Shown: positions 1 through 64,000 of the stretch, piece after piece
How the letters are laid out: each line of letters begins with the position of its first letter
Numbering within the stretch: the stretch's first letter is position 1
DNA from: Patescibacteria group bacterium
GTDB taxonomy: Bacteria; Patescibacteriota; JABMPQ01
Reading direction: 5' to 3'
Length of the DNA: 64,000 nucleotides
Assembly: GCA_041749335.1 (NCBI GenBank)
Contig: JBGTBM010000010.1
Span: 68,533-132,532, forward strand
Translations under genes and position numbers: made by a program
The notes under the pieces: generated by a model
Seen by the model: the letters and a program-made list of their open reading frames with translations, nothing else
Told to the model about the DNA's origin: nothing
Database searches by the model: none

Positions 1-247
1 CACGTACAATATTGCCTTCTATTTTTCCAATCCAATACTTTTTGGGTAATCTCTTTTTTTGTTCATTAAATCTATAACCATGCCAAAAATCTCCGTCTAT
101 AAAAACTGCTTTCTTTTTTCTTGGCAATGCTATGTCAGGATTTCCTGCTACTTGTTTATAATGTTTTTGAAAATATATACCCCTCCTCCTAAGCTCTCTG
201 AATACTAAAACTTCTGCTTTTGTATTTTTTGAACGAATCTTTGACAT
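1..247 (-). CDS. vsr: Very-short-patch-repair endonuclease Vsr (T:G mismatch nicking enzyme). N-terminal 82 aa only; the C-terminus runs off the window start.
   Basis: Reverse-strand translation MSKIRSKNTKAEVLVFRELRRRGIYFQKHYKQVAGNPDIALPRKKKAVFIDGDFWHGYRF...KYWIGKIEGNIVR matches the Vsr/DUF559 motifs RSKN and FIDGxFWHG. A strong SD (AAGAGGAG) lies 7 nt upstream of the ATG at 245-247(-). Confidence 0.85.
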   Translation of the reverse strand, partial: MSKIRSKNTKAEVLVFRELRRRGIYFQKHYKQVAGNPDIALPRKKKAVFIDGDFWHGYRFNEQKKRLPKKYWIGKIEGNIVR

Positions 248-286
248 TATTTCGCTCCTCTTTCTTTTTGTGAAGCAGTCAGTCAT

Positions 287-1402
287 CTATTCTTTGTTTG
301 CAAATTTTTCATAACTTCCAAGAGAAGAAAAATTTATTTCAAAATTTAACTCATTAATTTTATCTATCCGCACAGAATCTATGCCGACTTCTCGCAGTTT
401 TTCATATTTTAGAAGCTCGCCCGGCCTGATTTCTAGCACATCTCTCAATATCCACCTGCCTAATTCTTTATTAGAATAAGACATTAAAGCTTTCCCGCCA
501 GCCTGGCAGATTTTTGACTTCATGCTGTTGCCATCCGGCAGCCTCAGCATAAATGGAGTCTCCCTGTCAGGAAAAAATTTTGGATAATTCTTATGTATAT
601 TTGCGGGCACTGGTATATATATTTCATCTAAATGTCTTGTTCTGCCTCCAGCATTCCATTGATTGAGCCCGCTTTTACTAAAAACCTCCATGTTCTTCCC
701 GTATAAAGGCAAATATATTGTATCTATTATTCTCTTTTTGTCCTCAAAAACCAATTCTTCTCTATTATAAATCTTCATGATATTATCAAGCGGATCTTTA
801 ATTATCTTAATATCAAAATTATATTCTATGGGGCTTGTATTAAATCTTTTTGTAAGTGTACTTTTAGAAAGAAGGAATGAATATTCATTATTATTATCCT
901 GAAACTTTATCGAGCTTTCAGATTTCTTTATTATTCTAATTTTTTCAATATTTATTAAATTTAACGGCTCTTCATAAATAAGAAACTTATTTTTACTTCT
1001 TAATACACAGTGGTAAATTGAATCTTTTATTCCATGGGCGTTATTTGTGAATTTAATCCTTTCATTTCTAAGTTGAGCTATTTTATATATTAAATCCTTT
1101 TCCTTTAGGTTCTTATACATCTTTCTTTCGCGGTTAAATTCAGCTATTTTTTGAAATGTCTTATTGTTTCCTAATAAAAATGTTTTTAATCCGATTCCGA
1201 GGCTTTGTTTTTTTGCATCAACGGATACATCGCTTCTTGATAAATCTTCAGCATTAAATGCACGGCAAAATATTTTTTCAGCAATTCTATAATAAAGATA
1301 TGGAGTGGGTGAATCAGAGAATAGATTAGAAAGGCTTCCAACTACCGTCAGAAACTTTATATAAAATTCTTTTTCTTGTTTTTTCTGATTTTTATAAAAC
1401 AT
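287..1402 (-). CDS. Putative Type II restriction endonuclease, the partner of the adjacent C5-methyltransferase.
   Basis: A 371-aa ORF lies 4 nt downstream of the MTase gene on the same strand and directly upstream of vsr. No conserved catalytic motif was confidently recognised, so the call rests on its position in the M-R-V arrangement. Confidence 0.5.
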   Translation of the reverse strand: MFYKNQKKQEKEFYIKFLTVVGSLSNLFSDSPTPYLYYRIAEKIFCRAFNAEDLSRSDVSVDAKKQSLGIGLKTFLLGNNKTFQKIAEFNRERKMYKNLKEKDLIYKIAQLRNERIKFTNNAHGIKDSIYHCVLRSKNKFLIYEEPLNLINIEKIRIIKKSESSIKFQDNNNEYSFLLSKSTLTKRFNTSPIEYNFDIKIIKDPLDNIMKIYNREELVFEDKKRIIDTIYLPLYGKNMEVFSKSGLNQWNAGGRTRHLDEIYIPVPANIHKNYPKFFPDRETPFMLRLPDGNSMKSKICQAGGKALMSYSNKELGRWILRDVLEIRPGELLKYEKLREVGIDSVRIDKINELNFEINFSSLGSYEKFANKE

Positions 1403-1406
1403 TTAA

Positions 1407-2408
1407 TTATCTTAATGCTTTTGCAACATTTTTTGCTATTCGCTCTACCACTGTAACGGTAACCGAATTCCCTATTTGCTTATATAGGTGTGAATCCGAC
1501 ATATTGGGAAGCTTATAGCTGTCTGGAAATCCTTGAAGTTTTGCACACTCCTTCGGAGTTAATTTCCTTATCCCATTGTCATCCATAATGATAGGAACAT
1601 TATGCCCGCCCATTCCCATATTCGCAGTTAATGTTGGACATACTCTCTTCTTATTATCTCTCACATATTTTCGCCTCCATTGATAAACGGTATTTTTTGA
1701 AACAATTTCATTTTTCAATTTATTAAACAGTGGCTTACCGCTATAATAATATTCTTTATCCACACTTTTTTCTAATAAATTACGCACATTTAAAATTAAT
1801 TTTATTTTTTTGGGAAATGCAAATTTATTAAAGGCAATTTTGGAATCAAAGCCAACAATATATATTCTTTCTCTATTTTGTGGGATATTGCCATACTCCA
1901 TGCTATTTAAAACTTTTGATTTTATATAATATCCTAAATCTTCAAGCGTTTCTTTTATTATTCTATAGGTTTTTCCATTATCGTGTCCTTTCAAATTCTT
2001 TACATTTTCAAGAAACAAAACCTCTGGTTTTTTTTCTTTAATAATTCTTGTAATATCAAAAAATAAATTACCTCTTTTTTTGTCTTTAAATCCTTTTCTA
2101 TGTCCGGCTATAGAAAAGGGTTGGCATGGAAATCCAGCTAATAGAACATTAAAATTTGGCAAATCTTTAGATTTTATATTCGATATGCTTCTTAACGTCA
2201 TTGATGTTTCCGGAAAATTTAAATCATAGGTGTATTTACAATATTTATCAAAATCATTAGCATACACGGTTTCAAAACCTGCTTTTTCGAATCCCAATCT
2301 AATCCCGCCTATTCCAGCAAATAAATCTATAGATTTTAAATTCTTAATATTATTTTTCATTATATAAATTATTTCTTCCATTTTACCCCAAATCCCATTT
2401 CCCGCCAA
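1407..2408 (-). CDS. DNA (cytosine-5)-methyltransferase, Type II R-M methylase.
   Basis: Canonical m5C-MTase motifs are present: I DLFAGIGG, IV GFPCQPFS (catalytic Cys), VI LFLENVKNL, VIII QNRERIYIVG, X QIGNSVTV. Confidence 0.9.
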   Translation of the reverse strand: MAGNGIWGKMEEIIYIMKNNIKNLKSIDLFAGIGGIRLGFEKAGFETVYANDFDKYCKYTYDLNFPETSMTLRSISNIKSKDLPNFNVLLAGFPCQPFSIAGHRKGFKDKKRGNLFFDITRIIKEKKPEVLFLENVKNLKGHDNGKTYRIIKETLEDLGYYIKSKVLNSMEYGNIPQNRERIYIVGFDSKIAFNKFAFPKKIKLILNVRNLLEKSVDKEYYYSGKPLFNKLKNEIVSKNTVYQWRRKYVRDNKKRVCPTLTANMGMGGHNVPIIMDDNGIRKLTPKECAKLQGFPDSYKLPNMSDSHLYKQIGNSVTVTVVERIAKNVAKALR

Positions 2409-2422
2409 TCAAAAACGAGGCG

Positions 2423-2452
2423 ACTTATGCCCCGTTTTTTTATTTTCAAATT
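2423..2452 (-). terminator. Rho-independent terminator downstream of the secreted-protein gene, insulating it from the R-M unit.
   Basis: Minus-strand hairpin aacgggg-cataagtcg-cctcgtt followed by TTTTTG. Confidence 0.4.
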
Positions 2453-2458
2453 TACGCT

Positions 2459-2977
2459 CTATAAAGCCACCCAAGCGTTATCTTCATTGCATAAAAACAA
2501 GCCTTCGGCGCCGGATGCGACATTGCCAAATAGATTGCCGGTTTCACATTCTCCGGAGGGAGCTTTGGTATCGTGCGGCAAGCGCAAAACATAGTTGGCC
2601 TGGACGCCGTCGGAATTCAACCAATGGCTGGAAATTTTCGCCGCACCGATATTGGCCATCCCTTCCACAGTTAAATCGCCCTGAATCAAAATATCATCCG
2701 CAATTTTGACCGGCATGGTGTCCGTACCGTCTCCGCGCGTGATTGCTCCGTCCACTCGCAAATCATCCGCGATCGTTACCGGAATGTCTTCCCCGATATT
2801 CACGATGGAGCCGTTGAAATAAGTGACGCCTCCGATGCCTTCTTCTCCCACTTGCAAAGAAGAAACGCGCAATACTCCGTCCGTGGTTGGCTGCAAGACT
2901 TCGGCCGTGGTAGCGAAAGCTGTTCCCGCCATGGCAAAGATCCCCAGCAGCGCGCAAATGCCCATGAGCTTTTTCAT
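2459..2977 (-). CDS. Secreted hypothetical protein with an N-terminal signal peptide. Its GC content is markedly higher than neighbouring genes.
   Basis: The N-terminus MKKLMGICALLGIFAMAGTAFA reads as a signal peptide, and the ORF is about 50 % GC against about 28 % for the flanking R-M genes. The internal ORFs on both strands look spurious. Confidence 0.6.
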   Translation of the reverse strand: MKKLMGICALLGIFAMAGTAFATTAEVLQPTTDGVLRVSSLQVGEEGIGGVTYFNGSIVNIGEDIPVTIADDLRVDGAITRGDGTDTMPVKIADDILIQGDLTVEGMANIGAAKISSHWLNSDGVQANYVLRLPHDTKAPSGECETGNLFGNVASGAEGLFLCNEDNAWVAL

Positions 2978-3093
2978 ATTTTTTATTATTTATTAAATTA
3001 CTTTAGTATATTATAACACTGCTCTTCAAACTATAAAAAAAGCGCCTGCTTACGCAAACGCTTGAAAATGTCGATGTAAATATTTTATCTAAA

Positions 3094-3375
3094 TTACTTC
3101 GTCTCCCTAAGGATATCCAACAGCACATTGCCGGAATGTCTAACCTTGAGGCGCCGGCCCAGATAATTAACCGCCAATCCGGAAAAAGCTATTCCCAAAT
3201 GGATCAAGGGAACGCCGAATTTCATCCAATCCTGCCCGGAGATTACCCACCAGCAGCCGACCAATGAATTTGATAGCGGATAGATGACAAGGAGTAATAG
3301 ACCCCACCACAGAACCATTATGCCGATTAATTCCAGCCGATAGCCAAGATTAAAAAGAACCGTGCCCATAAACAT
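3094..3375 (-). CDS. Small hydrophobic membrane protein (hypothetical).
   Basis: 93-aa ORF with 2-3 predicted TM helices. Confidence 0.4.
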   Translation of the reverse strand: MFMGTVLFNLGYRLELIGIMVLWWGLLLLVIYPLSNSLVGCWWVISGQDWMKFGVPLIHLGIAFSGLAVNYLGRRLKVRHSGNVLLDILRETK

Positions 3376-3512
3376 TCCTCCTATCCTCCTTTCTCTGCTG
3401 CTTATATGCTACTATATTGATTTTTTACTGTCAAAAAAAGATTTATCTAATAAATATTTTTTAATTATATAAAAAAACCACCTCTCTTGAGGCAGTTTTT
3501 ATTTTCCATAAT

Positions 3513-4328
3513 TTATTCACTCAATTTCATCTCATATGTTTTTAAAATCTTGCCTTTTTCTCCGGCAGCGGTATCAACACTCCCATTACAAGTTGTCATG
3601 GTTCCCTCTTGGGTACATTCATCTTCCCGTGCGTCATTAGCATCATGCACTTCCAGATATGAGATATCCAGAATTTCATCAATTGAGTTGAAGGTTTTAC
3701 TCATTCCCATTTCAAAGCTATTGGACGTAATTCCTTCCATAGTTTCCGGCTTTTGTTCCAGGCAAGTTGAAGAATAATCATCAAAGGGATCATAGTTTAT
3801 ATTTTCTTTGGTGCAGATACGTTTTATAAGCTGTGATGCCAGCTCACGCTCATGATTACTATTTTGTAATATGCCAACATAATAATAAGCGGTATTTAAT
3901 TGCGCGCAGGCCATATTAAGCGGATGGCATTTATCGTCCGTGTGATTAGACGGGATATTGTCTTTAATAAATATTCTAAAATTGGCTTCCAGTTGTCCTT
4001 TGTCAGTTTTTGTTAAGGCTGCTGTTCCGCTGATTTTTTCGTCTTGTGATGAAATTTTTAAGGCTTGGCCATCGTATTGATTAAGCTCTTCATCGGTCAT
4101 CTTGGTAACACTTTCTTTTTCCGCATCGTCTCCTTTAAATATCCCGATTAAAGCCACTACGCCAAATATTCCCAAAACAATTACCAATATGGTTACCACA
4201 ATGGCGATTATTATACATCCCCCTTTTTTGGATTTCTTGGTTACTGCGGATGCAGTTGGTACTGATGCAGGCTGATTAGCAGCCGGCGCGGCAGTTTCAT
4301 TTTTATTTTCCGGGTTGGTTGTTGGCAT
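3513..4328 (-). CDS. Single-pass membrane protein with a Cys-containing extracytoplasmic domain (hypothetical).
   Basis: Pro/Ala-rich N-terminus, a TM helix IIIAIVVTILVIVLGIFGVVALIGIF, then a C-terminal domain with several Cys. Confidence 0.6.
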   Translation of the reverse strand: MPTTNPENKNETAAPAANQPASVPTASAVTKKSKKGGCIIIAIVVTILVIVLGIFGVVALIGIFKGDDAEKESVTKMTDEELNQYDGQALKISSQDEKISGTAALTKTDKGQLEANFRIFIKDNIPSNHTDDKCHPLNMACAQLNTAYYYVGILQNSNHERELASQLIKRICTKENINYDPFDDYSSTCLEQKPETMEGITSNSFEMGMSKTFNSIDEILDISYLEVHDANDAREDECTQEGTMTTCNGSVDTAAGEKGKILKTYEMKLSE

Positions 4329-4419
4329 ATTTTATTATTATTTATCTAACTTCTTAAGCTTAATATATCCGGCGTTATTCTCCAACCTATTTTTAATAAT
4401 TTATTATTTAGCAAAATAA

Positions 4420-4456
4420 AACAAAAGACCCCACATTTCTGCGGGGCCTTTTTATC
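4420..4456 (-). terminator. Rho-independent terminator of csp copy 1.
   Basis: Minus-strand hairpin GGCCCCGCAGAAATGTGGGGTC followed by TTTTGTTTT. An almost identical element follows csp copy 2. Confidence 0.6.
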
Positions 4457-4470
4457 TGTAAATTAAGTAA

Positions 4471-4671
4471 TTACACTTTCTTTACATTGGTAGCGTTTGG
4501 TCCTTTTGGACTTTCGCCAATCTCGAATTCAACTGTGTCGCCTTCTTTCAAATCATTGAATTCTACACCTTGTAGTTCTGTTGAATGAAAGAATAGGTCT
4601 TTTTCTTCGCCTTCAATAGCGATGAATCCGAACCCACGATCAGTTAAACGAGCAATTTTTCCAGTTGCCAT
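4471..4671 (-). CDS. csp: Cold-shock protein, CspA family (copy 1).
   Basis: 66 aa, with the RNP1 motif GFGFI and cold-shock-domain (OB-fold) pattern LTDRGFGFIAIEG...DLFFH. Confidence 0.9.
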   Translation of the reverse strand: MATGKIARLTDRGFGFIAIEGEEKDLFFHSTELQGVEFNDLKEGDTVEFEIGESPKGPNATNVKKV

Positions 4672-4686
4672 GTTTATTTATGATTG

Positions 4687-4758
4687 TTTCTTAAGTTCAC
4701 TTATGGTTCCTGCAAGGGAAAGTTCGACTACGCTACTCCTGCAAACCTCTGTGACATT
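4687..4758 (-). promoter_or_regulatory. Conserved 5' leader (candidate cold-box or RNA-thermosensor element) of csp copy 1.
   Basis: A 72-nt stretch between the putative promoter and the ATG is about 90 % identical to the equivalent stretch upstream of csp copy 2 (10772-10842). That is higher than the identity of the coding sequences. Confidence 0.45.
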
Positions 4759-4762
4759 GTGT

Positions 4763-4792
4763 ATACTAGCATAGTAAGGTTTTTTTGTCAAC
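4763..4792 (-). promoter_or_regulatory. Putative sigma-70 promoter of csp copy 1.
   Basis: Minus-strand TTGACA - 18 nt - TAGTAT. Confidence 0.35.
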
Positions 4793-4802
4793 ACATTATA
4801 CT

Positions 4803-4859
4803 AAAACCAGACCCACTAAAGTAGTAAATCACAACAATTTGCTAATAAGTTGGGTCTAG
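4803..4859 (-). terminator. Insulating rho-independent terminator upstream of the csp copy-1 promoter. Member of a 3-copy terminator motif family.
   Basis: Minus-strand CTAGACCCAAC...TTGTTGTGATTTA...AGTGGGTCTGG followed by TTTT. The same architecture recurs at 10929-10986 and 15515-15567. Confidence 0.45.
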
Positions 4860-5029
4860 TCAATTACCTTAGCACGGTTAGATTAATATTACTAGCCTTT
4901 AGCAAACGAGGTGGTTTTTAGGATTAAGACTATTTAACGGCGGCAAAAAATAAAACCGGTCCGGCATCTTGACACCGATACTTCAATATAATAAGTTTAC
5001 ATGAAAGTGCATGACGTAGGAGGTTTGCA

Positions 5030-5245
5030 ATGTCGGGTAAATATCATTTTGAATGCCTCAACCCATCCTGTAAGTGGGGTACCGAAATAGAAGCTGACAA
5101 CGAAAACGATGCGATTGACTTTGCTTTTCGCAAGCATGATGAGCGCTGGATAAATATGGCCAAAAACAATCCCGGCAACTTTCAATTCTGTCCCGGCCGG
5201 CATTTTATCATCACATCCCCCGAAGGTAAAATCTCGCGCTTTTAG
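5030..5245 (+). CDS. Small Cys/His-containing protein (hypothetical).
   Basis: 71-aa ORF with a strong SD (TAGGAGG) 7 nt upstream, and a possible TTGACA/TATAAT promoter at about 4950-4975. The antisense ORF 4997-5287 overlaps it and was rejected. Confidence 0.5.
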   Translation: MSGKYHFECLNPSCKWGTEIEADNENDAIDFAFRKHDERWINMAKNNPGNFQFCPGRHFIITSPEGKISRF

Positions 5246-5402
5246 TTCTTTTGTCATATTAATGATCAATCTCGGCGATAACATCAATGGGATTTTTTTG
5301 ACTGCGAAATTTAATTGTCAACAAATACTAAACTTTAACATTGCAAACATTTTTTATTTTTGCGGGTAAAATGCTATACTGATAGAAATTAACAAAATTA
5401 TT

Positions 5403-5771
5403 ATGAATAAAAGATTAAGAGATTCGCTGCTTTTGGGAGCTGTACTGGGAATATTCTGCATTATCGGCATCGGCCTAAGACTGGGATTTGAAGGCAATGC
5501 GCTTTTTCTTTTTTCCGCCTGGTATAATCGGGTTATTCTGGGACTAGTGATCGGTTTGGCAGCTCCTCTTGTTTTTATTAAAGGCAGTGCCAATCGTTTT
5601 ATTCGCGGCGGCGTGCTGGGGCTGCTGGTTTCTTTCGCCTGGTTTGCTTCCACCGACTTTATTGATCCGCTGGGATTTGCGGCCGGCATCGTCTATGGCG
5701 TAATTATTGACGCGCTTATAACCAACGAAGCGAAAACAAAAATTGCCAAAAATGACGAAAAAGCTAACTAA
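5403..5771 (+). CDS. Integral membrane protein (hypothetical).
   Basis: 122 aa with about 4 TM helices. Its last codons overlap the start of the downstream hydrolase gene, which implies an operon. Confidence 0.55.
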   Translation: MNKRLRDSLLLGAVLGIFCIIGIGLRLGFEGNALFLFSAWYNRVILGLVIGLAAPLVFIKGSANRFIRGGVLGLLVSFAWFASTDFIDPLGFAAGIVYGVIIDALITNEAKTKIAKNDEKAN

Positions 5772-6735
5772 AGCATTAAAAATTATCGGGATCGTTATTC
5801 TCTCTTTTTTTATTTTGCTTTCGGTAGTTCCCTATCTTATCCCCCTTCCGCAAGATCTTCCCTGCAAGTCTAAAGAGGATCTAATGTCTCCAGACGGTCA
5901 TTTTACCGAGATTATGGGAAAACAAATGTATTACGAGGATTATGGCGATCAAAACGCGGAAAGTACAATTATTTTAGTACATGGTTTTGGCGCCAGTACT
6001 TTTTCCTTTCGCCACAACATTGCCGCCCTGACTTCAATGGATCTACGCGTAATCGCGGTGGATCTCTTGGGATATGGATTATCGGATAAAGATTATTTCT
6101 CGGATTATTCCCACCCCGCGCATGCCATAAGGCTTAAGGCGTTAATGGATAAGCTAAATATCGAAAAAGCGTATTTTATGGGACACAGTATGGGCGCGAG
6201 CGTAATCACGCATTTTGCCTCAAAATATCCCAATACCGCTGAAGCCCTTATTTTGGCCGCACCGGCGGTGGATACCAAGAGCTTGGAACCCAATCTGGAC
6301 GCGGCACGAATCGGCTCCAAACTGCTATTTTACCCGCCTTTCCGGCGCATTGCTCAATTGGCTTTGCGGGGCTACTTTTTCCCCGATAATGTCGATAAAA
6401 TATTAGCGAGCGCTTATTATAATACCGCTTTGATTACCGCTGATATTAATGCCGGCTATGCCGACCGGGTTATTACCGGAGATTGGGATTTGGCTCTTTT
6501 GGGCTCTACCCGCGATTATGCGAAAAATACCTTAGATTTTAATATTAATGATCTGAATAAAGAGGTTTTAATCATTGCCGGCGCAGATGACACTTGGATC
6601 CCGCTTTCGCAGGTAGAATATTTACATGAACAAATTGTTGGTTCAAGACTGCAGGTAATTCCCCGCTCCGGACATTTAGTGATGGAGGAAAGCCCGCATG
6701 AATTTAATCAGATCATCCAAGAATTTTTACCGTAG
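5743..6735 (+). CDS. Alpha/beta-fold hydrolase (esterase/lipase-like).
   Basis: HGFGAS (oxyanion hole) and GHSMGAS (GXSXG nucleophile elbow), plus an N-terminal TM anchor. Confidence 0.8.
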   Translation: MPKMTKKLTKALKIIGIVILSFFILLSVVPYLIPLPQDLPCKSKEDLMSPDGHFTEIMGKQMYYEDYGDQNAESTIILVHGFGASTFSFRHNIAALTSMDLRVIAVDLLGYGLSDKDYFSDYSHPAHAIRLKALMDKLNIEKAYFMGHSMGASVITHFASKYPNTAEALILAAPAVDTKSLEPNLDAARIGSKLLFYPPFRRIAQLALRGYFFPDNVDKILASAYYNTALITADINAGYADRVITGDWDLALLGSTRDYAKNTLDFNINDLNKEVLIIAGADDTWIPLSQVEYLHEQIVGSRLQVIPRSGHLVMEESPHEFNQIIQEFLP

Positions 6736-6783
6736 TTTTTTTCAAAATCCACATAATTATTATCTAAACATTGATATATAAAA

Positions 6784-6806
6784 AAGAAGCGCCCTAAAAC
6801 GCTTCT
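6784..6806. terminator. Bidirectional hairpin between the convergent hydrolase gene and the membrane-protein gene.
   Basis: AGAAGCG-ccctaaaa-CGCTTCT with A/T runs on both sides. Confidence 0.4.
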
Positions 6807-6856
6807 TTATTAATAATTATTTATTCTTCGTAATTCGTCTACTCTCTTATAACCGC

Positions 6857-7606
6857 TTATTCTTCCGGCGCTATTTCCACCTCTGATGGAATCTCGCCTT
6901 TAAATGACACCTTGCCGTCTTTAATACTGGCGTCCTCTATATTTAAGCCCGCAAAATTTTCTATCTGGCTATTGCCAAAAGATATTATTTCCGGCAAAGC
7001 TCGATCTAAAATACTTGATGGTATCGGAAATCGGCCGATCTCTAATTTTTCCGGAATTATTTCCTTAATTTCATTATCAGCCGCGCGCCCTGATATTTTA
7101 AAATAGAATGGCATGGAATCTTCCCGGGAAAGCCTTAAATAATCTAGCGCTTTTTGAATATCTTCTTCACTGTATTTATTGCCGGTTGCCTGGATGAATC
7201 CAATGATTTTATCGACTTGCACCAAGCCGGAGCATTCGCCGGTGCCATCTTCATTGATTTTAATCTGCATGTTTTGCGCTGGATAATATCCCCAGTTATT
7301 GGCATAGTTATTTGTCAGAGCGGTAAATTCCGCCGATGATATTTCAAATTCCGCTTTCTCGGAGCCTGCGGTCTTTAAGCTTTTTTCCGGCGCGGTGGAT
7401 TTCTTTAAAACTTTTACTTCGGCTTTGGTTTTCTTGGTTGCGCTTTTAAGATCCTCTTCGGTATAAGTAATCCCCAAGTCCCTCGGCTTATCCGTTCCCA
7501 TCAATTTTGCGATGGAGGGAATAAATCCAAAATATCCAAGCAGCAGCACTACCCCCAAAATCAACACGATAATGACAGTCCCGATAATAAGTAGCACCTT
7601 TTTCAT
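6857..7606 (-). CDS. N-terminally anchored extracytoplasmic protein (hypothetical).
   Basis: 249 aa, with the TM helix LLIIGTVIIVLILGVVLLLGYFGFI near the N-terminus. Confidence 0.6.
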   Translation of the reverse strand: MKKVLLIIGTVIIVLILGVVLLLGYFGFIPSIAKLMGTDKPRDLGITYTEEDLKSATKKTKAEVKVLKKSTAPEKSLKTAGSEKAEFEISSAEFTALTNNYANNWGYYPAQNMQIKINEDGTGECSGLVQVDKIIGFIQATGNKYSEEDIQKALDYLRLSREDSMPFYFKISGRAADNEIKEIIPEKLEIGRFPIPSSILDRALPEIISFGNSQIENFAGLNIEDASIKDGKVSFKGEIPSEVEIAPEE

Positions 7607-7651
7607 ATTTATTTTAGTTAATTAATATATATTTTATTATATTATATTTTT

Positions 7652-7684
7652 ATTAAAAGAAAAAGAGCGTGGCGACCACGCTCT
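7652..7684 (-). terminator. Rho-independent terminator of typA.
   Basis: Minus-strand hairpin AGAGCGTGG-tcg-CCACGCTCT followed by TTTTCTTTT. Confidence 0.5.
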
Positions 7685-7721
7685 TCATAATTCATTATTC
7701 ATTTCTTCATCCTTCAAATCC

Positions 7722-9521
7722 CTAATTTTTCTTAACTTTCCGCTCCGCCTTAATCCGATCATTCTTAGTTAAATATTTTTTTCGCAGTCTAATATTTTTG
7801 GGAGTAATTTCCAGATATTCATCATCGCTCATTACGCTCATCCCCCGCTCCAGCGTCATTTCCAAAGGCGGCGTCAGTCTAATCGCTTCATCCGATCCCG
7901 AAGCGCGCATATTAGTCAATTGCTTACCTTTAATCGGGTTAACCGCTAAATCGTTTCCCTTGGAAACATTGCCGATCACCATGCCTTCATACACTTCGGT
8001 AGTAGCGCCGATATACAAAGAGCCTCGCTCTTGCAAATTATAAAGAGAAAATCCCAAGGCCTTGCCGGTCTCCATCGATACCATAGAACCGACCTGTTTT
8101 TTATCTATATCGCCCACATAAGGTTTAAATCCCACTACGCGTGAATACATAATCCCTTCCCCGCGGGTATCTACCACAAAATCATTGCGATAGCCTAAAA
8201 GTCCGCGCGTGGGCATATCAAAAATCATTTTAGTATTGCCGTGTTCCGGCTGCATATTCACCATATTGCCTTTTCTTTTAGACATTTTTTCAATAATGCC
8301 GCCTGACATTTCATTTGGCACAATAATGGTTACTTCCTCAAAAGGTTCCAGTTTTTTGCCTGCTTCTTCCTTAATAATAACATTAGGCTGGGATATCTGC
8401 AGTTCGTAGCCTTCACGCCGCATATTTTCCAAAAGAATAGCGATGTGCATTTCACCTCGTCCCGATACTTGATAATGATCCGTGGAAGAAAAATCAATTT
8501 TTAATCCAACGTTTATTTCCAGCTCTTTTTCCAAACGTTCCCTAATTTGCCGATTGGTTACAAACTTGCCTTCTCGGCCAGCGAAAGGTGAATTATTGAC
8601 TAAGAAATTTAGAGTAATGGTCGGCTCATCAATGGAAATCGCCGGTAGTGCTTCCTGGCTTTCATCTTCACAAATTGTTTCGCCGATATAAATATCCGGC
8701 AGTCCCGCCACCATAATAATATCCCCGGCTCCGGCCTCCTGAACCTCTTTTTTGTTCAATCCTTCAAAAGTAAATAATTTGGTAATTTTTCCACTTCTAG
8801 TCTCGCCGGTTATGCTTTTTATTTTAACATTGGAGGTAGCGGCAATCTTCCCTTGATAAATGCGGCAAACCGCTAATCTTCCCAAGTAATTATCATACCC
8901 CAGATTAAAAGGCTGAATTAGCATTTTTTTTGCGCTGGCCTCTGCGCTGGATGCTACCGACACTTCCGCCACTATCATATCCAAAAGCGGAGTAAGATCT
9001 TTACCATCATCCTCCAACTTTAATTTCGCGATTCCCTGCTTGGCAATCGCATAAACCACCTTAAAATCCAGCTGTTCATCATTGGCTCCCAAATCCAAAA
9101 ATAATTCATATACTTTTTCTACCGCCTCTGCTGGAGCGGCCGCCGGCTTATCGATCTTATTAATCACTACAATCGGCTTCAACCCCAATTCCAGCGATTT
9201 CCTTAAGACAAACTTGGTTTGCGGCATGGGACCTTCTTGCGCGTCCACTACCAAAAGCACGCAATCAATTGAACGAAGCACGCGCTCCACCTCTGAACCA
9301 AAATCAGCGTGTCCCGGGGTATCCACAATATTAATCTTTCCGCCCTTATAAAGCACGGAGGTATTTTTAGAATAAATTGTAATGCCTCGCTCTTGTTCAA
9401 GATCATTGCTATCCATACTGACGGTATCGTCCGACATGCCTGTTTGCTGCATCAAAGCATCGGTCAATTTGGTTTTGCCGTGATCAACATGAGCGATAAT
9501 GGCGATATTTCTAATATCCAT
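7722..9521 (-). CDS. typA: Translational GTPase TypA/BipA.
   Basis: G1 AHVDHGKT and G3 DTPGH motifs, NKIDK, and the EF-G-like domain architecture over 599 aa. Confidence 0.9.
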
Positions 9522-9681
9522 AAGTTAGATTCTTTAAATTAAAAACCGCAGAATTTGCGGGTGTTTATATTAAACATTAACTTTATTTATACTACTATTC
9601 CCTTTTTTGGTCAAGATGATAATTTCCAATCGTTCTAAAACCCATCGGCGGCCTTCAAAATTTTAATTGTTATAAGATTAT

Positions 9682-9990
9682 CTATCTGGTTAATTCAGAA
9701 CAGACATAATCATTTACGACCGGAGTATTATTGTCGTACTGACAATTTAGTCCGCATTTATAATTTAAATCAGCTATCGCCAAATCTAGTTTTTTAGCCT
9801 CCTTTTCCGCCCACTCCCGGCAATCTTCCAAGGTTTTAAAATCTTTATTTAATTGTTTACCGGAATTTAAGTCAATCATTCCTTTCCAGGGACGGCTTTC
9901 AATGTAATTAAGAATGAGCGCGATGCCGCCGATAATTATCAATACGCCGATTACTCCCCCGATAAATTTCTGTAGCTTTTCACTAGCCAT
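9682..9990 (-). CDS. Small membrane-anchored Cys-containing protein (hypothetical).
   Basis: 102 aa with an N-terminal TM helix and 4 Cys in the C-terminal half. Confidence 0.5.
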   Translation of the reverse strand: MASEKLQKFIGGVIGVLIIIGGIALILNYIESRPWKGMIDLNSGKQLNKDFKTLEDCREWAEKEAKKLDLAIADLNYKCGLNCQYDNNTPVVNDYVCSELTR

Positions 9991-10010
9991 ATATTTTATG
10001 GATTGAATTT

Positions 10011-10454
10011 TTATTCTTCAATCAGTCCAGTGCAACGCCAATTGATCTCTGCCTCCCGAGTAACTTCATTCACAACGCAAGCGGGATTACATCCGGTTCT
10101 CTCAATATCTAAATCAAACCACCAAGTTTTAGTATAATCATTATAAGAACTATTGCCGGTTAGTTCGCCTTCAACTATACAAGCGCTATTTTGCGCAATT
10201 TCACGAGCTTCATCTTGACTCATAATAATCACTTCAGTAAAGGTCTTTCCATTGGCAGCACATTGCCGCGGATAGCTTTCCATCACGGGATTTCCGGCCT
10301 TTGCACACTCCTCAAAATTTGTAATTTCCTGATAAATTAAATTCGTATCGTTATTGTCAGATGTGTCCAGTTTATCCTTAAGATAAAAACCTAATACAAT
10401 AAGACCAGCCAAAAGTATTATCGCAAGACCAACAATTAAAATTCCCTTTTTCAT
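10011..10454 (-). CDS. Secreted or membrane-anchored Cys-rich protein (hypothetical).
   Basis: 147 aa with an N-terminal hydrophobic segment and 6 Cys. Confidence 0.55.
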   Translation of the reverse strand: MKKGILIVGLAIILLAGLIVLGFYLKDKLDTSDNNDTNLIYQEITNFEECAKAGNPVMESYPRQCAANGKTFTEVIIMSQDEAREIAQNSACIVEGELTGNSSYNDYTKTWWFDLDIERTGCNPACVVNEVTREAEINWRCTGLIEE

Positions 10455-10507
10455 ATTTTTTATTATTTAATATATTTTATTATAACATTTTAAATTTTAT
10501 ACACCAA

Positions 10508-10545
10508 ACAAAAAACCCCACATCGCTGCGGGGCCTTTTTATATG
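10508..10545 (-). terminator. Rho-independent terminator of csp copy 2.
   Basis: GGCCCCGCAGCGATGTGGGGTT followed by a T-run, nearly identical to 4420-4456. Confidence 0.6.
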
Positions 10546-10557
10546 TAAGTTAAGTAA

Positions 10558-10758
10558 TTACACTCTCTTTACATTGGTAGCGTTTGGTCCTTTTGGACTA
10601 TCGCCGATTTCGAATTCAACTGTATCACCTTCATTCAATTCTTCAAAAGTTACACCTTGTAATTCATTTGAATGAAAGAAAAGATCCTTTTCCTTGCCTT
10701 CAATGGCAATGAATCCGAATCCTCGATCAGTTAATCGAGAAATTTTTCCTTTTTCCAT
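10558..10758 (-). CDS. csp: Cold-shock protein, CspA family (copy 2).
   Basis: Starting from the internal Met (MEKGKISRLTDRGFGFIAIEG...), the protein is about 85 % identical to copy 1. The ORF track's upstream extension (to 10800) reads through the conserved leader and is unlikely to be translated. Confidence 0.85.
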   Translation of the reverse strand: MEKGKISRLTDRGFGFIAIEGKEKDLFFHSNELQGVTFEELNEGDTVEFEIGDSPKGPNATNVKRV

Positions 10759-10771
10759 GATTGTATAATAT

Positions 10772-10842
10772 TTTCTTAAGTTCACTTTTGGTACATGCAA
10801 GGAAAAGTTCGACTACGCTACTCCTGCAAACCTTTGTGACAT
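10772..10842 (-). promoter_or_regulatory. Conserved 5' leader of csp copy 2, paralogous to 4687-4758.
   Basis: See the copy-1 leader. A putative promoter TTGACA - 17 nt - TATTCT lies at 10847-10875(-). Confidence 0.45.
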
Positions 10843-10928
10843 TACAAGAATAGAATATTTAGATTTAAATGTCAATAACTTCCGCTTAATTTCATATACT
10901 AAAGTCGATTCAGATTATTTTACCTTTT

Positions 10929-10986
10929 AAAAAAACCAGACCCACTAAGTAGCAAATCACAACAATTCACTAGTAAGTTGAGTCTA
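10929..10986 (-). terminator. Insulating terminator upstream of the csp copy-2 promoter.
   Basis: CTAGACTCAAC...TTGTTGTGATTTG...AGTGGGTCTGG followed by TTTTTTT on the minus strand. Confidence 0.45.
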
Positions 10987-11101
10987 GTTTTTAAAGCTTA
11001 ACACAGTTTAATAAAAATAGATAGTTTATTATAATTTGCCCAAATTAAGTAATTTAAAGGCTTGGATTACTTTTTTATCAGCATAGTGTTAATATATTTT
11101 T

Positions 11102-12337
11102 ATGCGAAAACCATTAGACATTATTGTTATCGGCGGCGGGCCGGCCGGAATGATGGCTGCCGGCACTGCGGCTTCGAGTGGAGCTTCGGTTTTATTATTG
11201 GAAAAAAATGAAAAATTGGGTAAAAAATTGCTTTTAACCGGCAAGGAGCGCTGTAATATTACTAATGCTGAAATTAATAGCCATACCCTCAAAAAGATAT
11301 ATGGAAAAAATGGCGGCTTTCTTCATTCCGCTTTTAATTCCTTTTCCAACCAGGATATTATCGAATTTTTTGAAGACCAAGGAGTAAAAACCAAAGTGGA
11401 GCGCGGCAATCGCGTCTTTCCTCAAAGCGACCGTGCGCTCGACGTTTTAAGCGCGTTAAAAAATTATTTAACGAAAAATAACGTTAAAATAAAATATCAA
11501 GCTGAAGTAAAAAGTTTTATTAGAAAAGAAGGGCTGATCACTAAAGTTGTTCTTAGTAATGGCGAAGAATGTAAAGCTGATAAATTTATTATTGCGACCG
11601 GCGGTAAATCTTATCCCGAAACCGGCTCGACCGGCGATGCATTTTCTTGGCTTACTGGTATGGGACATCAAGTGATTAAACCCGCCCCCGCCTTGGTTCC
11701 GATTATAATGTCTAATGAATTTATCAAAGATCTCGAAGGTTTGAGCCTGCGCAACGTTAAAATAACTCTTTTTGATAATAATACCAAGATCGATGCGCGT
11801 TTTGGCGAAGCGCTTTTTACCGCCCATGGCATGAGCGGCCCGGTTATTTTAGATCTTAGCAAATTAGTTACCGGACTGATCAAGCCGACTCTCAATATTG
11901 ATCTAAAACCCGCTCTGAATTATCAGCAGCTCGATCTTCGCATCCAACGAGACTTTGCTAAATTTAATAATAAGATATTCCGTAATTCTTTACATCAATT
12001 GCTTCCTCGAAAGCTTATTGCCGTAATTATTAAATTGAGTGGCATCGATCCGGAAAAATATGTTAATGCAATCACAAAATCGGAGCGAAAGAAACTATTA
12101 AATTTACTTAAAGAGTTCAAATTAAGCATCAAGGGCGTTGATGGTTATCGCAAAGCTATTATTACTGCCGGCGGAGTTAGTTTGAAAGAAGTTGATCCAA
12201 AAACAATGCGTTCAAAATTAATTGATAATCTTTATTTTGCCGGAGAAGTGCTTGATCTAGACGGTCCCACCGGCGGATTTAACCTGCAAATTTGCTGGAG
12301 CTCCGGTTATTGCGCCGGCCTATCTTCTGCCAATTAA
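11102..12337 (+). CDS. HI0933-family NAD(FAD)-utilising flavoprotein (BaiN/aminoacetone-oxidase-like oxidoreductase).
   Basis: N-terminal Rossmann fold IIVIGGGPAGMMAAG, a length of 411 aa, and a characteristic HI0933-like C-terminus. Confidence 0.8.
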   Translation: MRKPLDIIVIGGGPAGMMAAGTAASSGASVLLLEKNEKLGKKLLLTGKERCNITNAEINSHTLKKIYGKNGGFLHSAFNSFSNQDIIEFFEDQGVKTKVERGNRVFPQSDRALDVLSALKNYLTKNNVKIKYQAEVKSFIRKEGLITKVVLSNGEECKADKFIIATGGKSYPETGSTGDAFSWLTGMGHQVIKPAPALVPIIMSNEFIKDLEGLSLRNVKITLFDNNTKIDARFGEALFTAHGMSGPVILDLSKLVTGLIKPTLNIDLKPALNYQQLDLRIQRDFAKFNNKIFRNSLHQLLPRKLIAVIIKLSGIDPEKYVNAITKSERKKLLNLLKEFKLSIKGVDGYRKAIITAGGVSLKEVDPKTMRSKLIDNLYFAGEVLDLDGPTGGFNLQICWSSGYCAGLSSAN

Positions 12338-12411
12338 TTTTTGATACTTATCCTTATATTGCTTTTATTTATTTTTTGCTATGATTATTTTTACAAGGAG
12401 GGACTATAAAA

Positions 12412-12609
12412 ATGCCATCCGAGCTTCTCTACACTATAGATACACACTGCCTGAATTGCGGTCATTGGTTTCCAATTATAGAAAATTCCAGCTTTTGCCC
12501 CCGCTGTTTTAGTAAATATATTCGTATTGTAAAAATAATAATTGAAGCGGGATATGAAAGACCGTTAAGTGCTATCGATATGACTGAAAGATTTAAAGAT
12601 CTTTATTAA
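12412..12609 (+). CDS. Small zinc-ribbon protein (hypothetical).
   Basis: CLNCG...CPRC, a strong SD (AAGGAGG), and a terminator at 12621-12648. Confidence 0.5.
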   Translation: MPSELLYTIDTHCLNCGHWFPIIENSSFCPRCFSKYIRIVKIIIEAGYERPLSAIDMTERFKDLY

Positions 12610-12620
12610 AATTGTGATTA

Positions 12621-12648
12621 AAAAGGAGCCATGGGCTTCTTTTTTTAT
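12621..12648 (+). terminator. Rho-independent terminator.
   Basis: GGAGCC-atg-GGCTTC followed by TTTTTTT. Confidence 0.5.
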
Positions 12649-12676
12649 TAAAAAACCGTAAAGTTTGACTTTACGG
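12645..12676 (-). terminator. Rho-independent terminator of the Cys-rich gene 12688-12972.
   Basis: Minus-strand CCGTAAAGT-caaa-CTTTACGG followed by TTTTT. Confidence 0.5.
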
Positions 12677-12687
12677 CGATAAAAGGT

Positions 12688-12972
12688 CTATTTGATTTGC
12701 ACAATCCGGTGCGATCGACAAGCTTCGCTATCACTTAGTATCCTTGCCGGACACTCCCCTTTATATCCTGAATCAAGCGGATCATCATCATAAGAAACAT
12801 CGCTAAAAAAATCAGCCTGAGTGCCTTCAAAGCCACATTCTTCACAGCGAAAGATGCGCTCCGGAAATATGTCTTCAGATTGGCAGCGAGGGCAAATATA
12901 TTCATTATTCTGAAAAACGTCGATCGTATCGCAATATTTACAAGTCTCGCACATATAAAAGTTCGTAGCCAC
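12688..12972 (-). CDS. Cys-rich multi-zinc-ribbon protein (hypothetical).
   Basis: 94 aa with four CxxC pairs (CETC, CPRC, CEEC, C...C). Confidence 0.55.
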   Translation of the reverse strand: MATNFYMCETCKYCDTIDVFQNNEYICPRCQSEDIFPERIFRCEECGFEGTQADFFSDVSYDDDPLDSGYKGECPARILSDSEACRSHRIVQIK

Positions 12973-13046
12973 TTTGTTGCCTCCTTTTTGTGACTAATAC
13001 TATAGTTTGCCTAAATTATCAATAATGTCAATAAATCCAGGTGCTT

Positions 13047-13796
13047 TTATTCCGATACTCTAACATCAAATGTTTCAATTCCGCGCGCAATTGATTCAAT
13101 ATCATCAAGAACTGCTTGCGGAATATCTCTAGGTGGCAAAACATCCGTGTCTTGATGAGGAATATAGTAATTCGTATAGGTAAAAATATATTTATTATTT
13201 CGAGCTAGCTCCTGCACCCGGCCGCTCTTAATCGCGTCATAGTCGTCTATGGCATAAATGTTTAAAGAAAATAAGTCTTCATACCCATTAATATCGCTAG
13301 ATAATCCTTCTTGTCCCGAAGGATAATAAAATATATATTCAGCTTGATAGCCTTGGCGCATCTGTTCAATTTCCGCCTCATCAATGCTCTCATTTGCATC
13401 TAAATCCGGTTCAATCATATCTTCCGCAACCATCAGCATCGCCTTATAATCCGGCCAATTTTTAGTAAATTTCAAGGTAAAACCATATTCGTTGCTAACA
13501 AATATTTCCGTACCATTTATCATATTTGGTTCTCCGATGATATCCTCAAGCTCTTGTTCATTCAAATAATAATTATCCAAATTATTTAACCAATTTTCAC
13601 TTTCAAAAAATTCCCCCTGATCATCAATAATATCCACGCCCTGCTGCACTTTATTTTTATACGCCCACCAGCCTCCCAAAAATATTACTACCGCTGCAAC
13701 AAAAATTAATATTAAAACTATAAATAAAATCCAAATCCAGAATTGGTTTTTTCTTTTCTCGCCCCGTTTTTGCAGCGAACCATTTTTTTGTTCCAT
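13047..13796 (-). CDS. N-terminally anchored extracytoplasmic protein (hypothetical).
   Basis: 249 aa with the TM helix IWILFIVLILIFVAAVVIFLGGWWAY. Confidence 0.6.
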   Translation of the reverse strand: MEQKNGSLQKRGEKRKNQFWIWILFIVLILIFVAAVVIFLGGWWAYKNKVQQGVDIIDDQGEFFESENWLNNLDNYYLNEQELEDIIGEPNMINGTEIFVSNEYGFTLKFTKNWPDYKAMLMVAEDMIEPDLDANESIDEAEIEQMRQGYQAEYIFYYPSGQEGLSSDINGYEDLFSLNIYAIDDYDAIKSGRVQELARNNKYIFTYTNYYIPHQDTDVLPPRDIPQAVLDDIESIARGIETFDVRVSE

Positions 13797-13876
13797 ATTT
13801 TTTATATCTTACACTTATACTTTAATTTAAATCCTTAGAGTGTCAAGTTGTAATATTTATACAACAATAATATCAA

Positions 13877-14902
13877 TTATTGCCCAGCCAATTGCCCGCA
13901 AGCTCCTTTTATTTCCCCGCCCAGACTTTTTCTAATAGTTGCCGCTATTTTTTTTTCTAATAAATAATCCTTAAATATTTTTATTTTTTTATCCGGCGAT
14001 GGTTGATAATCATTACCTGCGATATTATAGCTAATTAAATTCACATGCAGCAAATAATAATTTTTAAATGTTTTTAGATATTCAATTAATTTTTTAGCGT
14101 CTTCCAAGTTATCATTTATTCCATTAAGCATAATATATTCGATAAATATTTTACGCTTAGTAATATCAAGATACTGTTCCAGAGCTCCTTTTAATTTAGC
14201 CAAATTATACTTACGATTTATCGGCATATAGCGGCTCCGTTTTTCATCATCCGCGAAATGCAGCGACAATGCGAGATTAATTTGAGGAAATTTTTTGCCT
14301 AATTCAATAATTTTATCCGGAATGCCGGAAGTTGATACCGAAATACTGCGCGCGCCATAACCAAACAAATCATGGTTCATTAAATTTTTAAGGCTTTCGG
14401 CAACATTTTCCCAATTCATTAAGGGCTCGCCCATGCCCATGTAAACAATATTGCTAAAATTACCGAATATTTTTTCCTTTTTTAAAAATTGTCTCCAAAA
14501 CAATACCTGATCGGTTATTTCTTCCGAGGTGAGATTTCTTTTAATCCCCTGTCTGCCGGTAGCGCAAAAATTACATTTAAGCGCGCATCCAACCTGAGTG
14601 GAAATACAGGCCGACCATGTTTTAGGTTTAATAGAAATCAATACTGTTTCTATACATAAACCATCATTTAATTTTAAAAGGGCTTTGATACTATCATGGT
14701 TTTTTGCAGACAAAACATCTACTACAGCAAAGGAAAGTATGTTTATTTCTTGAGCTAATTTTTCCCTTAATTCTGTTGGAATATTTTTTATATCTGAAAA
14801 TTTATCTATATTATTCTGATAGATTGCTTGTTTTATTTGCCTTAAGCGGTATTTCGGCTGCCCTAAGCCATTTAATAATTTCTCTAATTTTATACTATCC
14901 AT
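13877..14902 (-). CDS. rlmN: Radical-SAM 23S rRNA m2A2503 methyltransferase RlmN (also a tRNA m2A37 methyltransferase).
   Basis: CxxxCxxC cluster GCALKCNFCATG and the RlmN/Cfr-type C-terminus ...GACGQL. Confidence 0.85.
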   Translation of the reverse strand: MDSIKLEKLLNGLGQPKYRLRQIKQAIYQNNIDKFSDIKNIPTELREKLAQEINILSFAVVDVLSAKNHDSIKALLKLNDGLCIETVLISIKPKTWSACISTQVGCALKCNFCATGRQGIKRNLTSEEITDQVLFWRQFLKKEKIFGNFSNIVYMGMGEPLMNWENVAESLKNLMNHDLFGYGARSISVSTSGIPDKIIELGKKFPQINLALSLHFADDEKRSRYMPINRKYNLAKLKGALEQYLDITKRKIFIEYIMLNGINDNLEDAKKLIEYLKTFKNYYLLHVNLISYNIAGNDYQPSPDKKIKIFKDYLLEKKIAATIRKSLGGEIKGACGQLAGQ

Positions 14903-15057
14903 TGCAATAAATCTTATTTTCTACTCTTATATTATATCTTACCAAAAAATAATCTTCCTAGCTATATTCATAATAATTTTTAATAATTCAAATATAATAT
15001 TTATTGATAATGATTGACTATTATTAATAAAAATAATATTATATTTATTAATAGCAT

Positions 15058-15124
15058 TCGGGGATCGTCTAATGGTAGGACACCTGGTTTTCCTGCCTGC
15101 CGCAGGCTGGGGTCCAGGCTAATC
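15058..15124 (+). pseudogene. Truncated, anticodon-disrupted 5' copy of tRNA-Gln. It retains the acceptor 5' strand, D arm and anticodon stem, carries a 19-nt hairpin insert inside the anticodon, and has no T arm.
   Basis: 15058-15091 is identical (34/34) to 15387-15420 of the intact tRNA. The extra CCTGCCTGCCGCAGGCTGG sits between anticodon nucleotides 35 and 36. Identity resumes over GGTCCAGGC(T)AATC and is then lost. Confidence 0.6.
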
Positions 15125-15127
15125 ACT

Positions 15128-15382
15128 ATGAAATATTATGTTTACATTTTAATATCTGCTGCTAAAAGTAATTGGAGCTATGTTGGCCAAACCGATGATA
15201 TTAATCGCAGAATAAAGGAGCACAATAGCGGCAAAGTGCGATCTACTAAAGGATATATGCCGCTTAAGTGCATCTATTGCGAATTATTTAGTCAAAGAAA
15301 AAGGTCGCTTGCGAGAGAAAAATATTTGAAATCCGGCATTGGCAGAGATGAAAAATATACAATCATTACCAAAAATCATTGA
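15128..15382 (+). CDS. GIY-YIG nuclease-family protein, YhbQ/UPF0213-like (84 aa).
   Basis: MKYYVYILIS...WSYVGQTDDINRRIKEHNSGK matches the GIY-YIG signature, with a conserved Arg and Glu/Asn downstream. The ORF track's upstream extension (15014) would translate through the pseudo-tRNA and was rejected. Confidence 0.8.
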   Translation: MKYYVYILISAAKSNWSYVGQTDDINRRIKEHNSGKVRSTKGYMPLKCIYCELFSQRKRSLAREKYLKSGIGRDEKYTIITKNH

Positions 15383-15386
15383 TTAT

Positions 15387-15457
15387 TCGGGGATCGTCTA
15401 ATGGTAGGACACCTGGTTTTGGTCCAGGCAATCGGGGTTCGAGTCCCTGTCCCCGAG
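15387..15457 (+). tRNA. tRNA-Gln (anticodon UUG). CCA is not encoded.
   Basis: Manual cloverleaf: acceptor UCGGGGA/UCCCCGA, D stem GUCU/GGAC, anticodon stem CCUGG/CCAGG with loop UUUUGGU (anticodon UUG), T stem CGGGG/CCCUG with loop UUCGAGU, and discriminator G. Confidence 0.85.
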
Positions 15458-15514
15458 TTTTTTATTAAACTTGATATTTAAAACAAATTTGCTATACTTA
15501 TTTGACTAGACCTG

Positions 15515-15567
15515 TCTAATCGATAAATCGTTGTTGATTTATCGATCCAGCGGGTCTGGTTTTTTTA
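15515..15567 (+). terminator. Rho-independent terminator after tRNA-Gln, the third copy of the shared terminator motif.
   Basis: CTAGACC...ATCGATAAATCGTTGTTGATTTATCGAT...GGGTCTGG followed by TTTTTTT. Confidence 0.6.
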
Positions 15568-15593
15568 AAAAAATAACTGCGATAATCGCAGTT

Positions 15594-15875
15594 TTATGAT
15601 ACTTTTTTCCACAACAACACAATTTTATCCGAATGCGTAGAAATTTTTATTTTGGATAAAGAACCGGCCTTGATTACAGCTCCTTTTTTTAAAAGACGAG
15701 CCGAACTCTTACTTAAGATATTTATTTCGATATTTTTATCGGAATAATTATCTAAATGGATTAAGTGAGATCCATCTCTATTGATATAAATATCAACATC
15801 AAAAAGGTTTTCAGCATTAAAGCCAAGCATTTGACCAAAACTGATTTCAATTCTATTCCATACCTTTATTTCCAT
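15594..15875 (-). CDS. Hypothetical small protein.
   Basis: 93-aa ORF with no recognisable motif. Confidence 0.4.
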   Translation of the reverse strand: MEIKVWNRIEISFGQMLGFNAENLFDVDIYINRDGSHLIHLDNYSDKNIEINILSKSSARLLKKGAVIKAGSLSKIKISTHSDKIVLLWKKVS

Positions 15876-16198
15876 TGTTTCCCTCCCGTCGATGAATATT
15901 TATGCCCACTCCTTGTTTTTTAAACAAAAAGCTCATAAATTGAGCTCTTGAAATCGTTATTTTATCTAAAAGTGCATTCTGGTTAACCTCTCAGCCTTTA
16001 AAACATTTGCCGCCAACTTGATTAATTCCTGTTCGCTATTTAATAAACAAGATGAGCAACTTTGGAATATTCTTTTGCTGGGAAAGGATACCACAAAATA
16101 TTCCTCACAATGCTCAATCTCACATCCTCGTTTCAAAAGTACTCATCGCGCCACCTTAACCTTTAGTTCATTTGACTGCTTGAGCATCTTCCCTCCTT

Positions 16199-17302
16199 TT
16201 ATCGGCCCTGTAAAAATCGTTTTTCCTTGAAAATTAAATATATTGCTAATATAGACATAAAAACCACCAATGTCAATAATGAAATTAATTTACTTTTTCC
16301 TTCTGTGTATAAGGCCACTGTTCCAAAAATAGCGCTAACTAGATATAAAAATATTACTGCTTGCTTATGGGTAAATCCGATTTCCAATAAACGATGGTGT
16401 AAATGTTTTTTATCCGCGCTATGAAAGGGAGATTTTTTGTACCGTAATCTGCGCAAAATTACCCATGCAACATCCAACACCGGAATTCCTAATATTAATA
16501 AAGCGGTGGCAATTTTTCCTCCGCTGATAATTGCCATAATTCCCAGCATCAAACCCGCATATGAACTTCCCCCTTCACCTAAAAATATTCTAGCGGGATT
16601 AAAATTTAATAACAAAAATCCCAAAAAGGCACCGGCTAATACTATGCATAGAAAAGCAGTTTCTGGTTGCATAACACTCGGTGTCAAGCTTAAAAAAAAT
16701 AAAATGATTGCTCCAATCATTAAAATTCCGGAAACCAGGCCATCTAGTCCGTCTAAAAATTTTGTAGTATACATCATCCCCATTAGCCATAAAAAAGTAA
16801 AGATATCCGCTATGGGCGTAAAATAATATGGAATATTATTATATTCAAATAATTTAATATTGATTAAATCAAGCCTAAAAGAATTGCCAAGCGGATTTCT
16901 TAAAAGATCAATGCCGATACCAGATACAATAATCACAACCGACGCCATAATCGGCCATATAATTTGTTTAAGCGGCGATAAATTATATTTATCATCCAGA
17001 TATCCCCCTACCATCAATATCAGTCCGGCAATAGTCATTCCGACAATGTATTTTGGCAACATATAACCTTGATTAAAGTTTTTGTTCAATACAATAAAGG
17101 CAATAACAGTAATAGTAAACGATAAATAAACAGCCGCGCCTCCCAACAGCGGCATCTCTGCTCGATGAATTTTTCTTATCTCGCCAGGCTTATCCACAAT
17201 CCCTTTTTTCTTGGCATAAGGAATTATCTGCTTCGCTATAAAAAAAGCGATTACCACAGCTACAATAAAATAAATTATATATTGTAAATTATATATTGGC
17301 AT
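16199..17302 (-). CDS. Polyprenyl-phosphate N-acetylhexosamine-1-phosphate transferase (MraY/WecA family).
   Basis: 367 aa with about 10 TM helices, an MraY/WecA-like layout, conserved acidic/His patches (LDDKYNL, KKHLHH), and a start codon overlapping the end of the GT2 gene. Confidence 0.75.
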   Translation of the reverse strand: MPIYNLQYIIYFIVAVVIAFFIAKQIIPYAKKKGIVDKPGEIRKIHRAEMPLLGGAAVYLSFTITVIAFIVLNKNFNQGYMLPKYIVGMTIAGLILMVGGYLDDKYNLSPLKQIIWPIMASVVIIVSGIGIDLLRNPLGNSFRLDLINIKLFEYNNIPYYFTPIADIFTFLWLMGMMYTTKFLDGLDGLVSGILMIGAIILFFLSLTPSVMQPETAFLCIVLAGAFLGFLLLNFNPARIFLGEGGSSYAGLMLGIMAIISGGKIATALLILGIPVLDVAWVILRRLRYKKSPFHSADKKHLHHRLLEIGFTHKQAVIFLYLVSAIFGTVALYTEGKSKLISLLTLVVFMSILAIYLIFKEKRFLQGR

Positions 17303-18825
17303 TATTTTGTTTTTCTTACTTTTTCAGTAACCCAAAATCCCATATATTTGCCCAACATTAATCTCGTTTGTGATTCAAAGGCCGGAATAGATCCTAATAA
17401 GATTGTTGTTACAGGTAAAAACAGCCATTGCAATAAAATACTGGCTATTTTTTTGCCCTTTTTCCCATCAGGACGATCCGGCATTATCATAATATTTACC
17501 GTAGCTGATATTATCATACCTAGCATTGCAATCGACATCAAAATTTGCGTCACGGCTGGTAAGCTCTGCGCTAATAATGTTTTAGTAAACTGGTCCCCGC
17601 CCAAAATAAGCGGCAACCACCCCAATAGAAAAATAATAATAGCATTCGTCGCCCAGGAATGGTATCCCTCAAGCGACCAAAATCCAAACTTAATTTTTTT
17701 AACCAAAGAAATTTTTTTATTATTAATAAAATTTAAAAATATATAAGGAACGTCTTCTGCGCCATAAGCCCAGCGTCTTTGCTGCTTATATTGATTAATA
17801 ATGCTTTGTTTATAAGTATCGGCAAGTACCGTATCCATATAGACGGGAATCAAAAGTGGCTCTACCCGATATTCACCATCATAACGCATAAAACACTGCC
17901 AAAAAATATGTGCATCTTCTGAAACCACATCCGTATCCCAAAAACCAATCTCTGCTAATGTTTTAAAGCTCATGCTGTGTGATGAAAAAGTAACTAGCTT
18001 TTCCGGCTTGCTTTGCTCCATCATCATCCAGAAAGTTGTATTCATGGCTACCAACCGCATTAAAATCGGAGAATCCCAAATATTATTAAAAAACATTGGA
18101 ACAGGCTGATAACTAACCTGGTGGGGATTTTTGACTGTCATAAATTTATGCGTCAAAATGCCAAAATATTCTGGATGAACACAGGTATCGATATCAAGAA
18201 CAGATAAAATTATTTTATCATAAGGTATTCCCTGCTGGTCTATAATTTTTTTCGCTTGCTTAACCGCCCAGGTTTCATTTGATCCTTTGCCGGCAATTTC
18301 ACCCACAATATTATCGGGATGCATAGTAATAATAAAATCTCGAAAAATATGGCCATATTTATTCTTAATAATTCTGGCATTATTCATGGCGCGATCACGG
18401 TCGCGTTCTTCCCCGGCAAATACTACGATTATTTTATCATTGGGATAATTGCTTTTTTCTAAAGCTGCAAAAGTCGGTTCAATCACTTCCAAGCCTTCTT
18501 GATAAGTGGGCAAGACCACTAAATGATAGTACTTACCCCAATCTTCATTCTTTTTCACTATTTCGATCCAATCCTGTTTAATATTAAGCTTAAGTTGTTT
18601 ATATGATGATAAAAGATTGATTGCCAAATAAATTGCCTTTATAAACCAATAAATATCAAAACAAATAATAAATATTGCCACCCAGACCGGTTTTAAAAAT
18701 GATAATGATATGCTTAGAATAATTGTCGCCCACGACAAAAAACCCGGCAATATTTCAAAAACACGCCAGATAAGAACTTTGCGCTTTTGTTTAATATTTA
18801 ATCTAAGTATTTCATTAATATTCAT
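17302..18825 (-). CDS. Processive family-2 glycosyltransferase (cellulose/chitin-synthase-like) with N- and C-terminal TM domains.
   Basis: D,D,D pattern (VLDID...), the Q(Q/R)xRW motif QRRRWAYG, and flanking polytopic membrane segments. Confidence 0.8.
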   Translation of the reverse strand: MNINEILRLNIKQKRKVLIWRVFEILPGFLSWATIILSISLSFLKPVWVAIFIICFDIYWFIKAIYLAINLLSSYKQLKLNIKQDWIEIVKKNEDWGKYYHLVVLPTYQEGLEVIEPTFAALEKSNYPNDKIIVVFAGEERDRDRAMNNARIIKNKYGHIFRDFIITMHPDNIVGEIAGKGSNETWAVKQAKKIIDQQGIPYDKIILSVLDIDTCVHPEYFGILTHKFMTVKNPHQVSYQPVPMFFNNIWDSPILMRLVAMNTTFWMMMEQSKPEKLVTFSSHSMSFKTLAEIGFWDTDVVSEDAHIFWQCFMRYDGEYRVEPLLIPVYMDTVLADTYKQSIINQYKQQRRWAYGAEDVPYIFLNFINNKKISLVKKIKFGFWSLEGYHSWATNAIIIFLLGWLPLILGGDQFTKTLLAQSLPAVTQILMSIAMLGMIISATVNIMIMPDRPDGKKGKKIASILLQWLFLPVTTILLGSIPAFESQTRLMLGKYMGFWVTEKVRKTK

Positions 18826-18827
18826 AT

Positions 18828-19205
18828 CTATAGTCCCTGAGTTAAAACAATGCTACTTACTATCAACATTATTTGAATAATTAAAGCGGCTGTATACATA
18901 ATATAGGAAATAAATTTTTCCTTATTATTAAAAAATATTCCGATTAATATATTTATAAATATGACCAAAATCCCAAAACCAGGAATTATAAATATCTTAT
19001 ACCAATAATCAATAGCATCAATGCCAGTATAAATATTGTAATGCAAAGGAATCGGATAATCACTGGGCTCTACTCGAAAATAAAGAATTAACCAAATCGC
19101 CATATTCGAAAGAATCGCCATTCCTAAAACTATTAAGCTGAATTTGCTTTCCCAAATTTCATTTTTCTTTATTCGTTCTATTAATTTTTCCTTGTTTATC
19201 AGCAT
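18828..19205 (-). CDS. Small polytopic membrane protein (hypothetical), co-operonic with the GT2 synthase.
   Basis: 125 aa with 3-4 TM helices. Confidence 0.45.
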   Translation of the reverse strand: MLINKEKLIERIKKNEIWESKFSLIVLGMAILSNMAIWLILYFRVEPSDYPIPLHYNIYTGIDAIDYWYKIFIIPGFGILVIFINILIGIFFNNKEKFISYIMYTAALIIQIMLIVSSIVLTQGL

Positions 19206-19210
19206 ATTTA

Positions 19211-20137
19211 CTACTTATAATAAACCCAATTTTCCACTCTTAAATCAATATATTCTACATTATTTAAATTATTTTTCAATTGTTCCTGAATTACAATATT
19301 TAAATCATTCAATTGCGCATCTACAGAACGATCCACGCTTAAAAGCACCATAAAATCTGTATCCGTTTCTAAATGTACTTCTCGTGACAATATCGAGGGC
19401 ACCCAATATTTCTTTACCTCAACTTTAATTTGCTGGGGGAATTTTTCATTTAGTTCTTTTAAAAAACCGATAAAGTTCTGTGTTACCACCTCTTCATTAA
19501 ACTTTGTTTCTTTATTTTCTAAATCATAAATTGCCGGCATTTCACGCTCAACAATACCATCAATGGAAGCTTCACAGCAAATTTTTCCATAATTATCTAT
19601 ATAGTATAAATTTGATCCCGATACCCAGGCGGCCGATATAACTTTTTCTTTTAATTTAATCTTAATTACATCAACCAGTTTTTTTTCAATTTCCAAATCT
19701 TCAAGATAATAATTATCGTCCAAAATTTTTCTCTTTAATTTTTCTTTATCCATTATAAATATATTGTCGGCGGGAAAAATTAAAAAACGCCTATTTTTCT
19801 TAAAATCATCAAAACTTTGTTTTATTTGGTTTTCAGAAACTTCCTTGGCATCAACTAAATTTATTTTTTTTACTCTGAAGTAATAGCTAAAAAACAAAAA
19901 ATAAATTAGCAATGTAATTAAAAGTAAGGCGATAATCATTATGGCATATCTTATAATTACAGAAGATATATCTTTATTTTTACGCATCATCCTGCGCTGC
20001 AGATGAATATTGCTTTTTAAATGCCGCGAAGAATATTTTTTTCTAAATCTAAAAAATCTTTTTTTTCTATTAATAAAATTCCCAGATCCCCCTCGAATAA
20101 AGTTCTTTTTTTTATTTCTTTTAAATAATAATTTCAC
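19211..20137 (-). CDS. ftsQ: Cell-division protein FtsQ/DivIB-like (POTRA domain), N-terminally anchored.
   Basis: Basic N-terminus, a TM helix, then a POTRA-like region (VKKINLVDAKEVSENQIK...) of about 200 aa. The true start may be an internal Met. Confidence 0.55.
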   Translation of the reverse strand: MKLLFKRNKKKNFIRGGSGNFINRKKRFFRFRKKYSSRHLKSNIHLQRRMMRKNKDISSVIIRYAIMIIALLLITLLIYFLFFSYYFRVKKINLVDAKEVSENQIKQSFDDFKKNRRFLIFPADNIFIMDKEKLKRKILDDNYYLEDLEIEKKLVDVIKIKLKEKVISAAWVSGSNLYYIDNYGKICCEASIDGIVEREMPAIYDLENKETKFNEEVVTQNFIGFLKELNEKFPQQIKVEVKKYWVPSILSREVHLETDTDFMVLLSVDRSVDAQLNDLNIVIQEQLKNNLNNVEYIDLRVENWVYYK

Positions 20138-20148
20138 TGTTTTTGTTT

Positions 20149-21321
20149 TTATATAACGATCCTTGGAATTAACGGATTTATACGAGTAATTATTTCATAA
20201 TTTATGGTTCCGGTTTTTTGCGCAACTTCTTCCACGGTAATTTCTTCTTTATTCTGTTTACCCAAAATCACCGCTTCATCTTCTACTATAATATTATTTA
20301 TATTGCTGACATCAATCACCATCATATTCATACACACCCTCCCCAAGACTTTGCATCTTTGGCCTTTAATTAAAATATGGCCGATACTGGATAATTTTCT
20401 ATCATATCCATCCCAATATCCAATGGGAATAATCGCTATTTTAGAGTCCTTGGTGACCTTTTCAGTCAAACCATAACTGACCGACGTCCCGGATTTAATT
20501 TCTTTTATTTGTGCAATTTTAGCCTTCCAAGTTAGAGCCGGCTTGAGATTAAACTTAGCTAATTTATTTTTTATTGATGATTCGCTGCCACTTTGATTTG
20601 ATTTTGCCAAAGCTTGAGTTTCTTTTGACGACCATAATCCGTATTGGCTAATTCCTACGCGCACCATATCGAAATGTGTTTCCGGATAAAGAATAGTAGC
20701 GGCTGAACAAGCTGTATGTTTTAAATTAATATCAATGCCCGACGCTTCAATTTCAGTAACTATTTTATTAAAAGCATCTAATTGTTTTTGGGCGTATGCA
20801 TGATCTGTCGTATCTTCAATATTAGCATAATGAGTAGTCACCCCTTCGATTATTATATTAGCGGTATTTTTGATTATTTCTATTAAATCACTAACCTGAT
20901 TCGGCAAAACTCCTTGGCGTGATGTGCCTGTTTCCAACTTAATATGAACTTTAAATTTATTTTTACTCCTAATTTTACTCATGGCGCGAACAGTTTCGAT
21001 ATTATAAATTACTAAACTGATATCATTATTTAGCGCTTCTTTTAATCTGGAATTTAAGGTATAGCCCAATACCAAAACAGGCAACTTAATGCCTGCCTGC
21101 CTAATTTTTAGAGCTTCATCTACAGAATCCGTTCCAAGCCAATGGGCGCCATTTTTTGCTGCTATTCGCGCTACTTCGATCAATCCATGGCCGTATGCAT
21201 TGGATTTAACGATAGACATCAGCTTCACTTTCTGGCCGATTAACTTCTTAAATTGTTTTATGTTGTAGATAATATTTCTCTGATCAATTTCTACCCATGT
21301 TTTATGTTCTATCCTCGCCAT
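20149..21321 (-). CDS. alr: Alanine racemase.
   Basis: PLP-lysine motif VKSNAYGHG and an alanine-racemase-like C-terminal beta domain. Confidence 0.85.
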   Translation of the reverse strand: MARIEHKTWVEIDQRNIIYNIKQFKKLIGQKVKLMSIVKSNAYGHGLIEVARIAAKNGAHWLGTDSVDEALKIRQAGIKLPVLVLGYTLNSRLKEALNNDISLVIYNIETVRAMSKIRSKNKFKVHIKLETGTSRQGVLPNQVSDLIEIIKNTANIIIEGVTTHYANIEDTTDHAYAQKQLDAFNKIVTEIEASGIDINLKHTACSAATILYPETHFDMVRVGISQYGLWSSKETQALAKSNQSGSESSIKNKLAKFNLKPALTWKAKIAQIKEIKSGTSVSYGLTEKVTKDSKIAIIPIGYWDGYDRKLSSIGHILIKGQRCKVLGRVCMNMMVIDVSNINNIIVEDEAVILGKQNKEEITVEEVAQKTGTINYEIITRINPLIPRIVI

Positions 21322-21347
21322 ATTATATTTTGGATTTAAACTTTTCT

Positions 21348-22661
21348 TTATATAATTTTTTCTATTCCATTCATATATGGTTTTAATTTTTCGGGAATCG
21401 AAACGCTTCCATCTTTATTCTGATAATTTTCAAGAATCGCTATTATGATGCGGCCAACAGCAAAAGCCGTTGCATCATTCATATGTACATATTCATTTTT
21501 ACCATTCGATCTTTTAACGCGGATATTTAATCTGCGTGACTGGTAATCTGTCATTAAATCAGAAGTATGAGTTTCCCGATATTTTTTTTGTCCGGGCAGA
21601 TAACATTCAATGTCTATCTGTCGAGCATCGGGCTTTCCCATGTCCCCGGTACATACATTGACCACCTGGTAAGGAATTTTCAAATCTTGCAACATATATT
21701 CTTGTATGGCAACTAAAAATTCTTGTTCAATTTTGGAATGATCGGATAATGTAAAACTTTCCATCTCCATTTTGTCAAATTGATGCACTCGAAATATTCC
21801 CTTAGTGTCTTTGCCATAACTTCCCGCTTCTCGACGAAAGCTGGTAGCATATCCGATATATCTTATCGGCAGATCTTCTTCACTGATTATTTCATCCATG
21901 TGCATTGAACCGATGGTATGTTCAGCGCTGCCGACTAAATACAAATCATCGCTTTTAATGTAATATCTTTCATCCTCGTCTTCTTTCGATAATCGTGCCA
22001 TTTTGCTAAATACTTCAGGCTTTAACACTACCGGTGGAAATATCGGGATAAATGTTTTTGCGCTATAACCCCTTTTAACGCTTTCGGCGACTTTATTAAT
22101 TATTTTTTCAGATGTAAGAGTTTCGAAAGTATACTTTATTAATGCTGTCTGCAACATGGCAGCCGCCCCCTTAATATATGCAAACCTGGCGCCTGTCACT
22201 TTGGCGGCTCTTTTTAAGTCAATAATATTTAAATCCTCACCCAACTGAACATGATCTTTGACTTGAAAATCGAATAGCTTAATTTTCCCCTGCTTCCGTA
22301 CTACCTGATTGCCACTTTCATCCGGACCAACTGGCACATCTGGTAGGCATATATTAGGCAAACTATACATAAGCTTATTGTATTTATTTTCGACCTTTTC
22401 TAAAACCGGCGCTAATTCGCTTATGCGCTGAGCTATCTCCTTAGTTTCCGTAATTTTTTTAATTTTTTCTTGACCGGAGCTTTTTGCAATAAACTGGCTG
22501 GCCTTATTTTGTTCTGCACGCAAATCTTCTACTTTTTTTAGCAACACTCTCCTTTTTTTATCTAACTTTAAAATCTGATCAACATTCACTTTCATATTGC
22601 GTTCTTTGAGAGTTTTCCTAATTAGTTCCGGATTTTTTCTGATTAAATTAATATCTAACAT
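21348..22661 (-). CDS. serS: Seryl-tRNA synthetase.
   Basis: N-terminal coiled-coil arm, class II motifs (FRRE, GxGxGxxR-like), and a length of 437 aa. Confidence 0.9.
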   Translation of the reverse strand: MLDINLIRKNPELIRKTLKERNMKVNVDQILKLDKKRRVLLKKVEDLRAEQNKASQFIAKSSGQEKIKKITETKEIAQRISELAPVLEKVENKYNKLMYSLPNICLPDVPVGPDESGNQVVRKQGKIKLFDFQVKDHVQLGEDLNIIDLKRAAKVTGARFAYIKGAAAMLQTALIKYTFETLTSEKIINKVAESVKRGYSAKTFIPIFPPVVLKPEVFSKMARLSKEDEDERYYIKSDDLYLVGSAEHTIGSMHMDEIISEEDLPIRYIGYATSFRREAGSYGKDTKGIFRVHQFDKMEMESFTLSDHSKIEQEFLVAIQEYMLQDLKIPYQVVNVCTGDMGKPDARQIDIECYLPGQKKYRETHTSDLMTDYQSRRLNIRVKRSNGKNEYVHMNDATAFAVGRIIIAILENYQNKDGSVSIPEKLKPYMNGIEKII

Positions 22662-22672
22662 TTAATGTTATT

Positions 22673-23827
22673 TTATTTCCTTTTAGCAAAATAAGCGCGC
22701 AACGACATAAATATCACTCCTATTCCAAAAACAGTCACTATTATTTTAATTATAAATCCTGCAATTGGAATAACGCATAATATCCCGATTATTGCGGTTC
22801 CGATTACTACCGACCACAATAAACTCACTTCTTTCTTTTTAGATATTTTAGCTAATAAGCTTTTCCCCACCCATAAGCCAACTATTACCTTAGCTAAATA
22901 GATCGAAATGCCATATATTGATATCAAAATCATAGCAAGCGGAATCCCAATTATAGTGATTAATATTAACAAGGCCAGTACTGGAACAATAATACAAATT
23001 ATTATTCCCCACAGAATACTGTTTCCCGGATCTCCGGCCAACCGATCAGTAATTTTTCTTATTTCTTTTGGAAATATTAATATTAGTATAATCCCCGATA
23101 ACATTAAGCTAATAATCTTTATCAAAAACCACATAATTGAAGTAGTAAGGCTAACAGCCCAAAAACCATCTTTTTTCTGATAATATTCCCTAGGTTCGGT
23201 TTTGGTCCAATCCACTAAGCCGTTAATATCGGCGCTTGTATTTATTTCGGCTTCCTCTGGAGAAGAGTATGATATTCCTCCTCCAATTTTTACATTTGGT
23301 CCGATAATCAACTTATCAAATTCACCTTTTAGATCTCCATCAATATTATTGGTAATCTTTAATTGGCCTGCTTTACCCACCACGTCTCCAGCTACTTTTC
23401 CATCCAAATATACCATTCCTCCATATACCCTTAAGTCTCTGCCAATTTCCACGTTATCTGAAACATAGACATTTCCTCCGACAATAAACGCGTTATCTTT
23501 AATTTTTCCCTCAATATTTACTTGCCCGCCCGCGGCATAAATATCATCACCGATATTTCCCCTAACGATAATTTGGCTTCCTACAGATGTTACATCTCCA
23601 TTTACTGATCCATTAATTTCAACTATGCTTCCCATTGCCTTTATGTCGCCGTTTAATTGTCCGTTTATGCGAACATTAGCGCCAACTACCAATAAATCAT
23701 CATTAACTACTACGCCCTTATCGATTTCAATAATCTCTCCCATTTGGACCTCAAACGCGTAGGCTGAAATTGGAAAAATCAAAAAGCCCAGGACAACGAG
23801 CAAGAAAGTTTTAGTTTTTTTCATCAT
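22673..23827 (-). CDS. Secreted bactofilin-like beta-helical repeat protein with a C-terminal polytopic membrane domain (hypothetical).
   Basis: A signal peptide, about 8 tandem (V/I)xGxVxGD(V/I) repeats typical of bactofilin/DUF583 beta-helices, then about 4 TM helices at the C-terminus. Confidence 0.5.
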   Translation of the reverse strand: MMKKTKTFLLVVLGFLIFPISAYAFEVQMGEIIEIDKGVVVNDDLLVVGANVRINGQLNGDIKAMGSIVEINGSVNGDVTSVGSQIIVRGNIGDDIYAAGGQVNIEGKIKDNAFIVGGNVYVSDNVEIGRDLRVYGGMVYLDGKVAGDVVGKAGQLKITNNIDGDLKGEFDKLIIGPNVKIGGGISYSSPEEAEINTSADINGLVDWTKTEPREYYQKKDGFWAVSLTTSIMWFLIKIISLMLSGIILILIFPKEIRKITDRLAGDPGNSILWGIIICIIVPVLALLILITIIGIPLAMILISIYGISIYLAKVIVGLWVGKSLLAKISKKKEVSLLWSVVIGTAIIGILCVIPIAGFIIKIIVTVFGIGVIFMSLRAYFAKRK

Positions 23828-24234
23828 TTTTTTATTTTATTTTTTATTATTGAAGATTTATATCTAAGGGGGTAATAAGATCCAATTTTTATTATTTTTA
23901 TTTTTTCTTCGCTATTTTTTATAAATTGTTTTAACTCAAAAATAAAATATTTTTGATCATAACCCAGAGCTATTATATCAGGTTTTTCCACTTTAATACA
24001 TTTAAAAATATCCACTAAATCTCCCAGTATTATTTTATCGGCTATATGTGTTTTTTTTATCTGATTAATCCTGTGTTTATAATTATATAATGGACTTTTC
24101 CCTTTTAGCCTGGTGACATTTTCATCCCTAGCAACGACCGCTACAAGCTTATTACCTAATTTTTTTGCCTCTTTTAAAAAATATATATGTCCCCGGTGTA
24201 GAATGTCAAATGTGCCAAAAACCATTACTTTCAT
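23824..24234 (-). CDS. Cytidylyltransferase-fold nucleotidyltransferase, most similar to archaeal-type FAD synthetase RibL (FMN adenylyltransferase).
   Basis: FGTFDILHRGH (HxGH), VARDENV, and PDIIALGYDQ. The start overlaps the downstream gene and the stop abuts lysS. Confidence 0.55.
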   Translation of the reverse strand: MKVMVFGTFDILHRGHIYFLKEAKKLGNKLVAVVARDENVTRLKGKSPLYNYKHRINQIKKTHIADKIILGDLVDIFKCIKVEKPDIIALGYDQKYFIFELKQFIKNSEEKIKIIKIGSYYPLRYKSSIIKNKIKK

Positions 24235-24236
24235 AT

Positions 24237-26291
24237 TTATAACCCCAATTCTGTGCTAATTTCCTGCATTGATTTTATACTAATTTCAATAAATTCATCT
24301 AGAGTTAGTCCAATTTTTTCACATTCCGAAATTCTTGCTCGATCAATATTGGCAGCAAATGATTTATCTTTTAATTTCTTTTTAACAGATGAAGTTTTCA
24401 GCTGATTAATATTTTTATCCGGCCGCACTAAAACAGCAGCATAGATTATTCCAGTAATAGCCTCCGAACACGCCAACGCATAATCTAAATCAGTCTCTCG
24501 GGATTTTTCTCCAGCATATTCATAATTGTGGGCCTTTATGGCGTTAATGCCGACTTCCGGAAAATTTATTTCATTTAATATTTTTTCTGATTGCTTGGTA
24601 TGTTGATCCGGCTCCTCCTTGGTCTTTTCCCAATCAATATCATGAAGCAAGCCAACCATGCCCCATAAGTCTTCATTTTTTCCCAGCTTTTTTGCCAAAG
24701 ATCGCATAATGACTTCGGTCTCTCTGGAATGTAATAAATTTTTTTTCTCTTTTATGTATTTATTCAATAATTGCTTGCCAATTTCTCTTTTGATATTAAA
24801 TTTTTGATTCTCTAAATTATCGCCTTGTACAATATTTGTGTTCTTGGGTCTCATTAGGGGAAAAATAACTGTCTCTCTGATAGGTTTATCCACTAAATAA
24901 GAAAATAGTCTTTCTGAAAGTCCAAAGCCACAAGTAGGCGGCATTCCATATTCCAATGCTTCGACAAAATCCTTATCATGCATTTGTGCTTCTTCGTCTC
25001 CCGATTTTCTTAGTTCTGCCTGTTGCTTAAATCTATTTTCTTGATCAATCGGATCATTAAGCTCGGAATATCCGTTGCCAAGCTCGCTGCCGGCTATAAT
25101 AATTTGAAATCTCTCGACTAGCCTATTATCATCTTCTTTACGCTTTGATAAAGGAGAAACCTCAACAGGATGATTAATTATAAACGCCGGTCCAGAAATT
25201 TCTTTTCTTAATTTCTTCCATAAAATATCCATCAATCTTCCTTTAGCTATCTTTTTTTCAATTTTTATATCTAATTCTTCGCATTTTTTTTGTAAATCAG
25301 CTTCTGAGGCCTCTAATACATCAATCCCGAGTTTTTGCTTGATTTCCGATGCATAGTCAAGTTGAGTCCATCTTTGTGCAAAATCAATATCGTAACCTTT
25401 AATCTTGAATTTTAATGTACCAAAAGTTTTCTTAATTATCTCTTTATACATTTCTTCCGTAAGCTTCATTCCATCTTTATAGTCAGCATAAGCCATATAA
25501 AATTCCATTTGCGTATAATCCTGTAAATGTTCAGTGTCTATTCCTTCGTTTCTAAATTGCCTGCCTATTTCAAATGTTTTCTCATAGCCTGCAATCATTA
25601 ATTTCTTTTGCCATAGTTCACCCATTGATATTCTCAGATATAGATCAATATTTAACGCATTGTGATGAGTTTTAAAGGGTTTTGCATCAGCACCCCCCGG
25701 TGTTACCTCTAAAACAGGAGTTTCTACCTCTAAAAAGCCTTTCTGTATCAAAAAACGACGTATATTTTGCCAAAATAAAGCTTTTTTCTTAAAAATATCT
25801 TTTAATTGCGGATTAAATAGAATATCTAAATACCTTTTTCTTAATTTTTCCTCTTCGTCTTTAATTCCATGCCATTTTTCAGGCAATGATTTTAATGCTT
25901 TTGCCAGAATACTATATTCTTTTACCATCAAAGTTTTTTCACCTTTTTTAGTGATAAATAAATGCCCCGCAACCTGCAAATAATCACCAACCTCAATCGC
26001 GCGCAAAAGCCGATATTTTTCTTTTCCTACTTCTTTTTCACTAAAAAATATTTGGATATTTCCACTGCCATCCTCAAGATTAGAAAATGTTGCCTTGCCG
26101 TGCCGGCGCATTAATCTTAAGCGCCCGCATAAAATAATTTCAACTGCCAATAAATCTTCAAAATTATTTATTACTTCATTGATCATATTAGTCCTTTCGC
26201 CCCTTGAGGGATATGGATTAATTTTATGATCTTTAATCGTTTCTAAATTCTGCTTGCGAATTTCTTCAATATTTTTACTATTTTGTAGCAT
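24237..26291 (-). CDS. lysS: Lysyl-tRNA synthetase (class II) fused to a C-terminal HD-domain phosphohydrolase module.
   Basis: OB-fold anticodon domain, then class II motifs FEIGRQFRNEGID...MEFYMAY and ...GFGLSERL...FPLMRP (about aa 1-495). An extra ~190 aa follow with LLHSRE...(28 aa)...GLLHDIDW...H...H...D, which is an HD signature. Confidence 0.85.
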   Translation of the reverse strand: MLQNSKNIEEIRKQNLETIKDHKINPYPSRGERTNMINEVINNFEDLLAVEIILCGRLRLMRRHGKATFSNLEDGSGNIQIFFSEKEVGKEKYRLLRAIEVGDYLQVAGHLFITKKGEKTLMVKEYSILAKALKSLPEKWHGIKDEEEKLRKRYLDILFNPQLKDIFKKKALFWQNIRRFLIQKGFLEVETPVLEVTPGGADAKPFKTHHNALNIDLYLRISMGELWQKKLMIAGYEKTFEIGRQFRNEGIDTEHLQDYTQMEFYMAYADYKDGMKLTEEMYKEIIKKTFGTLKFKIKGYDIDFAQRWTQLDYASEIKQKLGIDVLEASEADLQKKCEELDIKIEKKIAKGRLMDILWKKLRKEISGPAFIINHPVEVSPLSKRKEDDNRLVERFQIIIAGSELGNGYSELNDPIDQENRFKQQAELRKSGDEEAQMHDKDFVEALEYGMPPTCGFGLSERLFSYLVDKPIRETVIFPLMRPKNTNIVQGDNLENQKFNIKREIGKQLLNKYIKEKKNLLHSRETEVIMRSLAKKLGKNEDLWGMVGLLHDIDWEKTKEEPDQHTKQSEKILNEINFPEVGINAIKAHNYEYAGEKSRETDLDYALACSEAITGIIYAAVLVRPDKNINQLKTSSVKKKLKDKSFAANIDRARISECEKIGLTLDEFIEISIKSMQEISTELGL

Positions 26292-26371
26292 ATAATAGTT
26301 TTAACAAAAAATTAACCTACAATAGTAGATTAATTTAATTATAACAAAATCTTTGTTATTTAAAATGCTTT

Positions 26372-26830
26372 TTATTTAATCCCCAGCACCTCATATTTTA
26401 CAGTTCCGGCGGGAGTCGCAACCTCTACTACTTCTCCGACCTTTTTACCTATAAAAGCTTTTCCCAAAGGAGATTCGTTGGATATTCTTCCTTGAGCGGG
26501 ATCAACTTCCGAAGAACCTACGATGGAATATTTAATAACATTTTCATCAGATTTCAGAGTTACAGTACAGCCAATATCTACGGATTGTGAACTTTTTTTC
26601 TTTTTTATAATCACGGCGTTTTTGATTTTTTCTTCAATTTCCGCAATTTTTCCTTCGACAAAAGCCTGATCTTCTTTAGCCTCCGAATATTCACCACTTT
26701 CTGATATATCGCCTTCTTCTAATGCTTTCTTTATCCTTTCCGAAACCTCTTTTCTTCTGACTTTCTTTAAATAATTTAAATCTTCTTTTAATTTTTCCAA
26801 CCCTTCCTGCGAAATGTAAAGCTCCTTCAT
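26372..26830 (-). CDS. greA: Transcription elongation factor GreA.
   Basis: N-terminal coiled coil and a C-terminal FKBP-like domain with the motif PLGKAFIGKKVGE. Confidence 0.85.
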   Translation of the reverse strand: MKELYISQEGLEKLKEDLNYLKKVRRKEVSERIKKALEEGDISESGEYSEAKEDQAFVEGKIAEIEEKIKNAVIIKKKKSSQSVDIGCTVTLKSDENVIKYSIVGSSEVDPAQGRISNESPLGKAFIGKKVGEVVEVATPAGTVKYEVLGIK

Positions 26831-26894
26831 ATAATGTATTTTATTTGTTGTAAATTACCTATAACATAATGAATAATACAATAAACATTCGCTG

Positions 26895-27749
26895 TCAACT
26901 TAGTTTATCCACATTGTTATTTTTAGCAGTTATTATAACATTTTGTAGCAATTTTGCAACTGTCACCGGCCCAATACCTCCGGGCACTGGAGTTATCATA
27001 GTTGCTTTTTTTGAAACTTCCGCAAAATTAACATCTCCATATATTTTTTTTCTGATTAGCGTTGTGCCCGCATCTAAAATAATCACCTTATCCTTTACCA
27101 TTGTACCGTTAATTAAATTCCTTTTACCAACTGCCGTTATTAGTATATCAGCTTGATTAGTATAACTTTTTAGATTACGAGTGAACTTGCCACACAAAGT
27201 AATAGTATTATGCTGCTGAGTCAGAATTATACTCAAGGGCTTGCCCACCAATTCTCCTCTTCCCACTATTACTATATGCTTGTTTTTTAAATTAATATTA
27301 TACGATTTTATAAATTCCATAATGGCCGCGGGTGTCGGCGGTATTATCACGGCAACATCGGCAGCCAACTTACCTAAATTTTTTGAAGTTAAACAATCAA
27401 TATCAATATCTTCCCTAATATTTTCCAATATTCTTCTTGCATTGATTTTAGGAGGCAGAGGAAGCTGCACTATTAAACCTGACAAATTTTTGTCAGACTG
27501 TATGACATCAAGTTTCTGGCATAATTTTTCTTCAGCTATATTAGCAGAAAACTTAAAAAGTTCAAATTTTATTCCAACACTTTTACATAGCTCCTCCTTT
27601 TTATGAATAAAACTCATTGAAGCTTTATCATTTCCAACCAATAAAGCAGCAAGTTTTGGATCAATGCCATGGCTTTTTAATTTATGCACATCGCGCTTGA
27701 TCTGCTTAATAATTTTATTAGCCAATTTTATTCCATCTAATATTTTCAT
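26895..27749 (-). CDS. folD: Bifunctional methylene-THF dehydrogenase/methenyl-THF cyclohydrolase FolD.
   Basis: MKILDGIKLA..., VGRGELVGKPL, and PVPGGIGPVT. Confidence 0.85.
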   Translation of the reverse strand: MKILDGIKLANKIIKQIKRDVHKLKSHGIDPKLAALLVGNDKASMSFIHKKEELCKSVGIKFELFKFSANIAEEKLCQKLDVIQSDKNLSGLIVQLPLPPKINARRILENIREDIDIDCLTSKNLGKLAADVAVIIPPTPAAIMEFIKSYNINLKNKHIVIVGRGELVGKPLSIILTQQHNTITLCGKFTRNLKSYTNQADILITAVGKRNLINGTMVKDKVIILDAGTTLIRKKIYGDVNFAEVSKKATMITPVPGGIGPVTVAKLLQNVIITAKNNNVDKLS

Positions 27750-27751
27750 AT

Positions 27752-29710
27752 TTATTTTTCTTTTTTATTATTATAATACCAGTTTAATATTTCTCCAGCG
27801 ATTGGGACAGCAATGTCGCTTCCTTCTCCTCCTTCTTCCACCAAAACGGTTATTACAATCTCGGGATTTTCATAAGGAGCAAAGGATGTGTACCAAGCAT
27901 GATGATCTTCTTCGCTGCCGGAATGTTGAGCGGTACCAGTTTTACCGGCGTTTGAAATCGGTAAAGTACCTAGCATTCTAGCGCTTCCCGAAAGTACCGT
28001 TTCCCTCATTCCACGTCTGGCGATATCAACGCTATTATCACTAACAAAATTTTCCCTGATAATCTTTGGCACAATTTCTTTAACATTACCGTTTTTTTCA
28101 ATTATTTTTTTTACTACGTGCGGCTGATATATCGTACCCCCATTGGCAATCGTCGCAGTCCATAAAGCAACTTGTATCGGAGTAGTTAAAACATCCCCCT
28201 GGCCAATCGCCATGTGATAAGTATCCCCCAAATACCATTGCTCGCCGATATTTTTTTCTTTCCACTCCGGATTGGGAATTAATCCATCCTTTTCTCCCGG
28301 GATATCAATTCCGGTTTTTTCACCTAAATTAAATTTATGATAGTATTCACCTAATTTTTCTACTCCTAGACCCTCCATGTCTTCAAATCCTCCCCCCACT
28401 TCATAAAAATAAATATCTGATGATTTCGCTATTGCGCTAAAAATATTCATTGGCCCCAATCCGGCTAAATCCCATCCGACAAACTTATAGACAATATCCG
28501 GATTATATTTATGGGGCACTGATATTGAGCCGGTATCATTTATAATTGTATCAGCGGTCACCACTCCTTCATCAAGAGCGGCAATTGCCACTACTGGCTT
28601 AATTGTAGATCCGGGAGGATATAATCCGCTTACAGCTCGATTAAACAATGGTTTGTCTTGATCATTTGTTAAGCTTGAATATTGTTCGTCTGATATGCCT
28701 TGAGCAAATAAATTATTATCATATTGCGGCATGTTAACCAATGCTATAATTTCACCCGAATTCGGATCCATAGCCACAACTACTGCGCGATTGGTTTTTA
28801 CTGTCAATAATTTGCTTTGAACAATCTCACTAATTTTATTTTGCATTTCTTGATCAATAGATAAGATCAAATCTTTACCAGCTTCCGGCTGATTAACCGC
28901 CACCACTTCTTTAATCTTGCCCTTTGAATCAACTTCTACTTGCTCGCGACCCACCCGGCCCCGCATTTCACTTTCATAATAATATTCCAAACCATTTTTA
29001 CCAACCCAATCATTAAACAAATATTCATTTTGGTCCAGTTGCTCCATTTCTTTTTCAGTCGTTTTGCCAGTATATCCAATCAAGTGAGCAAAATTTTTAG
29101 AATCTTGGTATTCCCTGATTGCGTTAATTTCAATGTTCACACCCGGCATATGATTAAGATCTATCATTAACTGCAATGCTTGATCTCTATCAATATTTCT
29201 TTTAAATGTTATTGAATTATAACTCCTCGTCTGTTCGCTTGCTAAAATATTATTTAATTCTTCATCGCTTATAGCCACTTGATCGCGTAAACTTAATATT
29301 AAGTTTTTCTTTTCTTCTTCATCTTTCGGTAAATCGGCCGGTATCAAAACTATATCAAAACTGGGAACATTTCTTATGAGTATATTTTTATTTCGATCAT
29401 ATATAATTCCACGACTTGGCCTTTTAACATGTATACGATATCTATTTTCCTCTGCCGCCTCCTGAAATTCTTCACCGGTAATAATTTGCATATGAAATAA
29501 ACGCCCACCGAATAATATAAAAATAATAAATAATATATAAGAAAGCCATTTAAATTTCTTGTAGTTAAATAGCGGCTTGATCGTTTTTACTTCCTGGGTT
29601 TCACCCTTGCCCTTAATCAACGCCTCATCCCAATCCTCCTCAAACTCATCCTGCACTTCTTTAAATTCACGACCCTCTATACTGTCCAATTCAAATGGGT
29701 TATTTTTCAT
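27752..29710 (-). CDS. mrdA: Penicillin-binding protein 2 (elongasome transpeptidase).
   Basis: STIKP (SxxK), SGS and KTGT motifs, an N-terminal TM helix, and a position directly downstream of mreBCD. Confidence 0.8.
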   Translation of the reverse strand: MKNNPFELDSIEGREFKEVQDEFEEDWDEALIKGKGETQEVKTIKPLFNYKKFKWLSYILFIIFILFGGRLFHMQIITGEEFQEAAEENRYRIHVKRPSRGIIYDRNKNILIRNVPSFDIVLIPADLPKDEEEKKNLILSLRDQVAISDEELNNILASEQTRSYNSITFKRNIDRDQALQLMIDLNHMPGVNIEINAIREYQDSKNFAHLIGYTGKTTEKEMEQLDQNEYLFNDWVGKNGLEYYYESEMRGRVGREQVEVDSKGKIKEVVAVNQPEAGKDLILSIDQEMQNKISEIVQSKLLTVKTNRAVVVAMDPNSGEIIALVNMPQYDNNLFAQGISDEQYSSLTNDQDKPLFNRAVSGLYPPGSTIKPVVAIAALDEGVVTADTIINDTGSISVPHKYNPDIVYKFVGWDLAGLGPMNIFSAIAKSSDIYFYEVGGGFEDMEGLGVEKLGEYYHKFNLGEKTGIDIPGEKDGLIPNPEWKEKNIGEQWYLGDTYHMAIGQGDVLTTPIQVALWTATIANGGTIYQPHVVKKIIEKNGNVKEIVPKIIRENFVSDNSVDIARRGMRETVLSGSARMLGTLPISNAGKTGTAQHSGSEEDHHAWYTSFAPYENPEIVITVLVEEGGEGSDIAVPIAGEILNWYYNNKKEK

Positions 29711-30240
29711 AGTAATCTAGTCTCCAATTTTTTTTCCACTCTTATCAGCCATTCATTAAAATAACCGATAAGAGGGAATATCACTATTATCAAAATTGAA
29801 TTAATCGCAGTGCTAGCGGCTACTATCAATATGATTCTCCAGTTAATATGCAATAAATTATCTGATAATTTCATTAAATCAAACAAAACGGAAAAAATTA
29901 TTAAAGTAATATAATATGTTAAGGACGCTATTCCTGCCAAAAGTATTTTTGAGTATACTTTCCCAAATTCCAGCGAGAATGATATTAAATATATAACCAG
30001 TACGGTAGCTATTAAACTAATCGCGCTTAAACCAAAACTTTTTGCCGAAAATAAATCCAACATAAAACCGCCAGCGACCGACCAAATGCATGCCTCTAAA
30101 TAATTCTCCAACAAACAAAAACTTACCACTATAACCAAAAATAATTCTGGGAAAATTCCCCAGACTGACACATTGGGAAATACCGCCGTTTGTATAATAA
30201 CCGCCAAAAATAATAAAATAATTAATACTAGCCTTTTCAT
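29707..30240 (-). CDS. mreD: Rod-shape-determining protein MreD (polytopic membrane).
   Basis: 177-aa hydrophobic protein positioned between mreC and mrdA. Confidence 0.55.
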   Translation of the reverse strand: MKRLVLIILLFLAVIIQTAVFPNVSVWGIFPELFLVIVVSFCLLENYLEACIWSVAGGFMLDLFSAKSFGLSAISLIATVLVIYLISFSLEFGKVYSKILLAGIASLTYYITLIIFSVLFDLMKLSDNLLHINWRIILIVAASTAINSILIIVIFPLIGYFNEWLIRVEKKLETRLL

Positions 30241-31047
30241 TTAATTTTTTACCACAAATACTATTTTTAAATCCTGAAAATTTATCAACGGTTTAATTCT
30301 GGCTTTTTGAAACAATTCGTTATCGGCGTTAGCAACGCTCTCCACTTCACCGATAAGCAGATCTTTAGGAAATTTTTCTCCCAGGCCGGAAGTCGTCACT
30401 AAATCTCCTTTTTTAATCACCTTATTCTGTGGAATTAAATCCATAATTATAGCAAGATTATGCTCACCACTAACTATTCCGGTTGCCCCCGAGTCAATAA
30501 TTTCTGCATTTATTTTACTGCGTGAATCGATTGTTAAAATTACAGTCGAATTATAATCGCTTGCCTCATAAATCTGACCAACCAATATTCCATCGGCAAC
30601 GATAACCGGCATTCCCTTATCTACTCCATCTTTTTCCCCTTTGTCTATACCAAAAGAAGCATAAAGATTTGAAGGATCTTTTTCTACTATATAGGATGAA
30701 ATTAATATTTCTTTGTTTTCTTTAACAAAGCCGAGCTGATCTCTTAACGTTTTATTTTCATTTTCTAATTGCTTCATCTTGGACCGCTCCACATATAACT
30801 CTTGTACCTTGCTTTTTAGCTTATTATTTTCCGACTCAAGATCGCGAATAGACACTATTAATCCAAAAAATTCTGATACGCTTTTTGTCTTATCATAAAA
30901 ATAAGACTGCATTGGCGATAAAGCAGCCTTTATATATCCTTCAATTGGTTTAGTAATTCCGGCAATATGAAACACAACCAGTAAAACAATTATAACAATG
31001 CTGGCAATAAATATATATAAGTTGTTATTTGATGTTTTAAGAGTCAT
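30241..31047 (-). CDS. mreC: Rod-shape-determining protein MreC.
   Basis: TM helix, a coiled coil (LESENNKLKSKVQELYVE...), a beta-barrel domain, and a position after mreB. Confidence 0.75.
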   Translation of the reverse strand: MTLKTSNNNLYIFIASIVIIVLLVVFHIAGITKPIEGYIKAALSPMQSYFYDKTKSVSEFFGLIVSIRDLESENNKLKSKVQELYVERSKMKQLENENKTLRDQLGFVKENKEILISSYIVEKDPSNLYASFGIDKGEKDGVDKGMPVIVADGILVGQIYEASDYNSTVILTIDSRSKINAEIIDSGATGIVSGEHNLAIIMDLIPQNKVIKKGDLVTTSGLGEKFPKDLLIGEVESVANADNELFQKARIKPLINFQDLKIVFVVKN

Positions 31048-31055
31048 TTCCGATA

Positions 31056-32114
31056 TTATTTCGGTACTATTTCATCTCCCATAGTAACCAAAACATCTTT
31101 TAAATTATCAATATCTTCTAATATCACTCCAGTGCCTCTTACTACACAGGTCAACGGATCATTGGCTAAATATACTGGCATTAAGGTTTGTTCCGAAATT
31201 AACTTATCCAGACCTCTCAATAAACTTCCTCCTCCCGCTATAATTATTCCCTTTTTCATAATATCTGATAACAATTCCGGAGGAGTCTCCTCAATGGTCA
31301 TTTTTACATTATCTACAATATGGTATACCGATCTGGAAATTGCCTTACGCACATCTTCATCATTGACTTTAATTTCTTTTGGCAATCCAGTAATTAAATC
31401 TCTACCCCTCATTGAAGTTTCTAGCGGCTCTTTTAATTTACACGCAGATCCAATAGCTATCTTTATTTCTTCTGCTGTTCTTTCACCTAGTAATATATTA
31501 AATTCTTCTCGCGCATATTGAATAATATTTTCGTTCATTTCATCCCCGGCAATCCTTAAGGATTTTGAAGTCACAATTCCGCCCAAAGATATTACTGCGA
31601 TTTCTGTCGTCCCTCCCCCAATGTCAACTATCATGCTTCCAGCCGCGTCCTGTATGGGCAAGCGAGCGCCGATAGCCGCAGCCATGGGTTCTTCTACCAA
31701 AAACGTCTGCCTAGCGCCTGCATTCTTTGCCGCATCTTCTACAGCCTTTTTTTCCACCTCAGTTACGCCAGAAGGAATACCGATTACTACTCTAGGGCGT
31801 GGAAATATAGTAAATCCCCCTTGATGAACTTTTTCGATAAAATATTTAAGCATTTGTTCAGTAGTTTCAAAATCTGAAACAACGCCATCTACCAAGGGGC
31901 GAGAGACAATAATATGAGAAGGTGTTTTCCCAACCATTTTTCGTGCTTCACTGCCAATTGCCAAAATCTGTCCGGTTCTTTTATTAATCGCCACTACTGA
32001 AGGCTCATTGATGACAATGCCTTCATCCTTTGTATAAACCAAGGTATTGGCGGTTCCCAAATCAATCCCAATATCCTTAGAAAATCTTCCCAATATATTA
32101 TTTAAAATTGACAT
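31056..32114 (-). CDS. mreB: Actin-like rod-shape protein MreB (copy 1).
   Basis: Actin-fold motifs DLGTANT, GxP, and DIGGGTTE. Confidence 0.9.
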   Translation of the reverse strand: MSILNNILGRFSKDIGIDLGTANTLVYTKDEGIVINEPSVVAINKRTGQILAIGSEARKMVGKTPSHIIVSRPLVDGVVSDFETTEQMLKYFIEKVHQGGFTIFPRPRVVIGIPSGVTEVEKKAVEDAAKNAGARQTFLVEEPMAAAIGARLPIQDAAGSMIVDIGGGTTEIAVISLGGIVTSKSLRIAGDEMNENIIQYAREEFNILLGERTAEEIKIAIGSACKLKEPLETSMRGRDLITGLPKEIKVNDEDVRKAISRSVYHIVDNVKMTIEETPPELLSDIMKKGIIIAGGGSLLRGLDKLISEQTLMPVYLANDPLTCVVRGTGVILEDIDNLKDVLVTMGDEIVPK

Positions 32115-32127
32115 ATCTTATTTATTC

Positions 32128-33420
32128 TTAGTCTTGATAAAATTCTTGAACTACCTTGAGTAAATCTTTTATTCCAATGACTACAATTTCCCGGGTATCT
32201 CGATATTTGATTTCACACTTTCCCAAGTTAAGATTTTTTTCTCCTAAAATCAATTGAATCGGTATACCAATAAGATCTGCATCATAAAACTTTTCACCTG
32301 CACGAATTTCACGTCGGTCATCATATAATACCTCTATTCCATTTTCTTGTAAAGTGTTATATATTTCTTCAGCTTTCGCTGTAACAGCTTTGTTTTTTGA
32401 AAATATTTCTAACAAATGTATTTGATATGGAGTTATCTCTTTTGGCCAAATTATTCCTTGATCGTCATTTCTTACTTCCACAACGGTGCCCATTAACCGA
32501 CCCGGTCCAATTCCATAAGCGCCCATAATTACCGGCTTTTTTTGCCCATCCTTATCAATAAAATTCAATTCAAGCGGTTCGGAAAACCTGGCTTGCTGCT
32601 TAAAAATATTTCCTACTTCAATAGATTTTTTCTCTACTAAATTTTTTCTGTTCAAGCCGATATCATCTAACACTTCGTCCGTCATTACTTCCTTATTAAC
32701 CGCTAATTTTCTATTTTCATCCAAATAAATTATATCTTCCCCGGCATCAGAGATTGTTTGAAATTCATGCGAATATTTTGAAAATGTCCCACCGGATGCA
32801 AATGTCAGATAGGTAATTTTTCCGATTCCACATTTTTGAAAAATATTTATATAAGCCTGTTTAGCTTTTTCATAAAATAAATCCAGTTCTTCCCTTGAAG
32901 ACGTAAAGGAATATAAATCTTTCATTAAAAACTCACGAGCGCGCATAATGCCGCTTTTAGCTCTTTTTTCATTTCTAAATTTTGTTTGAATTTGATAAAT
33001 ATAAAGCGGCAGATCTTTATATGAACTAATATAATTTTTCATTAATCTCGCCAAAGGTTCTTCGTGAGTAAATCCCAAACCCAATTCGGACTTATTTTTT
33101 AATTTCGTTTTAAACCAATTATCTACTATCTGGTCGCTCCAGCGATTGGTTTTTTCCCAAATAGTTTTATCCTGCAGAGAAGACATAAATATCTCTTGCC
33201 CGCCAATTTGATTGATCTCTTCACGAATTATACCATTGATTTTATTCATTACCCTAAGCCCCAAAGACAGCAAATCATATACGCCCGCCATTTCTTTATA
33301 AATAAAACCGGCGCGCATCAATAATTGAGCATTTTTGCTTATTTCATCACTGGAAATATCTTTTTTAGTTTTTGTAAACAAAATACTTTGCTTCACTTTT
33401 ATCCTCTTAGCCTTTCCCAA
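32128..33420 (-). CDS. proS: Prolyl-tRNA synthetase, a minimal form without the INS editing insertion.
   Basis: LLMRAGFI...GVYDLLSLGLRVMNKINGIIREE matches the ProRS N-terminus, with class II motifs and only 430 aa. Confidence 0.8.
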   Translation of the reverse strand: MGKAKRIKVKQSILFTKTKKDISSDEISKNAQLLMRAGFIYKEMAGVYDLLSLGLRVMNKINGIIREEINQIGGQEIFMSSLQDKTIWEKTNRWSDQIVDNWFKTKLKNKSELGLGFTHEEPLARLMKNYISSYKDLPLYIYQIQTKFRNEKRAKSGIMRAREFLMKDLYSFTSSREELDLFYEKAKQAYINIFQKCGIGKITYLTFASGGTFSKYSHEFQTISDAGEDIIYLDENRKLAVNKEVMTDEVLDDIGLNRKNLVEKKSIEVGNIFKQQARFSEPLELNFIDKDGQKKPVIMGAYGIGPGRLMGTVVEVRNDDQGIIWPKEITPYQIHLLEIFSKNKAVTAKAEEIYNTLQENGIEVLYDDRREIRAGEKFYDADLIGIPIQLILGEKNLNLGKCEIKYRDTREIVVIGIKDLLKVVQEFYQD

Positions 33421-34502
33421 AAATTTATAAATATATCTTTAAATTTAAAAATGTCTCTAAAGGTTACCAATATCATCAATGCAATCAATATAACAAATCC
33501 GGCCGCATGAATCATGTTCTCAGTTTTCTTTTTTACTTTTTTTCCTCTAATTTTTTCTAATATTAAGAACATCATCCGTCCGCCATCAAGAGCCGGAAAG
33601 GGCAAAAAATTCAAAATAGCTAAATTTATGCTAAGAATAGCAGTAAATTGCAAAATATAGACAAAACCCAACTTAGCCATTTGACCGGTCATAACCGCTA
33701 TTCCAACCGGTCCGGCCAAACCCTCAGATACTCCCTGCCCCATAAAAATATTTTTTAATATTCCAGCAAAGGCCACGATAATCGCTATTAGCATAGAAAA
33801 AGTTGCTTCAATGCCCTTCCAAATGGAAATGTGCCAGGGGTATGACACTATGCCGGTTTTTACTAACGCTATACCTGTCGCCCCCTCTCCTTCCGGAGGA
33901 TCTATTCTGGGTTTTAAAGTTAAATTTATAATTTCCTCTCCTCTTGATATTTTTACTGCAAGCTCTTTGCCCAATGAGCTATTAATTGAATCCTGGACTT
34001 GTTCAACGCTTTCAACCGGTATATCGGCAATTTCTAATATGCTATCTCCTATTATAACGCCAGCTTCTTGCGCCGGAGAGCCTTCACTGATATTTATTAT
34101 TTGCACTTTTTCATCCCTAACATTAACCTTTTCCGGACTATCCACCACAGTTGGAATCCCGACCTTGAAACAAATTATAAATAAAAAAATAGCCAGCACG
34201 ATATTCATAACCACACCGGCGGAAATAACAGCCGCCCTTATACCTACGCTCCGGCTCGCAAAACTCTTTGGGTCATCAACTTTCTCGCCGTCTTCGCCAA
34301 GTATTCTTACAAATCCGCCAATCGGCAATAAATTTATTGAATAAGTAGTATCTCCCCTCTTGATGCCAAATAATTTTGGTGGAAAGCCAAACCCAAATTC
34401 TTCTACTTTCATTCCACTTTTTTTAGCAACAATAAAATGGCCGAATTCATGTACAAATATCAATAAACCCAAAACTAATATAAAAATTATTACTGTAATC
34501 AT
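33399..34502 (-). CDS. rseP: RIP (site-2) zinc metalloprotease RseP.
   Basis: HEFGH zinc motif in TM1, a PDZ domain, and a C-terminal LDGG motif. Confidence 0.8.
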   Translation of the reverse strand: MITVIIFILVLGLLIFVHEFGHFIVAKKSGMKVEEFGFGFPPKLFGIKRGDTTYSINLLPIGGFVRILGEDGEKVDDPKSFASRSVGIRAAVISAGVVMNIVLAIFLFIICFKVGIPTVVDSPEKVNVRDEKVQIINISEGSPAQEAGVIIGDSILEIADIPVESVEQVQDSINSSLGKELAVKISRGEEIINLTLKPRIDPPEGEGATGIALVKTGIVSYPWHISIWKGIEATFSMLIAIIVAFAGILKNIFMGQGVSEGLAGPVGIAVMTGQMAKLGFVYILQFTAILSINLAILNFLPFPALDGGRMMFLILEKIRGKKVKKKTENMIHAAGFVILIALMILVTFRDIFKFKDIFINFWERLRG

Positions 34503-34506
34503 AGAT

Positions 34507-35064
34507 TTATATTTTCATTAATTCATTTTCTTTTTTTTCTTCTAATTCTTTAACCGAATTATTGAATTCTCCGATAATTTTATCTAGCTCTTCTTGCGCC
34601 TTATATTTATCATCTTCAGTAATTATACTTTCTCCTTCCAAATCCTTAATTTCTTTCCAAGCCTTTTCTCTAATATTTCTAATGGCGATACGCGCCTCCT
34701 CTGCTTTTTGACCAATCATTTTAACCAACTCTTTTCTTCTGTCTTCCGTCAATTCAGGCATAACTATTCGAATAATATCTTTATCTACATTAGCGTTGAT
34801 TCCCAAATCCGAAGCATTAATCGTTCCTTCTATGGCTTTAACGGAATTTTTGTCATATGGCTGAATAATAAAAATTCTGGGCTCGGGAATATTGATAGTA
34901 GCCAGCTGCAATAAGGGAGTTTTAGTTCCATAATAGTCTATCATTAGATTTTCGATCATGGCTGGATTCGCCTTACCTGCTTTGAGTTTTACAAACTCGT
35001 CTTTCAAATATTTAAGCGCGCTCGACATTTCATCCTTGGCAACGCTAATCTTTTCTTGATACAT
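34507..35064 (-). CDS. frr: Ribosome recycling factor.
   Basis: 185 aa with an Frr-typical sequence (IRxGRANPxxL-like, the arm/hairpin). Confidence 0.9.
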   Translation of the reverse strand: MYQEKISVAKDEMSSALKYLKDEFVKLKAGKANPAMIENLMIDYYGTKTPLLQLATINIPEPRIFIIQPYDKNSVKAIEGTINASDLGINANVDKDIIRIVMPELTEDRRKELVKMIGQKAEEARIAIRNIREKAWKEIKDLEGESIITEDDKYKAQEELDKIIGEFNNSVKELEEKKENELMKI

Positions 35065-35073
35065 ATATTTTTA

Positions 35074-36105
35074 TTATTTAATAAGTTTAATGCCAGTATA
35101 AATAATTGAATCTTCTGAAGCTTGCGCGTTAATATTGGCGATACTTCCAGTCGTGAATTGCTTAACAGACCAATTAATTCCGCCGTCTTCCGAAACATAT
35201 AAATTTGAGCCAAATCCAAAGTAAATAATATTGGGATTAATCTGATCTAGTGCAATATGTGAATAAATTCGATTTTCCGGCTTAGCTAAAAGATTTACTT
35301 CTTGCCATTTTTTTCCACCATCTTCTGACACCAATAATCCAAAATCTGAGCTGATATATACGATATTGGCAAACTTGGGATGGATCGCCATATCGTGAAA
35401 TTCTCTGAAATCATAGTTTTTAAATCCTTTGCTTATATCTACAAATGTTTTTCCTGCGTCCGAACTTTTAAATAATTCTTTCAAAGTAAACAAATATATC
35501 ACTCTGCTGTCTTGCGGATTTATCAAAACCTTATTTACCGGATCTTCAAACTTTTTTACCGCAACCCAGCTGCGGCCGCTATCTTTACTCTTTATCAATG
35601 CACCGCTAGTGGTAGCAGCATATATTACCCTAGGATCATACCAATCTATCTCAATGCTATACACAGGAGTATCATTTTTGATTTCAGAAAATACCTCCTC
35701 CCAATTATTTCCAGCATCTGAACTTTTATAAATTTTACCGATTGTATTATAACTGCCTGCCGCATATATCAAGGCATTATCTTCCGGATTTATTGCTATT
35801 GAGTTAATGTTTCCAAAATTAAGGGCGGTTCCCGTCCAAACATTGCCTCCATCCGCACTGCGATAAACACCGAAGTCATCAGTCCCGGCTAAAATCAAGT
35901 TATTGTCTGTCTTGTCCACCTCTATTTCATTAACACTGACTTTTGCTATATCGTTTTTGTTATCAATTTTCACCTTTTGTTCCCAAGTATCACCACCGTC
36001 ATTAGATTTATAAACTCCTCCATCAGATGGTTTTTTATTCCCACAGGAAAATCCCAAGAAGGGAAAAGTTAGCATTATCAAAAATATTATTATTTTTTTA
36101 TTCAT
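35074..36105 (-). CDS. BNR/Asp-box-repeat beta-propeller lipoprotein (hypothetical).
   Basis: Lipobox LGFSC, then at least 7 Sx(D/N)xGxxW Asp-box repeats (YKSNDGGDTW, YRSADGGNVW, YKSSDAGNNW, ...). Confidence 0.65.
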   Translation of the reverse strand: MNKKIIIFLIMLTFPFLGFSCGNKKPSDGGVYKSNDGGDTWEQKVKIDNKNDIAKVSVNEIEVDKTDNNLILAGTDDFGVYRSADGGNVWTGTALNFGNINSIAINPEDNALIYAAGSYNTIGKIYKSSDAGNNWEEVFSEIKNDTPVYSIEIDWYDPRVIYAATTSGALIKSKDSGRSWVAVKKFEDPVNKVLINPQDSRVIYLFTLKELFKSSDAGKTFVDISKGFKNYDFREFHDMAIHPKFANIVYISSDFGLLVSEDGGKKWQEVNLLAKPENRIYSHIALDQINPNIIYFGFGSNLYVSEDGGINWSVKQFTTGSIANINAQASEDSIIYTGIKLIK

Positions 36106-37090
36106 GCTTTAATTTTAACATAATATTTTCTAAAACCAGCTTGCGATTAACATTATTTTTAATTGATTCTTTGGCTTTAATGATATTGCTGATCAAGCCA
36201 GCTATCTTATTTAAAGATATTCTGTTTGAATATTTTTTATAATCATTGACTAAATTAGATGCCGAAACAACATTATCCATATTGCCGATTTTGTATAAAT
36301 ATAAATCTCTTAACCATTGTATCAGAATATCCAATTTATCAATTTTATAATTCTCATGATGAGCCCATTCTCCCATACGGGAAAATGATTTATTTAAATT
36401 TGAATCCAGTAATATTTTAATGTCATTTTCTGTTTCCATTATCTCTTCTAAAATATCAGAATCATTCAACATTCTCAAGGCTAATCCCGGCTTGCCAGAG
36501 GCCATTCGGACAATATTATTGACGCTTGTTGAATTAGAAGCCTTGTCTTTCAACCAATTGTAAATATTCTTTTCCGGAACTAGAGAGAAACGATAAAGAG
36601 CGCAGCGCGATATAATAGTCGGCAAAATATTTTCCAGGCTGTCCGCCACCAGAACAAATACCGTTTTACCTTTTGGTTCTTCTAAAAGTTTTAAAATTGC
36701 GTTACCCGCTTCGATGGTAAATTTATCAACTCCGTTAATTAAACAAAATTTATAACCGCCGTACGATTTCAATGATATTTTGTGCTGCAATGACCGAATA
36801 GAGTCAATCTTTATTTTTTCTTTATCCTTATTAATATAAGTAAAATCTGAGTATGCAGTTTCGTCAATTTTTCGACAAATATCGCACTTAAGACATGGTT
36901 TTTCAGGATTTTCGCACATTAAAGTTTTGGCAAAATTAATCGCTGTTTCACTTTTACCAACTGATTCCGGACCAACAAATAAATATGCGTGGCAAATAAA
37001 TTTATTTTTTATATTATTCTGCAGCGCCACAATAATTTTTTCATGGCCGATTATTGGCCAAGATTTATATTTAATATTTTTCTTTGTCAT
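36098..37090 (-). CDS. holB: DNA polymerase III delta-prime subunit.
   Basis: AAA+ P-loop GPESVGKS and the zinc module CLKCDICRK, with a clamp-loader-like length. Confidence 0.75.
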   Translation of the reverse strand: MTKKNIKYKSWPIIGHEKIIVALQNNIKNKFICHAYLFVGPESVGKSETAINFAKTLMCENPEKPCLKCDICRKIDETAYSDFTYINKDKEKIKIDSIRSLQHKISLKSYGGYKFCLINGVDKFTIEAGNAILKLLEEPKGKTVFVLVADSLENILPTIISRCALYRFSLVPEKNIYNWLKDKASNSTSVNNIVRMASGKPGLALRMLNDSDILEEIMETENDIKILLDSNLNKSFSRMGEWAHHENYKIDKLDILIQWLRDLYLYKIGNMDNVVSASNLVNDYKKYSNRISLNKIAGLISNIIKAKESIKNNVNRKLVLENIMLKLKHE

Positions 37091-37217
37091 TATTAATAAT
37101 ATATCATAATCTTATGGAACAATCAAACATGCCAGATATTTTATTTTTTATTAAAAATAGACAATATTAATTAAAAAAAGGCTCAATATGTCTACTTTCA
37201 CTTAAACTATTTTTTTG

Positions 37218-38345
37218 TTATGATTTTAGCTTCTCAATCTCTTCCAGTGTTTCCCGAGCACATTTTTCCCAACTAAAATTTTTTACTCTTAATCTTCCCT
37301 GTTCAATTATTTTGTTCCGCTGATTATTATTTTTTACCATTTGTACCATTTTGTTTTTGATATCAGATATGTCTACAGGATTAAAATATAAGGCTGCATT
37401 TGCAGCCACTTCTGGTATAGATGCAGTTCTTGAAGTTAAAATTGGTGTATCGCAGCTCATCGCTTCCAATAATGGAATACCAAAACCCTCATAAAAACTA
37501 GGAAAAACAAAAGCAAAACTGGCATTAAATAAGTACGGCAAATCTTGCTCTGCCACCCAGCCGGTTTCAATAATATCTTTTTCAATATTATACTCCATAA
37601 TAAGCCTTTTTATTTCATCGTAATTATGTCCAGGAGTGCCGGCTAAAACTAACTTATGATTTAAATTGGGATTTTCTTTTTTAAATTTAGCAAAAGCTTT
37701 TATTAGGCCGGGGATATTTTTTTTCTCTTCTAGCCTTCCCACATAGAGAAAAAAGGGGTTCTGGCTATTAATATTGTATTTACCCAAAACTCTTCTTATT
37801 GTATTAATATCATTAATTGGCTTAAAAACTCCGCTATCAAAACCTAAATGAATTACTTTAATAATATCAGGATTGATCTGACAAAGTTCAACCATTTCCT
37901 TTTTACTGAATTCAGAAATTGTCAAAATCTTTTTAGCTTTTTTCAATGCCTGCCTTAAACCAAAGCGATGATATTTCAGTTCCTTTTGAGGATATATCTC
38001 CGGCCTGCGTAAAAAGCCAACATCCATAATGGTTGTAATTGTGTTGTTAGGAGCTACCAAAGGAATAATGTGAGCCGGTACAAATAATATGTCTGGCGGT
38101 TTTATGGCCATTTCCATAGACAATCTAATCATAGTCCAAAGATATTTCGGTGGCCAATTTAGCACCTTTTCCTCAAAATTATCAGGGAGATATTTAAGTT
38201 TATTTTTTAATTTATCCGGAGTATATAAAAAATATCGATTTTTTTGATCGATTTTTGCAAGTTCTAATAATAAATTATAGCTGTACCACTCAGTACCAGT
38301 TTTTGCTTGCTTATTGGCCCGAGAGGCATCAAAACCAATAGTCAT
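37218..38345 (-). CDS. Family-1 (GT-B) glycosyltransferase.
   Basis: C-terminal E(x7)E motif region EGFGIPLLEAMSCDTPILTS. Confidence 0.8.
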   Translation of the reverse strand: MTIGFDASRANKQAKTGTEWYSYNLLLELAKIDQKNRYFLYTPDKLKNKLKYLPDNFEEKVLNWPPKYLWTMIRLSMEMAIKPPDILFVPAHIIPLVAPNNTITTIMDVGFLRRPEIYPQKELKYHRFGLRQALKKAKKILTISEFSKKEMVELCQINPDIIKVIHLGFDSGVFKPINDINTIRRVLGKYNINSQNPFFLYVGRLEEKKNIPGLIKAFAKFKKENPNLNHKLVLAGTPGHNYDEIKRLIMEYNIEKDIIETGWVAEQDLPYLFNASFAFVFPSFYEGFGIPLLEAMSCDTPILTSRTASIPEVAANAALYFNPVDISDIKNKMVQMVKNNNQRNKIIEQGRLRVKNFSWEKCARETLEEIEKLKS

Positions 38346-38369
38346 AATATTATGTAAAAAGGGATGATT

Positions 38370-38636
38370 TCATCCCAAATTAATTTTTTCTTTACAAACA
38401 GAAATGAAAGAACACACAAGAGCTATATTTTCATCTCTATAATTTCTATCTGTTAAAACCGTTATAATATATATTGGCCAAAATAATGTTATTAGAAATA
38501 TACAAAATATTCCAATAAGAATATGTGGATAATTACTTCTCAGCCCAATTATATGTTTACGATATATAAGTAAGAACAAAGCGACTAAAGAAACAGCGAA
38601 TCCAATAGTAAAATACATTATTATAGTTGCTGTCAT
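38370..38636 (-). CDS. Small membrane protein (hypothetical).
   Basis: 88 aa with 2-3 TM helices. Confidence 0.4.
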   Translation of the reverse strand: MTATIIMYFTIGFAVSLVALFLLIYRKHIIGLRSNYPHILIGIFCIFLITLFWPIYIITVLTDRNYRDENIALVCSFISVCKEKINLG

Positions 38637-38696
38637 TTAATCCTCCTGTTTATATTATGATATCAATACAATTTAAAAGAACCAATAAAGGTAATC

Positions 38697-39707
38697 TTAT
38701 TTTTTAGTCGACAAGATACTTCTCTTGTAAGAATCCAAATTTTCCAAAGCCGTACCCGTTCCTTTAACAACGCACAACAGAGGATCGTCAGCCACATAGC
38801 ATGGTACTCCGGTAACCTTTGTTATTAATTCGCTTAAATTGCGTAATAGCGCGCCTCCGCCGGTTAAAACCATGCCCTTGTCAATTACATCAGCAGAAAG
38901 CTCGGGTGGAGTTTCTTGCAAAACTAATTTTACTGTTTGAATAATCTCCCGCAATTGATCTTGGATTGCTTCCGATATTTCATTAGTACATATTTTAATA
39001 GTTTTGGGCAGTCCCGAAATCATATCTCGCCCTTTAATTTCCATACATCTTTCTTTTTTGATAGGGATCGCGGCTCCAATCTTAATCTTAATATCCTCTG
39101 CTGTTCTATCTCCCACTGCCAAATTATGTTTTTTTCTAATATAATCTGCAATTGCCTGATCTAACTTATTGCCCGCGACTCGCGCCGAATTAGCTGCCAC
39201 GATTCCTCCTAATGAAATTACTGCTACTTCAGTGGTTCCCCCGCCAATATCAATTACCATATTACCGCTTGATTGAGCAATGGGAATACCAGCCCCAATA
39301 GCTGCCGCCACCGGTTCTTTAATTACGTAAGCCGCCTTAGCTCCCGCTTGCAATGTAGCATCGATAACCGCTCTTCTTTCCGTACTAGTAATCCCGGCAG
39401 GAATAGATACCATCACTTCCGGCCGAAATATCCTCACATTGCCGATCGCTTTGGTAATAAAATATTTTAACATCGCTTCAGTCACGCGATAATCAGCAAT
39501 TACTCCGTCTTTAAGCGGACGTGAAGCAACAATAGAATCAGGAGTTCTGCCTAGCATTTTTTTTGCTTCATTGCCAACCGCAAGAATTGAATTATCGTCA
39601 AGAGAAATCGCCACTACCGATGGTTCATCAATTACAATTCCTCGATTGGGAACATAAACTACCGTATTAGCCGTACCCAAATCAATTCCAACTTTTTTTA
39701 CAAACAT
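38697..39707 (-). CDS. mreB: Actin-like MreB paralog (copy 2).
   Basis: DLGTANTVVYV, DIGGGTTEVAV, and about 55 % identity to copy 1. Confidence 0.85.
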   Translation of the reverse strand: MFVKKVGIDLGTANTVVYVPNRGIVIDEPSVVAISLDDNSILAVGNEAKKMLGRTPDSIVASRPLKDGVIADYRVTEAMLKYFITKAIGNVRIFRPEVMVSIPAGITSTERRAVIDATLQAGAKAAYVIKEPVAAAIGAGIPIAQSSGNMVIDIGGGTTEVAVISLGGIVAANSARVAGNKLDQAIADYIRKKHNLAVGDRTAEDIKIKIGAAIPIKKERCMEIKGRDMISGLPKTIKICTNEISEAIQDQLREIIQTVKLVLQETPPELSADVIDKGMVLTGGGALLRNLSELITKVTGVPCYVADDPLLCVVKGTGTALENLDSYKRSILSTKK

Positions 39708-39725
39708 AATTTTAATTTATCGCTT

Positions 39726-40985
39726 TTAATCTTTTACTCTTTTAATAGCCGCTCCCAATCTTGTTAATCTTTTTTCGATTTTTTCATAGCCTCTGTCAAT
39801 CTGGTAGATATTTTCTATTTCGCTTTTTCCTTCAGCAATCATGGCCGCCATTACTAAACTGATTCCTGCTCTTAAATCCGGACTCTCCATTTTTGTTCCA
39901 TATAGCCTGGATGGTCCATTTACCACCACTCTATGCGGATCGCACATTATAATGTTGGCGCCCATTTTATTTAACATATCCGTATAGAACAATCTACCTT
40001 CATAAATCGTTTCATGAATTAAACTTAATCCCTTGGCCTGAGTCATTAAGATCGTAAACGGAGCCTGCAAATCTGTAACAAAACCAGGATATTCATGCGT
40101 CCGAGCCTCTACCGCTTTAATATTCCTTGATGGATAAATATACACATAATTTTTACCGCGGTCAAATTTTACTCCCGCTCTTTGTAACATTTTCCAAAAT
40201 ACTTCAAGATGGCTTGGATTACAATTATTTAACTTTATTCCATCCCCAATCAAAGCAGCTAAAATTGCGAAAGTACCGGTCTCAATTCTATCAGGAATCA
40301 CTCTGGCGCTGGCTCCGGATAATTTCTTTACTCCATTTATTATAACGTGATGAGTGCCATCGCCCTTGATATCTGCACCGCATCTTCTTAAAAAATCACA
40401 TAAAGCCACCACTTCCGGCTCACAGGCTGCATTTATTAACTCTGTTTTACCAATAGCCATAACCGCTAAAAGGATCATGCTTTCAGTTACGGTATGAGAT
40501 ATCCAAGGAAAAACATATTTACATCCGGATAATTTTTTAGCTTTGATGTGATAATAATTTTCTTTTTCAATCACTTGCGCCCCCATACATTTATATCCTT
40601 CAATATACATATCAATCGGCCTTTTTCCAATAATGCAACCACCAGGATGAGGAAATTTGACTTCACCTAATTTTACCAACATTGGCGCTATCATCATAAT
40701 TGAAGCTCGCAATTTTGCTACTTTATTCCGCTCAAGTTCAATTTTATTGACATTATCACACTTAATAATATAGCTTCCTCGTTTTACTCTTTTAACTTTT
40801 GCGCCAATATCTTTTAATATTTCCAGCAATATTTCAACATCTTTTATCTCTGGAACATTGTCAAACCGACATTCTTCATTAGTAAGCAGCGCAGCTGGCA
40901 ATAACTTTAAAGCTGAATTCTTTGCGCCGGCAATGTTTATTTCTCCCTTTAGTAATTTTTTACCTTCAATGATAAATTTTTCCAT
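39726..40985 (-). CDS. murA: UDP-N-acetylglucosamine 1-carboxyvinyltransferase.
   Basis: EPSP-synthase-like fold with the MurA N-terminus (KNSALKLLPAALL) and an active-site Cys region. Confidence 0.9.
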   Translation of the reverse strand: MEKFIIEGKKLLKGEINIAGAKNSALKLLPAALLTNEECRFDNVPEIKDVEILLEILKDIGAKVKRVKRGSYIIKCDNVNKIELERNKVAKLRASIMMIAPMLVKLGEVKFPHPGGCIIGKRPIDMYIEGYKCMGAQVIEKENYYHIKAKKLSGCKYVFPWISHTVTESMILLAVMAIGKTELINAACEPEVVALCDFLRRCGADIKGDGTHHVIINGVKKLSGASARVIPDRIETGTFAILAALIGDGIKLNNCNPSHLEVFWKMLQRAGVKFDRGKNYVYIYPSRNIKAVEARTHEYPGFVTDLQAPFTILMTQAKGLSLIHETIYEGRLFYTDMLNKMGANIIMCDPHRVVVNGPSRLYGTKMESPDLRAGISLVMAAMIAEGKSEIENIYQIDRGYEKIEKRLTRLGAAIKRVKD

Positions 40986-41076
40986 TTTTTCTATATTTTT
41001 ATTATTTGCTATAATTACTTTACTGATTTATTATAGCTAATTATAGTATATTTATTAATAAATACAATTTAAATTT

Positions 41077-42516
41077 ATGAAGCTTTGGAAAAGAAGAGTT
41101 ATACTTTTTTTATCAATTATTCTATTTTTAGTATTATCTCCGACGATAATTTTATATTCGAGCGGATATCGGCTTGATTTTGATAATTTTACTATTAAAA
41201 AAGTAGGTATGATTATCATTGAATCAAAACCCAAGGATGTCGATGTAATTGTAAATAACAGGTTGAGTGCAAAAAAAACACCTTACAAAATGTCGAATTT
41301 AACTCCGAAAAATTATTCTATTAAGCTAGAAAAAGGCGGTTATCATGCTTGGGGCAAAAATCTTCCAGTGGAGTCTCAATCAGTCACTTGGATTTCAAAT
41401 GTTTTATTGTTTTTGAGTGAGCCAATTAAAGATATTTACTCCCATGAAGATAATATTATCGAATCACAGATATCCCCTGATCAAAAATATTATGCTTATA
41501 TTATCGTAAATGAAGATAATAATTATATTCTAAGACTGCTTGATTTAAAAACGCGAGAAAATATTAATATCTTCCTTTTGGATTATTTTATTAATAATAA
41601 CTTAGTTGATTTTATTCCGGAATCGATTTCCAATATTCTTTGGTCGCATGACAGTAAAAATATTATTATTACATTGTCAGGCCAAAATAATAGAAAATAT
41701 ATGATTGTAGATATTAATAATATCAACAAGTCGTATCTGCTGGAAAAAGATAATTTATCTAAGATAACCTGGGACAATAATGATTCTAAATTTATTTATT
41801 ATTTAAAAAATAATAATCTGGAAAAATTAAACATTACAAACCAAACCATTAATAACATTATTGCCCAAAATGTCGACCAATATGATTTAGTCGCAAATTC
41901 CATTTTATATACCAAGACCATAAAAAATAAAAATGAAATTATTTCCAGTATTTATAAAATTAATAAAAACAGCTCGGAGGAAATTGAAGATAAACTAAAA
42001 AACATTGGTATTATAAATGAAGAGATTGATAAAATAAAAGCTCAAAAAGAAGACAGTTATTTATTGTTAACAAATACCCATAATCTTTATTTATCATTAA
42101 ACGAGAATATCCTAAAAATTGGCAGTGATATTATTGGTTTTAAGTGGTCAAGTAACAAACATTTTTTATTCTATAATGATACAAATATTTGGCATTATAA
42201 AATTGAAGGCGATAAAAACACCTATCATCCGCAATATTTGTTAAATGAACCGGTGTTAGCCCTAGAATCATTAAATAAAATTGACCTCGTGGATTGGCAC
42301 CCCGACAATGAACATATTCTTTATAGCAGCGAGGGCTCAATTAATATATTGGAACTAGATAGGCGCGATGTTATTAATAATTATCAAATACTCAATAATA
42401 TTATTAATATTTCCGATAATAATGTGGCTTTTAATGATGAAGGCGACAAGTTATTTCATATGGAACTGATCGATAATAAACATTGCTTAGTTGAAGCAAC
42501 CCTATATCATAAATAA
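41077..42516 (+). CDS. PEGA-domain / beta-propeller-like extracytoplasmic protein, N-terminally anchored (hypothetical).
   Basis: TM helix, a PEGA-like segment (KPKDVDVIVNNRL...GGYHAWGKN), then a long Asn-rich repeat region. Confidence 0.5.
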   Translation: MKLWKRRVILFLSIILFLVLSPTIILYSSGYRLDFDNFTIKKVGMIIIESKPKDVDVIVNNRLSAKKTPYKMSNLTPKNYSIKLEKGGYHAWGKNLPVESQSVTWISNVLLFLSEPIKDIYSHEDNIIESQISPDQKYYAYIIVNEDNNYILRLLDLKTRENINIFLLDYFINNNLVDFIPESISNILWSHDSKNIIITLSGQNNRKYMIVDINNINKSYLLEKDNLSKITWDNNDSKFIYYLKNNNLEKLNITNQTINNIIAQNVDQYDLVANSILYTKTIKNKNEIISSIYKINKNSSEEIEDKLKNIGIINEEIDKIKAQKEDSYLLLTNTHNLYLSLNENILKIGSDIIGFKWSSNKHFLFYNDTNIWHYKIEGDKNTYHPQYLLNEPVLALESLNKIDLVDWHPDNEHILYSSEGSINILELDRRDVINNYQILNNIINISDNNVAFNDEGDKLFHMELIDNKHCLVEATLYHK

Positions 42517-42559
42517 AAAAACACCCTTTTAATAAAGAGTGTTTCATAAAAATTAATCT

Positions 42560-43018
42560 TTATCTCTTTTGCCACTGCGGAGCACGCCTTGCGCCTTTTA
42601 ATCCATATTTCTTTCTTTCCTTCATTCTTGGATCTCTTCTCAAAAAACCAGCCTTTTTTAAACTTGATCGCAATGATTCATCACTTTTTTCTAATGCTCT
42701 GGTTATTCCATGCCTTACTGCTTCAGCCTGCCCTTTTATGCCGCCGCCTCTTGTTTTTACAATTATATCAAATTTGCTAGTTTGTCCTACTAGGGTAATC
42801 GGCTGCCTTACTATATATTGAAGCTCATCGGTAGGAAAATGTTTTTTATAATCTTTTCCATTAATTTCAATTCGGCCGCTTCCATTCTGATATAATCTTA
42901 CTTTCGCGATCGCGGTTTTTCTTCGACCAGTAGCATAAATATACTTACCATCTTGATTAATGGATTTAAGATCTTTTTTTACTATTTTTTCTTTATCCTT
43001 GTTTTTTTGTTCTATCAT
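42560..43018 (-). CDS. rpsI: 30S ribosomal protein S9.
   Basis: GRRKTAIAKV and a C-terminal ...RRAPQWQKR motif. Confidence 0.9.
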   Translation of the reverse strand: MIEQKNKDKEKIVKKDLKSINQDGKYIYATGRRKTAIAKVRLYQNGSGRIEINGKDYKKHFPTDELQYIVRQPITLVGQTSKFDIIVKTRGGGIKGQAEAVRHGITRALEKSDESLRSSLKKAGFLRRDPRMKERKKYGLKGARRAPQWQKR

Positions 43019-43027
43019 TATTGCTAA

Positions 43028-43453
43028 TTAACTTCTAAGCTGGGCTTCATGCGGATGTTCCGGGCCGATATAGATTTTTAATCTTTTTAATTTATCATTC
43101 CTTAATCTATTTGAAGCCAACATTCCTTTTACTGCCAACATAATAATTTTAGTTGGATCATCGCCGCTAACAACTTTAAAACTTTTAGTTTTTAATCCGC
43201 CTGGATATCCGGAATAATGATGATAATATTTTTTTTCAATCTTATTCCCTGATATCTTAATTTTCTCGGAATTGATTACCACTACATAATCTCCCATATC
43301 TACATGGGGAGTATAATTAATTTTTCCCTTTCCATTCAATATTTGAGCGGCTTGAGTAGCCAATCTTCCCAAATTAAATTCCTTTGCATCTAAAATATGC
43401 CATTTTCTTTTAATATCTTCTTTTCTTGCAGATTTTGTAACTTTATTATTCAT
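43028..43453 (-). CDS. rplM: 50S ribosomal protein L13.
   Basis: KWHILDAKEFNLGRLATQAAQIL. Confidence 0.9.
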   Translation of the reverse strand: MNNKVTKSARKEDIKRKWHILDAKEFNLGRLATQAAQILNGKGKINYTPHVDMGDYVVVINSEKIKISGNKIEKKYYHHYSGYPGGLKTKSFKVVSGDDPTKIIMLAVKGMLASNRLRNDKLKRLKIYIGPEHPHEAQLRS

Positions 43454-43464
43454 AAAATAATCTT

Positions 43465-43815
43465 TTAGATTAACTCGATTTTTATCATTTTGGCGTTGTC
43501 GCCTTTACGCAAACCAAGTTTATAATCCCTGATATATCCACCCGGTCTTTCCTTATATTTCTTGCTAATTTCATTAATTAGTTTTTTTTCAGCTTCTTTG
43601 TGGTTAAGTAAGGAATTAATTTTCCTTTGGCTTTGTAAATTTTTCTCTTTGCTGAACGTAATAAGCTTCTCGGCAAAAGGAATAACTATTTTTGCCCTTT
43701 TAGCCGTTGTTGTTATCTTGCCATTAATAAATAGAGAGGCTGCCAAATTCCGACGAAGCGCCAGGTCATGTCCCGATTTTTTTCCAATCTTGTTTTTTAA
43801 TATTTTATGCCTCAT
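43465..43815 (-). CDS. rplQ: 50S ribosomal protein L17.
   Basis: MRHKILKNKIGKKSGHDLALRRNLAASL. Confidence 0.9.
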   Translation of the reverse strand: MRHKILKNKIGKKSGHDLALRRNLAASLFINGKITTTAKRAKIVIPFAEKLITFSKEKNLQSQRKINSLLNHKEAEKKLINEISKKYKERPGGYIRDYKLGLRKGDNAKMIKIELI

Positions 43816-43818
43816 GGT

Positions 43819-44769
43819 TTAATCTTTCAGTTCTAAATTTAATTTTTTTAACGCTTTTTCAATCTCATTTAAAGCTGTTTGCCCTAATCCCTCTAATGAT
43901 AGAAGTTCCTTTTTTGCTTTTTTAGTAAGATCTTCCACTGTTCGAATTTTTGCTTTACTTAAAGCGTTAAAAGTCCTGGTAGAGAAATTTAATTCTTGTA
44001 TAGGAGTGCCTTCTCCCTCTTTCTTATCTTCCTCTTTTAACACCTTTTCCTTCTTTTCCTCCTCTTCGGTCTTTTTCATAACTTCCAAAGGTTTTGACAA
44101 TAGCAAGAACTGATCAACTAAAATCTGAGCGGATTGCTGAAATGCCTCAATCGGAGATATAATTCCATCGGTTTTAATATTCATAATTAATTTATCAAAA
44201 TCGGTTCTTTTCCCAACGCGAATATTTTCAACCTTATATCCAACATTTAATACAGGTGCAAAAATAGAATCAACTACCATTGTACCAATTTCCATATCTT
44301 TGGAATTTTTTTGTTCAGTTGTTTGATAACCTCGACCTTTTTCTAGCGTAACTTCCATTTCTAATACTGCATTATTGCTAGTAGCTGTCGCTATTAATAA
44401 ATCGCTGTTTACTATTTCAACGTCAGATGATTTTTTAAAATCAGCGGCCGTAATATTCCTTTTCCCTTTGCTACTTATCTTTAATTTTACCGGCTCATCA
44501 GAAAATAGTTTAACTCGCAATGATTTTAAATTCATGATTATCTCAACCACATCTTCTTTTATATCTTTGATATTTGAAAATTCGTGATCGACGCCTTTAA
44601 TTTTTACGGCAGTTACTGCTGCCCCCGAAAGAGAAGATATTAATACCCTTCGCAAGGCATTACCAAGGGTTGTGCCATATCCAGGATAGCAAGGTTCTAT
44701 AATAATATTAGATTCATTATCGCTAATTTCTTCTAACTTTATTTTTGATGGTAGGGTTATTTCCTCCAT
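43819..44769 (-). CDS. rpoA: DNA-directed RNA polymerase alpha subunit.
   Basis: N-terminal dimerisation domain and a C-terminal helix-hairpin-helix domain, in the usual r-protein operon position. Confidence 0.9.
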   Translation of the reverse strand: MEEITLPSKIKLEEISDNESNIIIEPCYPGYGTTLGNALRRVLISSLSGAAVTAVKIKGVDHEFSNIKDIKEDVVEIIMNLKSLRVKLFSDEPVKLKISSKGKRNITAADFKKSSDVEIVNSDLLIATATSNNAVLEMEVTLEKGRGYQTTEQKNSKDMEIGTMVVDSIFAPVLNVGYKVENIRVGKRTDFDKLIMNIKTDGIISPIEAFQQSAQILVDQFLLLSKPLEVMKKTEEEEKKEKVLKEEDKKEGEGTPIQELNFSTRTFNALSKAKIRTVEDLTKKAKKELLSLEGLGQTALNEIEKALKKLNLELKD

Positions 44770-44788
44770 ATTATTTCTCCTAAATTAT

Positions 44789-45418
44789 TTATCTTGAATA
44801 ATACTCTACAATTAAATTTGTATCAATTTTATAACCAATATCATCCTTGCTGGGCATTTTAATTACCTTGCCGGTTAAATTTTTTATATCTAATTCAAGC
44901 CATTTCGGAATCTCTTCTTTGTCTATACCTTTTGAAATATTCTCAAAACCTCTTTTTTTCAATGACTTAGAATTAAATTTTATCACATCGTTCAATTTAA
45001 TCAAAAATGATGGAATATCAACCCTTCTGCCATTTACAAGTATATGCCCATGGATAATCATTTCTCTTGCCTGGCTTCGTGATTTAGCAAGGGCTAAACG
45101 ATAAACCACATTATCCAGCCTTGATTCCAACAGTTCGATCAACCCCTCGCCTGTCTTTGTTCTTTTTCTATTTGCCTTCAAATAATAATTTTTTAATTGT
45201 TTTTCCAAAATATTATATATCCTTTTAGCTTTCTGTTTTTCTCGCAATTGAATACCATATTGAGATAATCTGGTATTGTTCAAAGGACCAAAATTTCCCG
45301 GAGGATAATTTCGCTTAACAACTGAACATTTTGGAGTTAAACATCTCTCGCCCTTAAGAAATAACTTCTCTCCTTCTCTTCTGCATTTTTTACATTTTGG
45401 ATCTAAATCTTTTGCCAT
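44789..45418 (-). CDS. rpsD: 30S ribosomal protein S4.
   Basis: Zinc-ribbon N-terminus CKKCRREGEKLFLKGERCLTPKC and an S4 domain. Confidence 0.9.
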   Translation of the reverse strand: MAKDLDPKCKKCRREGEKLFLKGERCLTPKCSVVKRNYPPGNFGPLNNTRLSQYGIQLREKQKAKRIYNILEKQLKNYYLKANRKRTKTGEGLIELLESRLDNVVYRLALAKSRSQAREMIIHGHILVNGRRVDIPSFLIKLNDVIKFNSKSLKKRGFENISKGIDKEEIPKWLELDIKNLTGKVIKMPSKDDIGYKIDTNLIVEYYSR

Positions 45419-45426
45419 AATATTAT

Positions 45427-45867
45427 TTATACTCTTCTGATTTTTTTAGGCCTACACCCATTATGTGGAACGGGAGTAAGATCTTTTATAGAATTAACTT
45501 CTAAGCCATATATATTTAAAGCCCTAATCGCTGACTCACGCCCTCCGCCGATACCCTTAACATAAACATCGACTTGAGAAATTCCGGTATTTTTTACTTT
45601 ATCTATAGCCGACTTAACGATTTGCATTGCAGCATAAGGAGTCGCTTTTTTAGCACCCTTAAATCCTTGTGGTCCGGCACTCTCCCATGCAATAACATTG
45701 CCTTGTAAATCGGTTATTGTCACAATGGTATTATTATAGGTTGATTGAATATAAGCTCGGCCTCTAGTAATTTTTCTTACTACTTTTTTCTTTTTCGAAT
45801 AATTTTTTTTGATGCCAGATTCCTTTTTCTCGGTTGGCTTATCTTTCTTTGTCTTATTTTCTATCAT
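45427..45867 (-). CDS. rpsK: 30S ribosomal protein S11.
   Basis: S11 core with a Lys-rich N-terminal extension. Confidence 0.9.
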
Positions 45868-45883
45868 ATAAATTTAAAATTAT

Positions 45884-46273
45884 TTAAGTTTTCTGTGCTG
45901 GCGCTTTTTTACCACTTCCGGCAGTTTTTCTAACATTGCCCCTAACGGTTCTGGAATTAGTTTTAGTTCTTTGTCCGCGAACCGGAAGATTTTTTGAATG
46001 CCTTGAACCCCGATAGCAACTAATTTCCTTAAGCCTTTTAATATTCATCATTATTTCTCTTCTTTTTTCTCCCTCAACTTTATGTTCTTTTTCGATTAAG
46101 GACCTTAATTCCGCCACATCGGTTTCAGACAAATCTTTTACTTTTTTATTTCGATCAATTTTAGCTTTTTCTAAAATTTTTAAACTTAAAGAATTCCCTA
46201 TTCCGTATATATAAGTCAAAGCAATTTCTATTCTTTTTTCATTTGGGAGCATTGTCCCGGCAATGCGAGCCAT
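45884..46273 (-). CDS. rpsM: 30S ribosomal protein S13.
   Basis: MARIAG...IYGIG. Confidence 0.9.
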
Positions 46274-46302
46274 TTTTTTATTACTATAATTTTATAATAT
46301 AT

Positions 46303-46416
46303 TTAGCGCTGCCTTTGTTTATGCTTTGGATTTTCGCATACTACATAAATTCGTCTTTTACGACGAATCACCTTACACTTCTTACAAATTTTTTTTACAG
46401 ATGTTCTAACCTTCAT
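46303..46416 (-). CDS. rpmJ: 50S ribosomal protein L36 (37 aa). It is absent from the supplied ORF track because it is under 60 aa.
   Basis: Reverse translation [37 protein letters not shown] shows the canonical CxxC...C...H zinc ribbon. Confidence 0.85.
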
Positions 46417-46421
46417 ATTCT

Positions 46422-46700
46422 TTAGTTTCTTTTTGTAATTCTTCCTTTAGTTAAATCGTATGGCGTCATTTCAACTTCTACTCGATCACCGGGCAGAACT
46501 TTAATTAAATTCATTCTCATTTTTCCTGATACATGCGCAGTTATTTCATGATCATTATCCAGCTTTATCGTAAATTTCGCGTTAGGCAATGTTTCTAATA
46601 CAACCCCTTCAACTTTAATTTTATTTTTATCTTTTTTAGATTCAGTTGTATGCTGCTCGTTTTGTTCAAATTTATTCAAGTCTTTTTGTAATTTTTTCAT
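46422..46700 (-). CDS. infA: Translation initiation factor IF-1 with a short N-terminal extension.
   Basis: S1-like OB fold ...[59 protein letters not shown]. Confidence 0.85.
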
Positions 46701-46765
46701 AAAAAAACTATAAGGAAATTAATATTTCCAAGTTTTAGCTATTTAAAGCAATTTTATAGATAATA

Positions 46766-48505
46766 TTAATTATCTGTAATGTTACCACCATTATTATCTG
46801 TGTCAAGCGAAATTTTAATCTTTTTTAGGTTTTTGGGAATTTTATTTACCCAAAATGGCCACAGCTCGATCTTTGCGTCTAAAATATTATTGTCTTGTAT
46901 TAAATAAGCCTTAGCTTCTTCTGTATTTTTTCCGCTTATATTATCCCTTATTTTACTTTCATCTAATTCCCAAGCAACCTGCTTAGTAATATTAATTTTA
47001 GCCGTAGTGGAGTCTTCATCACTTACGATCCCATCGATCGGCTCAAATTCGATTCCATCAGCAATATCATCATTAATAATAAACTTATTTTCCGGTACCA
47101 ATTCAACAAACTTATTATTTATAATTACAGATATATCATCTTTTTTAATTAGATATCCAAATACTTTAACTTGCATATCCAATTCAAAAACGTCAGATTC
47201 TTCCCCAACTCCGGGATTAGAATTAATTTCAGTAATTTCTTTTTTAATTATTCCGACTGCCAGCATTTTCCCAATATTAATTTTATTTATTAAGGATTCT
47301 ACCATATTATCAAATGTACTCTCAAGCAATTGATTTTTTGCATTTTCGTAGTCCCCTTCTGAAATTACTTTTACGGTTTTTGAATATCCACCGGTAAAAT
47401 CAGAAACACTTTCTCCATAAATGCTTTGCTGCCTATCAGATGATAAATTAGGGATGCTAAACCTAGAAGGAGCTATATTATATTTTTCTCCTTCTAACTC
47501 TGCCTCTATCCTTACTTTGGTTTTTCCCGCGACCGCTACTCCTCCTTCAATCGATGCTCCCGGAATGGTAATTTCTTGTGTCGAATAAAATAATTTATCT
47601 GAAGTTGAAAATCGCGTAGCCGCAACAAGTGTAATGGGATCAGAAGAATAATTATTATAAACAATAATTTCTCCGCGAGCTTTTTCGCCTACTTCTTTTT
47701 CCCCGGTGGCATTAAATTCTTTCTTTTCACTTTTTTCTTCATGCGAGATTGTTTCTCCAGGCAAAATTAAATTTTCAATATCGAGCGTATCTACCTTATT
47801 GCTTATTACAACATCAAAGGAAGTAGTAAATGGCTCAGTTTTCGGATCAACTAAAATATTTGCTGTTGGCAATATCAATGCAAATATCAACATAATTACC
47901 AAAATGCTAATTCCAAAAAATATTAAAAAAGATCGTAAATTAACACTGGAAAGTAAATGAACTTTATCCTTTGATCTAAGTTTAAAAAATTTATTAACCT
48001 CTCTTTTAGACGCAATACCGCTATCAGTTGGAGAATTTTTTGCTGAAAAAACATCAATGTTTTTAATTTTTTTTGTTATTCCAGAAAAAAAGTTTCTGTC
48101 GATATTTTTTGAAATATTCTTTTCGGTATTGTCTTTTTTATTGTTAATAACTTCATTTTTTCTAAAATCATTATTATCATCAATCTTCATTTGCATGGTT
48201 TCTGGAATAGAATTTTCTTTATTGTCAATCTTATGTTCAAGTCCGTCGGTATTATTTATTTTTGTTTTAATATTTAAACCAACCTTCTTTGCCAAATTTA
48301 TTCCTTGTTCATCATTAATCACTAAGATTATTTTTTTTCGCAATAAATCACTTTGCCGCTTTAACAACTTTAAATTTACAATGCTCTGAATTAATGTTGC
48401 ACCTTGCGGAACAACTATCTCGGCATTATCTGTTTTTGTTTTTTTAATTTTATCGATCACAGATGTTATTTCATCATCTGTTTCCAAATAGACCTTTTCT
48501 TTCAT
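46766..48505 (-). CDS. Large bitopic membrane protein (hypothetical) in an operon with the FtsA-like gene.
   Basis: 579 aa with a central TM helix FLIFFGISILVIMLIFALILP. It sits where secY/adk/map normally precede infA. Confidence 0.55.
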   Translation of the reverse strand: MKEKVYLETDDEITSVIDKIKKTKTDNAEIVVPQGATLIQSIVNLKLLKRQSDLLRKKIILVINDEQGINLAKKVGLNIKTKINNTDGLEHKIDNKENSIPETMQMKIDDNNDFRKNEVINNKKDNTEKNISKNIDRNFFSGITKKIKNIDVFSAKNSPTDSGIASKREVNKFFKLRSKDKVHLLSSVNLRSFLIFFGISILVIMLIFALILPTANILVDPKTEPFTTSFDVVISNKVDTLDIENLILPGETISHEEKSEKKEFNATGEKEVGEKARGEIIVYNNYSSDPITLVAATRFSTSDKLFYSTQEITIPGASIEGGVAVAGKTKVRIEAELEGEKYNIAPSRFSIPNLSSDRQQSIYGESVSDFTGGYSKTVKVISEGDYENAKNQLLESTFDNMVESLINKINIGKMLAVGIIKKEITEINSNPGVGEESDVFELDMQVKVFGYLIKKDDISVIINNKFVELVPENKFIINDDIADGIEFEPIDGIVSDEDSTTAKINITKQVAWELDESKIRDNISGKNTEEAKAYLIQDNNILDAKIELWPFWVNKIPKNLKKIKISLDTDNNGGNITDN

Positions 48506-48514
48506 TTTTAATAA

Positions 48515-49777
48515 TTATGTTTGCATCATTTTTACCACTCTCCTTAAAACACCATGAATGACATCTTCCTCTCCCGCCAAATCAATTGCTAGATTTGCCA
48601 ATGCCATAGGAGCAATGTCTTGTTGATCAATTAATTTTTTTGTTTGATCAATAATATTTACAACGTCACCCGGTTTAATAAAATCTACCTTGGGTGGTTT
48701 TGAAAACGGTAAATTTTTTATCCATTTATCCGATTCCAGCAATGACTTTATGCCCGGCAGAACACTGCCTCCTCCGCATAGCATAATTTTAGAAGGTAAT
48801 AAATCAACATTGGTAAATTCGCTTAAGGCTAATTCAACTCCTGAAAGCCAAACTCTACAATCAGAATCCAATATGTCCTTAATTCGATGCATTTTATCCG
48901 CTTGTAAATTATTATTGGAATAATTTATTTTAAGCTTTTCGGCTTCATTAAAATTTGTTCCTAATTCATTTGATATTCTTTTAGTAAATGCTCTGCCGCC
49001 CAATGCAAACATCTTGGTGCCTTCAAGACCGCCATTTCTAACTACCGCTATATCAGTGGTCCCCCCGCCTACATCAATAAATATCGCGCTAAATTCCACT
49101 GAATCTTCAATTCCAGTACAGCGTGCAACCGCATAGGGCTCGGCTGCAATAGATAAAAGATCCATATCTAATTCGGTAGCAATTGTTTGTAGCGCTCCAA
49201 GATGTACTAGCGGAGCAAAGGCGTTAAAAATTGAAACCGCAACATCTTTCCCTTGAAATCCTAAGGGGTTGGTGATTTTATATCCATCAATTTTTACATC
49301 AACAACCGCAGCGTTAATTAATTTTACGTCTATCTCATTATGGCCGGTTTCCCACGAAAGCTGTTTACGAACTTTATCAAAAGCTTTCCATTGAACCTTG
49401 TGGATAATATTCTTTAATTCAGATAAATCAATTTTTGATTTAGGCTTAGCTCGCTCGTATTTAACGGTAGTGGTTGTACCCTTTACTAATTCTCCGGCAA
49501 TTCCCAAAATAACCTGATCGGGCAGCACCTGTGCCTCTTCTTTAGCCGTGATAATCGCTTTTTCACAGGTATTAACCACCCCTTCGATATTAGTAACTCC
49601 CCCCGATTGCATGTCGCCTAACTTTTGCCTTTCCCTGCCGACTCCAATAACTTTGCCTTTGCCATTTTCCAAATCAATTTCAAAAATTAAAGCTTTAACC
49701 ACTTCTGTCCCAATATCTAGAGCTAGAGCATAATTACCCAATTTTTCTCTGCTTAATAATTTTTCAAAAAATCCCAT
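48515..49777 (-). CDS. ftsA: Actin-like ATPase, FtsA-like cell-division protein.
   Basis: LDIGTEVVKALIFE (phosphate-1), DVGGGTTDIAV (phosphate-2), and GGGS (adenosine motif) over 420 aa. Confidence 0.6.
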   Translation of the reverse strand: MGFFEKLLSREKLGNYALALDIGTEVVKALIFEIDLENGKGKVIGVGRERQKLGDMQSGGVTNIEGVVNTCEKAIITAKEEAQVLPDQVILGIAGELVKGTTTTVKYERAKPKSKIDLSELKNIIHKVQWKAFDKVRKQLSWETGHNEIDVKLINAAVVDVKIDGYKITNPLGFQGKDVAVSIFNAFAPLVHLGALQTIATELDMDLLSIAAEPYAVARCTGIEDSVEFSAIFIDVGGGTTDIAVVRNGGLEGTKMFALGGRAFTKRISNELGTNFNEAEKLKINYSNNNLQADKMHRIKDILDSDCRVWLSGVELALSEFTNVDLLPSKIMLCGGGSVLPGIKSLLESDKWIKNLPFSKPPKVDFIKPGDVVNIIDQTKKLIDQQDIAPMALANLAIDLAGEEDVIHGVLRRVVKMMQT

Positions 49778-49874
49778 AATAATATTTTATATAAAAAAAT
49801 AACCTTAATATATAAATTATATCAAATTAAATCATTGTTGTAATGTATAAAAACTACTCAATTTTTTTTGTGTT

Positions 49875-51671
49875 TTATTCTAATACAGCTTTTATGCGCC
49901 TAACATTAGAGCCTAGTGATTCTTCTTTAATGATCCTGAATTTTCCCAGCTCGCCAGTAAATTCAATATGAGGCCCTCCACAAACCTCTTTGCTAAAATT
50001 TTCTATCATATACACATTTACTTCATCTGGATAGCTTTCTCCTTCGATATATAATGCTCCCTCATTTTGAGCTTCGGATAATTTCATTTTTTTCATCTCA
50101 ACCTGATAATTATTGATAATTACTTGATTAACCAAGTCCTCAACTTTTTTTAATTCATCTGAAGTTAGTTTTTGAGGATGAGAAAAATCAAATCTTAATC
50201 TTTCAGGGGTAATATTACTTCCTTTTTGACGCACATGGCCCCCCAACACCTTCCGCAACGCTTCTTGTAAAATATGAGTGGCCGTATGATATTTAATGGT
50301 TGCTTCAGAACATTCCGCCAACCCTCCTTTAAATTTTTTAGTTGCTCCAGCGCGAGATTTTTCCTGATGTCTGGCATAAGCTTGGCAAAATCCCTCTCGA
50401 TCGATTTTGAAATTATTTTCTTTAGCTAATTCTTCAGTAATTTCAATAGGAAAACCAAAAGTATCATATAATTTAAATACTTCGTCTCCAGTAACCAGTG
50501 ACTCTTTTTTATCTTCAATTATTTTATGAAACTGCTTTAATCCTCTATCCAAAGTCTGCTCAAATTTATCTTCTTCTTTTTGAATTTCTTCAATTATCTT
50601 ATTTTTATTTTTTGATAAATTGGGATAATGAGTTTTAAGATCCTCAATTACTACTTGAGCTACCAACGTGCTTAAATTTTTCTGCCGATTAATATTCAAA
50701 CTTTTGCTATGTCTTATGGCTCTTCTAATTAATCTTCTTAAAATATATCCTTGATCAATATTAGAAGGAATTATCCCATCCGCCAAAATCATTACAGCCG
50801 CCCTCAAATGATCAACTATGATCCTCATGGGTTTTATATCGGTTTTATCTACACAGACATTACAAACTACATCAAATATTTTTGATAAAGTATCAATTTC
50901 ATAAACATTATTTTTGCCTTGCAATACCGCAGATATGCGCTCCAGACCCATTCCCGTATCTATATTTTTTTGTTTAAGTTTAACGTATTCAAATTTTTCT
51001 TCTTTATTGTTATTAATTTTAATCTTTTTTTCATATTCCATAAAAACTAAATTCCAAACCTCAACAAATCTCCCACAATTACAATTAGGATGACATTTAT
51101 CTCCAAATTCTTTCCGATGAATATTGTCAGTTTCAATAAATATTTCTGAATCCGGACCACAAGGCCCCACCTCGCCCGCCGGACCCCACCAATTCTCACT
51201 TCGGCCATAAAAAAATATTCTATCTGCGGGAAGGCCAAGATCCTTCCAAGCTCGATAAGATTCGGTATCTTTTTTTATATCTTTATCGCCTTCATAAACA
51301 GATACCCATATTTTATCTTTGGCGATCCCAAGCCATTTTTCATTCGTTAAAAATTCCCAGGCATATTCAATAGCCTCCTTACGACCATAATCATTTAAGG
51401 ACCAGTTTCCCAGCATTTCAAAAAATGTCATATGCCAATTATCCCCAACTTCATCAATATCCGGCGTCCTTAAACATTTTTGAAAATTCACTAATCTGCT
51501 GCCCTTGGGATGTTTTTGTCCTAATAAATAAGGTACCAAAGGGTGCATTCCGGCAGTAGTAAATAAAACAGAGGGATCGTGTTCGGGAATTAATGAAGCG
51601 GATGGTATAATTTTATGCGCTTTGGTAACAAAATAATTTAAGTATTTTTCTCGTATTTGATTTATATCCAT
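49875..51671 (-). CDS. alaS: Alanyl-tRNA synthetase, a short form with catalytic, tRNA-recognition and editing domains but no C-Ala domain.
   Basis: FTTAGM, QKCLR, the editing HxxxH motif (TATHIL), and CGGPH, over 598 aa against about 870 for the canonical enzyme. Confidence 0.85.
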   Translation of the reverse strand: MDINQIREKYLNYFVTKAHKIIPSASLIPEHDPSVLFTTAGMHPLVPYLLGQKHPKGSRLVNFQKCLRTPDIDEVGDNWHMTFFEMLGNWSLNDYGRKEAIEYAWEFLTNEKWLGIAKDKIWVSVYEGDKDIKKDTESYRAWKDLGLPADRIFFYGRSENWWGPAGEVGPCGPDSEIFIETDNIHRKEFGDKCHPNCNCGRFVEVWNLVFMEYEKKIKINNNKEEKFEYVKLKQKNIDTGMGLERISAVLQGKNNVYEIDTLSKIFDVVCNVCVDKTDIKPMRIIVDHLRAAVMILADGIIPSNIDQGYILRRLIRRAIRHSKSLNINRQKNLSTLVAQVVIEDLKTHYPNLSKNKNKIIEEIQKEEDKFEQTLDRGLKQFHKIIEDKKESLVTGDEVFKLYDTFGFPIEITEELAKENNFKIDREGFCQAYARHQEKSRAGATKKFKGGLAECSEATIKYHTATHILQEALRKVLGGHVRQKGSNITPERLRFDFSHPQKLTSDELKKVEDLVNQVIINNYQVEMKKMKLSEAQNEGALYIEGESYPDEVNVYMIENFSKEVCGGPHIEFTGELGKFRIIKEESLGSNVRRIKAVLE

Positions 51672-51673
51672 TG

Positions 51674-51895
51674 TTATTCTGACTCTAATCTTGATTTAGT
51701 AATATCTCTATTAAGTGATTTTTCTTGATTCAATAATTCATCCAATTCACCCTCTTCAAGCTCCTTTTTCTTTTCTAGTTCCTTGATTTGCTTATCAATT
51801 TCCCTTATGCTTTTTTCCTTTTTTCCTATTTCATCTTCCAAATCTTCCAGTTCGCCCTCTAATACCCTTGTCGGGTCATTAAAATATGCTATCAT
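51674..51895 (-). CDS. Small acidic coiled-coil protein (hypothetical).
   Basis: 73 aa of E/K-rich heptad-like sequence. Confidence 0.4.
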   Translation of the reverse strand: MIAYFNDPTRVLEGELEDLEDEIGKKEKSIREIDKQIKELEKKKELEEGELDELLNQEKSLNRDITKSRLESE

Positions 51896-52839
51896 TTTCT
51901 TTTTTTCCTAATTAATAAATATGTTATCAGCCAATATATTACAAAATATGTTATAAATAAAAACCAGCCAATATTGGTATGGAAATATGTCACCGCCACT
52001 CTGGGATCATAATAAATTCCAACTAAATATAATAAGTAAATCCGAATGATATTGATAATAAACATACCGATCAGTCCGATTATGCCCGCCATAACCGCCT
52101 TAAACCAACTGATTTCTTTTCGATCAATAACCACGATTAGAATAAACAAAAATAAAAATAAACTCAAACCTTCAATTCCCGAACACGGGCTTTGAATCAG
52201 GGCTGTAAAATTACTAGCGCCTAAAAGCGGCCCTCCTGTCTGATAGCGCACCACGACATCTTCAAAGCTGAATCTTAATAAAAAAGCTACCACATCGGTC
52301 GTTGCCCGTGCGAATATTTCCCAATATTGTTTAAAAAACATCGAGATTTGATAAAAAACAATCGCCAAGATAAAAGACATGGCAACCGAGTTTTTATAAT
52401 CTTTAATAAATTGGAATCTGAATAATGCCAAAAATAAGAAAATAACTGCTAGCAGGGGCAATAAATATCTAAGTCCAATCACAAAATATTTATAATCAAA
52501 GATTAAATTAGGATTTTCAATAATTATTTTTTTCAAAAAATAAAATAAAATAAATGCCAATAAATGAAGTGGAAAAAAGATTGCAAAACCTTTAATATTA
52601 ATTTTAAATTTTTTAATATTTAAAATTCTTCTTCTTTCAAAGGCGATAAAAATAATAATAATTAAAAATAGTATAATAACCGACGTCCTACCCAATACAT
52701 TTAATTGAGCTAGCATCTTTGATTCAGGATATAAATGTTTTTGGGCATATAAAATTCCAACAAAAAGCATGAAGCTATAAAACATTCTCCTTAACGCTGG
52801 GTTTTTTATTTTTTTTACGATTGATTTGATTATGTTCAT
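51892..52839 (-). CDS. Exosortase/archaeosortase-family polytopic membrane protein (putative).
   Basis: About 8 TM helices, with a conserved Cys in LIQSPCSGIEGLS (exosortase CSG motif) followed about 45 aa later by NIIRIY (Asn and Arg). Confidence 0.45.
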   Translation of the reverse strand: MNIIKSIVKKIKNPALRRMFYSFMLFVGILYAQKHLYPESKMLAQLNVLGRTSVIILFLIIIIFIAFERRRILNIKKFKINIKGFAIFFPLHLLAFILFYFLKKIIIENPNLIFDYKYFVIGLRYLLPLLAVIFLFLALFRFQFIKDYKNSVAMSFILAIVFYQISMFFKQYWEIFARATTDVVAFLLRFSFEDVVVRYQTGGPLLGASNFTALIQSPCSGIEGLSLFLFLFILIVVIDRKEISWFKAVMAGIIGLIGMFIINIIRIYLLYLVGIYYDPRVAVTYFHTNIGWFLFITYFVIYWLITYLLIRKKRK

Positions 52840-52840
52840 A

Positions 52841-53956
52841 TTATTTTTTATATCTTTTTCTAATAATCCCTCCGCCTATCAATTTGTTTTTTTGATAAAA
52901 TACAACGGATTGCCCGGGCATAACGGCCCTTTGAGGATTTTTAAATTTGAGATGAAATTTGTTATTATCTATTCTTGATATTATAGCTTTCGCAGGTTCG
53001 TGTCTATATCGAATAGCAGCATATAATCCACAGGGAAATTTAATATCCCCAAAAAGCCAATTGGCATCGGTAAATTCCAATTCCTCCGCAAACATGGCGC
53101 TATCGTTTTCATTATCTGTAACAATTAATTCATTGTTTTTATAATCCAAATCAACAACATAATATGGTTTTGCCGAAGCAATTTGAATTCCTCTTCGTTG
53201 TCCAATGGTATAAAATTGCAAACCCTCATGTGTTCCGATAATTTCACCCTCGATATTTACAATATTGCCCTTTTTATATTTTTTTAAATAACGCTTTAAA
53301 AAATCATTTATATTTTTTTCTAAAATAAAACATATCCCTTGGCTATCTTTGCTTTGAGCCGACGGCAAATTAAATTTATTTGCCATTTTTCTAACATCAC
53401 TTTTTAAATAATTTCCAAGTGGAAATATTAGATATTTTAATTGCTCTTTCTGTATATTATATAAAAAATATGATTGGTCTTTTTTATTATCTCGCGCTTT
53501 ATAAAGATTGTATTCACCGGCATTTTTTTTATTTTTAATATAATGCCCGGTCGCTAAATACTTATAGCCAAGTATATTTATTTTTTTAAATAAAAAATCA
53601 AATTTTATTTTTTTATTGCATGCAATACAGGGATTTGGTGTAAATCCGATTTCATATTCATTAATGAAATAATCTACTACATATTTTTTAAATTCTTCTT
53701 CAAAATGAAACACATAGAACGGGATACCTAATATGCGGGCAACCTGCCGCGCTTTCTCTTGCGCGTTTAATGAACAACATTTGTTTCCTATTTCATGATA
53801 TTGGGCCTCAATATCAGATTGCTCATGCCAAAAATGCATAAAAATGCCGATAACATCATAACCTTTATTTTTTAAAAGTGCGGCCGCCACCGATGAATCT
53901 ACTCCGCCGGATAACGCTACCGCAACTTTTATTTTTCTGCCTTGAGATGCAAACAT
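52841..53956 (-). CDS. mnmA: tRNA-specific 2-thiouridylase MnmA.
   Basis: PP-loop SGGVDSS with catalytic Cys residues in a 371-aa protein. Confidence 0.85.
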   Translation of the reverse strand: MFASQGRKIKVAVALSGGVDSSVAAALLKNKGYDVIGIFMHFWHEQSDIEAQYHEIGNKCCSLNAQEKARQVARILGIPFYVFHFEEEFKKYVVDYFINEYEIGFTPNPCIACNKKIKFDFLFKKINILGYKYLATGHYIKNKKNAGEYNLYKARDNKKDQSYFLYNIQKEQLKYLIFPLGNYLKSDVRKMANKFNLPSAQSKDSQGICFILEKNINDFLKRYLKKYKKGNIVNIEGEIIGTHEGLQFYTIGQRRGIQIASAKPYYVVDLDYKNNELIVTDNENDSAMFAEELEFTDANWLFGDIKFPCGLYAAIRYRHEPAKAIISRIDNNKFHLKFKNPQRAVMPGQSVVFYQKNKLIGGGIIRKRYKK

Positions 53957-55468
53957 CTATTTTTTCAATTTTATCACTTGTCCGGGATCAATATTATTGT
54001 TCTCTGTTTTTTTAGTATTTTTATTTATAGTTTTTTTATCGCTTAACAACTCGGCGAAAGCCTTTTTGAACGGTTGGTGATTTTCTTCTTTTTTAGGCTT
54101 GGCGGGCGCATTTAATTTATCTATTTTTGATTTATTTGTTTTCCCGCTATAAGAATTATATGAAGATTCTTTATTTTTTGGCTTTTCTTCCATTATACCG
54201 CTCCATTTGGCTATTTTTTCTTCTACAATTGATCTTTCGGTAGAATATCTTTCACGCGAAACGCTTATTATTTTTTCTTTATGTCCCTCTTCAGCCCAAG
54301 TCGGAGCCAAGGTTATGGCAGAAAAAGGTTGACTAGCAACGCCATCAATCATCAATTTTAAATATATATGAAACTTAGTTAAATTAACTAAATCATTTTC
54401 TTCAAAAATCGGCTCATATTCTTTGGCAATAAATTCAGAATCCGCAGCACCTATTCTAAAATTTATTATAGTTCCAACATTTCCAAATACAGCAAATTTA
54501 ACTTTTTCTGATAACTGATCAATATATTGATGCGCCATTATTAAATCTAAACGATACTTTCTAGCTTCAGATAAAATATCGGCAAAGCTATCGGTAGCAA
54601 AATTTTGAAACTCATCAACGTATAAATAAAAATCTGATCGCTTTTCTTCACTAATATCAACTCGGCTCATTGCCGCTAATTGTAACTTAGTAATCATCAT
54701 CGCGCCAAAAAGTGCCGCCGCATCCTCACCAACTTTTCCCTTGGCAAGATTTAGCAGCAATATTTTTTTATTATCCATAATTTCTCGCATATTTAGAGTA
54801 GATTTTGTCTGACCAACAATATTTCTAATTAGCGAAATAGATAGAAACTGGCCAACCTTATTTTGGATCGGAGCAATTGCTTCGGCCATAAATCTATCGG
54901 GATATTTTGAAAATTCTTCAACCCAAAATTGTTTTACTACCGGATCAACAATGCTAACAATCACTTTTTTTCTATATTCTTTATCAACAAGCATTCTCAT
55001 GGTACCCAATAACGTACTGCCCGGATAATCAAGCAGCGCTAAAATTGTATTTCTTAAAACATATTCTAACCTTGGTCCCCAGGAATCAGCCCAAATCTTT
55101 TTAAATACTCCAACTAATCCCGAAGCTACTAAATGTTTATATTGGGGATCGACATTTTCCATCACATTAAATGCAATCGGATAATCCACATCTCCAGGAT
55201 CAAAATATATAACATCGTTAATTCTTTCAGAAGGAACATAATTTAGCATTTTTTCCGCAAATTCTCCATGTGGATCGACCACGCACAAACCATTGCCATT
55301 TTTAATATCAGAAATAACCATATTTTCAAGCAAGGTAGTTTTACCCATACCCGTTTTCCCAATAATATAAACATGCCTTCTTCTATCATCAGTTTTAATT
55401 CCAAAAACCGTCTCCTTGCCGCGAAAGTCGGTTTTACCTAATAAGCTAATTTGTTCTTCAGATTTCAT
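53957..55468 (-). CDS. TraD/TraG/VirD4-family coupling-protein-like P-loop ATPase.
   Basis: Walker A IIGKTGMGKTT, Walker B LYVDEFQNF, a TrwB-like core, and a Lys-rich C-terminal tail. Confidence 0.65.
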   Translation of the reverse strand: MKSEEQISLLGKTDFRGKETVFGIKTDDRRRHVYIIGKTGMGKTTLLENMVISDIKNGNGLCVVDPHGEFAEKMLNYVPSERINDVIYFDPGDVDYPIAFNVMENVDPQYKHLVASGLVGVFKKIWADSWGPRLEYVLRNTILALLDYPGSTLLGTMRMLVDKEYRKKVIVSIVDPVVKQFWVEEFSKYPDRFMAEAIAPIQNKVGQFLSISLIRNIVGQTKSTLNMREIMDNKKILLLNLAKGKVGEDAAALFGAMMITKLQLAAMSRVDISEEKRSDFYLYVDEFQNFATDSFADILSEARKYRLDLIMAHQYIDQLSEKVKFAVFGNVGTIINFRIGAADSEFIAKEYEPIFEENDLVNLTKFHIYLKLMIDGVASQPFSAITLAPTWAEEGHKEKIISVSRERYSTERSIVEEKIAKWSGIMEEKPKNKESSYNSYSGKTNKSKIDKLNAPAKPKKEENHQPFKKAFAELLSDKKTINKNTKKTENNNIDPGQVIKLKK

Positions 55469-55472
55469 AATT

Positions 55473-56738
55473 TTATTCTATGGGTAGATCGGTTGGGGGC
55501 ATACTCTTTCTTGATTCAGCTCTAACCAAAGAAGGAGCTTTGACTGAAATATAAGGAAAATGATAAATAGTTGCCAGTTCTTCGACATTAAAAACAAATG
55601 ATTTAGAACCACCGGTATCTCTGGCTTTATATCTTCTTACAATATTGTTTTGTAATCTCGGTGCTAGCTGTTTTGCAAAATATGGCCTTAGTGTCCAATA
55701 CTTTTTATTAGGCACCAAGCTATTTAAATTTTGCGACCCAAACGCCTTAAAGGCTCCAAATAAAGGATTTATTCCCTTCTTACTTGAAAATGCGACCTTT
55801 TTACCAATATACATCACTCTTAATTTTACCTTAAAGCCAATTTTAGCAACATTGCCTTCGATTGCCTCTACAATTTCTCTTTGTCCCGGAGTTAAATATT
55901 GCATTTCATTTATCATGTCATCCCTTTTAGTGCTTTTTTGATCTGCCGCGCCTGCAGGTTCGATAAGTCCAACTACCATATGGATTCCTTGAATAAGCAT
56001 TGGAGTTTTAGTCTTTTCTTTTTTGCCAATCAACTTATTAACAATTTTTTCTCCGCCCTTTTTCCATTCATCGCCAACGGGCTCTAAAATCATTTGTACC
56101 CACATTTGCTCATCAACCGACATTGTGCTCATAACCTCTAACAAATTAGATAGCGGATCCATAAACTCTTTTTCAATATCGTCTGTAAAAAATTTATAAG
56201 TTTTTATCGGATATGGATCCGGCTTACTCAAAGTTAGCTCCGCTCCAAATACATCATATGTATCATTTGGATACTCTTTGGGAATAAATTGTGCGTAATC
56301 CTCTACTTCCATTATTTCCGCTTCTGGATATTGAGAGTAAATATTTGCCTCGACAAAATCCCTAAAATAATCCGGAGTTCTGATAATAAATCTGATATTG
56401 CCGCCGATACTTACTAATTCAAAAGTAAAAGTATCCTGTGTTTTACCTTTAAACCATTTATCAACGAAAGTTGGTCGGGATTTTATCGCATGCAATCCGG
56501 AAAATATTAATTCCATATATTTAGGGTTCTTTTCATTAGTGTCGGGTACTGTAACAGCCAAGAATATATGATTAATAGAGCTGGAATATTTTTCTCTCTT
56601 TTTTAACAACCAAAGGTAATAGATAACCGCGGCTAAAACAAAAAAAAGAATCCACCATGAATATCTAAAAACAATAGAAAAATAAGCCCAATATTCCTTT
56701 AAATATTCAAAAATTTCAAATTTTGGAAATTCAATCAT
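55473..56738 (-). CDS. Membrane-anchored protein of unknown function, translationally coupled to the TraD-like ATPase.
   Basis: 421 aa with two N-terminal TM helices. Its stop overlaps the ATPase start region. Confidence 0.55.
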   Translation of the reverse strand: MIEFPKFEIFEYLKEYWAYFSIVFRYSWWILFFVLAAVIYYLWLLKKREKYSSSINHIFLAVTVPDTNEKNPKYMELIFSGLHAIKSRPTFVDKWFKGKTQDTFTFELVSIGGNIRFIIRTPDYFRDFVEANIYSQYPEAEIMEVEDYAQFIPKEYPNDTYDVFGAELTLSKPDPYPIKTYKFFTDDIEKEFMDPLSNLLEVMSTMSVDEQMWVQMILEPVGDEWKKGGEKIVNKLIGKKEKTKTPMLIQGIHMVVGLIEPAGAADQKSTKRDDMINEMQYLTPGQREIVEAIEGNVAKIGFKVKLRVMYIGKKVAFSSKKGINPLFGAFKAFGSQNLNSLVPNKKYWTLRPYFAKQLAPRLQNNIVRRYKARDTGGSKSFVFNVEELATIYHFPYISVKAPSLVRAESRKSMPPTDLPIE

Positions 56739-56766
56739 AGCCTAATTTTCAATTTTGTTTTATATA

Positions 56767-57849
56767 TTATTTTTTTTCAACAGTATATTTTCTATCAGCG
56801 GTTTTGATAAACTTATCTTTATTTTGTAGAGCTAAAACAACAGTATTTCTTTTCACAATCCTCTGTTTCAATACAATATCAATCAACTCTTCTTTGGATA
56901 AAGGGCCGTCGGCTTTATTCAAAACATTCTCAATAACTTGGGCTACTGTTCCCGGATTATATCCCCACTCAACTAAAGCATACATACCCCTTCCAACTAA
57001 AACAAAACGCTTGTCTTTAATTAATTCATTATGAACAGTTTGAGAAATAGCTCTTTTGGCGCTAAAGTTCGCCTCGTTTATTTTTTTTGTTATTTCAGTA
57101 AAATGCAATGGCTTGCCATTTTTCTTAAGCACAAGATATGCTTTATCTTTCACACCCTTAGGAATAATTTCACTCCATGACGACAAACCCCATTCCCGAT
57201 ATGGATTACTAAGCACTCTTTTGCTTAAATTAAGATAAGACTTAACCGCTTTTTGATCTTCAACGCCAATCTCGCGAGAAACGGAACAATCTAATACGGA
57301 TTTTATCGCTTCTTCTTCAGTAAGTGGTTTTTTACTTTCAGTTAGCCTTTCCACTAAAGCATCAACAACCTTTTGAGGAATTTCAAGCTTAGCATTTTTT
57401 AATCCCCAAGCTTTTCTGGTATATTCTGTTTCATCAAAACATTCAAATTTATTACTTAAATTTAAAATAAATTCAACCACATTTTCATGAATTTGGTTAA
57501 CACCTGCCCGATCATTAAATTCCTTGATTAAGCTAACGTGCTCTACCATATTACCATTATCTTTAATAATTTCTTCTAATAATTCTTCGCATTCAAATAG
57601 TAAATTTATGTTGTCGCTTTTCTTTAAATCTTTAATAGTAGCCGACTCTATCTGTCTTACTCGTTCTCGCGTAATTCCATGGAATTTACCAATTTCTTCT
57701 AGTGTTTGCCGGTCTTTGTTATCTAAACCAAATCTCTTAACAATAATATCCTTAGTTCTTGGCTTTAGGCTTGAGATCAATGAAAATACCGCCTCGGTAG
57801 GATTTACTTGGCCATTGTTTATCTCGATTTTTTCTGTATTAATTTGCAT
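56767..57849 (-). CDS. Sigma-70 region-4-like HTH domain protein with a C-terminal HARE-HTH-like domain.
   Basis: The N-terminus DIIVKRFGL...TLEEIGKFHGITRERVRQIE matches a sigma-70 r4 helix-turn-helix. The C-terminus HFTEI...VHNELIKDKRFVLVGRGMYALVEWGY resembles HARE-HTH. Confidence 0.55.
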   Translation of the reverse strand: MQINTEKIEINNGQVNPTEAVFSLISSLKPRTKDIIVKRFGLDNKDRQTLEEIGKFHGITRERVRQIESATIKDLKKSDNINLLFECEELLEEIIKDNGNMVEHVSLIKEFNDRAGVNQIHENVVEFILNLSNKFECFDETEYTRKAWGLKNAKLEIPQKVVDALVERLTESKKPLTEEEAIKSVLDCSVSREIGVEDQKAVKSYLNLSKRVLSNPYREWGLSSWSEIIPKGVKDKAYLVLKKNGKPLHFTEITKKINEANFSAKRAISQTVHNELIKDKRFVLVGRGMYALVEWGYNPGTVAQVIENVLNKADGPLSKEELIDIVLKQRIVKRNTVVLALQNKDKFIKTADRKYTVEKK

Positions 57850-57976
57850 ATATTTTCCTTCTATTAACAGATAATTTTATTTGCTAAAGTAAATGTATCA
57901 TAAATATTATATATTGTCAATACCCATAATACTTTCTTTATAATAGCACTCATTTAATATATGTCAAGAGTCTAAC

Positions 57977-58267
57977 CTAAATATATGCCTTAATTCTGTC
58001 AGCTTCACTTGACACGATACGGCTTTCTTCGTCTTCATATGTTCGAATACCGATCTTGTGCATTGGGCGACGAGAGTCTAAATGTAAATCAAAAATTATT
58101 TGAGAGCCCATCCTTTTAGCCTTAATATGGAATCTAGGATAATAGCCTGTTCCCAATCTTCTAATATAGCTTGTCTCGCCGCTCCTAGGATCTCTCCATG
58201 GCATATATCCGCATTTACGCATTATATATTTTTCATTTTGGCGAGGATTTTCTACCGTTATTTCCAT
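57977..58267 (-). CDS. Hypothetical small basic protein.
   Basis: 96-aa ORF. Confidence 0.4.
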   Translation of the reverse strand: MEITVENPRQNEKYIMRKCGYMPWRDPRSGETSYIRRLGTGYYPRFHIKAKRMGSQIIFDLHLDSRRPMHKIGIRTYEDEESRIVSSEADRIKAYI

Positions 58268-58278
58268 AATATAATTTA

Positions 58279-58596
58279 TTAATTAATTTCTGACTTGATT
58301 TCTTCTTTAATGGCATTATCAATATTATCAGGCAAAAGATCTCCTTCCGGATTATGCTTAGTTGCCTCTTCATATACCTTTTCTTCAATATTTTCCTGTG
58401 CTGATTCCAAACCTTTTCTAATCAATTCTTTTTCCTTTTCTTTTATTTTATCGATATTTTCTTCCTTTTTTTCATTAAAATATTTCGATATATCGAAATT
58501 ATCAAAATATTTTTTTAAGGTAAATCCCGCGTAAGAAACGCCTGCAAGTAAAACACACATGATTGTAAAATATATGATAAATATTTTTTTCATCAA
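58279..58596 (-). CDS. Small membrane-anchored acidic protein (hypothetical).
   Basis: N-terminal TM helix plus an E/K-rich domain. Confidence 0.4.
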   Translation of the reverse strand: MMKKIFIIYFTIMCVLLAGVSYAGFTLKKYFDNFDISKYFNEKKEENIDKIKEKEKELIRKGLESAQENIEEKVYEEATKHNPEGDLLPDNIDNAIKEEIKSEIN

Positions 58597-59804
58597 TAAA
58601 TAATCTTATTTTCTTTTATTTTAACTTTTTTAATAGTATTTGTCAATTTTATTGATTTTTCACCTTTTACTCTAATATAGTTCCCGGCATATCCTAATAT
58701 TTTTCCTTTATTATTTTCATTCTCATACAGCACCTGATATATGCGCCCGATATTATTGTTCAAAAATTTTTTTCTATTGATATCGGCAATCTTTAATAAT
58801 ATTTTTGCTCTTTTGCGTTTTAAGGCCGGATTTATTTGTTTAGACATTTTTGCGGCCTTAGTCCCCTTTCTTTTTGAATATTGAAATAAATGTACTTTAA
58901 GGAAATTAATATTTTCAATAAATTTGCACGTTTGAATAAATTCGTTTTCACTCTCACCGGGAAATCCGACAATAATATCAGTGGTTATTCCAAAATTGGC
59001 ATCAAGTCTTTTTAATTTTTCAATTATTTGATAATACCCTCTTGTCGTATATCTTCTGCCCATTTTTTTAAGTATTGAATCGCTACCGCTCTGCAACGAA
59101 AGATGTAAGTGATTGCATAATCTCGGATTTTTAAAAATATTTAAAATTTTATCGTTAATATCTTCGGGATTTATTGAGCTTAATCTAATCCTGGGAATGT
59201 TCGTCTTAGCAAGTATAATTTTTATTAGATCGGCTAGGTTTTTGTCCTGATCACAATATTTACCGATATTTATTCCCGATAAAATAATTTCATTGCATCC
59301 GCTTAACTGTTTTCCATTTATTTCTTTAAGAATATTTTTAATCGAAATGCTTCGCGGCATCCCCCGTAAATAAGGTACGATACAATAAGTGCAAAAGTTA
59401 TCACAACCTTCCTGAATTTTAATATTTGCCCTCACGCGGCTTTTTATATCCGAGAGCTTACTAAAATCCTCCTTATTAGCTTTAATTTTATCTTTAAATT
59501 TATTTGTAATTATCTGGACAATATTATTTTTATTGGGTGCTAAAAAATCCACTTCGGGCAGCTTAATCTTGGAACATCCGCATACAACTAAATAAATCCG
59601 AGGGTTTATCCGTTTAACGCTACGAGCTGAATTGCGCGATCTTCTATCCGCCTTGTGGGTTACACTGCAAGTATTAATGATGCCGATTTCAGCTTCTTCA
59701 ATTTTATCTGTATAAATAAATCCGGAGGCAATCATGCCATTTTTTAGTTGATCGCTTTCCGCTTGATTAAGCCTACATCCTAATGTTAAAATTGTAAATT
59801 TCAT
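58593..59804 (-). CDS. MiaB-family radical-SAM methylthiotransferase (MtaB/RimO-like).
   Basis: N-terminal UPF0004 Cys triad (C..C..C), radical SAM CxxxCxxC (CDNFCTYC), and a C-terminal TRAM-like segment. Confidence 0.8.
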   Translation of the reverse strand: MKFTILTLGCRLNQAESDQLKNGMIASGFIYTDKIEEAEIGIINTCSVTHKADRRSRNSARSVKRINPRIYLVVCGCSKIKLPEVDFLAPNKNNIVQIITNKFKDKIKANKEDFSKLSDIKSRVRANIKIQEGCDNFCTYCIVPYLRGMPRSISIKNILKEINGKQLSGCNEIILSGINIGKYCDQDKNLADLIKIILAKTNIPRIRLSSINPEDINDKILNIFKNPRLCNHLHLSLQSGSDSILKKMGRRYTTRGYYQIIEKLKRLDANFGITTDIIVGFPGESENEFIQTCKFIENINFLKVHLFQYSKRKGTKAAKMSKQINPALKRKRAKILLKIADINRKKFLNNNIGRIYQVLYENENNKGKILGYAGNYIRVKGEKSIKLTNTIKKVKIKENKIIY

Positions 59805-59872
59805 AATTTTATTTATATCATTTTTAATAAAAAAGCCCTTACATTTAGGCTTTTTTATAAACTATAAATAAA

Positions 59873-60439
59873 CTATTTTTTCTTCTTTTTGGGAGTAATT
59901 TTTTTCTTACTAGATTTTTCTTTTGATGTTTTTTTATCCTTAAGTTTCTTAATTGGAGGTTTTTTAGCTAATTTAGATTTATCCACCGCTTCAACTTTTA
60001 CTTTAGGCGCCATGGTGAGTAATAATTTTAAAATTTGATCAAGCTTTTCGCTTAATTTATTTAATTGATTACTTGATTGAACCTCGCCGCCGCTTTTATT
60101 TTCCTTGCTGGATTGTTTACCAAAACAGTTATCACAATATACCGGCTTGCCGCTGGTGGGCTTAAAGGGAACTTCACATCTTTTACCACATTCATCACAT
60201 ACTGCTTCATACCTGGATTTTCTTTTGAAATTTCCTCTATCAAAATCTCCCCGGCTTGATTGTTTTCTGTCATCCTTGTGAAATTTAAAACATCGGTCGC
60301 AATATATTGGTTTATCGCCACTGGGTTTAAAAGGCACTTCACATCTTTTACCGCATTCAGCGCACACCGCTTGATGCATTTCTGATCGATTATCTCTTCT
60401 GTCACTGTTAAATTTTCTATCTCGATTAAATCTGCCCAT
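59873..60439 (-). CDS. Tandem zinc-ribbon protein with a Lys-rich C-terminal tail (hypothetical nucleic-acid or gyrase-binding protein).
   Basis: Two copies of CxxCGKRCEVPFKPxxxKPxYCDxCF, then a KKKK-rich tail. Confidence 0.6.
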   Translation of the reverse strand: MGRFNRDRKFNSDRRDNRSEMHQAVCAECGKRCEVPFKPSGDKPIYCDRCFKFHKDDRKQSSRGDFDRGNFKRKSRYEAVCDECGKRCEVPFKPTSGKPVYCDNCFGKQSSKENKSGGEVQSSNQLNKLSEKLDQILKLLLTMAPKVKVEAVDKSKLAKKPPIKKLKDKKTSKEKSSKKKITPKKKKK

Positions 60440-60621
60440 TTTTTTATTATTAATTATTTCAATAGATTTAAGTATAATCTAACACTTGATAAATAGCAAA
60501 CCACTCACCTAATTTGATTCTTAAAATTTTTATCTTATTTTTTTAAAAACCCCGCCTTTTACGAGGTTAATAATTATTTATGATGATTGCTAAATAACGT
60601 TGGAACTTGTTTTAAGTTTAT

Positions 60622-61158
60622 TTACTCTTTAAAATTATATTCTTCACTTACCTTCTTCCAAAAACCAACCGGCCCTACCCAAGAATTTATAAATGTTGTT
60701 AATATTGGATTAAATACTTTTTTACCACTTATCTCTTCTTTTTTAAATTTTAATTTTTCACATAAAATGGATAATATTCCCAAACTATCAAATGGGTTTG
60801 CTCCTGCTTTAATATCGTCATTAAATATTTTTTCATAAACTAAAATTTCTTTTACTAATAAATCTTTATCAAAGTCTAATATTTTCGAAAAAGTATCAAT
60901 ACTCATGTTTTTTAATTCATCTGCTAGCACTTCTTTAAATATATTTTTTAAAACTTGCAATTCTAAAAATAATCTAAAGATAGTAAAATTTATAATTTCT
61001 TCTTCATTAATTATTTCGGGCATACTTTCAGACAATATATTTTTAAATTTTTTACTCTTTAATATTGAAAACATTTTATTAAAAGACTCTTTACTTCCGT
61101 CAATAATAATTCTTGTTATAGAATCAACTGCATTAATTTTTGATATTCTTTTTTTCAT
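60622..61158 (-). CDS. Hypothetical protein (AT-rich island).
   Basis: 178-aa ORF at about 25 % GC. Confidence 0.5.
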   Translation of the reverse strand: MKKRISKINAVDSITRIIIDGSKESFNKMFSILKSKKFKNILSESMPEIINEEEIINFTIFRLFLELQVLKNIFKEVLADELKNMSIDTFSKILDFDKDLLVKEILVYEKIFNDDIKAGANPFDSLGILSILCEKLKFKKEEISGKKVFNPILTTFINSWVGPVGFWKKVSEEYNFKE

Positions 61159-61424
61159 TATATTTAAAATTATTTAGAATAAAATTTATTTAACATTTCT
61201 ATTATATCAAAAAAAGATTATTTTTGCTCTTTTTGTGTAAATATTAAAGAAGGTAGAGCCTATTTTTTATTTATAACTAACCCACCATACAACTCACTAT
61301 TTGTTTTTAAAACATAACCTGCAAACATATTTTCAAATAAAAAATGGGACGTACCCCATACCACTCCCTTCACTCTGGTACGGGGCGAGGTGTGAATTAT
61401 TATTGTTCAATTATTTTAATATCA

Positions 61425-61455
61425 TAAAACGGAGCTTTAATGCTCCGTTTTCTGT
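61425..61455 (+). terminator. Hairpin terminator candidate inside a 375-bp intergenic region.
   Basis: AACGGAGC-tttaat-GCTCCGTT followed by TTCT. The T-run is weak. Confidence 0.3.
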
Positions 61456-61533
61456 GGGGATTACTAGAGGAAGTTAGAACCTGTTTTGTGTAATTTTCTC
61501 AGCTACCCTACCACTCGACTCACTATTGTTTTT

Positions 61534-62028
61534 TCACATTCTATTATCCCACAATTTACCTTTTTTTCTTATAAATTCTCCATCTTTTCTAGTATAGAAT
61601 GACTCTTGAATAAATGATAAAAATTCATTGAGCTTAATTTCATTTGTCATATATCTTATATCTGGGTAAATGACAGTAAAATGAGGTTTATGCGGTTTAT
61701 CATTTTCTAATTTATCATAATAAAATCTGAATTTGTCCGGATCGCTTTCCTTATTATCATCGGTGCAAATTGTAATCAACTTATAATGACCCGAAATAAA
61801 CCTATAAGTATATGATTTAACTTGATTATCTTCAAACAGTTCCGCAATTGTTATATAACCTACTTTATCCTTTAGAATAATACCTTCATCTTCTGCTTTT
61901 ATATTAACGTGATAAGGGCAAAAAAATTTATTGTTCATCCGCTTTACCGGAATACTATTAATATTTTCTATAAATAAATGATTAAAATCACTTAAAATCC
62001 CTTTGATTTGAGCTTCTCTATTCGCCAT
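61534..62028 (-). CDS. Hypothetical protein (third gene of a 3-gene overlapping operon).
   Basis: 164-aa ORF. Its start overlaps the upstream gene by 11 nt. Confidence 0.5.
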   Translation of the reverse strand: MANREAQIKGILSDFNHLFIENINSIPVKRMNNKFFCPYHVNIKAEDEGIILKDKVGYITIAELFEDNQVKSYTYRFISGHYKLITICTDDNKESDPDKFRFYYDKLENDKPHKPHFTVIYPDIRYMTNEIKLNEFLSFIQESFYTRKDGEFIRKKGKLWDNRM

Positions 62029-62374
62029 ATTTATCTTTTCGAACTACATTTCTATACAAATTCATCCAAGTTATTATTTCAGGTGATGAAGAAACTTTTC
62101 CCTGCATCCATTTTTTATAATATGTATTAGATTGAGCTCCATATTTATCTTCAAAATCTTTTATTTTTTGAAATGCTAAATTATTTGAAATAATATCTTT
62201 ATAATAATAAAGAATATCATCAATTTTAGATTGATCTTCAAAATCAAAAGATGACCCATGATAATTATTTTTATTATCATTCTTATATAAGAATTCTTTT
62301 GGTTTTATATTAGAGAAGGAATTTTTATCATCTCCAAGGTTAAAATCATTAAGATATTGGGTTATTACTTCCAT
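62018..62374 (-). CDS. Hypothetical protein (second gene of the operon).
   Basis: 118-aa ORF. Confidence 0.5.
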   Translation of the reverse strand: MEVITQYLNDFNLGDDKNSFSNIKPKEFLYKNDNKNNYHGSSFDFEDQSKIDDILYYYKDIISNNLAFQKIKDFEDKYGAQSNTYYKKWMQGKVSSSPEIITWMNLYRNVVRKDKYGE

Positions 62375-62382
62375 AAAATATA

Positions 62383-63042
62383 TTAAATTAAATTATCTAA
62401 ATTATTCGCTAGGTTGTTATAAATTTCATCAAACTCTTTACGTAAATCTGCGATTTTTGGCAACTTTTTATTTGAAAAATGAGCATTCAAATCAACTGAG
62501 ATTGATTTTGTTGGTTCTAAGTTTTGATTGTTGCGAGGCTTTATTTTTAAATCATATCTTATATTATCCTCTTTATATATAATATCTATCCCTGCACTAA
62601 CAACATCCAATTCTTTAATTTTGTCTTTATTAATAAATTCTTTTGCAATAAACATACCACTATTTTTAGTTCCATTCTTTAGATCAAAAATCGAAAGAAT
62701 ATTAAAACCATAATCTTTAACATCATTTTCAGTAATTAAATTATTTATTTTATTTACTAAACTATAAAAATTACTTTTATCTCTTGACAAATAAGAAGAT
62801 ATACTATTATCAGCAATAATAATCCGATTTTGTTCCTTTATTATATTTATTGATACTTGATTATTTGGATCAAAAACTAATAGTAATTCTGGAAACTGAG
62901 TTACCACCGGTTTGCTATCACCATAAATCCCCTCTAAAATATCTTTGATACCATTTATATTTATATTATAAATATCAATATTTTGTTTGGGTATGATAAC
63001 CGCATTAATTTGTACAGTTTGTTGATTTTGAATTTTAGCCAT
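62383..63042 (-). CDS. Hypothetical protein (first gene of the operon).
   Basis: 219-aa ORF. Confidence 0.5.
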   Translation of the reverse strand: MAKIQNQQTVQINAVIIPKQNIDIYNININGIKDILEGIYGDSKPVVTQFPELLLVFDPNNQVSINIIKEQNRIIIADNSISSYLSRDKSNFYSLVNKINNLITENDVKDYGFNILSIFDLKNGTKNSGMFIAKEFINKDKIKELDVVSAGIDIIYKEDNIRYDLKIKPRNNQNLEPTKSISVDLNAHFSNKKLPKIADLRKEFDEIYNNLANNLDNLI

Positions 63043-63451
63043 ATTTATTAATTATTCATTTTATTAATTATACCAATATATAAATTATAAATATATATCA
63101 TTAAAACCTACTCTTTTATTACAAATTTGTAAATATTTTATTAAAAAACCGGATGCCTGATAGTCGTAAGGAGGTAACGACATCAGAACACCCAGTTTTT
63201 TTATTATAACAAATCGATAGTTAAAACAAATTCTTTACCTTTTTATTTAAGTCATGAAATTTATTGTTTAATATTGTTTAAAACACTTCATTGGTCTTGC
63301 TTAACAATACCTTTTCCGACAGCTTTAAATAATTCTACTAGCTTGCTACCTTTTTCTCTGGCTTCCTCTTGGGATATATCCTTGTTGAAATTCTTTTTGT
63401 AAAGCTTCCTAAATTCCTCTATTTGGTTTTCTGTAAGTAGTGTCATAAAAT

Positions 63452-63616
63452 CACTTTTTAATTTCACTCGTCTTTTTTTTTATTTCTATTGTCTATTTGC
63501 AATAGTAAATCAAAAAATCCTACCAAATTATCACGAGCTTCTCGAGCTTCATCTTCAGATAATTTCTTTCCGCTCAGTTCGCTATAAAATTCTATATCAA
63601 TATCATCATCTACCAT
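63452..63616 (-). CDS. Small ORF (54 aa) with an (S)EDEAREARDNLVGFFDLL motif, followed by an out-of-frame paralogous fragment.
   Basis: Manual translation MVDDDIDIEFYSELSGKKLSEDEAREARDNLVGFFDLLLQIDNRNKKKTSEIKK. A second copy of the motif (EEAREKGSKLVELF) follows in another frame with no start codon. Confidence 0.25.
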
Positions 63617-63624
63617 TATATATT

Positions 63625-64000
63625 TTATTTTAATTTTTTTAAATTATCTGAGATAATATCTTTTATTTTTCCAAAATTATAACCATTTCTAACATAATAT
63701 AATTTCATTTCATTTTTATCACATTTTGCTTTCTTTGTTTTATCTCTTAGCTGTTGTTTTTTATAATATTTTTCTCCACCAAAATAATCTACCGGCTCAA
63801 AATGTTGTTTCCCTTGATATTCAAATGCAATATTTAAAGCAGGAATACAAACATCCAAATGTTGCCTGCCCAGCCATTTAGGTGAATAATGATTAACTAC
63901 ATTATATTTATCACCAACATATTTTTTTATTTTATAATATAATTCTGTCTCAGATATCCAACCTTCTCCTACCTTAGGAAGATCTAAATCTTCTCTGAGC
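63625..64000 (-). CDS. Partial PD-(D/E)xK / DUF559-like nuclease-domain protein. The N-terminus is beyond the window end.
   Basis: The ORF continues in frame to position 64000 (...LREDLDLPKVGEGWISETELYYKIKKYVGDKYNVVNHYSPKWLGRQHLDVCIPALNIAFEYQGKQHFEP...). The D...EYQGKQH pattern resembles the DUF559/Vsr-like endonuclease core. Confidence 0.4.
   Translation of the reverse strand, partial: LREDLDLPKVGEGWISETELYYKIKKYVGDKYNVVNHYSPKWLGRQHLDVCIPALNIAFEYQGKQHFEPVDYFGGEKYYKKQQLRDKTKKAKCDKNEMKLYYVRNGYNFGKIKDIISDNLKKLK

Follow-up and report, generated by a model that had tools for sequence, protein, structure and literature searches.

A conserved, predicted 5′-terminal hairpin in the leaders of cold-shock protein genes across Patescibacteria

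Introduction

Why should the untranslated leaders of two cold-shock protein (csp) genes be more alike than the genes themselves? The question is raised by a stretch of 64,000 nucleotides from a Patescibacteria group bacterium (assembly GCA_041749335.1, contig JBGTBM010000010.1, positions 68,533 to 132,532), hereafter the window, in which two csp genes occur. The Candidate Phyla Radiation (CPR) holds a large, uncultured bacterial diversity with reduced genomes, in which, to our knowledge, very few cis-regulatory RNAs are known. The original prediction, made from the letters of the window, was that selection acts on an RNA element in the csp leaders, a structured cis-regulatory RNA being plausible by analogy with the cold-box thermosensor of enterobacterial cspA. 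The cold box of Escherichia coli cspA and its bearing on mRNA stability were reportedly described by Xia et al. in 2002. This 5′-proximal stem-loop influences the stability of the mRNA (PMC9411577). In Staphylococcus aureus, RNase III targets the hairpin of the cspA 5′ UTR, and CspA acts as its own repressor by binding the U-rich right arm of this hairpin and melting it (Caballero et al. 2018, PMC5815144). For Bs-CspB, the preferred ligands are GTCTTTG/T and T-rich strands (PMC1904285; PMC1636342).

Results

Two csp genes in homologous, mosaic cassettes

Both csp genes encode a 66-residue protein with a Pfam cold-shock domain (CSD; E = 9e-20 for csp1 and 4e-19 for csp2), and the two proteins are identical at 56 of 66 positions. 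Each gene lies on the minus strand in a cassette of ∼460–500 bp, in which an upstream hairpin, a near-consensus sigma-70 promoter, a leader, the coding sequence and an intrinsic terminator follow one another in the same order (Table 1); the alignment of the cassettes and the Pfam matches bear out the shared architecture originally proposed. The two cassettes form direct repeats separated by 6 kb, whereas L081, a relative, carries a single csp gene, at the position of copy 2. Both terminators have the features of Rho-independent ones (13-bp stems with 5–6 G-C pairs, followed by a T run), and a conserved 3′-UTR block preceding that of csp1 (4453–4470) was also found in L081 and L084. The best explanation of this layout is that each csp gene forms a monocistronic unit with its own near-consensus sigma-70 promoter.

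Table 1. Positions of the csp cassettes and hairpin units within the window
Feature	Position	Strand	Remarks
csp1 coding sequence, 66 aa, cold-shock domain	4471..4671	-	Pfam CSD
csp2 coding sequence, 66 aa, cold-shock domain	10558..10758	-	Pfam CSD
csp1 promoter, TTGACA, 17-nt spacer, (TGc)TAGTAT	4763..4791	-	geometry recurs across the family
csp2 promoter, TTGACA, 17-nt spacer, TATTCT	10847..10875	-	
csp1 intrinsic terminator, GGCCCCGC...GUGGGGUC + U run	4423..4452	-	
csp2 intrinsic terminator	10510..10539	-	
csp1 5′ leader, ∼86 nt	4672..4757	-	predicted start ∼4757 ± 2
csp1 leader hairpin	4697..4754	-	single-sequence MFE and family covariation
csp1 apical loop, CGUAGUCGAA	4723..4732	-	family-invariant UCG at 4727-4725
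csp2 5′ leader	10759..10842	-	hairpin 10839-10782, loop 10817-10808, UCG 10812-10810
Upstream hairpin unit, copy 1	4803..4874	-	extended -10-like TGCTAAGGT at 4874-4866
Upstream hairpin unit, copy 2	10929..11003	-	TGTTAAGCT at 11003-10995; hairpin + U7 at 10988-10929
Hairpin unit, copy 3, unlinked to csp	15490..15566	+	nhmmer E = 1.8e-5

When the two cassettes were aligned, conserved blocks alternated with unconserved ones. Identity was 88.1% in the upstream hairpin with its U tail (4803–4862), 69% from the −35 to the −10 box, 91.7% (66/72) in a 72-nt leader block (4686–4757), 67% in the leader tail (4672–4685), 84.3% (167/198) in the coding sequence, 90.2% from the stop codon to the terminator and ∼60% in the outer flanks; a 45-bp insertion also separates the upstream hairpin of copy 2 from its −35 box. 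Values of 88–92% in the leader, hairpin and 3′-UTR blocks contrast with 45–69% in the promoter spacer and flanks. Third codon positions account for 21 of the 31 differences between the coding sequences, and synonymous csp sites are less conserved than the non-coding blocks of the cassettes. The earlier estimate of ∼90% identity for the leader against ∼80% for the coding sequence was essentially right. As had also been noted, neither gene has a Shine–Dalgarno sequence, but this is not specific to csp since it holds genome-wide: an SD-like match was found for only 5 of the 56 window ORFs, making the absence a property of the genome rather than of csp.

A predicted hairpin in both leaders

The −10 box of csp1 (TAGTAT) ends at 4763 and identity to copy 2 begins abruptly at 4757, where transcription is predicted to start; the ATG is at 4671. 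The length of 72 nt first given for the leader applies to the conserved block, which lies inside a 5′ UTR of ∼86 nt. The hairpin predicted for csp1 comprises P1 (UCAC/GUGA, 4754–4751 with 4700–4697), P2 (GGUU/AACC), P3 (UGCA/UGCA) and an apical helix (GGAG-U-AG/CU-UUCC). Its apical loop was found in both window copies and fits the loop RRUCGR of the family described below; the pyrimidine-rich 3′ arm CUUUCCCUUGCA follows it. Four of the six differences between the two leader blocks fall at unpaired positions, one turns a G-C pair into G·U and one breaks a pair. Neither leader hairpin exceeds shuffled sequence in stability (z = −0.1 and −0.5).

The predicted probability of the start region being unpaired was 0.82 at 37°C and 0.69 at 10°C for csp1, and 0.95 and 0.76, respectively, for csp2. 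Sequestration of the start region was rejected for the class to which the window copies belong, the duplex z being +0.56 (W1) and +0.64 (W2). Two further candidates were discarded. A leaderless uORF of nine codons in the W1 and W2 leaders (AUGUCACAG...UAG) has no conserved counterpart in L081 and L084, the closest relatives, and pairing of the loop UCGRR with UUCGG of the GFGF codons showed no covariation: the same loop occurs with both UUU-GG and UUC-GG codons, and the sole UCAA loop has UUCGG.

Distribution of the leader element

The window derives from a Moranbacteria-like member of the CPR. A search of other genomes, as the original prediction had proposed, found the leader architecture directly upstream of csp in 76 of 80 CPR loci and in both window copies (covariance model R2), that is, conserved well beyond the window. 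It consists of an irregular hairpin of ∼60 nt starting at the predicted 5′ end, with a UCG apical loop (U in 76/76, C in 76/76 and G in 74/76 sequences of alignment A7) and a U-rich 3′ arm (family columns 72–81). It invariably sits just before csp, in a single orientation; within the ∼440 kb of CPR DNA searched it was seen only beside csp, and the two csp leaders were the only matches to R2 and R3 in the 64-kb window. Across 75 kb from seven loci outside the R2 seed, of which three hardly differ in the leader region, the only matches were one per locus, each directly preceding csp. R2 scored 44.6–47.6 bits on L081, L083 and L084, relatives outside the seeds. The window leaders scored 44.5 bits (csp1, 4690–4758) and 45.1 bits (csp2, 10775–10843) with R2, and 66.8 bits (4693–4757) and 67.9 bits (10778–10842) with R3, partly by construction since both copies sat in the seed alignments of these models. 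When a model built from class A, the commonest sequence class, alone (R1) was used with filters off, the window leaders went undetected and the best score, 10.8 bits, fell on the upstream hairpin; the mixed-class R2 and the class-specific R3 were needed to find them.

Family promoters are near-consensus. A −10-like hexamer was found in 66 of 74 leaders, ending 7–8 nt before the first P1 nucleotide in 49; a purine stands just before P1 in 72 of 76, and throughout the family no more than 0–3 nt separate the hairpin from the predicted 5′ end. Large insertions inside the apical part are tolerated (L001, L085). Another class includes ∼15–20 leaders whose 5′ arm, CUGUAAGAGAAAC, shows complementarity to the pyrimidine tract immediately 5′ of the AUG as well, and the duplex between arm and start region reached z < −2 in 15 of 76 leaders. 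For several of these (L055, L045 and L006) the predicted full-leader MFE fold is the conserved 5′ hairpin at 10°C but the long-range pairing at 37°C. In a Kaiserbacteria-type class, the loop GGAUC is predicted to be base-paired in a pseudoknot. The leader matched no family in Rfam 15, and a search of the literature for a csp leader motif in CPR returned nothing relevant; most likely, the element is a previously uncatalogued regulatory RNA for csp production.

Covariation in the leader helices

Pairs were counted in alignments fitted to the covariance models and hence biased towards the model structure, a bias mitigated by controls with slid partners: in A7, which covers all classes, 80.8% of cells were paired, against 34–45% with slid partners. 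Double changes occurred in 16 of 16 pairs of A7; shuffling gave 59 ± 9 double-change cells where 133 were counted, and the observed value was reached in none of 500 shuffles. In A4 (class A only), 81% of cells were paired and 19 of 23 pairs were compensatory. For the window's own class (A10) the values were 72.6% against 32–52% with slid partners, with 32 double-change cells compared to 19 ± 3.6 in shuffles (0/500). The nested helices P1–P3 and the apical helix are thus supported by covariation, and the frequent G·U pairs in the family alignments place the structure at the RNA level, on the sense strand. When the window's class by itself was fitted to the consensus structure of the whole family, the count was weak (61% paired) because the helices are offset, which was resolved with R3 and A10; RNAalifold returned no structure from untrimmed upstream regions, whose flanks were misaligned. 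The compensatory changes and the conservation across Patescibacteria support the proposed selection on a structured cis-acting RNA, and more strongly than the window by itself could; a leader missing from related genomes, which was to have refuted the original prediction, is not what the search showed.

The upstream hairpin

The hairpin upstream of each csp promoter had been taken for an insulating terminator. Several observations suggest that no such insulation is needed: copy 2 and the csp of L081 each have a divergent gene upstream, insulation would be redundant in L084, where an ordinary terminator already precedes the hairpin, and the hairpin carries a conserved TGnTAnnnT box of its own and recurs as a third copy away from csp. 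By match to the consensus, this box lies 5–6 nt before ACUAG in 6 of 6 unit copies, with a hairpin and U4–7 after it, a layout that was compared with that of an independent small-RNA gene with a putative promoter and terminator of its own. In copy 1 the hairpin is ACUAGACCC...GGGUCUGG followed by UUUU (4860–4803); in copy 3, which lies 45 nt downstream of tRNA-Gln and was not found at the orthologous tRNA-Gln locus of L081, the box is TGCTATACT (15490–15498) and the hairpin with U7 spans 15505–15566. The upstream hairpins are more stable than shuffled sequences (z = −3.1 and −5.2). No such unit was found upstream of csp in more distant relatives by nhmmer and pattern searches, several of these relatives having unrelated terminator hairpins there, and a metagenome scan for the hairpin gave one match only. 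Judged by its sequence, the upstream element is a separate, genus-restricted unit made up of a promoter-like box and a hairpin. Pairing of its loop UUGUGAU with the leader 5′ end AUCACAR (7 bp, partly wobble) was set aside as expected by chance at this length; it showed no compensatory variation, and the loop of the third copy is mismatched.

Discussion

What, then, might the leader hairpin do? The proposal we favour, to which we give an even chance, is that it is a Csp-responsive 5′-terminal hairpin, like that of S. aureus cspA, controlling csp post-transcriptionally. The mRNA would begin 0–3 nt before an irregular hairpin of ∼58 nt (P1–P5), capped by the UCG loop and followed by the U/pyrimidine-rich 3′ arm, and this hairpin would act as a csp-specific control element whose 5′-terminal stem shields the 5′ end of the mRNA. 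Csp, a single-strand binder that prefers U-rich sequence, would bind the loop and the 3′ arm (GUCGRRYUUU...) and melt the hairpin, producing negative feedback; until Csp had built up, cold would favour expression by stabilising the hairpin. For the window copies, whose start region is predicted to lie outside the fold, this feedback would work via mRNA decay or processing; the 5′ arm, once freed, could in certain other lineages pair with the start region as well.

The likeness to S. aureus cspA is one of layout. In both cases a long imperfect hairpin forms the 5′ part of a csp leader of ∼90–110 nt, whose left arm is purine-rich (AAGAA-type) and pairs with a right arm rich in U, and the start region of a monocistronic csp gene lies outside it; in the window, such hairpins were found at 4754–4697 and 10839–10782. 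There is, however, no evident sequence relationship, an invariant UCG loop and a start right at the predicted 5′ end set the CPR element apart, and it is for S. aureus that RNase III cleavage and Csp binding are known. Autoregulatory leaders of ribosomal-protein and other RNA-binding-protein genes likewise have a conserved structured site only before the gene of their own RNA-binding protein, but Csp is a low-specificity single-strand binder. We know of no mimicry of another Csp target. Counting against Csp binding, the conserved GUCGRR...UUU only partly resembles a GUCUUU-type Csp site, and the invariant UC may be structural rather than a protein contact, because the Kaiserbacteria-type loop GGAUC is paired in the predicted pseudoknot. 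That shuffled sequence is as stable as the leader hairpins or more so likewise speaks against the proposal.

A more far-reaching version, which we hold to be doubtful, is that the hairpin is a dedicated Csp-sensing riboregulator predating the radiation of Patescibacteria. The UCG loop and U-rich arm would be its operator, elaborated in particular lineages into a two-state translational switch or a pseudoknot, and in the window's genus it would be coupled to the adjacent hairpin RNA of ∼58 nt, which would have its own promoter, duplicate to new sites and perhaps act with Csp or titrate it.

A protein-independent thermosensor, in which temperature alone switches the leader between two folds and thereby sets translation and/or stability, also appears unlikely. 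The E. coli cspA 5′ UTR behaves in this way (PMC9411577), and both the complementarity between arm and start tract in ∼15–20 leaders of another class and the predicted refolding of L055, L045 and L006 between 37 and 10°C would fit. Like the CPR element, the Rfam cspA thermoregulator (RF01766) is a cis-acting 5′ UTR of a major cold-shock gene, and mutually exclusive folds are predicted in some CPR classes. The window leader differs in its ∼86 nt and in that occlusion of the start region is not predicted; indeed the whole class of the window copies is without complementarity to the start region, and a start-region-occluding thermometer is unsupported there because the start regions are predicted to be open at both temperatures. 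RF01766 scored 29.9 bits over 4421–4761, including the coding sequence, against a gathering threshold of 78, and gave no match at E ≤ 10 when 4672–4870 alone was searched; the score is therefore attributed to the coding sequence. The cold-box sequence of E. coli cspA, TGACGTACAGA, was absent from both window leaders at up to three substitutions. A pure melting device would, moreover, leave the invariant apical loop unexplained. The window leaders are not members of the enterobacterial cspA family, and a thermosensor of that type is unsupported for them.

Improbable, too, is a passive stabiliser that would prolong the life of an abundant mRNA with no regulatory input. The leaders of E. coli ompA and B. 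subtilis ermC/aprE are 5′-terminal stem-loops of this kind, and the CPR element shares with them a hairpin with almost no single-stranded 5′ overhang on an abundant mRNA; its onset at the predicted 5′ end throughout the family and the near-consensus promoters, as expected of a highly expressed gene, agree with such a role. However, those leaders are not known to need a conserved loop or to be gene-family-specific motifs. A stem alone would suffice, leaving unexplained the invariant UCG loop; nor would a stabiliser account for purine-rich and U-rich arms conserved over very divergent lineages, exclusive association with csp, or a lineage-specific pseudoknot and alternative pairing.

That the inverted repeat serves a transcription factor as an operator in DNA is very improbable: at +1 to +60 a repressor could block elongation, but pairing is kept via G·U wobbles that are A-C mismatches on the other strand, the arms are bulged and free to vary in sequence yet complementary, and large apical insertions are tolerated. 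The notion that the leader similarity is a functionless by-product of recent duplication or gene conversion, to which the direct repeats and the lone csp of L081 at the copy-2 position (making inter-cassette rearrangement plausible) would lend themselves, can hardly be right, being already contradicted by the 21 changes at third positions, set against the 88–92% identity kept in the leader, hairpin and 3′-UTR blocks, and by leader covariation conserved in dozens of distant genomes.

The retention of the structured csp leader across many CPR lineages implies that in these bacteria the RNA chaperone Csp has long been subject to post-transcriptional control, and that this control is important. 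After E. coli and S. aureus, it would provide a third, structurally unrelated case of control through a csp leader. The three classes (a plain hairpin, one with an added start-pairing arm and one with an added pseudoknot) may form a natural series leading from a protein-binding hairpin to a switch. The element is compact, at ∼60 nt, and its function could be tested in vitro without culture; the R2 and R3 models provide a new RNA family for the annotation of CPR genomes.

Two csp cassettes of the same construction

The window has a low GC content (27-40 %), and the nearest named relatives of the csp1 protein are proteins from Moranbacteria or Patescibacteria MAGs; judged by sequence, the source belongs to the Patescibacteria (CPR) and stands near 'Moranbacteria'. 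The original prediction of two csp cassettes bearing the same series of elements was confirmed around both minus-strand ORFs, each with a long hairpin and U run, a TTGACA-17-TAnnnT promoter, a leader, the ORF and a G+C-rich terminator. Pairwise alignment of the cassettes (copies 1 and 2) gave identities of 88.1 % in the upstream hairpin, 69 % in the promoter, 91.7 % in a 72-nt block of the leader, 67 % in the final 14 nt 5′ of the ATG, 84.3 % in the CDS (21 of the 31 differences falling at third codon positions), 90.2 % from the stop codon to the terminator and ∼60 % in the flanks. This region-wise mosaic confirms the duplicated cassettes: evolution is slower in three non-coding blocks than at the synonymous sites, and the leader is, as had been claimed, more conserved than the coding sequence. 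The predicted leader length of 72 nt holds for the conserved block, but the full 5′ UTR is about 86 nt. In copy 2, a 45-bp insertion separates the upstream hairpin from the promoter.

Between stop codon and terminator lies a block, UAAUUACUUAAYUUACAKAUAAAAA (4453-4473 and 10540-10560, minus strand), that is nearly invariant in both window copies and in the related loci L081 and L084; the terminator loop varies. In L081 there is only one csp (92 % identity to csp1), and it adjoins a divergent HI0933-like gene, which is the position of csp2 in the window. When window positions 4471-12337 were compared with L081 positions 8430-11903, the 6-kb segment between the window cassettes, with TypA/BipA and an alpha/beta hydrolase among its genes, was found to be missing from this locus in L081. 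This arrangement fits a duplication/insertion, or a deletion by recombination between direct-repeat cassettes.

Features of the csp cassettes and of the upstream hairpin unit in the window
Feature	Position	Strand	Remarks
csp1 ORF	4471-4671	-	66 codons; Pfam CSD, E about 1e-19
csp2 ORF	10558-10758	-	66 codons; Pfam CSD, E about 1e-19
csp1 -35 box	4791-4786	-	
csp1 -10 box	4768-4763	-	TG upstream
csp1 predicted transcription start	about 4757	-	
csp1 leader P1	4754-4751 with 4700-4697	-	UCAC/GUGA
csp1 leader P2		-	GGUU/AACC
csp1 leader P3		-	UGCA/UGCA
csp1 leader apical helix		-	GGAG-U-AG/CU-UUCC
csp1 leader apical loop	4732-4723	-	invariant UCG at 4727-4725
csp1 leader 3′ part		-	about 25 A/U-rich nucleotides, then ATG at 4671
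csp2 leader hairpin	10839-10782	-	same anatomy as csp1; loop 10817-10808
Upstream hairpin, copy 1	4860-4803	-	far more stable than shuffles
Upstream hairpin, copy 2	10988-10929	-	far more stable than shuffles
Hairpin, copy 3	15505-15566	+	45 nt after tRNA-Gln (15386-15458)
Copy 3 whole unit	15490-15566	+	promoter-like box, hairpin and U7

A structured leader RNA shared by CPR genomes

With one genome taken per GTDB species, a scan guided by protein sequence yielded 80 csp loci, almost all of them under the label Patescibacteria, with Moran-, Kaiser-, Nomura-, Harrison-, Lloyd-, Ryan-, Terry-, Colwell-, Taga- and Magasanikbacteria and Paceibacterota among the named lineages. In the 120 nt 5′ of each csp start codon a core ...RRUCGR... 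recurred between covarying arms, and single-sequence folds gave an alike nested, irregular hairpin in most leaders. Three sequence classes share this one architecture: that of the window (loop CGUAGUCGAA), the common class (CUGUAAGAGAAAC-GAAGUCGG-GUUUU) and a Kaiserbacteria-type class (CUGAUCCAGAGAAGUAAGGAUCGAGCUUC). A covariance model of the common class alone (R1) did not detect the window leaders; a model built from all three classes (R2) matched 76 of the 80 loci and both window copies (44.5 and 45.1 bits), once per locus and always directly 5′ of csp. The sole other R2 match in the window, at 23775-23846 (+), was rejected as a family member, being at noise level (18.6 bits, E = 0.43) and lacking the UCG loop. 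Eight extra loci from exact-protein look-ups, which stood outside the building of R2 and may share genomes with its seed, gave a single match directly upstream of csp in seven cases, amounting to about four distinct leader sequences (the leader region is near-identical among L091-L093, which encode the same protein, and between L081 and L083), and nothing else in 75 kb. In the eighth, L085, the insertion of an approximately 140-nt hairpin interrupts the leader.

Additional hairpins of this sort, with 13-bp stems and lengths up to about 140 nt, were located at L085 9790-9950 and L001 about 1425-1490, and others were seen in L062, L066, L069, L072 and L028; they sit inside or just 3′ of the leader hairpin and leave the outer helices intact. 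The leader tolerates insertions immediately 3′ of its loop.

Within the family, the loop U and C are invariant (76/76) and the G nearly so (74/76), the two bases before and the one after this UCG are purines, and a U-rich 3′ arm follows just past the loop. The promoters are near consensus, with TTGACA and, in 51 of 66, a TG-extended -10 box. Since this box ends 7-8 nt ahead of the first P1 nucleotide in 49/66 cases and a purine lies directly 5′ of P1 in 72/76, the hairpin is predicted to be located at the extreme 5′ end of the csp mRNA.

Covariation was assessed in model-fitted alignments, whose pairing counts are thereby biased toward the model structure: 80.8 % of cells were paired in A7 (all classes, 77 sequences), 81 % in A4 (common class, 38 sequences) and 72.6 % in A10 (the window's class, 22 sequences realigned with the class-specific model R3), versus 34-45 %, 35-50 % and 32-52 %, respectively, with slid partners. 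Compensatory change occurred in 16/16, 19/23 and 9/18 pairs. In each alignment, none of 500 shuffles reached the observed value. Double-change cells numbered 133 in A7, against 59 ± 9 in column shuffles, and 32 against 19 ± 3.6 in A10, where pair 15-63 is C-G in seven sequences and U-A in seven, and pair 13-65 is A-U in six and G-C in six. Applying the family consensus columns to the window's class alone gave weaker counts, owing to the offset of the helices in this class. Both the slid-partner controls and the frequency of G.U pairs speak for a real signal, one at the RNA level and on the sense strand. The central idea of the original prediction therefore stands: the leader is a selected, structured RNA, kept in CPR relatives with compensatory changes.

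The 72-nt blocks of the two window leaders (W1 and W2) differ at six positions, four of them unpaired, one turning G-C into G.U and one breaking a pair. A 9-codon ORF (AUG UCA CAR AGG UUU GCA GGA GUA GCG UAG; 4756-4727 and 10841-10812, minus strand) begins at about the second nucleotide of both; without conservation in the closest relatives, it was dismissed as a conserved feature.

Relation to known RNA families

Across the whole window, Rfam 15 gave no family at threshold save one tRNA, nor did it match the leader in 20 representative loci of all classes. Under permissive thresholds, the E. coli cspA thermoregulator model scored 29.9 bits over leader plus CDS (gathering score 78); this match stems from coding similarity, since it was lost when the leader was searched without the CDS. 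With no cold-box sequence found in the two window leaders either, at up to 3 substitutions, membership of the enterobacterial cspA family was rejected. The full-text literature in open access yielded no account of the CPR leader. The element amounts to a new family of RNA whose functional kind is already known.

A separate hairpin unit upstream of the promoter

The upstream hairpin had been taken for a terminator insulating the cassette. Hairpin and U run are present, but a simple insulating role is disfavoured: an extended -10-like box (TGnTAnnnT) lies 5-6 nt ahead of the hairpin in 6/6 copies, the gene upstream of the unit is divergent in copy 2 and L081, an ordinary terminator already precedes it in L084, and the orthologous tRNA-Gln site of L081 is missing the copy 3 unit (the difference is an indel of about 95 nt that shows no obvious target-site duplication). 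The copy 3 stem shows compensatory sequence differences, its ends ACUAGAC/GGGUCUGGUUUU and loop GUUGU being retained. This copy is upstream of a convergent 93-aa ORF, to which a separate bidirectional terminator belongs (about 15577-15593). In close relatives, whose Csp is 89-92 % identical, the hairpin occupies the corresponding site ahead of the csp promoter, and its stem has changed in a compensatory manner, for example from AGAC/GUCU to AGGC/GCCU. The terminators that stand at this site in more distant relatives are unrelated to it. The unit was not found elsewhere among the 80 csp loci, and once only in a JGI metagenome scan. We read it as a genus-restricted, duplicating promoter, hairpin and U tract, which may be a very small gene for an sRNA or else a terminator module complete in itself; it is separate from the pan-CPR leader.

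Translation initiation

Both csp copies lack a Shine-Dalgarno (SD) sequence, as predicted, although this is not a csp-specific feature: only 5 of 56 long window ORFs showed an SD-like duplex with the 16S 3′ tail in the 18 nt upstream. Start regions across the window are rich in A and U. Strong SDs do occur at a few genes (e.g. GGGAGGG 5′ of ORF 15594-15875(-)), and the anti-SD therefore presumably exists in this organism. Initiation is mostly SD-less, on A/U-rich start regions, and the csp genes follow suit.

How the leader may work

An analogy with the enterobacterial cspA thermosensor had been drawn. Its simplest reading, a thermometer that occludes the start region, is unsupported in the window copies, since the full-leader folds predict the start region to be unpaired at both 37 °C and 10 °C (probabilities of 0.82 and 0.69 in W1, and 0.95 and 0.76 in W2) and the 5′ arm has no complementarity to it.

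Other genomes offer variants. In 15-20 common-class leaders the SD-like 5′ arm (e.g. GUAAGAGGAG) has a second potential partner, the pyrimidine tract lying between about -4 and -16 relative to the AUG, with a complementarity of 9-13 bp, and lineage-specific changes preserve this pairing (UAGAGAA/UUCUCUA; GGGG opposite UUUU in L006). It was noted in L049, L041, L028, L006, L052, L061, L064, L022, L055 and L045, with arm CUGUAAGAGAAAC. Full-leader minimum-free-energy (MFE) structures often favour the long-range pairing at 37 °C; for L055, L045 and L006 the predicted MFE structure is this pairing at 37 °C and the conserved 5′ hairpin at 10 °C. In such a two-state arrangement, hairpin opening would free the arm for pairing with the start region. 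For leaders of the Kaiserbacteria-type class (L043, L047, L072, L077 and 20 other loci), the loop GGAUC is complementary to GAUCC just 3′ of P3, fully so in 23 of 24 sequences, the centre pair occurring as U-A, G-C, A-U and C-G. This is a probable pseudoknot, and the invariant UC can therefore be structural.

Universal to the family are a stem at the 5′ terminus, a single-stranded loop that does not vary, and the pairing of a purine-rich arm with a U-rich one. Among systems characterised by experiment, S. aureus cspA comes closest: RNase III cuts a long hairpin in its 5′ UTR, and CspA attaches to the U-rich right arm, opens the stem and represses its own production (PMC5815144). Csp proteins favour U/T-rich single strands, GTCTTTG/T in the case of Bs-CspB (PMC1904285, PMC1636342), a site that the conserved GUCGRR-YUUU of the CPR leaders resembles only partly. 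On this analogy we favour a Csp-responsive 5′ hairpin; beyond the presence of a conserved, structured 5′-terminal RNA in the csp mRNA, every step of the proposal is inferred: the hairpin, stabilised by cold, would shield the 5′ end of the message, and the build-up of Csp would open it, leaving the csp mRNA exposed to decay or altered processing.

Follow-up and report, generated by a model that had tools for sequence, protein, structure and literature searches.

How did a small nuclease gene come to lie between an intact tRNA gene and a broken copy of the same tRNA? The question is raised by one locus of the window, as we call the whole 64-kb stretch of patescibacterial DNA analyzed here. A repeat search found two exact copies of a 36-nt direct repeat, at 15056–15091 and 15385–15420 and spaced 329 nt apart, each made up of two leader bases (AT) and nucleotides 1 to 35 of tRNA-Gln(UUG). 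ARAGORN, run over the entire window, called a single tRNA, tRNA-Gln(UUG) at 15386–15458, and the Rfam tRNA model scored 59.4 bits at 15387–15457. We adopted the latter limits for the intact gene on the forward strand, which folds into a cloverleaf as its minimum free energy (MFE) structure, with U1-A72 and G73, and whose first 34 bases (tRNA nucleotides 1–35) fall inside the downstream repeat copy. The upstream copy gave neither an ARAGORN call nor an Rfam tRNA match, even at E ≤ 10. Only the downstream copy is a tRNA.

The upstream arm (15056–15091, forward strand, 100% identical to 15385–15420) breaks off between anticodon nucleotides 35 and 36, where a degenerate palindrome of 19 nt, CCTGCCTGCCGCAGGCTGG, to which no strand was assigned, occupies 15092–15110. 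It is followed at 15111–15124 by a 14-nt forward-strand remnant of tRNA-Gln nucleotides 36–48, recognized by a repeat and by alignment to the tRNA and composed of GGTCCAGGC, an extra T, and AATC; the repeat search found the 9-nt GGTCCAGGC twice, at 15111–15119 and 15421–15429. As read from the sequence, similarity to the tRNA ends after 15124, and the pseudo-tRNA has neither a T arm nor an acceptor 3′ strand. The nuclease gene (84 aa, forward strand) spans 15128–15382, and its TGA stop lies 4 nt 5′ of the tRNA. A consensus scan placed a promoter-like site, TTGACT-17-TATTAT, at 15014–15042 on the forward strand, and a terminator scan found a long forward-strand hairpin with a T-run at 15503–15566 (MFE −32 kcal/mol, z = −7.9). 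The former is probably the native tRNA-Gln promoter, and transcription of the tRNA-Gln unit is likely to terminate at the latter. In this genome, the putative promoter would now drive the pseudo-tRNA, the nuclease ORF, and the tRNA. Given a native tRNA promoter upstream and an ORF adjoining the tRNA, the nuclease message is probably carried as a passenger on the tRNA transcript, from which RNase P would then cut it free. The database gene call P0001 (122 aa) uses a TTG start at 15014. The homologs start at ATG, so its 38-aa N-terminal extension is read-through of the pseudo-tRNA and hairpin.

Much of this layout had been anticipated by a sequence-only reading of the same DNA. The repeated 5′ part of the tRNA proved real, 2 nt longer than had been noted (the AT before nucleotide 1), and its description of the upstream copy, with a 19-nt insert at 35|36, a short remnant, and no T arm, was borne out by the sequence. 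The comparison of both copies that it had proposed, run here with ARAGORN and Rfam, agreed with its view that the upstream one is not a tRNA. The frame is indeed open through the pseudo-tRNA, as far back as the TTG of the 122-aa call, and the promoter-like region that it had described upstream corresponds to the site found by our scan.

The same site without the cassette was found in a close relative, locus L241, whose RlmN is 94% identical in amino acid sequence and whose gene order is the same; rlmN, a 93-aa ORF, and a glycosyltransferase gene are neighbors common to both. L241 has the same promoter-like sequence 5′ of its single tRNA-Gln and keeps the long hairpin downstream with two wobble-compatible changes. 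Its tRNA-Gln is identical over 73 nt, and the sequence absent from L241 is precisely the 329 nt that separate the repeat copies, so the cassette is a presence/absence polymorphism. The alignment of the two loci contains a single clean 329-nt gap, and their flanks are about 90% identical, a value that we estimated from the printed alignment. The cassette limits given by this alignment, 15092–15420 on the forward strand, represent one register, as the boundary can slide inside the 36-nt repeat. Within them, the order is palindrome, remnant of tRNA nucleotides 36–48, ORF, 2 nt, leader AT, and tRNA nucleotides 1–35. Read in this register, the cassette sits in the anticodon loop (35|36) and closes with tRNA nucleotides 1–35 of its own, which restore a complete tRNA on the downstream side and leave a truncated pseudo-tRNA on the upstream side; the 5′ half occurs twice because one copy comes with the cassette. 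The restored tRNA matches that of the empty site at every position (100% identity), and the interruption is confined to the pseudo-copy. The core idea of the sequence-only reading, a small mobile insertion in a tRNA gene, is thus backed by an empty site. It had spoken of an insertion or homing footprint that targets the tRNA 5′ half; the point of insertion is the anticodon loop. Five further RlmN-anchored loci (about 60% identity) were considered as outgroups for gain versus loss of the 329 nt, and none was syntenic. The reading that we favor, with a probability of roughly 0.55, is that of a selfish, homology-targeted cassette that would invade tRNA genes without killing them.

The duplicated halves could also be viewed as a split or intron-containing tRNA gene, with the upstream 5′ half spliced to the downstream 3′ half and the ORF lying in the intron. 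Joining 15091 to 15421 does give the same tRNA sequence, and group I introns occur in patescibacterial tRNA genes (PMC13011429) as well as at our locus L117. However, the downstream copy is already complete, the L241 gene is uninterrupted, and about 40 non-coding nucleotides are all that would be available. No Intron_gpI match was obtained in 14800–15700 at E ≤ 10, whereas L117, used as a positive control, scored 86 bits, and the hairpin as read from the sequence does not have bulge-helix-bulge geometry. With no ribozyme signal and no such geometry by eye, a group I or archaeal-type intron was rejected. We give this explanation practically no credence and consider it effectively refuted.

The protein matched the Pfam GIY-YIG family (PF01541) over residues 2–69, with E = 9.6e-15 and 55.1 bits (cut-off 22.6). 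A profile comparison with the PDB returned 1zg2 (2.6e-10) and 1ywl (3.4e-7), then SLX1. Its AF2 model (pLDDT 95.5), a three-stranded sheet with helices, matched 1zg2 and Slx1 nuclease domains in Foldseek at TM 0.64–0.71, with I-TevI and UvrC appearing only at E > 1. By sequence and predicted fold, it is a minimal Slx1/UPF0213-type nuclease, placed closer to Slx1/UPF0213 than to the UvrC or homing-endonuclease branch, and its earlier description as YhbQ-like holds. Y6, Y18, G20, R28, H32, and E64 are invariant in an alignment of 33 sequences, the window protein among them; from their counterparts in I-TevI and Slx1, we take Y6, Y18, R28, H32, and E64 to be the GIY tyrosine, the YIG tyrosine, the catalytic arginine and histidine, and the metal-binding glutamate. 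The window protein keeps every family-invariant residue in our alignments. It lacks the usual C-terminal S-G-I-V, which in relatives is encoded by tRNA nucleotides 1–12. Its 84 residues contain a single Pfam domain, the catalytic one, without any auxiliary domain or further region, and neither Pfam nor the AF2 model revealed an attached sequence-reading DNA-binding module. The UPF0213 proteins (Escherichia coli YhbQ, B. halodurans BH0048 (1zg2), and E. faecalis EF2693 (1ywl)) have the same minimal GIY-YIG domain and are its best sequence and fold matches. As described for the prokaryotic Slx1/UPF0213 cluster, the window protein has neither auxiliary domains nor a C-terminal Asn region; members of the cluster have been discussed as DNA-repair enzymes (PMC1564403). 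For them, the searchable papers on UPF0213, YhbQ, and COG2827 mention no tRNA linkage, pseudo-tRNA, or palindrome, unlike what is seen in the cassette. Membership in a defense system was considered and rejected, as PADLOC gave nothing more than weak partial matches to the GIY motif region.

The family profile matches 13,959 cluster representatives. From species-representative genomes, we collected 80 ORF relatives with 1.5-kb flanks. Whether other such genes are tRNA-linked had been raised by the sequence-only reading, and a same-strand tRNA (Gln, Arg, or Leu) is present in the flanks of 76 of the 80 loci, 68 of which abut or overlap it. In 55 loci, the distance from the end of the ORF to the beginning of the tRNA is −113 to +20 nt, with values of −22 to +12 in most, and in another 13, a tRNA ends at most about 105 nt upstream of the ORF. 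Most loci have a tRNA pseudo-copy on the far side of the ORF, and two orders occur: pseudo-tRNA with palindrome, ORF, and tRNA, or the mirror order of tRNA, ORF, and pseudo-tRNA with palindrome. The 5′ footprint, which had been thought unusual, is not unique: across the large family to which the locus belongs, the duplicated part of the tRNA may be the 5′ or the 3′ one, and the pseudo-tRNAs are truncated at differing points. The same arrangement in related genomes without repeats had been named as a finding that would speak against an insertion; the relatives share the arrangement, with the repeats. Tandem cassette arrays (L024, L037, L025, L038, and L076) fit repeated recombination at a regenerated target. 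In L069, L023, and L038, the pseudo-tRNA arms were not copied from the neighboring tRNA, which implies that arms can travel with the cassette. The hosts include Patescibacteria, Bacteroidota, and others; cultivable carriers are, for instance, Pedobacter cryophilus (L075), Algoriphagus kandeliae (L034), and Ekhidna lutea (L070). This is apparently an undescribed, large family of cassettes in the tRNA genes of several bacterial phyla: no description of such cassettes was found in the searchable literature, and searches combining GIY-YIG with tRNA, pseudo-tRNA, or palindrome returned nothing relevant.

Phages were considered as carriers. There was no tblastn match in 50,697 GenBank phages, IMG/VR held one relative, and no PHROG exists for the nuclease family; on these results, a phage origin was rejected. 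That the family is nearly absent from viral collections also speaks against the favored reading of a selfish cassette.

A 20-base palindrome, CCTGCCTGCCGGCAGGCAGG, was found in the pseudo-copy region of 74 of the 80 loci at ≤4 errors and is exact in 40; by our own estimate, fewer than one locus would show a ≤4-error palindrome by chance. It lies within about 100 nt of the ORF, likewise in 74 loci, and on both sides of it in several (L011, L030, L037, L038, and L075). In most loci, it stands 20–60 nt 5′ of the start codon or, in the mirror type, just past the stop. Orthologous loci with an ORF dS of 0.3–0.6 have it exact and at the same tRNA position. Compared with CCTGCCTGCCGGCAGGCAGG, the window copy lacks one central base and shows one A>T change, and the Gln-clade relatives carry the canonical palindrome at the tRNA position where the window has its degenerate copy. 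The window hairpin, which had been described as a GC-rich insert, is by this comparison a decayed copy of a palindrome conserved across phyla. The window cassette may be ageing, given the two defects of its palindrome and the lost overlap of its ORF with the tRNA. No other copy was found in the 64-kb window at ≤5 errors. A divergent protein clade (L019, L020, L022, and L028) has its own variant, CCTGTCTGCCGACAGGCAGA.

A constant hairpin beside a reading frame might act as RNA. The pseudo-tRNA and hairpin would then be a leader or trailer that stabilizes or processes the nuclease mRNA or, in the boldest form, a guide RNA that would bind the protein through its hairpin and lead it to tRNA genes through its tRNA-derived flanks. 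Such a device would fit the placement of the hairpin relative to the start or stop codon, tRNA-derived flanks that vary with the target while the hairpin stays constant, and a protein too small to read long DNA sequences; the full-length pseudo-tRNA with palindrome of L017 folds well (z = −4.2). The palindrome variants, however, show neither compensatory changes nor a strand bias (G.T 15 versus A.C 18, p = 0.73), the window leader folds no better than its shuffles (z = 0.06), and the truncation points of the pseudo-tRNAs vary. To our knowledge, GIY-YIG enzymes do not include RNA-guided ones, which we also counted against it. Rfam 15 contained no known RNA family for the pseudo-tRNA or the palindrome in the window and 20 related loci. 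Selection on the palindrome as an RNA hairpin was rejected on the lack of compensatory changes and strand bias and the shuffle-like leader, and we regard an RNA-level device as highly improbable.

The palindrome is also widespread on its own. Of 127 palindrome-anchored sites on viral and metagenome contigs, only about 5 have the nuclease gene within 400 nt, so the link between palindrome and gene is not exclusive. This wide occurrence without the gene counts against the selfish-cassette reading. Solo palindromes were found in AT-rich genomes, on phage contigs, next to tRNA genes, and in frame within housekeeping genes, where they are read as LPAGRQ. Clustering of 891 neighboring ORFs revealed no recurrent gene beside them, and no target-site duplications were seen. 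Insertion of solo palindromes into hairpin loops was considered and dropped, the enrichment of flanking stems being slight and unconvincing. No papers were found for the exact palindrome string. We tentatively raise the possibility that the Slx1-like nuclease and CCTGCCTGCCGGCAGGCAGG form an unrecognized two-part mobile system, in which an autonomous unit in tRNA genes would find its targets through tRNA-derived arms (by DNA homology or even an RNA guide) and not through sequence reading by the protein, and in which the same nuclease would mobilize solo palindromes or bias repair toward them.

The protein tree follows the tRNA amino-acid class, with both orientations and several insertion points interspersed within clades. 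The palindrome sits at 35|36 in 11 of the 12 mapped loci of the Gln clade; the Leu insertion points are 13|14, 14|15, 22|23, 43|44, and 53|54, and those in Arg are 8|9, 21|22, 38|39, and 56|57. These positions bear on a classical homing endonuclease, by which the 84-aa enzyme, perhaps as a dimer, would recognize tRNA-gene DNA around the site of insertion and cleave alleles that lack the cassette, with the palindrome as a mere spacer that destroys the site in the pseudo-copy. The correspondence of protein clades with tRNA class, the near-constant position in the Gln clade, and the presence/absence polymorphism at a conserved site (window versus L241) all agree with homing. Yet the protein has no DNA-binding domain, its fold is nearest to the structure-specific Slx1 and not to I-TevI, insertion points differ inside one protein clade (Leu and Arg), and a mere spacer would not remain identical across phyla. 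Moreover, the intact target is regenerated beside the gene: the rebuilt tRNA is unchanged, and the occupied allele does not show homing-type immunity through an altered target. We find classical homing doubtful on balance. A precedent for it is T4 SegB, a free-standing GIY-YIG homing endonuclease whose gene lies in a tRNA gene cluster (PMC2330249). The cassettes resemble the T4 Seg genes in being small GIY-YIG genes beside or within tRNA genes, present or absent between close relatives and presumably spread by break-induced recombination with co-conversion of flanks. They differ in that Seg proteins include DNA-binding regions and fall in the HEase/UvrC branch, whereas the cassette protein is a bare Slx1/UPF0213 domain, and in that Seg genes neither duplicate nor regenerate their target and have no conserved palindrome.

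The ORF is under purifying selection (dN/dS 0.03–0.25 in syntenic pairs), and the gene is kept at orthologous positions across genera, with long vertical persistence in syntenic lineages. Strong purifying selection and vertical persistence also fit a host-useful gene and in this respect weigh against a selfish cassette. In such an account, an accessory Slx1-like repair nuclease would be kept in tRNA operons for the benefit of the host, for example, to deal with forks that stall, or R-loops that form, where tRNA genes are highly transcribed; the duplications and palindromes would be by-products of local breakage and repair, and the empty site of L241 a deletion between repeats. Slx1 maintains tandem rDNA (PMC1564403), the 36-nt repeat could mediate precise loss, and the window cassette bears no sign of recent arrival, as the closest relative of its ORF is 68% identical. 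Left unexplained, however, are an ORF wedged between an intact tRNA and a pseudo-copy broken by the same 20-mer, in mirror orientations, three tRNA classes, and unrelated phyla, as well as the tandem arrays, the pseudo-tRNA arms foreign to the adjacent tRNA, and the patchy occurrence between close relatives. A host-beneficial accessory gene therefore appears distinctly unlikely to us.

Under the favored reading, the selfish cassette would target tRNA genes mainly through the tRNA-derived homology arms that it carries. Its own structure-specific, Slx1-like nuclease would make or process a break or branched intermediate, and repair would proceed by recombination between the interrupted tRNA copy of the cassette and the host tRNA. 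If the exchange occurs 5′ of the palindrome, the arrangement in the window would result; if it occurs 3′ of it, the mirror arrangement would. The cognate DNA site of the nuclease is most likely the palindrome, which, by splitting the direct repeat, should also lower loss by repeat recombination. The rebuilt tRNA is a difficulty for this reading, as it is the presumed target and a tRNA-directed nuclease would keep cutting its own host.

Other mobile elements share some of these features. Integrative elements reportedly insert in tRNA genes and restore them with an element-borne segment, as an article by Williams (2002) in Nucleic Acids Research is said to describe. Like the cassette, prophages, ICEs, and genomic islands lie inside a tRNA gene, often in the anticodon loop, with the tRNA rebuilt and a displaced partial copy forming a direct repeat at the other end. 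They depend on integrases, and the part that they replace is nearly always the 3′ one, whereas the cassette has 329 nt and no integrase, and its family duplicates the 5′ or the 3′ part; no tyrosine or serine recombinase gene is present in the 329-nt element, whose sole gene is the GIY-YIG ORF. REP/RAYT systems likewise consist of a single small nuclease-type gene flanked by a short GC-rich palindrome that is also dispersed in genomes, a feature shared by 74 of the 80 cassette loci. The RAYT enzymes are of the HUH/Y1 type, and a GTAG/CGTC tag marks the REPs. In contrast, the cassette enzyme is GIY-YIG, its 20-bp palindrome has no such tag as read from the sequence and is identical across phyla, and its gene is embedded in a tRNA gene. 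Rickettsia palindromic elements, Neurospora PstI palindromes (which flank tRNA genes), and yeast GC clusters are also short GC-rich palindromes spread across AT-rich genomes, near tRNA genes, and even in frame in housekeeping genes, but their sequences, sizes, and hosts are other than those found here. We know of none that is tied to an Slx1-like nuclease cassette in a tRNA gene.

For annotation, gene callers often extend such ORFs through pseudo-tRNAs or let ORFs overlap tRNAs, and tRNA finders miss or miscall the interrupted tRNA copies. A single 20-mer shared across phyla would offer a simple handle on palindrome-directed DNA cleavage or biased repair, usable in CPR bacteria, for which genetic tools are few, and in cultivable Bacteroidota. 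If the favored reading is true, a selfish element can settle in an essential single-copy gene and leave it functional, needing neither ribozyme nor integrase but only a substitute for half of the gene and a nuclease of about 80–85 aa, and the widespread, uncharacterized bacterial Slx1/UPF0213 nucleases would gain a biological role.

The only tRNA gene of the window, an intact tRNA-Gln(UUG) at 15387-15457 (ARAGORN; Rfam, 59.4 bits), is preceded by a partial copy of itself, and a small nuclease gene lies between the two. An exact 36-nt direct repeat, made up of two leader bases and tRNA nucleotides 1-35, occurs at 15056-15091 and again at 15385-15420, a spacing of 329 nt. Directly 3' of the upstream repeat copy stands a 19-nt GC-rich hairpin, CCTGCCTGCCGCAGGCTGG (15092-15110), followed by GGTCCAGGC-T-AATC, which represents tRNA nucleotides 36-48 plus one extra base and after which tRNA similarity ends. 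The GIY-YIG ORF of 84 aa spans 15128-15382 (domain E = 9.6e-15); its frame stays open upstream to a TTG at 15014, which we regard as read-through because homologues begin at ATG. The partial tRNA copy, the GC-rich hairpin, the 84-aa nuclease, and the open frame had all been described in the sequence-only reading, and each was found. That reading had also taken the upstream copy for a non-functional tRNA and, in agreement, this copy gave no Rfam tRNA model match even at E ≤ 10.

The earlier suggestion of an insertion into the tRNA gene found its counterpart in an empty site on L241, a Logan contig of a close relative. The rlmN gene lies just upstream in the window, on the opposite strand, and the RlmN homologue on L241 is 94% identical; the gene order (glycosyltransferase, 94-aa ORF, tRNA-Gln, rlmN) is also that of the window. 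L241 carries one tRNA-Gln, identical to that of the window at 73/73 nt, in flanks that are ~90% identical (estimated from the printed alignment), and it lacks exactly the 329 nt between the window repeat copies. These 329 nt, hereafter the cassette, are therefore a presence/absence polymorphism, which sits within the tRNA gene between anticodon nucleotides 35 and 36. Synteny with the window locus was not found at more distant rlmN loci. In another patescibacterial relative, a reverse-transcriptase (RVT_1) gene unrelated to the cassette lies directly upstream of rlmN (L246:1514-2467).

A promoter-like TTGACT-17-TATTAT precedes the window pseudo-tRNA, as we call the interrupted copy, and because it is common to the empty site L241, it is probably the native tRNA-Gln promoter. 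Farther downstream, at 15471-15498, TTGATA-16-TATACT with an upstream TG forms a second promoter-like site, and this is followed by a very stable, interrupted 24-bp hairpin with a T-run (15503-15566; z = -7.9), which is more conserved in L241 than the surrounding spacer and shows two wobble-compatible changes. This hairpin is most simply a tRNA terminator, but it could be a small RNA.

The closest relatives of the ORF are 60-68% identical and come from Parcubacteria and other Patescibacteria, and their loci share the window layout: a pseudo-tRNA-Gln interrupted at 35|36 by a 20-nt palindrome, then the ORF, and then an intact tRNA-Gln. A profile scan limited to a single genome per species confirmed 423 relatives; linkage was counted in the best 80 of these. 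The sequence-only reading had asked whether other YhbQ-like genes are tRNA-linked: 76 of the 80 loci carry a same-strand tRNA inside the 1.5-kb flanks. The tRNA starts between -113 and +20 nt from the ORF end in 55/80 loci, mostly at -22 to +12 (12 Gln, 25 Arg, and 18 Leu), and ends no more than ~105 nt upstream of the ORF in 13/80. On its other side, the ORF is usually flanked by a second copy of this tRNA, either partial or complete. The ORF C terminus in the Gln clade is normally S-G/R/E-I-V-stop, encoded by tRNA nucleotides 1-15, with a 14-nt ORF/tRNA overlap (ARAGORN coordinates) in 11 of 13 genome loci; the window ORF departs from this through a 6-nt difference that places its TGA 4 nt before the tRNA. 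The family is large: among 1.84 billion cluster representatives, a profile search returned 13,959 matches at E ≤ 1e-3, of which 2,510 reached E ≤ 1e-10. Many of the matching proteins are annotated with N-terminal extensions of 20-50 aa that are probably read-through of the pseudo-tRNA and palindrome.

The pseudo-tRNA inserts are copies of one 20-bp palindrome, CCTGCCTGCCGGCAGGCAGG, exact in 40/80 loci and present with ≤4 errors in 74/80, where by our estimate fewer than one would be expected by chance. Its hosts are Patescibacteria, Saccharibacteria, many Bacteroidota orders, Ignavibacteria, and single MAGs of other phyla. Where the intact tRNA is downstream, the palindrome precedes the ORF start codon by 20-60 nt; where it is upstream, the palindrome follows shortly 3' of the stop codon. 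Insertion is precise, without target duplication, at tRNA loops or loop-stem junctions: 35|36 in 11 of 12 mapped Gln loci; 21|22 (20 loci), 56|57 (5), and also 38|39 and 8|9 in Arg; and 13|14 or 14|15 (10 loci), 22|23 (8), 43|44 (4), and 53|54 (5) in Leu. Nested and multiple palindromes also occur. The window 19-mer, the only palindrome-like site within the 64 kb, differs from CCTGCCTGCCGGCAGGCAGG by one central deletion and one substitution, and the window cassette is a somewhat decayed family member. Other GC-rich palindromic inserts were seen in pseudo-tRNA D-loops at L013 and L060 (both at ~1400-1450, upstream of the ORF), L003:2853-2905, L006, L014, L015, and L026; one of them, a 38-nt palindrome, CCCGCCTCGACTCGCGGAGCTCGTCGACGCGAGGCGGG, occupies the same pseudo-tRNA position in one Kuenenbacteria and one Saccharibacteria locus.

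The protein tree splits into Gln, Leu, and Arg clades, within which isoacceptors, both orientations, and several insertion points are intermixed. Cassettes form tandem arrays at five loci (L024, L037, L025, L038, and L076). At three loci (L069, L023, and L038), the arms of the pseudo-tRNA do not duplicate the neighboring tRNA, so a cassette can carry its arms along. Two contigs (L064 and L068) of a Sunxiuqinia MAG share 1,815 nt at 99.4% identity. This stretch takes in upstream flank, cassette, and tRNA-Arg(ACG) and ends exactly at the tRNA 3' end, which points to a larger segment, duplicated or mobile, with the tRNA as its boundary. On a contig classed as viral, a single tRNA gene (L117:480-1470) holds two selfish elements. 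One, at the D-loop with the pseudo-copy upstream, is a palindrome/GIY-YIG cassette; the other, located in the anticodon loop of the downstream tRNA copy, is a group I intron (Rfam, 86 bits; 1182-1416) whose ORF looks HNH-type by eye (Cys pairs, CANCH motif).

The exact 20-mer was also scanned for in IMG/VR and in metagenome contigs, giving 35 stretches and at least 80 loci, respectively. A cassette nuclease gene lay within 400 nt at only ~5 of the 127 sites listed. Nuclease and palindrome are therefore linked in one direction only: nearly every cassette has a palindrome, but most palindromes lie away from cassettes. Solo palindromes are mostly intergenic, in contigs of 29-71% GC, and no common neighboring gene was found beside them. 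Those among L086-L200, on phage-like and bacterial contigs, have no cassette-family nuclease gene nearby; up to six copies occur on one 29-kb viral contig, and L180:987-1203 has three within 220 nt. L106, L113, and L114, for example, come from one viral contig. In AT-rich CPR-like metagenome contigs, the palindrome lies in frame within long ORFs and is translated LPAGRQ (L175:8200-8905, minus strand; L149:944; L157:1401; L129:5257; L150:4699; L158:6281). Judged by their conserved motifs, such ORFs look like UvrC, PurH, PheS, and a glycoside hydrolase. Two LPAGRQ-type insertions relative to Escherichia coli LigA are present in a LigA homologue whose identity a PDB comparison confirmed. Rickettsia palindromic elements likewise lie in frame in ORFs, but the present palindrome is only ~20 nt long. 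In two tRNA-Met genes on viral contigs (L110:2239-2330 and L087:~8570-8660), the exact palindrome stands in the variable region, and its hairpin may be accommodated there like a long variable arm; the L110 gene is still called as a tRNA (ARAGORN, 92 nt; Rfam, 50 bits).

At orthologous loci with synonymous divergence of 0.3-0.6, the palindrome is exact at the same tRNA position, and neutral decay is therefore an inadequate account. An RNA-level device is one of the main rival explanations. Palindrome variants showed neither compensatory changes nor strand bias (G.T 15 versus A.C 18), so that conservation appears to reflect recognition of the palindrome as a duplex DNA sequence rather than upkeep of an RNA hairpin. 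A divergent protein clade (L019, L020, L022, and L028) retains its own palindrome variant, which hints that protein and palindrome co-evolve.

The window nuclease is a GIY-YIG domain alone. Profile search of PDB sequences retrieved the UPF0213 proteins BH0048 (1zg2) and EF2693 (1ywl), then SLX1, and the AlphaFold model (pLDDT 95.5) overlays Slx1 nuclease domains at TM 0.64-0.71. The protein belongs to the 'prokaryotic Slx1' cluster of Dunin-Horkawicz et al. 2006, a minimal domain form with a predicted repair role, for which no genomic linkage is reported (PMC1564403). Another main rival is a host-useful repair gene; the ORF is constrained (dN/dS 0.03-0.25 in syntenic pairs). A further one is a classical sequence-reading homing enzyme; I-TevI and UvrC are only marginal structural matches to the model. 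All nuclease-driven models share one difficulty: the rebuilt tRNA still matches the presumed target perfectly. No Rfam family for the pseudo-tRNA or palindrome was found in the window or related loci, and no literature on the palindrome, UPF0213 tRNA linkage, or pseudo-tRNA-flanked GIY-YIG genes was found in a search with thin coverage of subscription journals. We classify the cassette as akin to known homing-type nuclease cassettes and tRNA-targeting insertions.

We favor a selfish cassette that would target tRNA genes via its own homology arms, aided by a structure-specific nuclease. From a starting form [tRNA part A - palindrome - tRNA part B - ORF], exchange with a host tRNA within A would yield [A-palindrome-B']-ORF-[tRNA], as in the window, and exchange within B would yield [tRNA]-ORF-[A'-palindrome-B], so that a single scheme accounts for both orientations. 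A regenerated tRNA hit again would produce tandem arrays, and recombination between the repeats would remove the cassette cleanly, leaving an empty site as in L241; the palindrome, putatively the DNA site of the cassette nuclease, interrupts the direct repeat and should slow this loss. The layout makes it plausible that the nuclease message rides on the tRNA transcript and is then separated by RNase P, a cut that in most relatives would take away the ORF stop codon.

Follow-up and report, generated by a model that had tools for sequence, protein, structure and literature searches.

A VirD4/TrwB-type coupling ATPase split into two adjacent core genes in Patescibacteria, with a probable T4SS partner

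What is a membrane protein followed by a VirD4-like ATPase doing inside a housekeeping gene array of a Patescibacteria chromosome? The question was raised by a locus in a 64,000-nt stretch of DNA from a Patescibacteria group bacterium (GCA_041749335.1, JBGTBM010000010.1:68533-132532), hereafter called the window. The original prediction for this locus was a translationally coupled gene pair unaccompanied by any other conjugation genes. We consider it rather likely that the pair is one functional unit, namely a Patescibacteria-wide, chromosomally fixed homolog of the coupling proteins (T4CPs) VirD4 and TrwB, which is split here at an inter-domain linker and has a probable T4SS partner.

Two adjacent open reading frames on the minus strand, of 421 aa (55473-56738) and 503 aa (53957-55468), fill the span 53957-56738 exactly, as had been predicted. 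Their stop and start regions, described as overlapping, are instead 4 nt apart: the spacer AATT (55469..55472, minus strand; read from the sequence) separates the TAA of the first gene (55473-55475) from the ATG of the ATPase gene (55468), and the corresponding gap in relatives is mostly -8 to +10 nt. Since the gene array is tightly spaced throughout, with mnmA starting at the base directly after the ATPase stop codon, this spacing is weak evidence for a specific coupling. Both genes are real: public assemblies contain an ATPase with 100% identity and a partner with 93% identity, and thousands of homologs exist. A 360-aa protein with Sigma70_r4 and HARE-HTH domains (Pfam; 56767..57849, minus strand) is encoded 28 nt upstream of the pair and is possibly co-transcribed with it. 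The best promoter-like site (57940..57967, minus strand; 11/12 matches, with TG) lies upstream of the latter gene and may very tentatively mark where the operon-like array begins; the number of sites in the promoter and terminator scan was no higher than in shuffled sequence. The Pfam scan of the window's 40 largest ORFs identified housekeeping genes and one restriction-modification pair only, and no relaxase, VirB4, pilin or integrase.

Judged by sequence profiles and by its predicted structure, the 503-aa protein (53957..55468, minus strand) is a soluble member of the VirD4/TrwB coupling-protein family without a TM segment, and groups with neither FtsK nor HerA. This bears out the proposed assignment to the TraD/TraG/VirD4/TrwB type of ATPases. 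Pfam TrwB_AAD_bind matched aa 26-321 (1.2e-9; 38.1 bits against a cutoff of 20.5), a trace of TraG-D_C was detected too, and the best NCBIfam matches were TraD and VirD4-like families. Because the TraD/VirD4 equivalog cutoffs of NCBIfam were not reached (48 bits against 366), the ATPase falls outside every named T4CP subfamily. Among PDB sequences, the family profile found TrwB (1e-6) and DotL (7e-5) only. With TrwB and TrwK taken from the R388 reference sequence (NC_028464), hhalign aligned the ATPase to TrwB over 264 columns, from Walker A to Walker B (94% probability, E = 1.3e-7), and returned nothing for TrwK/VirB4 (1.6%). No AAA_10 or CagE Pfam match to the ATPase was obtained, and TIGR00929 scored 15.7 bits against a cutoff of 643.

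The AF2 model (pLDDT 80) comprises a RecA-like core with an all-alpha insertion, followed by a disordered tail. Its best fold matches in Foldseek were TrwB (3e-11, target-normalised TMt 0.63-0.67), then Cag-beta and DotL. The expected Walker motifs are present and align with those of TrwB in the profile search (hhalign): Walker A reads GKTGMGKT (aa 37-44; 55337..55360, minus strand) and Walker B reads FYLYVDE (aa 280-286; 54611..54631, minus strand), with G37-K43, D285 and E286 invariant in an alignment of 31 relatives. The model places helices at aa 108-232 between the two motifs, and an all-alpha insertion at this position is typical of T4CPs. The Lys-rich tail, which had also been noted, extends over aa ~425-503 (53960..54196, minus strand) and is predicted to be disordered (pLDDT < 50). 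The 503-aa protein lacks any hydrophobic segment, as do all but 3 of 120 relatives; in fused relatives, the one TM helix sits on the same polypeptide as the ATPase.

Being an ATPase of the FtsK-HerA superfamily with a membrane tether, and encoded in a core array with genes for FtsA-like, MreB and PBP2 proteins within 25 kb, the protein might also be an FtsK/SpoIIIE-like DNA pump acting in chromosome segregation or division. We regard this as very unlikely, since FtsK_SpoIIIE (PF01580) scored 15.8 bits, below its cutoff of 24 and over the P-loop only, FtsK occurs neither among the PDB sequence matches of the profile nor among the top 50 fold matches, the all-alpha insertion is typical of T4CPs, and the S. 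epibionticum ortholog is non-essential. HerA structures do occur among the fold matches, and the PADLOC model mad8 matches the ATPase at 2.9e-17, with weaker matches to HerA models, as would be expected of an anti-phage defence module of the HerA/MADS type. However, neither an effector gene (nuclease, Sir2, NurA) nor another mad gene adjoins the pair, the DUF8128 partner has no match to PADLOC/mad models and the upstream neighbour none to mad models, and the near-universal, syntenic and vertical core-genome behaviour of the pair is unlike that of defence islands; such a role is highly improbable. The DUF87 match is limited to aa 30-79 of the ATPase, and the query-normalised TM-scores are lower for HerA (0.37-0.47) than for TrwB (TMq 0.53-0.56). 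A grouping with FtsK/SpoIIIE or HerA, looked for by profile and by fold, was not found.

The 421-aa protein (55473..56738, minus strand) has no P-loop and carries DUF8128 (PF26449), which is recorded for an identical 421-aa product on contig L001 and is present on 114 of the best 120 of its 2512 homologs. Pfam and NCBIfam libraries older than PF26449 gave no match to the protein and, for 40 members of the DUF8128 alignment searched at E up to 10, noise only; the DUF8128 profile had no match among PDB sequences, and the literature searched yielded no paper on 'DUF8128'. The two N-terminal TM helices of the original prediction are reduced to one, as the Kyte-Doolittle scan reveals a single hydrophobic segment (aa ~17-46; 56601..56690, minus strand) that serves as membrane anchor, AF2 (pLDDT 82) models the stretch as one long helix (aa 9-54), and one segment is seen in 214 of 261 full-length relatives. 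The bulk of the protein is probably cytoplasmic, because KKREK follows the TM segment (positive-inside rule), which would leave a short N-terminus outside and one helix in the membrane.

When the AF2 model of the DUF8128 protein was compared with PDB using Foldseek, the top 13 matches were all TrwK/VirB4, in the non-ATPase part only. These TrwK chains (E = 2e-5 to 7.5e-4, probability 0.99-1.0) were the sole significant PDB fold matches, with modest query-normalised TM-scores (TMq 0.35-0.40). In BFVD, the model matched gp156 (2.8e-18) and the VirB4-like gp155 (1.7e-7) of phage G. The cytoplasmic alpha/beta region can be described, within the limits of such modest TM-scores, as having a predicted VirB4-N-terminal-like fold; hhalign found no sequence signal between DUF8128 and TrwK, the S. 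clausii VirB4-like ATPase or gp155. The protein ends in the conserved motifs EELATIYHFP ... PPTDLPIE (55476..55580, minus strand), in which E386, E387, A389, H393, P395, P415, L418 and P419 are invariant and which were found in 239 of 261 relatives.

In fused relatives, this C-terminal stretch is a linker that runs straight into the ATPase. Based on such sequence comparisons, we conclude that the DUF8128 gene is the detached N-terminal half of a coupling-type ATPase, and that the pair represents a gene fission at the inter-domain linker. Indeed, the joined window proteins used as query retrieved, from other Patescibacteria classes, 95 or more single proteins (834-1197 aa) in which PF26449 and PF10412 are collinear, at a query coverage of 93-100%; Gracilibacteria, Berkelbacteria and Saccharimonadia are among their named sources. 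The motif and Walker A are 62 aa apart here (stop removed), compared with a median of 63 in fused proteins, and the profile of PHROG 5156 (824 positions) holds DUF8128 at 50-288 and the ATPase at 407-819. What had been taken for an independent membrane-anchor partner is instead the N-terminal domain of what other Patescibacteria classes, Bacillus phages and Bacillaceae plasmids encode as one polypeptide.

The fused Patescibacteria orthologs (for example SEML1_0293 of S. epibionticum; P0461 from Saccharimonadia, P0483 from Gracilibacteria and P0419 from Berkelbacteria) differ from the pair in being one gene and not two. Like the pair, they have the same two domains, are chromosomal (3 of the 3 genes inspected) and neighbour Sigma70_r4/HARE-HTH or SecDF, and they are 42-48% identical to the joined query over 93-100% of its length. 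For SEML1_0293, length and synteny suggest that the N-terminus is DUF8128. Two paralogs exist in some genomes with the fused form (L092; SEML1_0142 and SEML1_0293 in S. epibionticum). A treble-clef zinc finger (PF23477) is found on the C-terminal tail of 74 of 120 split ATPases as against 0 of 98 fused proteins, and it is missing from the ATPase of the window. Many relatives carry PF23477 at the C-terminal end of the ATPase itself. A free-standing protein encoded nearby (59873..60439, minus strand; PF23477 1.3e-32, two copies; CxxC-x17-CxxC in the motif scan), which combines two zf_Tbcl_2 zinc fingers with a Lys-rich tail, could possibly, we infer, be a trans-acting tail of the ATPase.

The T4CPs (TrwB of R388, VirD4, TraD/TraG, Cag-beta and DotL), which provide the best sequence and fold matches, share with the pair the RecA-like domain with its all-alpha insertion, the membrane tether at the N-terminal end and the flexible C-terminal tail. 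In contrast to them, the ATPase polypeptide of the window has no TM segment and would obtain its anchor in trans from the ~420-aa DUF8128 protein, whose large cytoplasmic domain is absent from canonical T4CPs. Moreover, no relaxase or mating-pair-formation gene lies near the pair in the window and in the Patescibacteria loci inspected, and the two genes are chromosomal core genes under strong purifying selection, not genes of a mobile element. VirB4 proteins (TrwK of R388, gp155 of phage G) have the same layout of an N-terminal non-ATPase domain and a C-terminal TrwB-like ATPase, with ~820 aa in total. However, DUF8128 has no sequence similarity to VirB4 N-terminal domains, the ATPase half is VirD4-like by sequence, and the elements bearing the fused protein encode a separate VirB4-like ATPase besides.

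Outside the phylum, fused homologs are found on plasmids of Bacillus methanolicus (pBM69, WP_003349917) and Shouchella clausii (WP_248290882), in phage G (gp156) and on haloarchaeal plasmids, which argues for a conjugation-type origin of the DUF8128-ATPase family. The Bacillaceae plasmid and Bacillus phage proteins are single polypeptides of 825-906 aa and only 22-28% identical to the window proteins; their N-terminal halves match DUF8128 with 97.7-97.8% probability (hhalign) and their ATPase halves match at 2e-35 to 1e-36 (tblastn), gp156 aligning with DUF8128 only past the TM helix. Unlike the pair, these genes sit in a mobile-element DNA-processing context. On the Bacillaceae plasmids, the fused gene is located directly upstream of genes for Replic_Relax, TcpC, TcpE and a VirB4-like AAA_10 ATPase, so that coupling to relaxase and mating-pair-formation genes is indicated by gene neighbourhood for these relatives. 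In phage G it follows TrbL/VirB6-like and VirB4-like genes, and in an SPO1-like phage it lies next to ParM-like and Replic_Relax genes. The literature searched contained no characterization of the fused proteins of Bacillaceae plasmids and Bacillus phages. Plasmid pLS20 was considered as a prototype and rejected: the T4CP of pLS20 (gene 48) carries two TM helices at its N-terminus, and its gene does not adjoin that of the MobL relaxase. Bacillaceae plasmids that bear the fused gene have Replic_Relax and Tcp-like genes instead.

Such relatives could mean that the pair is the decaying remnant of an integrated conjugative element or a prophage. The chance of this is close to nil: neither ORF is disrupted and every catalytic motif is kept, the G+C content of the pair (0.34) is similar to that of its surroundings, the window contains no integrase, relaxase or repeats, and conservation and synteny refute the idea in practice. 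In 81 species-representative loci, the ATPase adjoins DUF8128 in 70 and DUF8128 stands without an adjacent ATPase in ~10, with the Sigma70_r4/HARE-HTH gene upstream of DUF8128 in 58. The order of these three genes is unchanged in distant genomes and the housekeeping neighbours are conserved. Across classes, the median identity of the ATPase over the 81 loci is 65%, compared with 51% for AlaRS and 43% for MnmA. In Patescibacteria the module is chromosomal, syntenic, vertically inherited and under strong purifying selection, so that the expectation of a conserved host locus was confirmed. Restriction to plasmids and prophages, raised as a possible objection, applies to fused relatives outside the phylum and does not hold for Patescibacteria, where the module is core-chromosomal.

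Which machinery does the module then serve? Neither the window nor the Patescibacteria loci inspected have a T4SS gene linked to the pair. The statement that other conjugation genes are lacking is correct within the window and fails at the scale of genomes, as surveys find VirB4 of chromosomal T4SS in 80% of Patescibacteria genomes (PMC12102498). VirD4-like genes were counted in 2918 of 3035 genomes (96%), with only 148 of 5713 such genes near virB4 (PMC12102498). Because they occur in more genomes than VirB4 does, dependence of the module on a T4SS is at most probable. Their excess over VirB4 and rare linkage to it, together with the extreme conservation of the ATPase and its basic tail, to which a zinc finger is added in many split relatives, would also suit an autonomous nucleic-acid translocase, i.e., a tethered hexameric motor that imports or exports DNA or RNA in nucleotide scavengers without a T4SS. 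Uptake of host RNA, by a route that is not settled, has been reported for a cultivated member of the phylum in a 2026 preprint (10.64898/2026.06.21.733656). On the other hand, none of the loci inspected links a channel component (ComEC, pore) to the pair, and the single TM helix of DUF8128 cannot form a conduit by itself. In published Tn-seq data from S. epibionticum co-culture, moreover, the syntenic fused ortholog SEML1_0293 is non-essential, although nucleotide acquisition is essential. The T4SS genes are essential in these data, a difference from SEML1_0293 that counts against the T4SS-coupled reading as well, and so are the paralog SEML1_0142 and the Sigma70_r4/HARE-HTH ortholog SEML1_0294, which precedes SEML1_0293. 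We judge autonomous translocation to be unlikely, if worth keeping in view. Somewhat more doubtful still is the combined proposal that the module is a phylum-wide, T4SS-independent macromolecule translocase (for example for uptake or handling of host nucleic acids in nucleotide-auxotrophic epibionts) and at the same time an evolutionary intermediate between VirB4 and VirD4 that keeps a VirB4-like N-terminal domain.

Under the preferred reading, that of a split T4CP homolog, the module likely forms a hexameric translocation motor, or a substrate receptor, that is tethered to the membrane and probably serves the Patescibacteria T4SS encoded elsewhere. The DUF8128 gene would supply one TM helix and the cytoplasmic domain with its predicted VirB4-N-terminal-like fold, and the ATPase gene the soluble RecA-like motor with all-alpha insertion and basic tail. 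The two polypeptides would rejoin at the membrane, where DUF8128 would tether a hexameric ATPase ring. This ring may spend ATP in order to recruit a macromolecular substrate and push it into a membrane channel, most likely that of the T4SS (VirB4/VirB6/VirB8/pilins), while the basic tail, which is zinc-fingered in many relatives, could engage the substrate.

VirD4-like genes have been described in published work as being among the most widespread 'Patescibacteria-enriched' genes, located far from virB4 and maybe exapted. Our analysis adds that the conserved DUF8128 neighbour of the VirD4-like gene is its own N-terminal domain, with a VirB4-like predicted fold, that homologs of the two-domain protein occupy the coupling-protein position on some Firmicutes plasmids and also occur in phages, and that this protein is split into two genes in a large part of the phylum, with an ATPase half conserved above an aminoacyl-tRNA synthetase. 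The module alone does not make a new kind of system. It does constitute a data point on the relationship between VirB4 and VirD4 ATPases, as well as a concrete unit with which to test what is moved across the membrane of Patescibacteria; the S. epibionticum Tn-seq data already imply that a mutant is viable.

The two genes at 53957-56738 were recovered by ORF scan as adjacent reading frames on the minus strand, filling this span exactly: a 421-aa ORF carrying DUF8128 (PF26449; 55473-56738) and a 503-aa ATPase ORF (53957-55468). The original prediction had described overlapping stop and start regions, but the TAA stop of the DUF8128 gene (55473-55475) and the ATG of the ATPase gene (55468) are separated by 4 nt. 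The mnmA start codon immediately abuts the ATPase stop and the subsequent genes lie 1 nt apart or overlap; such tight spacing is common throughout the array, so that spacing by itself tells little about the pair. The G+C content of the pair (0.34) is similar to that of the surrounding DNA.

The relationship of the two products became apparent from homologs in which they form a single polypeptide. A query joining both window proteins retrieved 95 or more single-chain proteins, 834-1197 aa long, bearing PF26449 and PF10412, with 42-48% identity across 93-100% of the query and with named sources that include Gracilibacteria, Berkelbacteria and Saccharimonadia; the three fused Patescibacteria genes that we inspected are all chromosomal and have housekeeping neighbours. 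In the fused proteins a median of 63 residues separates the conserved EELAxxHxP motif from Walker A; across the stop/start junction in the window the count is 62, which places the fission in the linker with no residues lost. What had been taken for a separate membrane-anchor partner is thus the detached N-terminal domain of the ATPase's own protein. Plasmids of both Bacillaceae and haloarchaea encode fused homologs as well (97.7% probability for the Shouchella clausii plasmid protein). So does Bacillus phage G, whose gp156 is 825 aa long and aligns with the DUF8128 profile at 97.8% in hhalign (E = 9e-13, 312 columns); tblastn of the window ATPase against the gp156 region gives 2e-35. Phage D6E has a fused homolog too (85% probability), and SPO1-like phages give weak matches. 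In PHROG 5156 (824 positions, function unassigned), DUF8128 matches positions 50-288 of the profile and the ATPase matches positions 407-819.

The ATPase displays the expected Walker A (GKTGMGKT, aa 37-44) and Walker B (FYLYVDE, aa 280-286) motifs and a Lys-rich C-terminal tail, which is disordered in the AlphaFold model (pLDDT 80; helices at aa 108-232 between the Walker motifs). Pfam TrwB_AAD_bind covers aa 26-321 with 38.1 bits, above the gathering score of 20.5, while DUF87 is restricted to the P-loop and both TraG-D_C and FtsK_SpoIIIE stay below threshold. TraD and VirD4-like models are the top NCBIfam matches, all far under their equivalog cutoffs. A family profile of 31 sequences matched only TrwB (1e-6) and DotL (7e-5) among PDB sequences, and hhalign aligned the ATPase with R388 TrwB from Walker A to beyond Walker B (94% probability, E = 1.3e-7, 264 columns), with no match to R388 TrwK/VirB4. 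In Foldseek searches with the model, TrwB came first (3e-11, TM-score normalised to target 0.63-0.67), followed by Cag-beta and DotL, with HerA and the VirB4 C-terminal domain below. Taken together, these sequence, profile and fold matches identify the protein as a member of the coupling-protein (T4CP) family, as originally proposed, and not as grouping with FtsK or HerA; since a sequence scan found no hydrophobic segment in its 503 residues, it is a member lacking a transmembrane segment.

The 421-aa protein contains a single hydrophobic stretch (aa ~17-46), modelled as one long helix (aa 9-54), instead of the two N-terminal transmembrane helices predicted; 214 of 261 full-length relatives likewise have one segment. 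The KKREK sequence after the helix and the positive-inside rule suggest that most of the protein is cytoplasmic. A gene identical to this ORF is recorded as DUF8128 on a public contig, and no mention of DUF8128 was found in the papers searched. We detected 2512 homologs carrying PF26449; every named source among them is a Patescibacteria/CPR assembly. An exhaustive profile search gave 3800 clusters at 50% identity. In the AlphaFold model (pLDDT 82, pTM 0.76) the N-terminal helix is followed by alpha/beta domains and a disordered insert. In a Foldseek search of the PDB with this model, every one of the 13 best matches was a TrwK/VirB4 chain from the R388 T4SS (probability 0.99-1.0; E = 2e-5 to 7.5e-4; query-normalised TM-score 0.32-0.40). 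Because RecA-type ATPases (TrwB, HerA, the isolated VirB4 C-terminal domain) are absent from the same list, we infer that the predicted DUF8128 fold resembles the non-ATPase N-terminal part of VirB4. Among predicted viral structures, the model finds gp156 of phage G (2.8e-18), related proteins of Bacillus phages and also phage G gp155 (1.7e-7), a VirB4-like ATPase by Pfam.

Directly downstream of the fused gene, the S. clausii plasmid and pBM69 of B. methanolicus carry Replic_Relax, and after it TcpC, TcpE, an AAA_10 ATPase of VirB4-like type and a cell-wall hydrolase; the slot before Replic_Relax/Tcp genes is the usual position of a coupling protein. In phage G, gp156 comes after the TrbL/VirB6-like gp153 and the VirB4-like gp155 (positions 1774-7338 of locus L086). 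Each of these elements encodes a separate VirB4-like ATPase, so the fused protein is not simply their VirB4. In SPO1-like phage CampHawk (genes 134-128, positions 759-6284 of locus L088), a 906-aa fused-type ATPase lies between ParM-like and Replic_Relax genes. The DUF8128-ATPase family clearly has conjugation-type relatives. Phage G, a lytic jumbo phage, bears a T4SS-like gene set (gp153-gp156), and the CampHawk Replic_Relax gene, annotated 'replication initiation by nicking', shares its pairing with the ATPase with the Bacillaceae plasmids.

Within Patescibacteria, 81 loci were compared, 80 of them representing one genome per GTDB species. In 70 of them the ATPase comes directly downstream of DUF8128, mostly with gaps of -8 to +10 nt, and one locus is apparently fused. 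The Sigma70_r4 + HARE-HTH gene immediately upstream of the pair (56767-57849, minus strand) is conserved across classes and is found in 58/81 loci. Median identity to the window protein is 65% for the ATPase, 51% for AlaRS, 43% for MnmA, 39% for the Sigma70_r4/HARE-HTH protein and 38% for DUF8128; judged from these values, the ATPase half is under unusual constraint, whereas the rate of change of the anchor domain is ordinary. In about ten loci DUF8128 is retained in its usual context downstream of SecDF with no adjacent ATPase (L032, L037, L061, L066, L070, L076 and L080-L083, from Magasanikiibacteriota and others). Two tandem fused paralogs (798 and 1015 aa) stand beside SecDF in a Saccharimonadia MAG (DATIHX010000008.1; L092, 3604-9048).

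The window's 40 largest ORFs comprise housekeeping genes (aminoacyl-tRNA synthetases, RpoA, MreB, FtsA-like, PBP2, holB and others) and one restriction-modification pair; as anticipated, Pfam found no relaxase, VirB4, pilin or integrase among them. That pair (287-2408, minus strand), a protein with an NgoFVII-type endonuclease C-terminal domain and a C-5 cytosine methyltransferase, represents the sole defence-type genes seen. Other minus-strand genes include an exosortase/EpsH-family membrane protein packed between mnmA and alaS (51892-52839, Pfam 3.2e-11), an unusual fusion of a class II aminoacyl-tRNA synthetase (tRNA-synt_2, Asp/Lys/Asn type) with a C-terminal HD phosphohydrolase domain (24237-26291), and, within 20 kb, two full-length MreB paralogs and an FtsA-like actin-fold protein (31056-32114, 38697-39707, 48515-49777), the FtsA-like gene following alaS also in distant relatives (L002). 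At 62001-64000 G+C falls to 0.25, against 0.30-0.41 elsewhere in the window, and ORFs there (62383-63042) have no Pfam match. FtsK-like, defence and mobile-remnant readings of the pair are disfavoured by family assignment, gene context and conservation.

VirD4-like genes were reported to be widespread in Patescibacteria (5713 in 2918 of 3035 genomes), with virB4 in 2417 genomes and only 148 of the VirD4-like genes near it; their exaptation was proposed and a partner domain was not discussed (Quinonero-Coronel et al., 2025; PMC12102498). S. epibionticum has an essential T4SS cluster with no recognisable coupling protein (Wang et al., 2023; PMC10633639). According to the tables of that study, the essential SEML1_0294 (Sigma70_r4 + HARE-HTH, annotated RpoS) is followed by SEML1_0293 (921 aa, TrwB_AAD_bind at aa 402-719), an order and architecture by which the latter corresponds, in fused form and in synteny, to the window pair; its N-terminal 360-400 residues are probably DUF8128, judging by its length, the synteny and the fused Saccharimonadia homolog P0461. 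SEML1_0293 was non-essential at every time point, its normalised reads dropping from 5817 to 2940 and 1372 with flat reads in its neighbours, and a second long VirD4-like paralog, SEML1_0142, was essential (PMC10633639).

A C-terminal CxxC...CxxC treble-clef zinc finger (PF23477) is carried by 74 of 120 split ATPases, by none of 98 fused proteins, and not by the window ATPase. A stand-alone 188-aa protein with two CxxC-x17-CxxC fingers of this family and a Lys-rich tail (59873-60439, minus strand) sits 4.4 kb upstream of the ATPase gene and could act in trans with the finger-less ATPase.

TrwB and VirD4 form hexamers tethered to the membrane, which recruit substrates and pass them on to the T4SS; the VirB4 N-terminal domain contacts inner-membrane T4SS subunits in the R388 structure. 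By analogy, DUF8128 would tether a hexameric ATPase ring to the membrane on its cytoplasmic side and dock it on a channel, the basic ATPase tail, plus the zinc finger where present, would engage a macromolecular substrate, and ATP hydrolysis would push it into the channel. The most economical partner would be a Patescibacteria T4SS encoded elsewhere; this step is weakened by the absent linkage to T4SS genes, by the published survey, in which more genomes have VirD4-like genes than have VirB4, and by the non-essential S. epibionticum ortholog. The main alternative, an autonomous nucleic-acid translocase, would suit the host-RNA uptake reported with no known route (10.64898/2026.06.21.733656), but we consider it rather unlikely, since a lone transmembrane helix could not form a conduit.

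Our work adds the fission itself, the VirB4-like predicted fold of DUF8128, uncharacterised plasmid and phage relatives, and extreme conservation to what is known of this family. Gene order and ATPase sequence are kept across the lineage, in line with the conserved host function first suggested, and show the pair to be a conserved core chromosomal unit made of a T4CP-family ATPase and its detached, membrane-anchored N-terminal domain.
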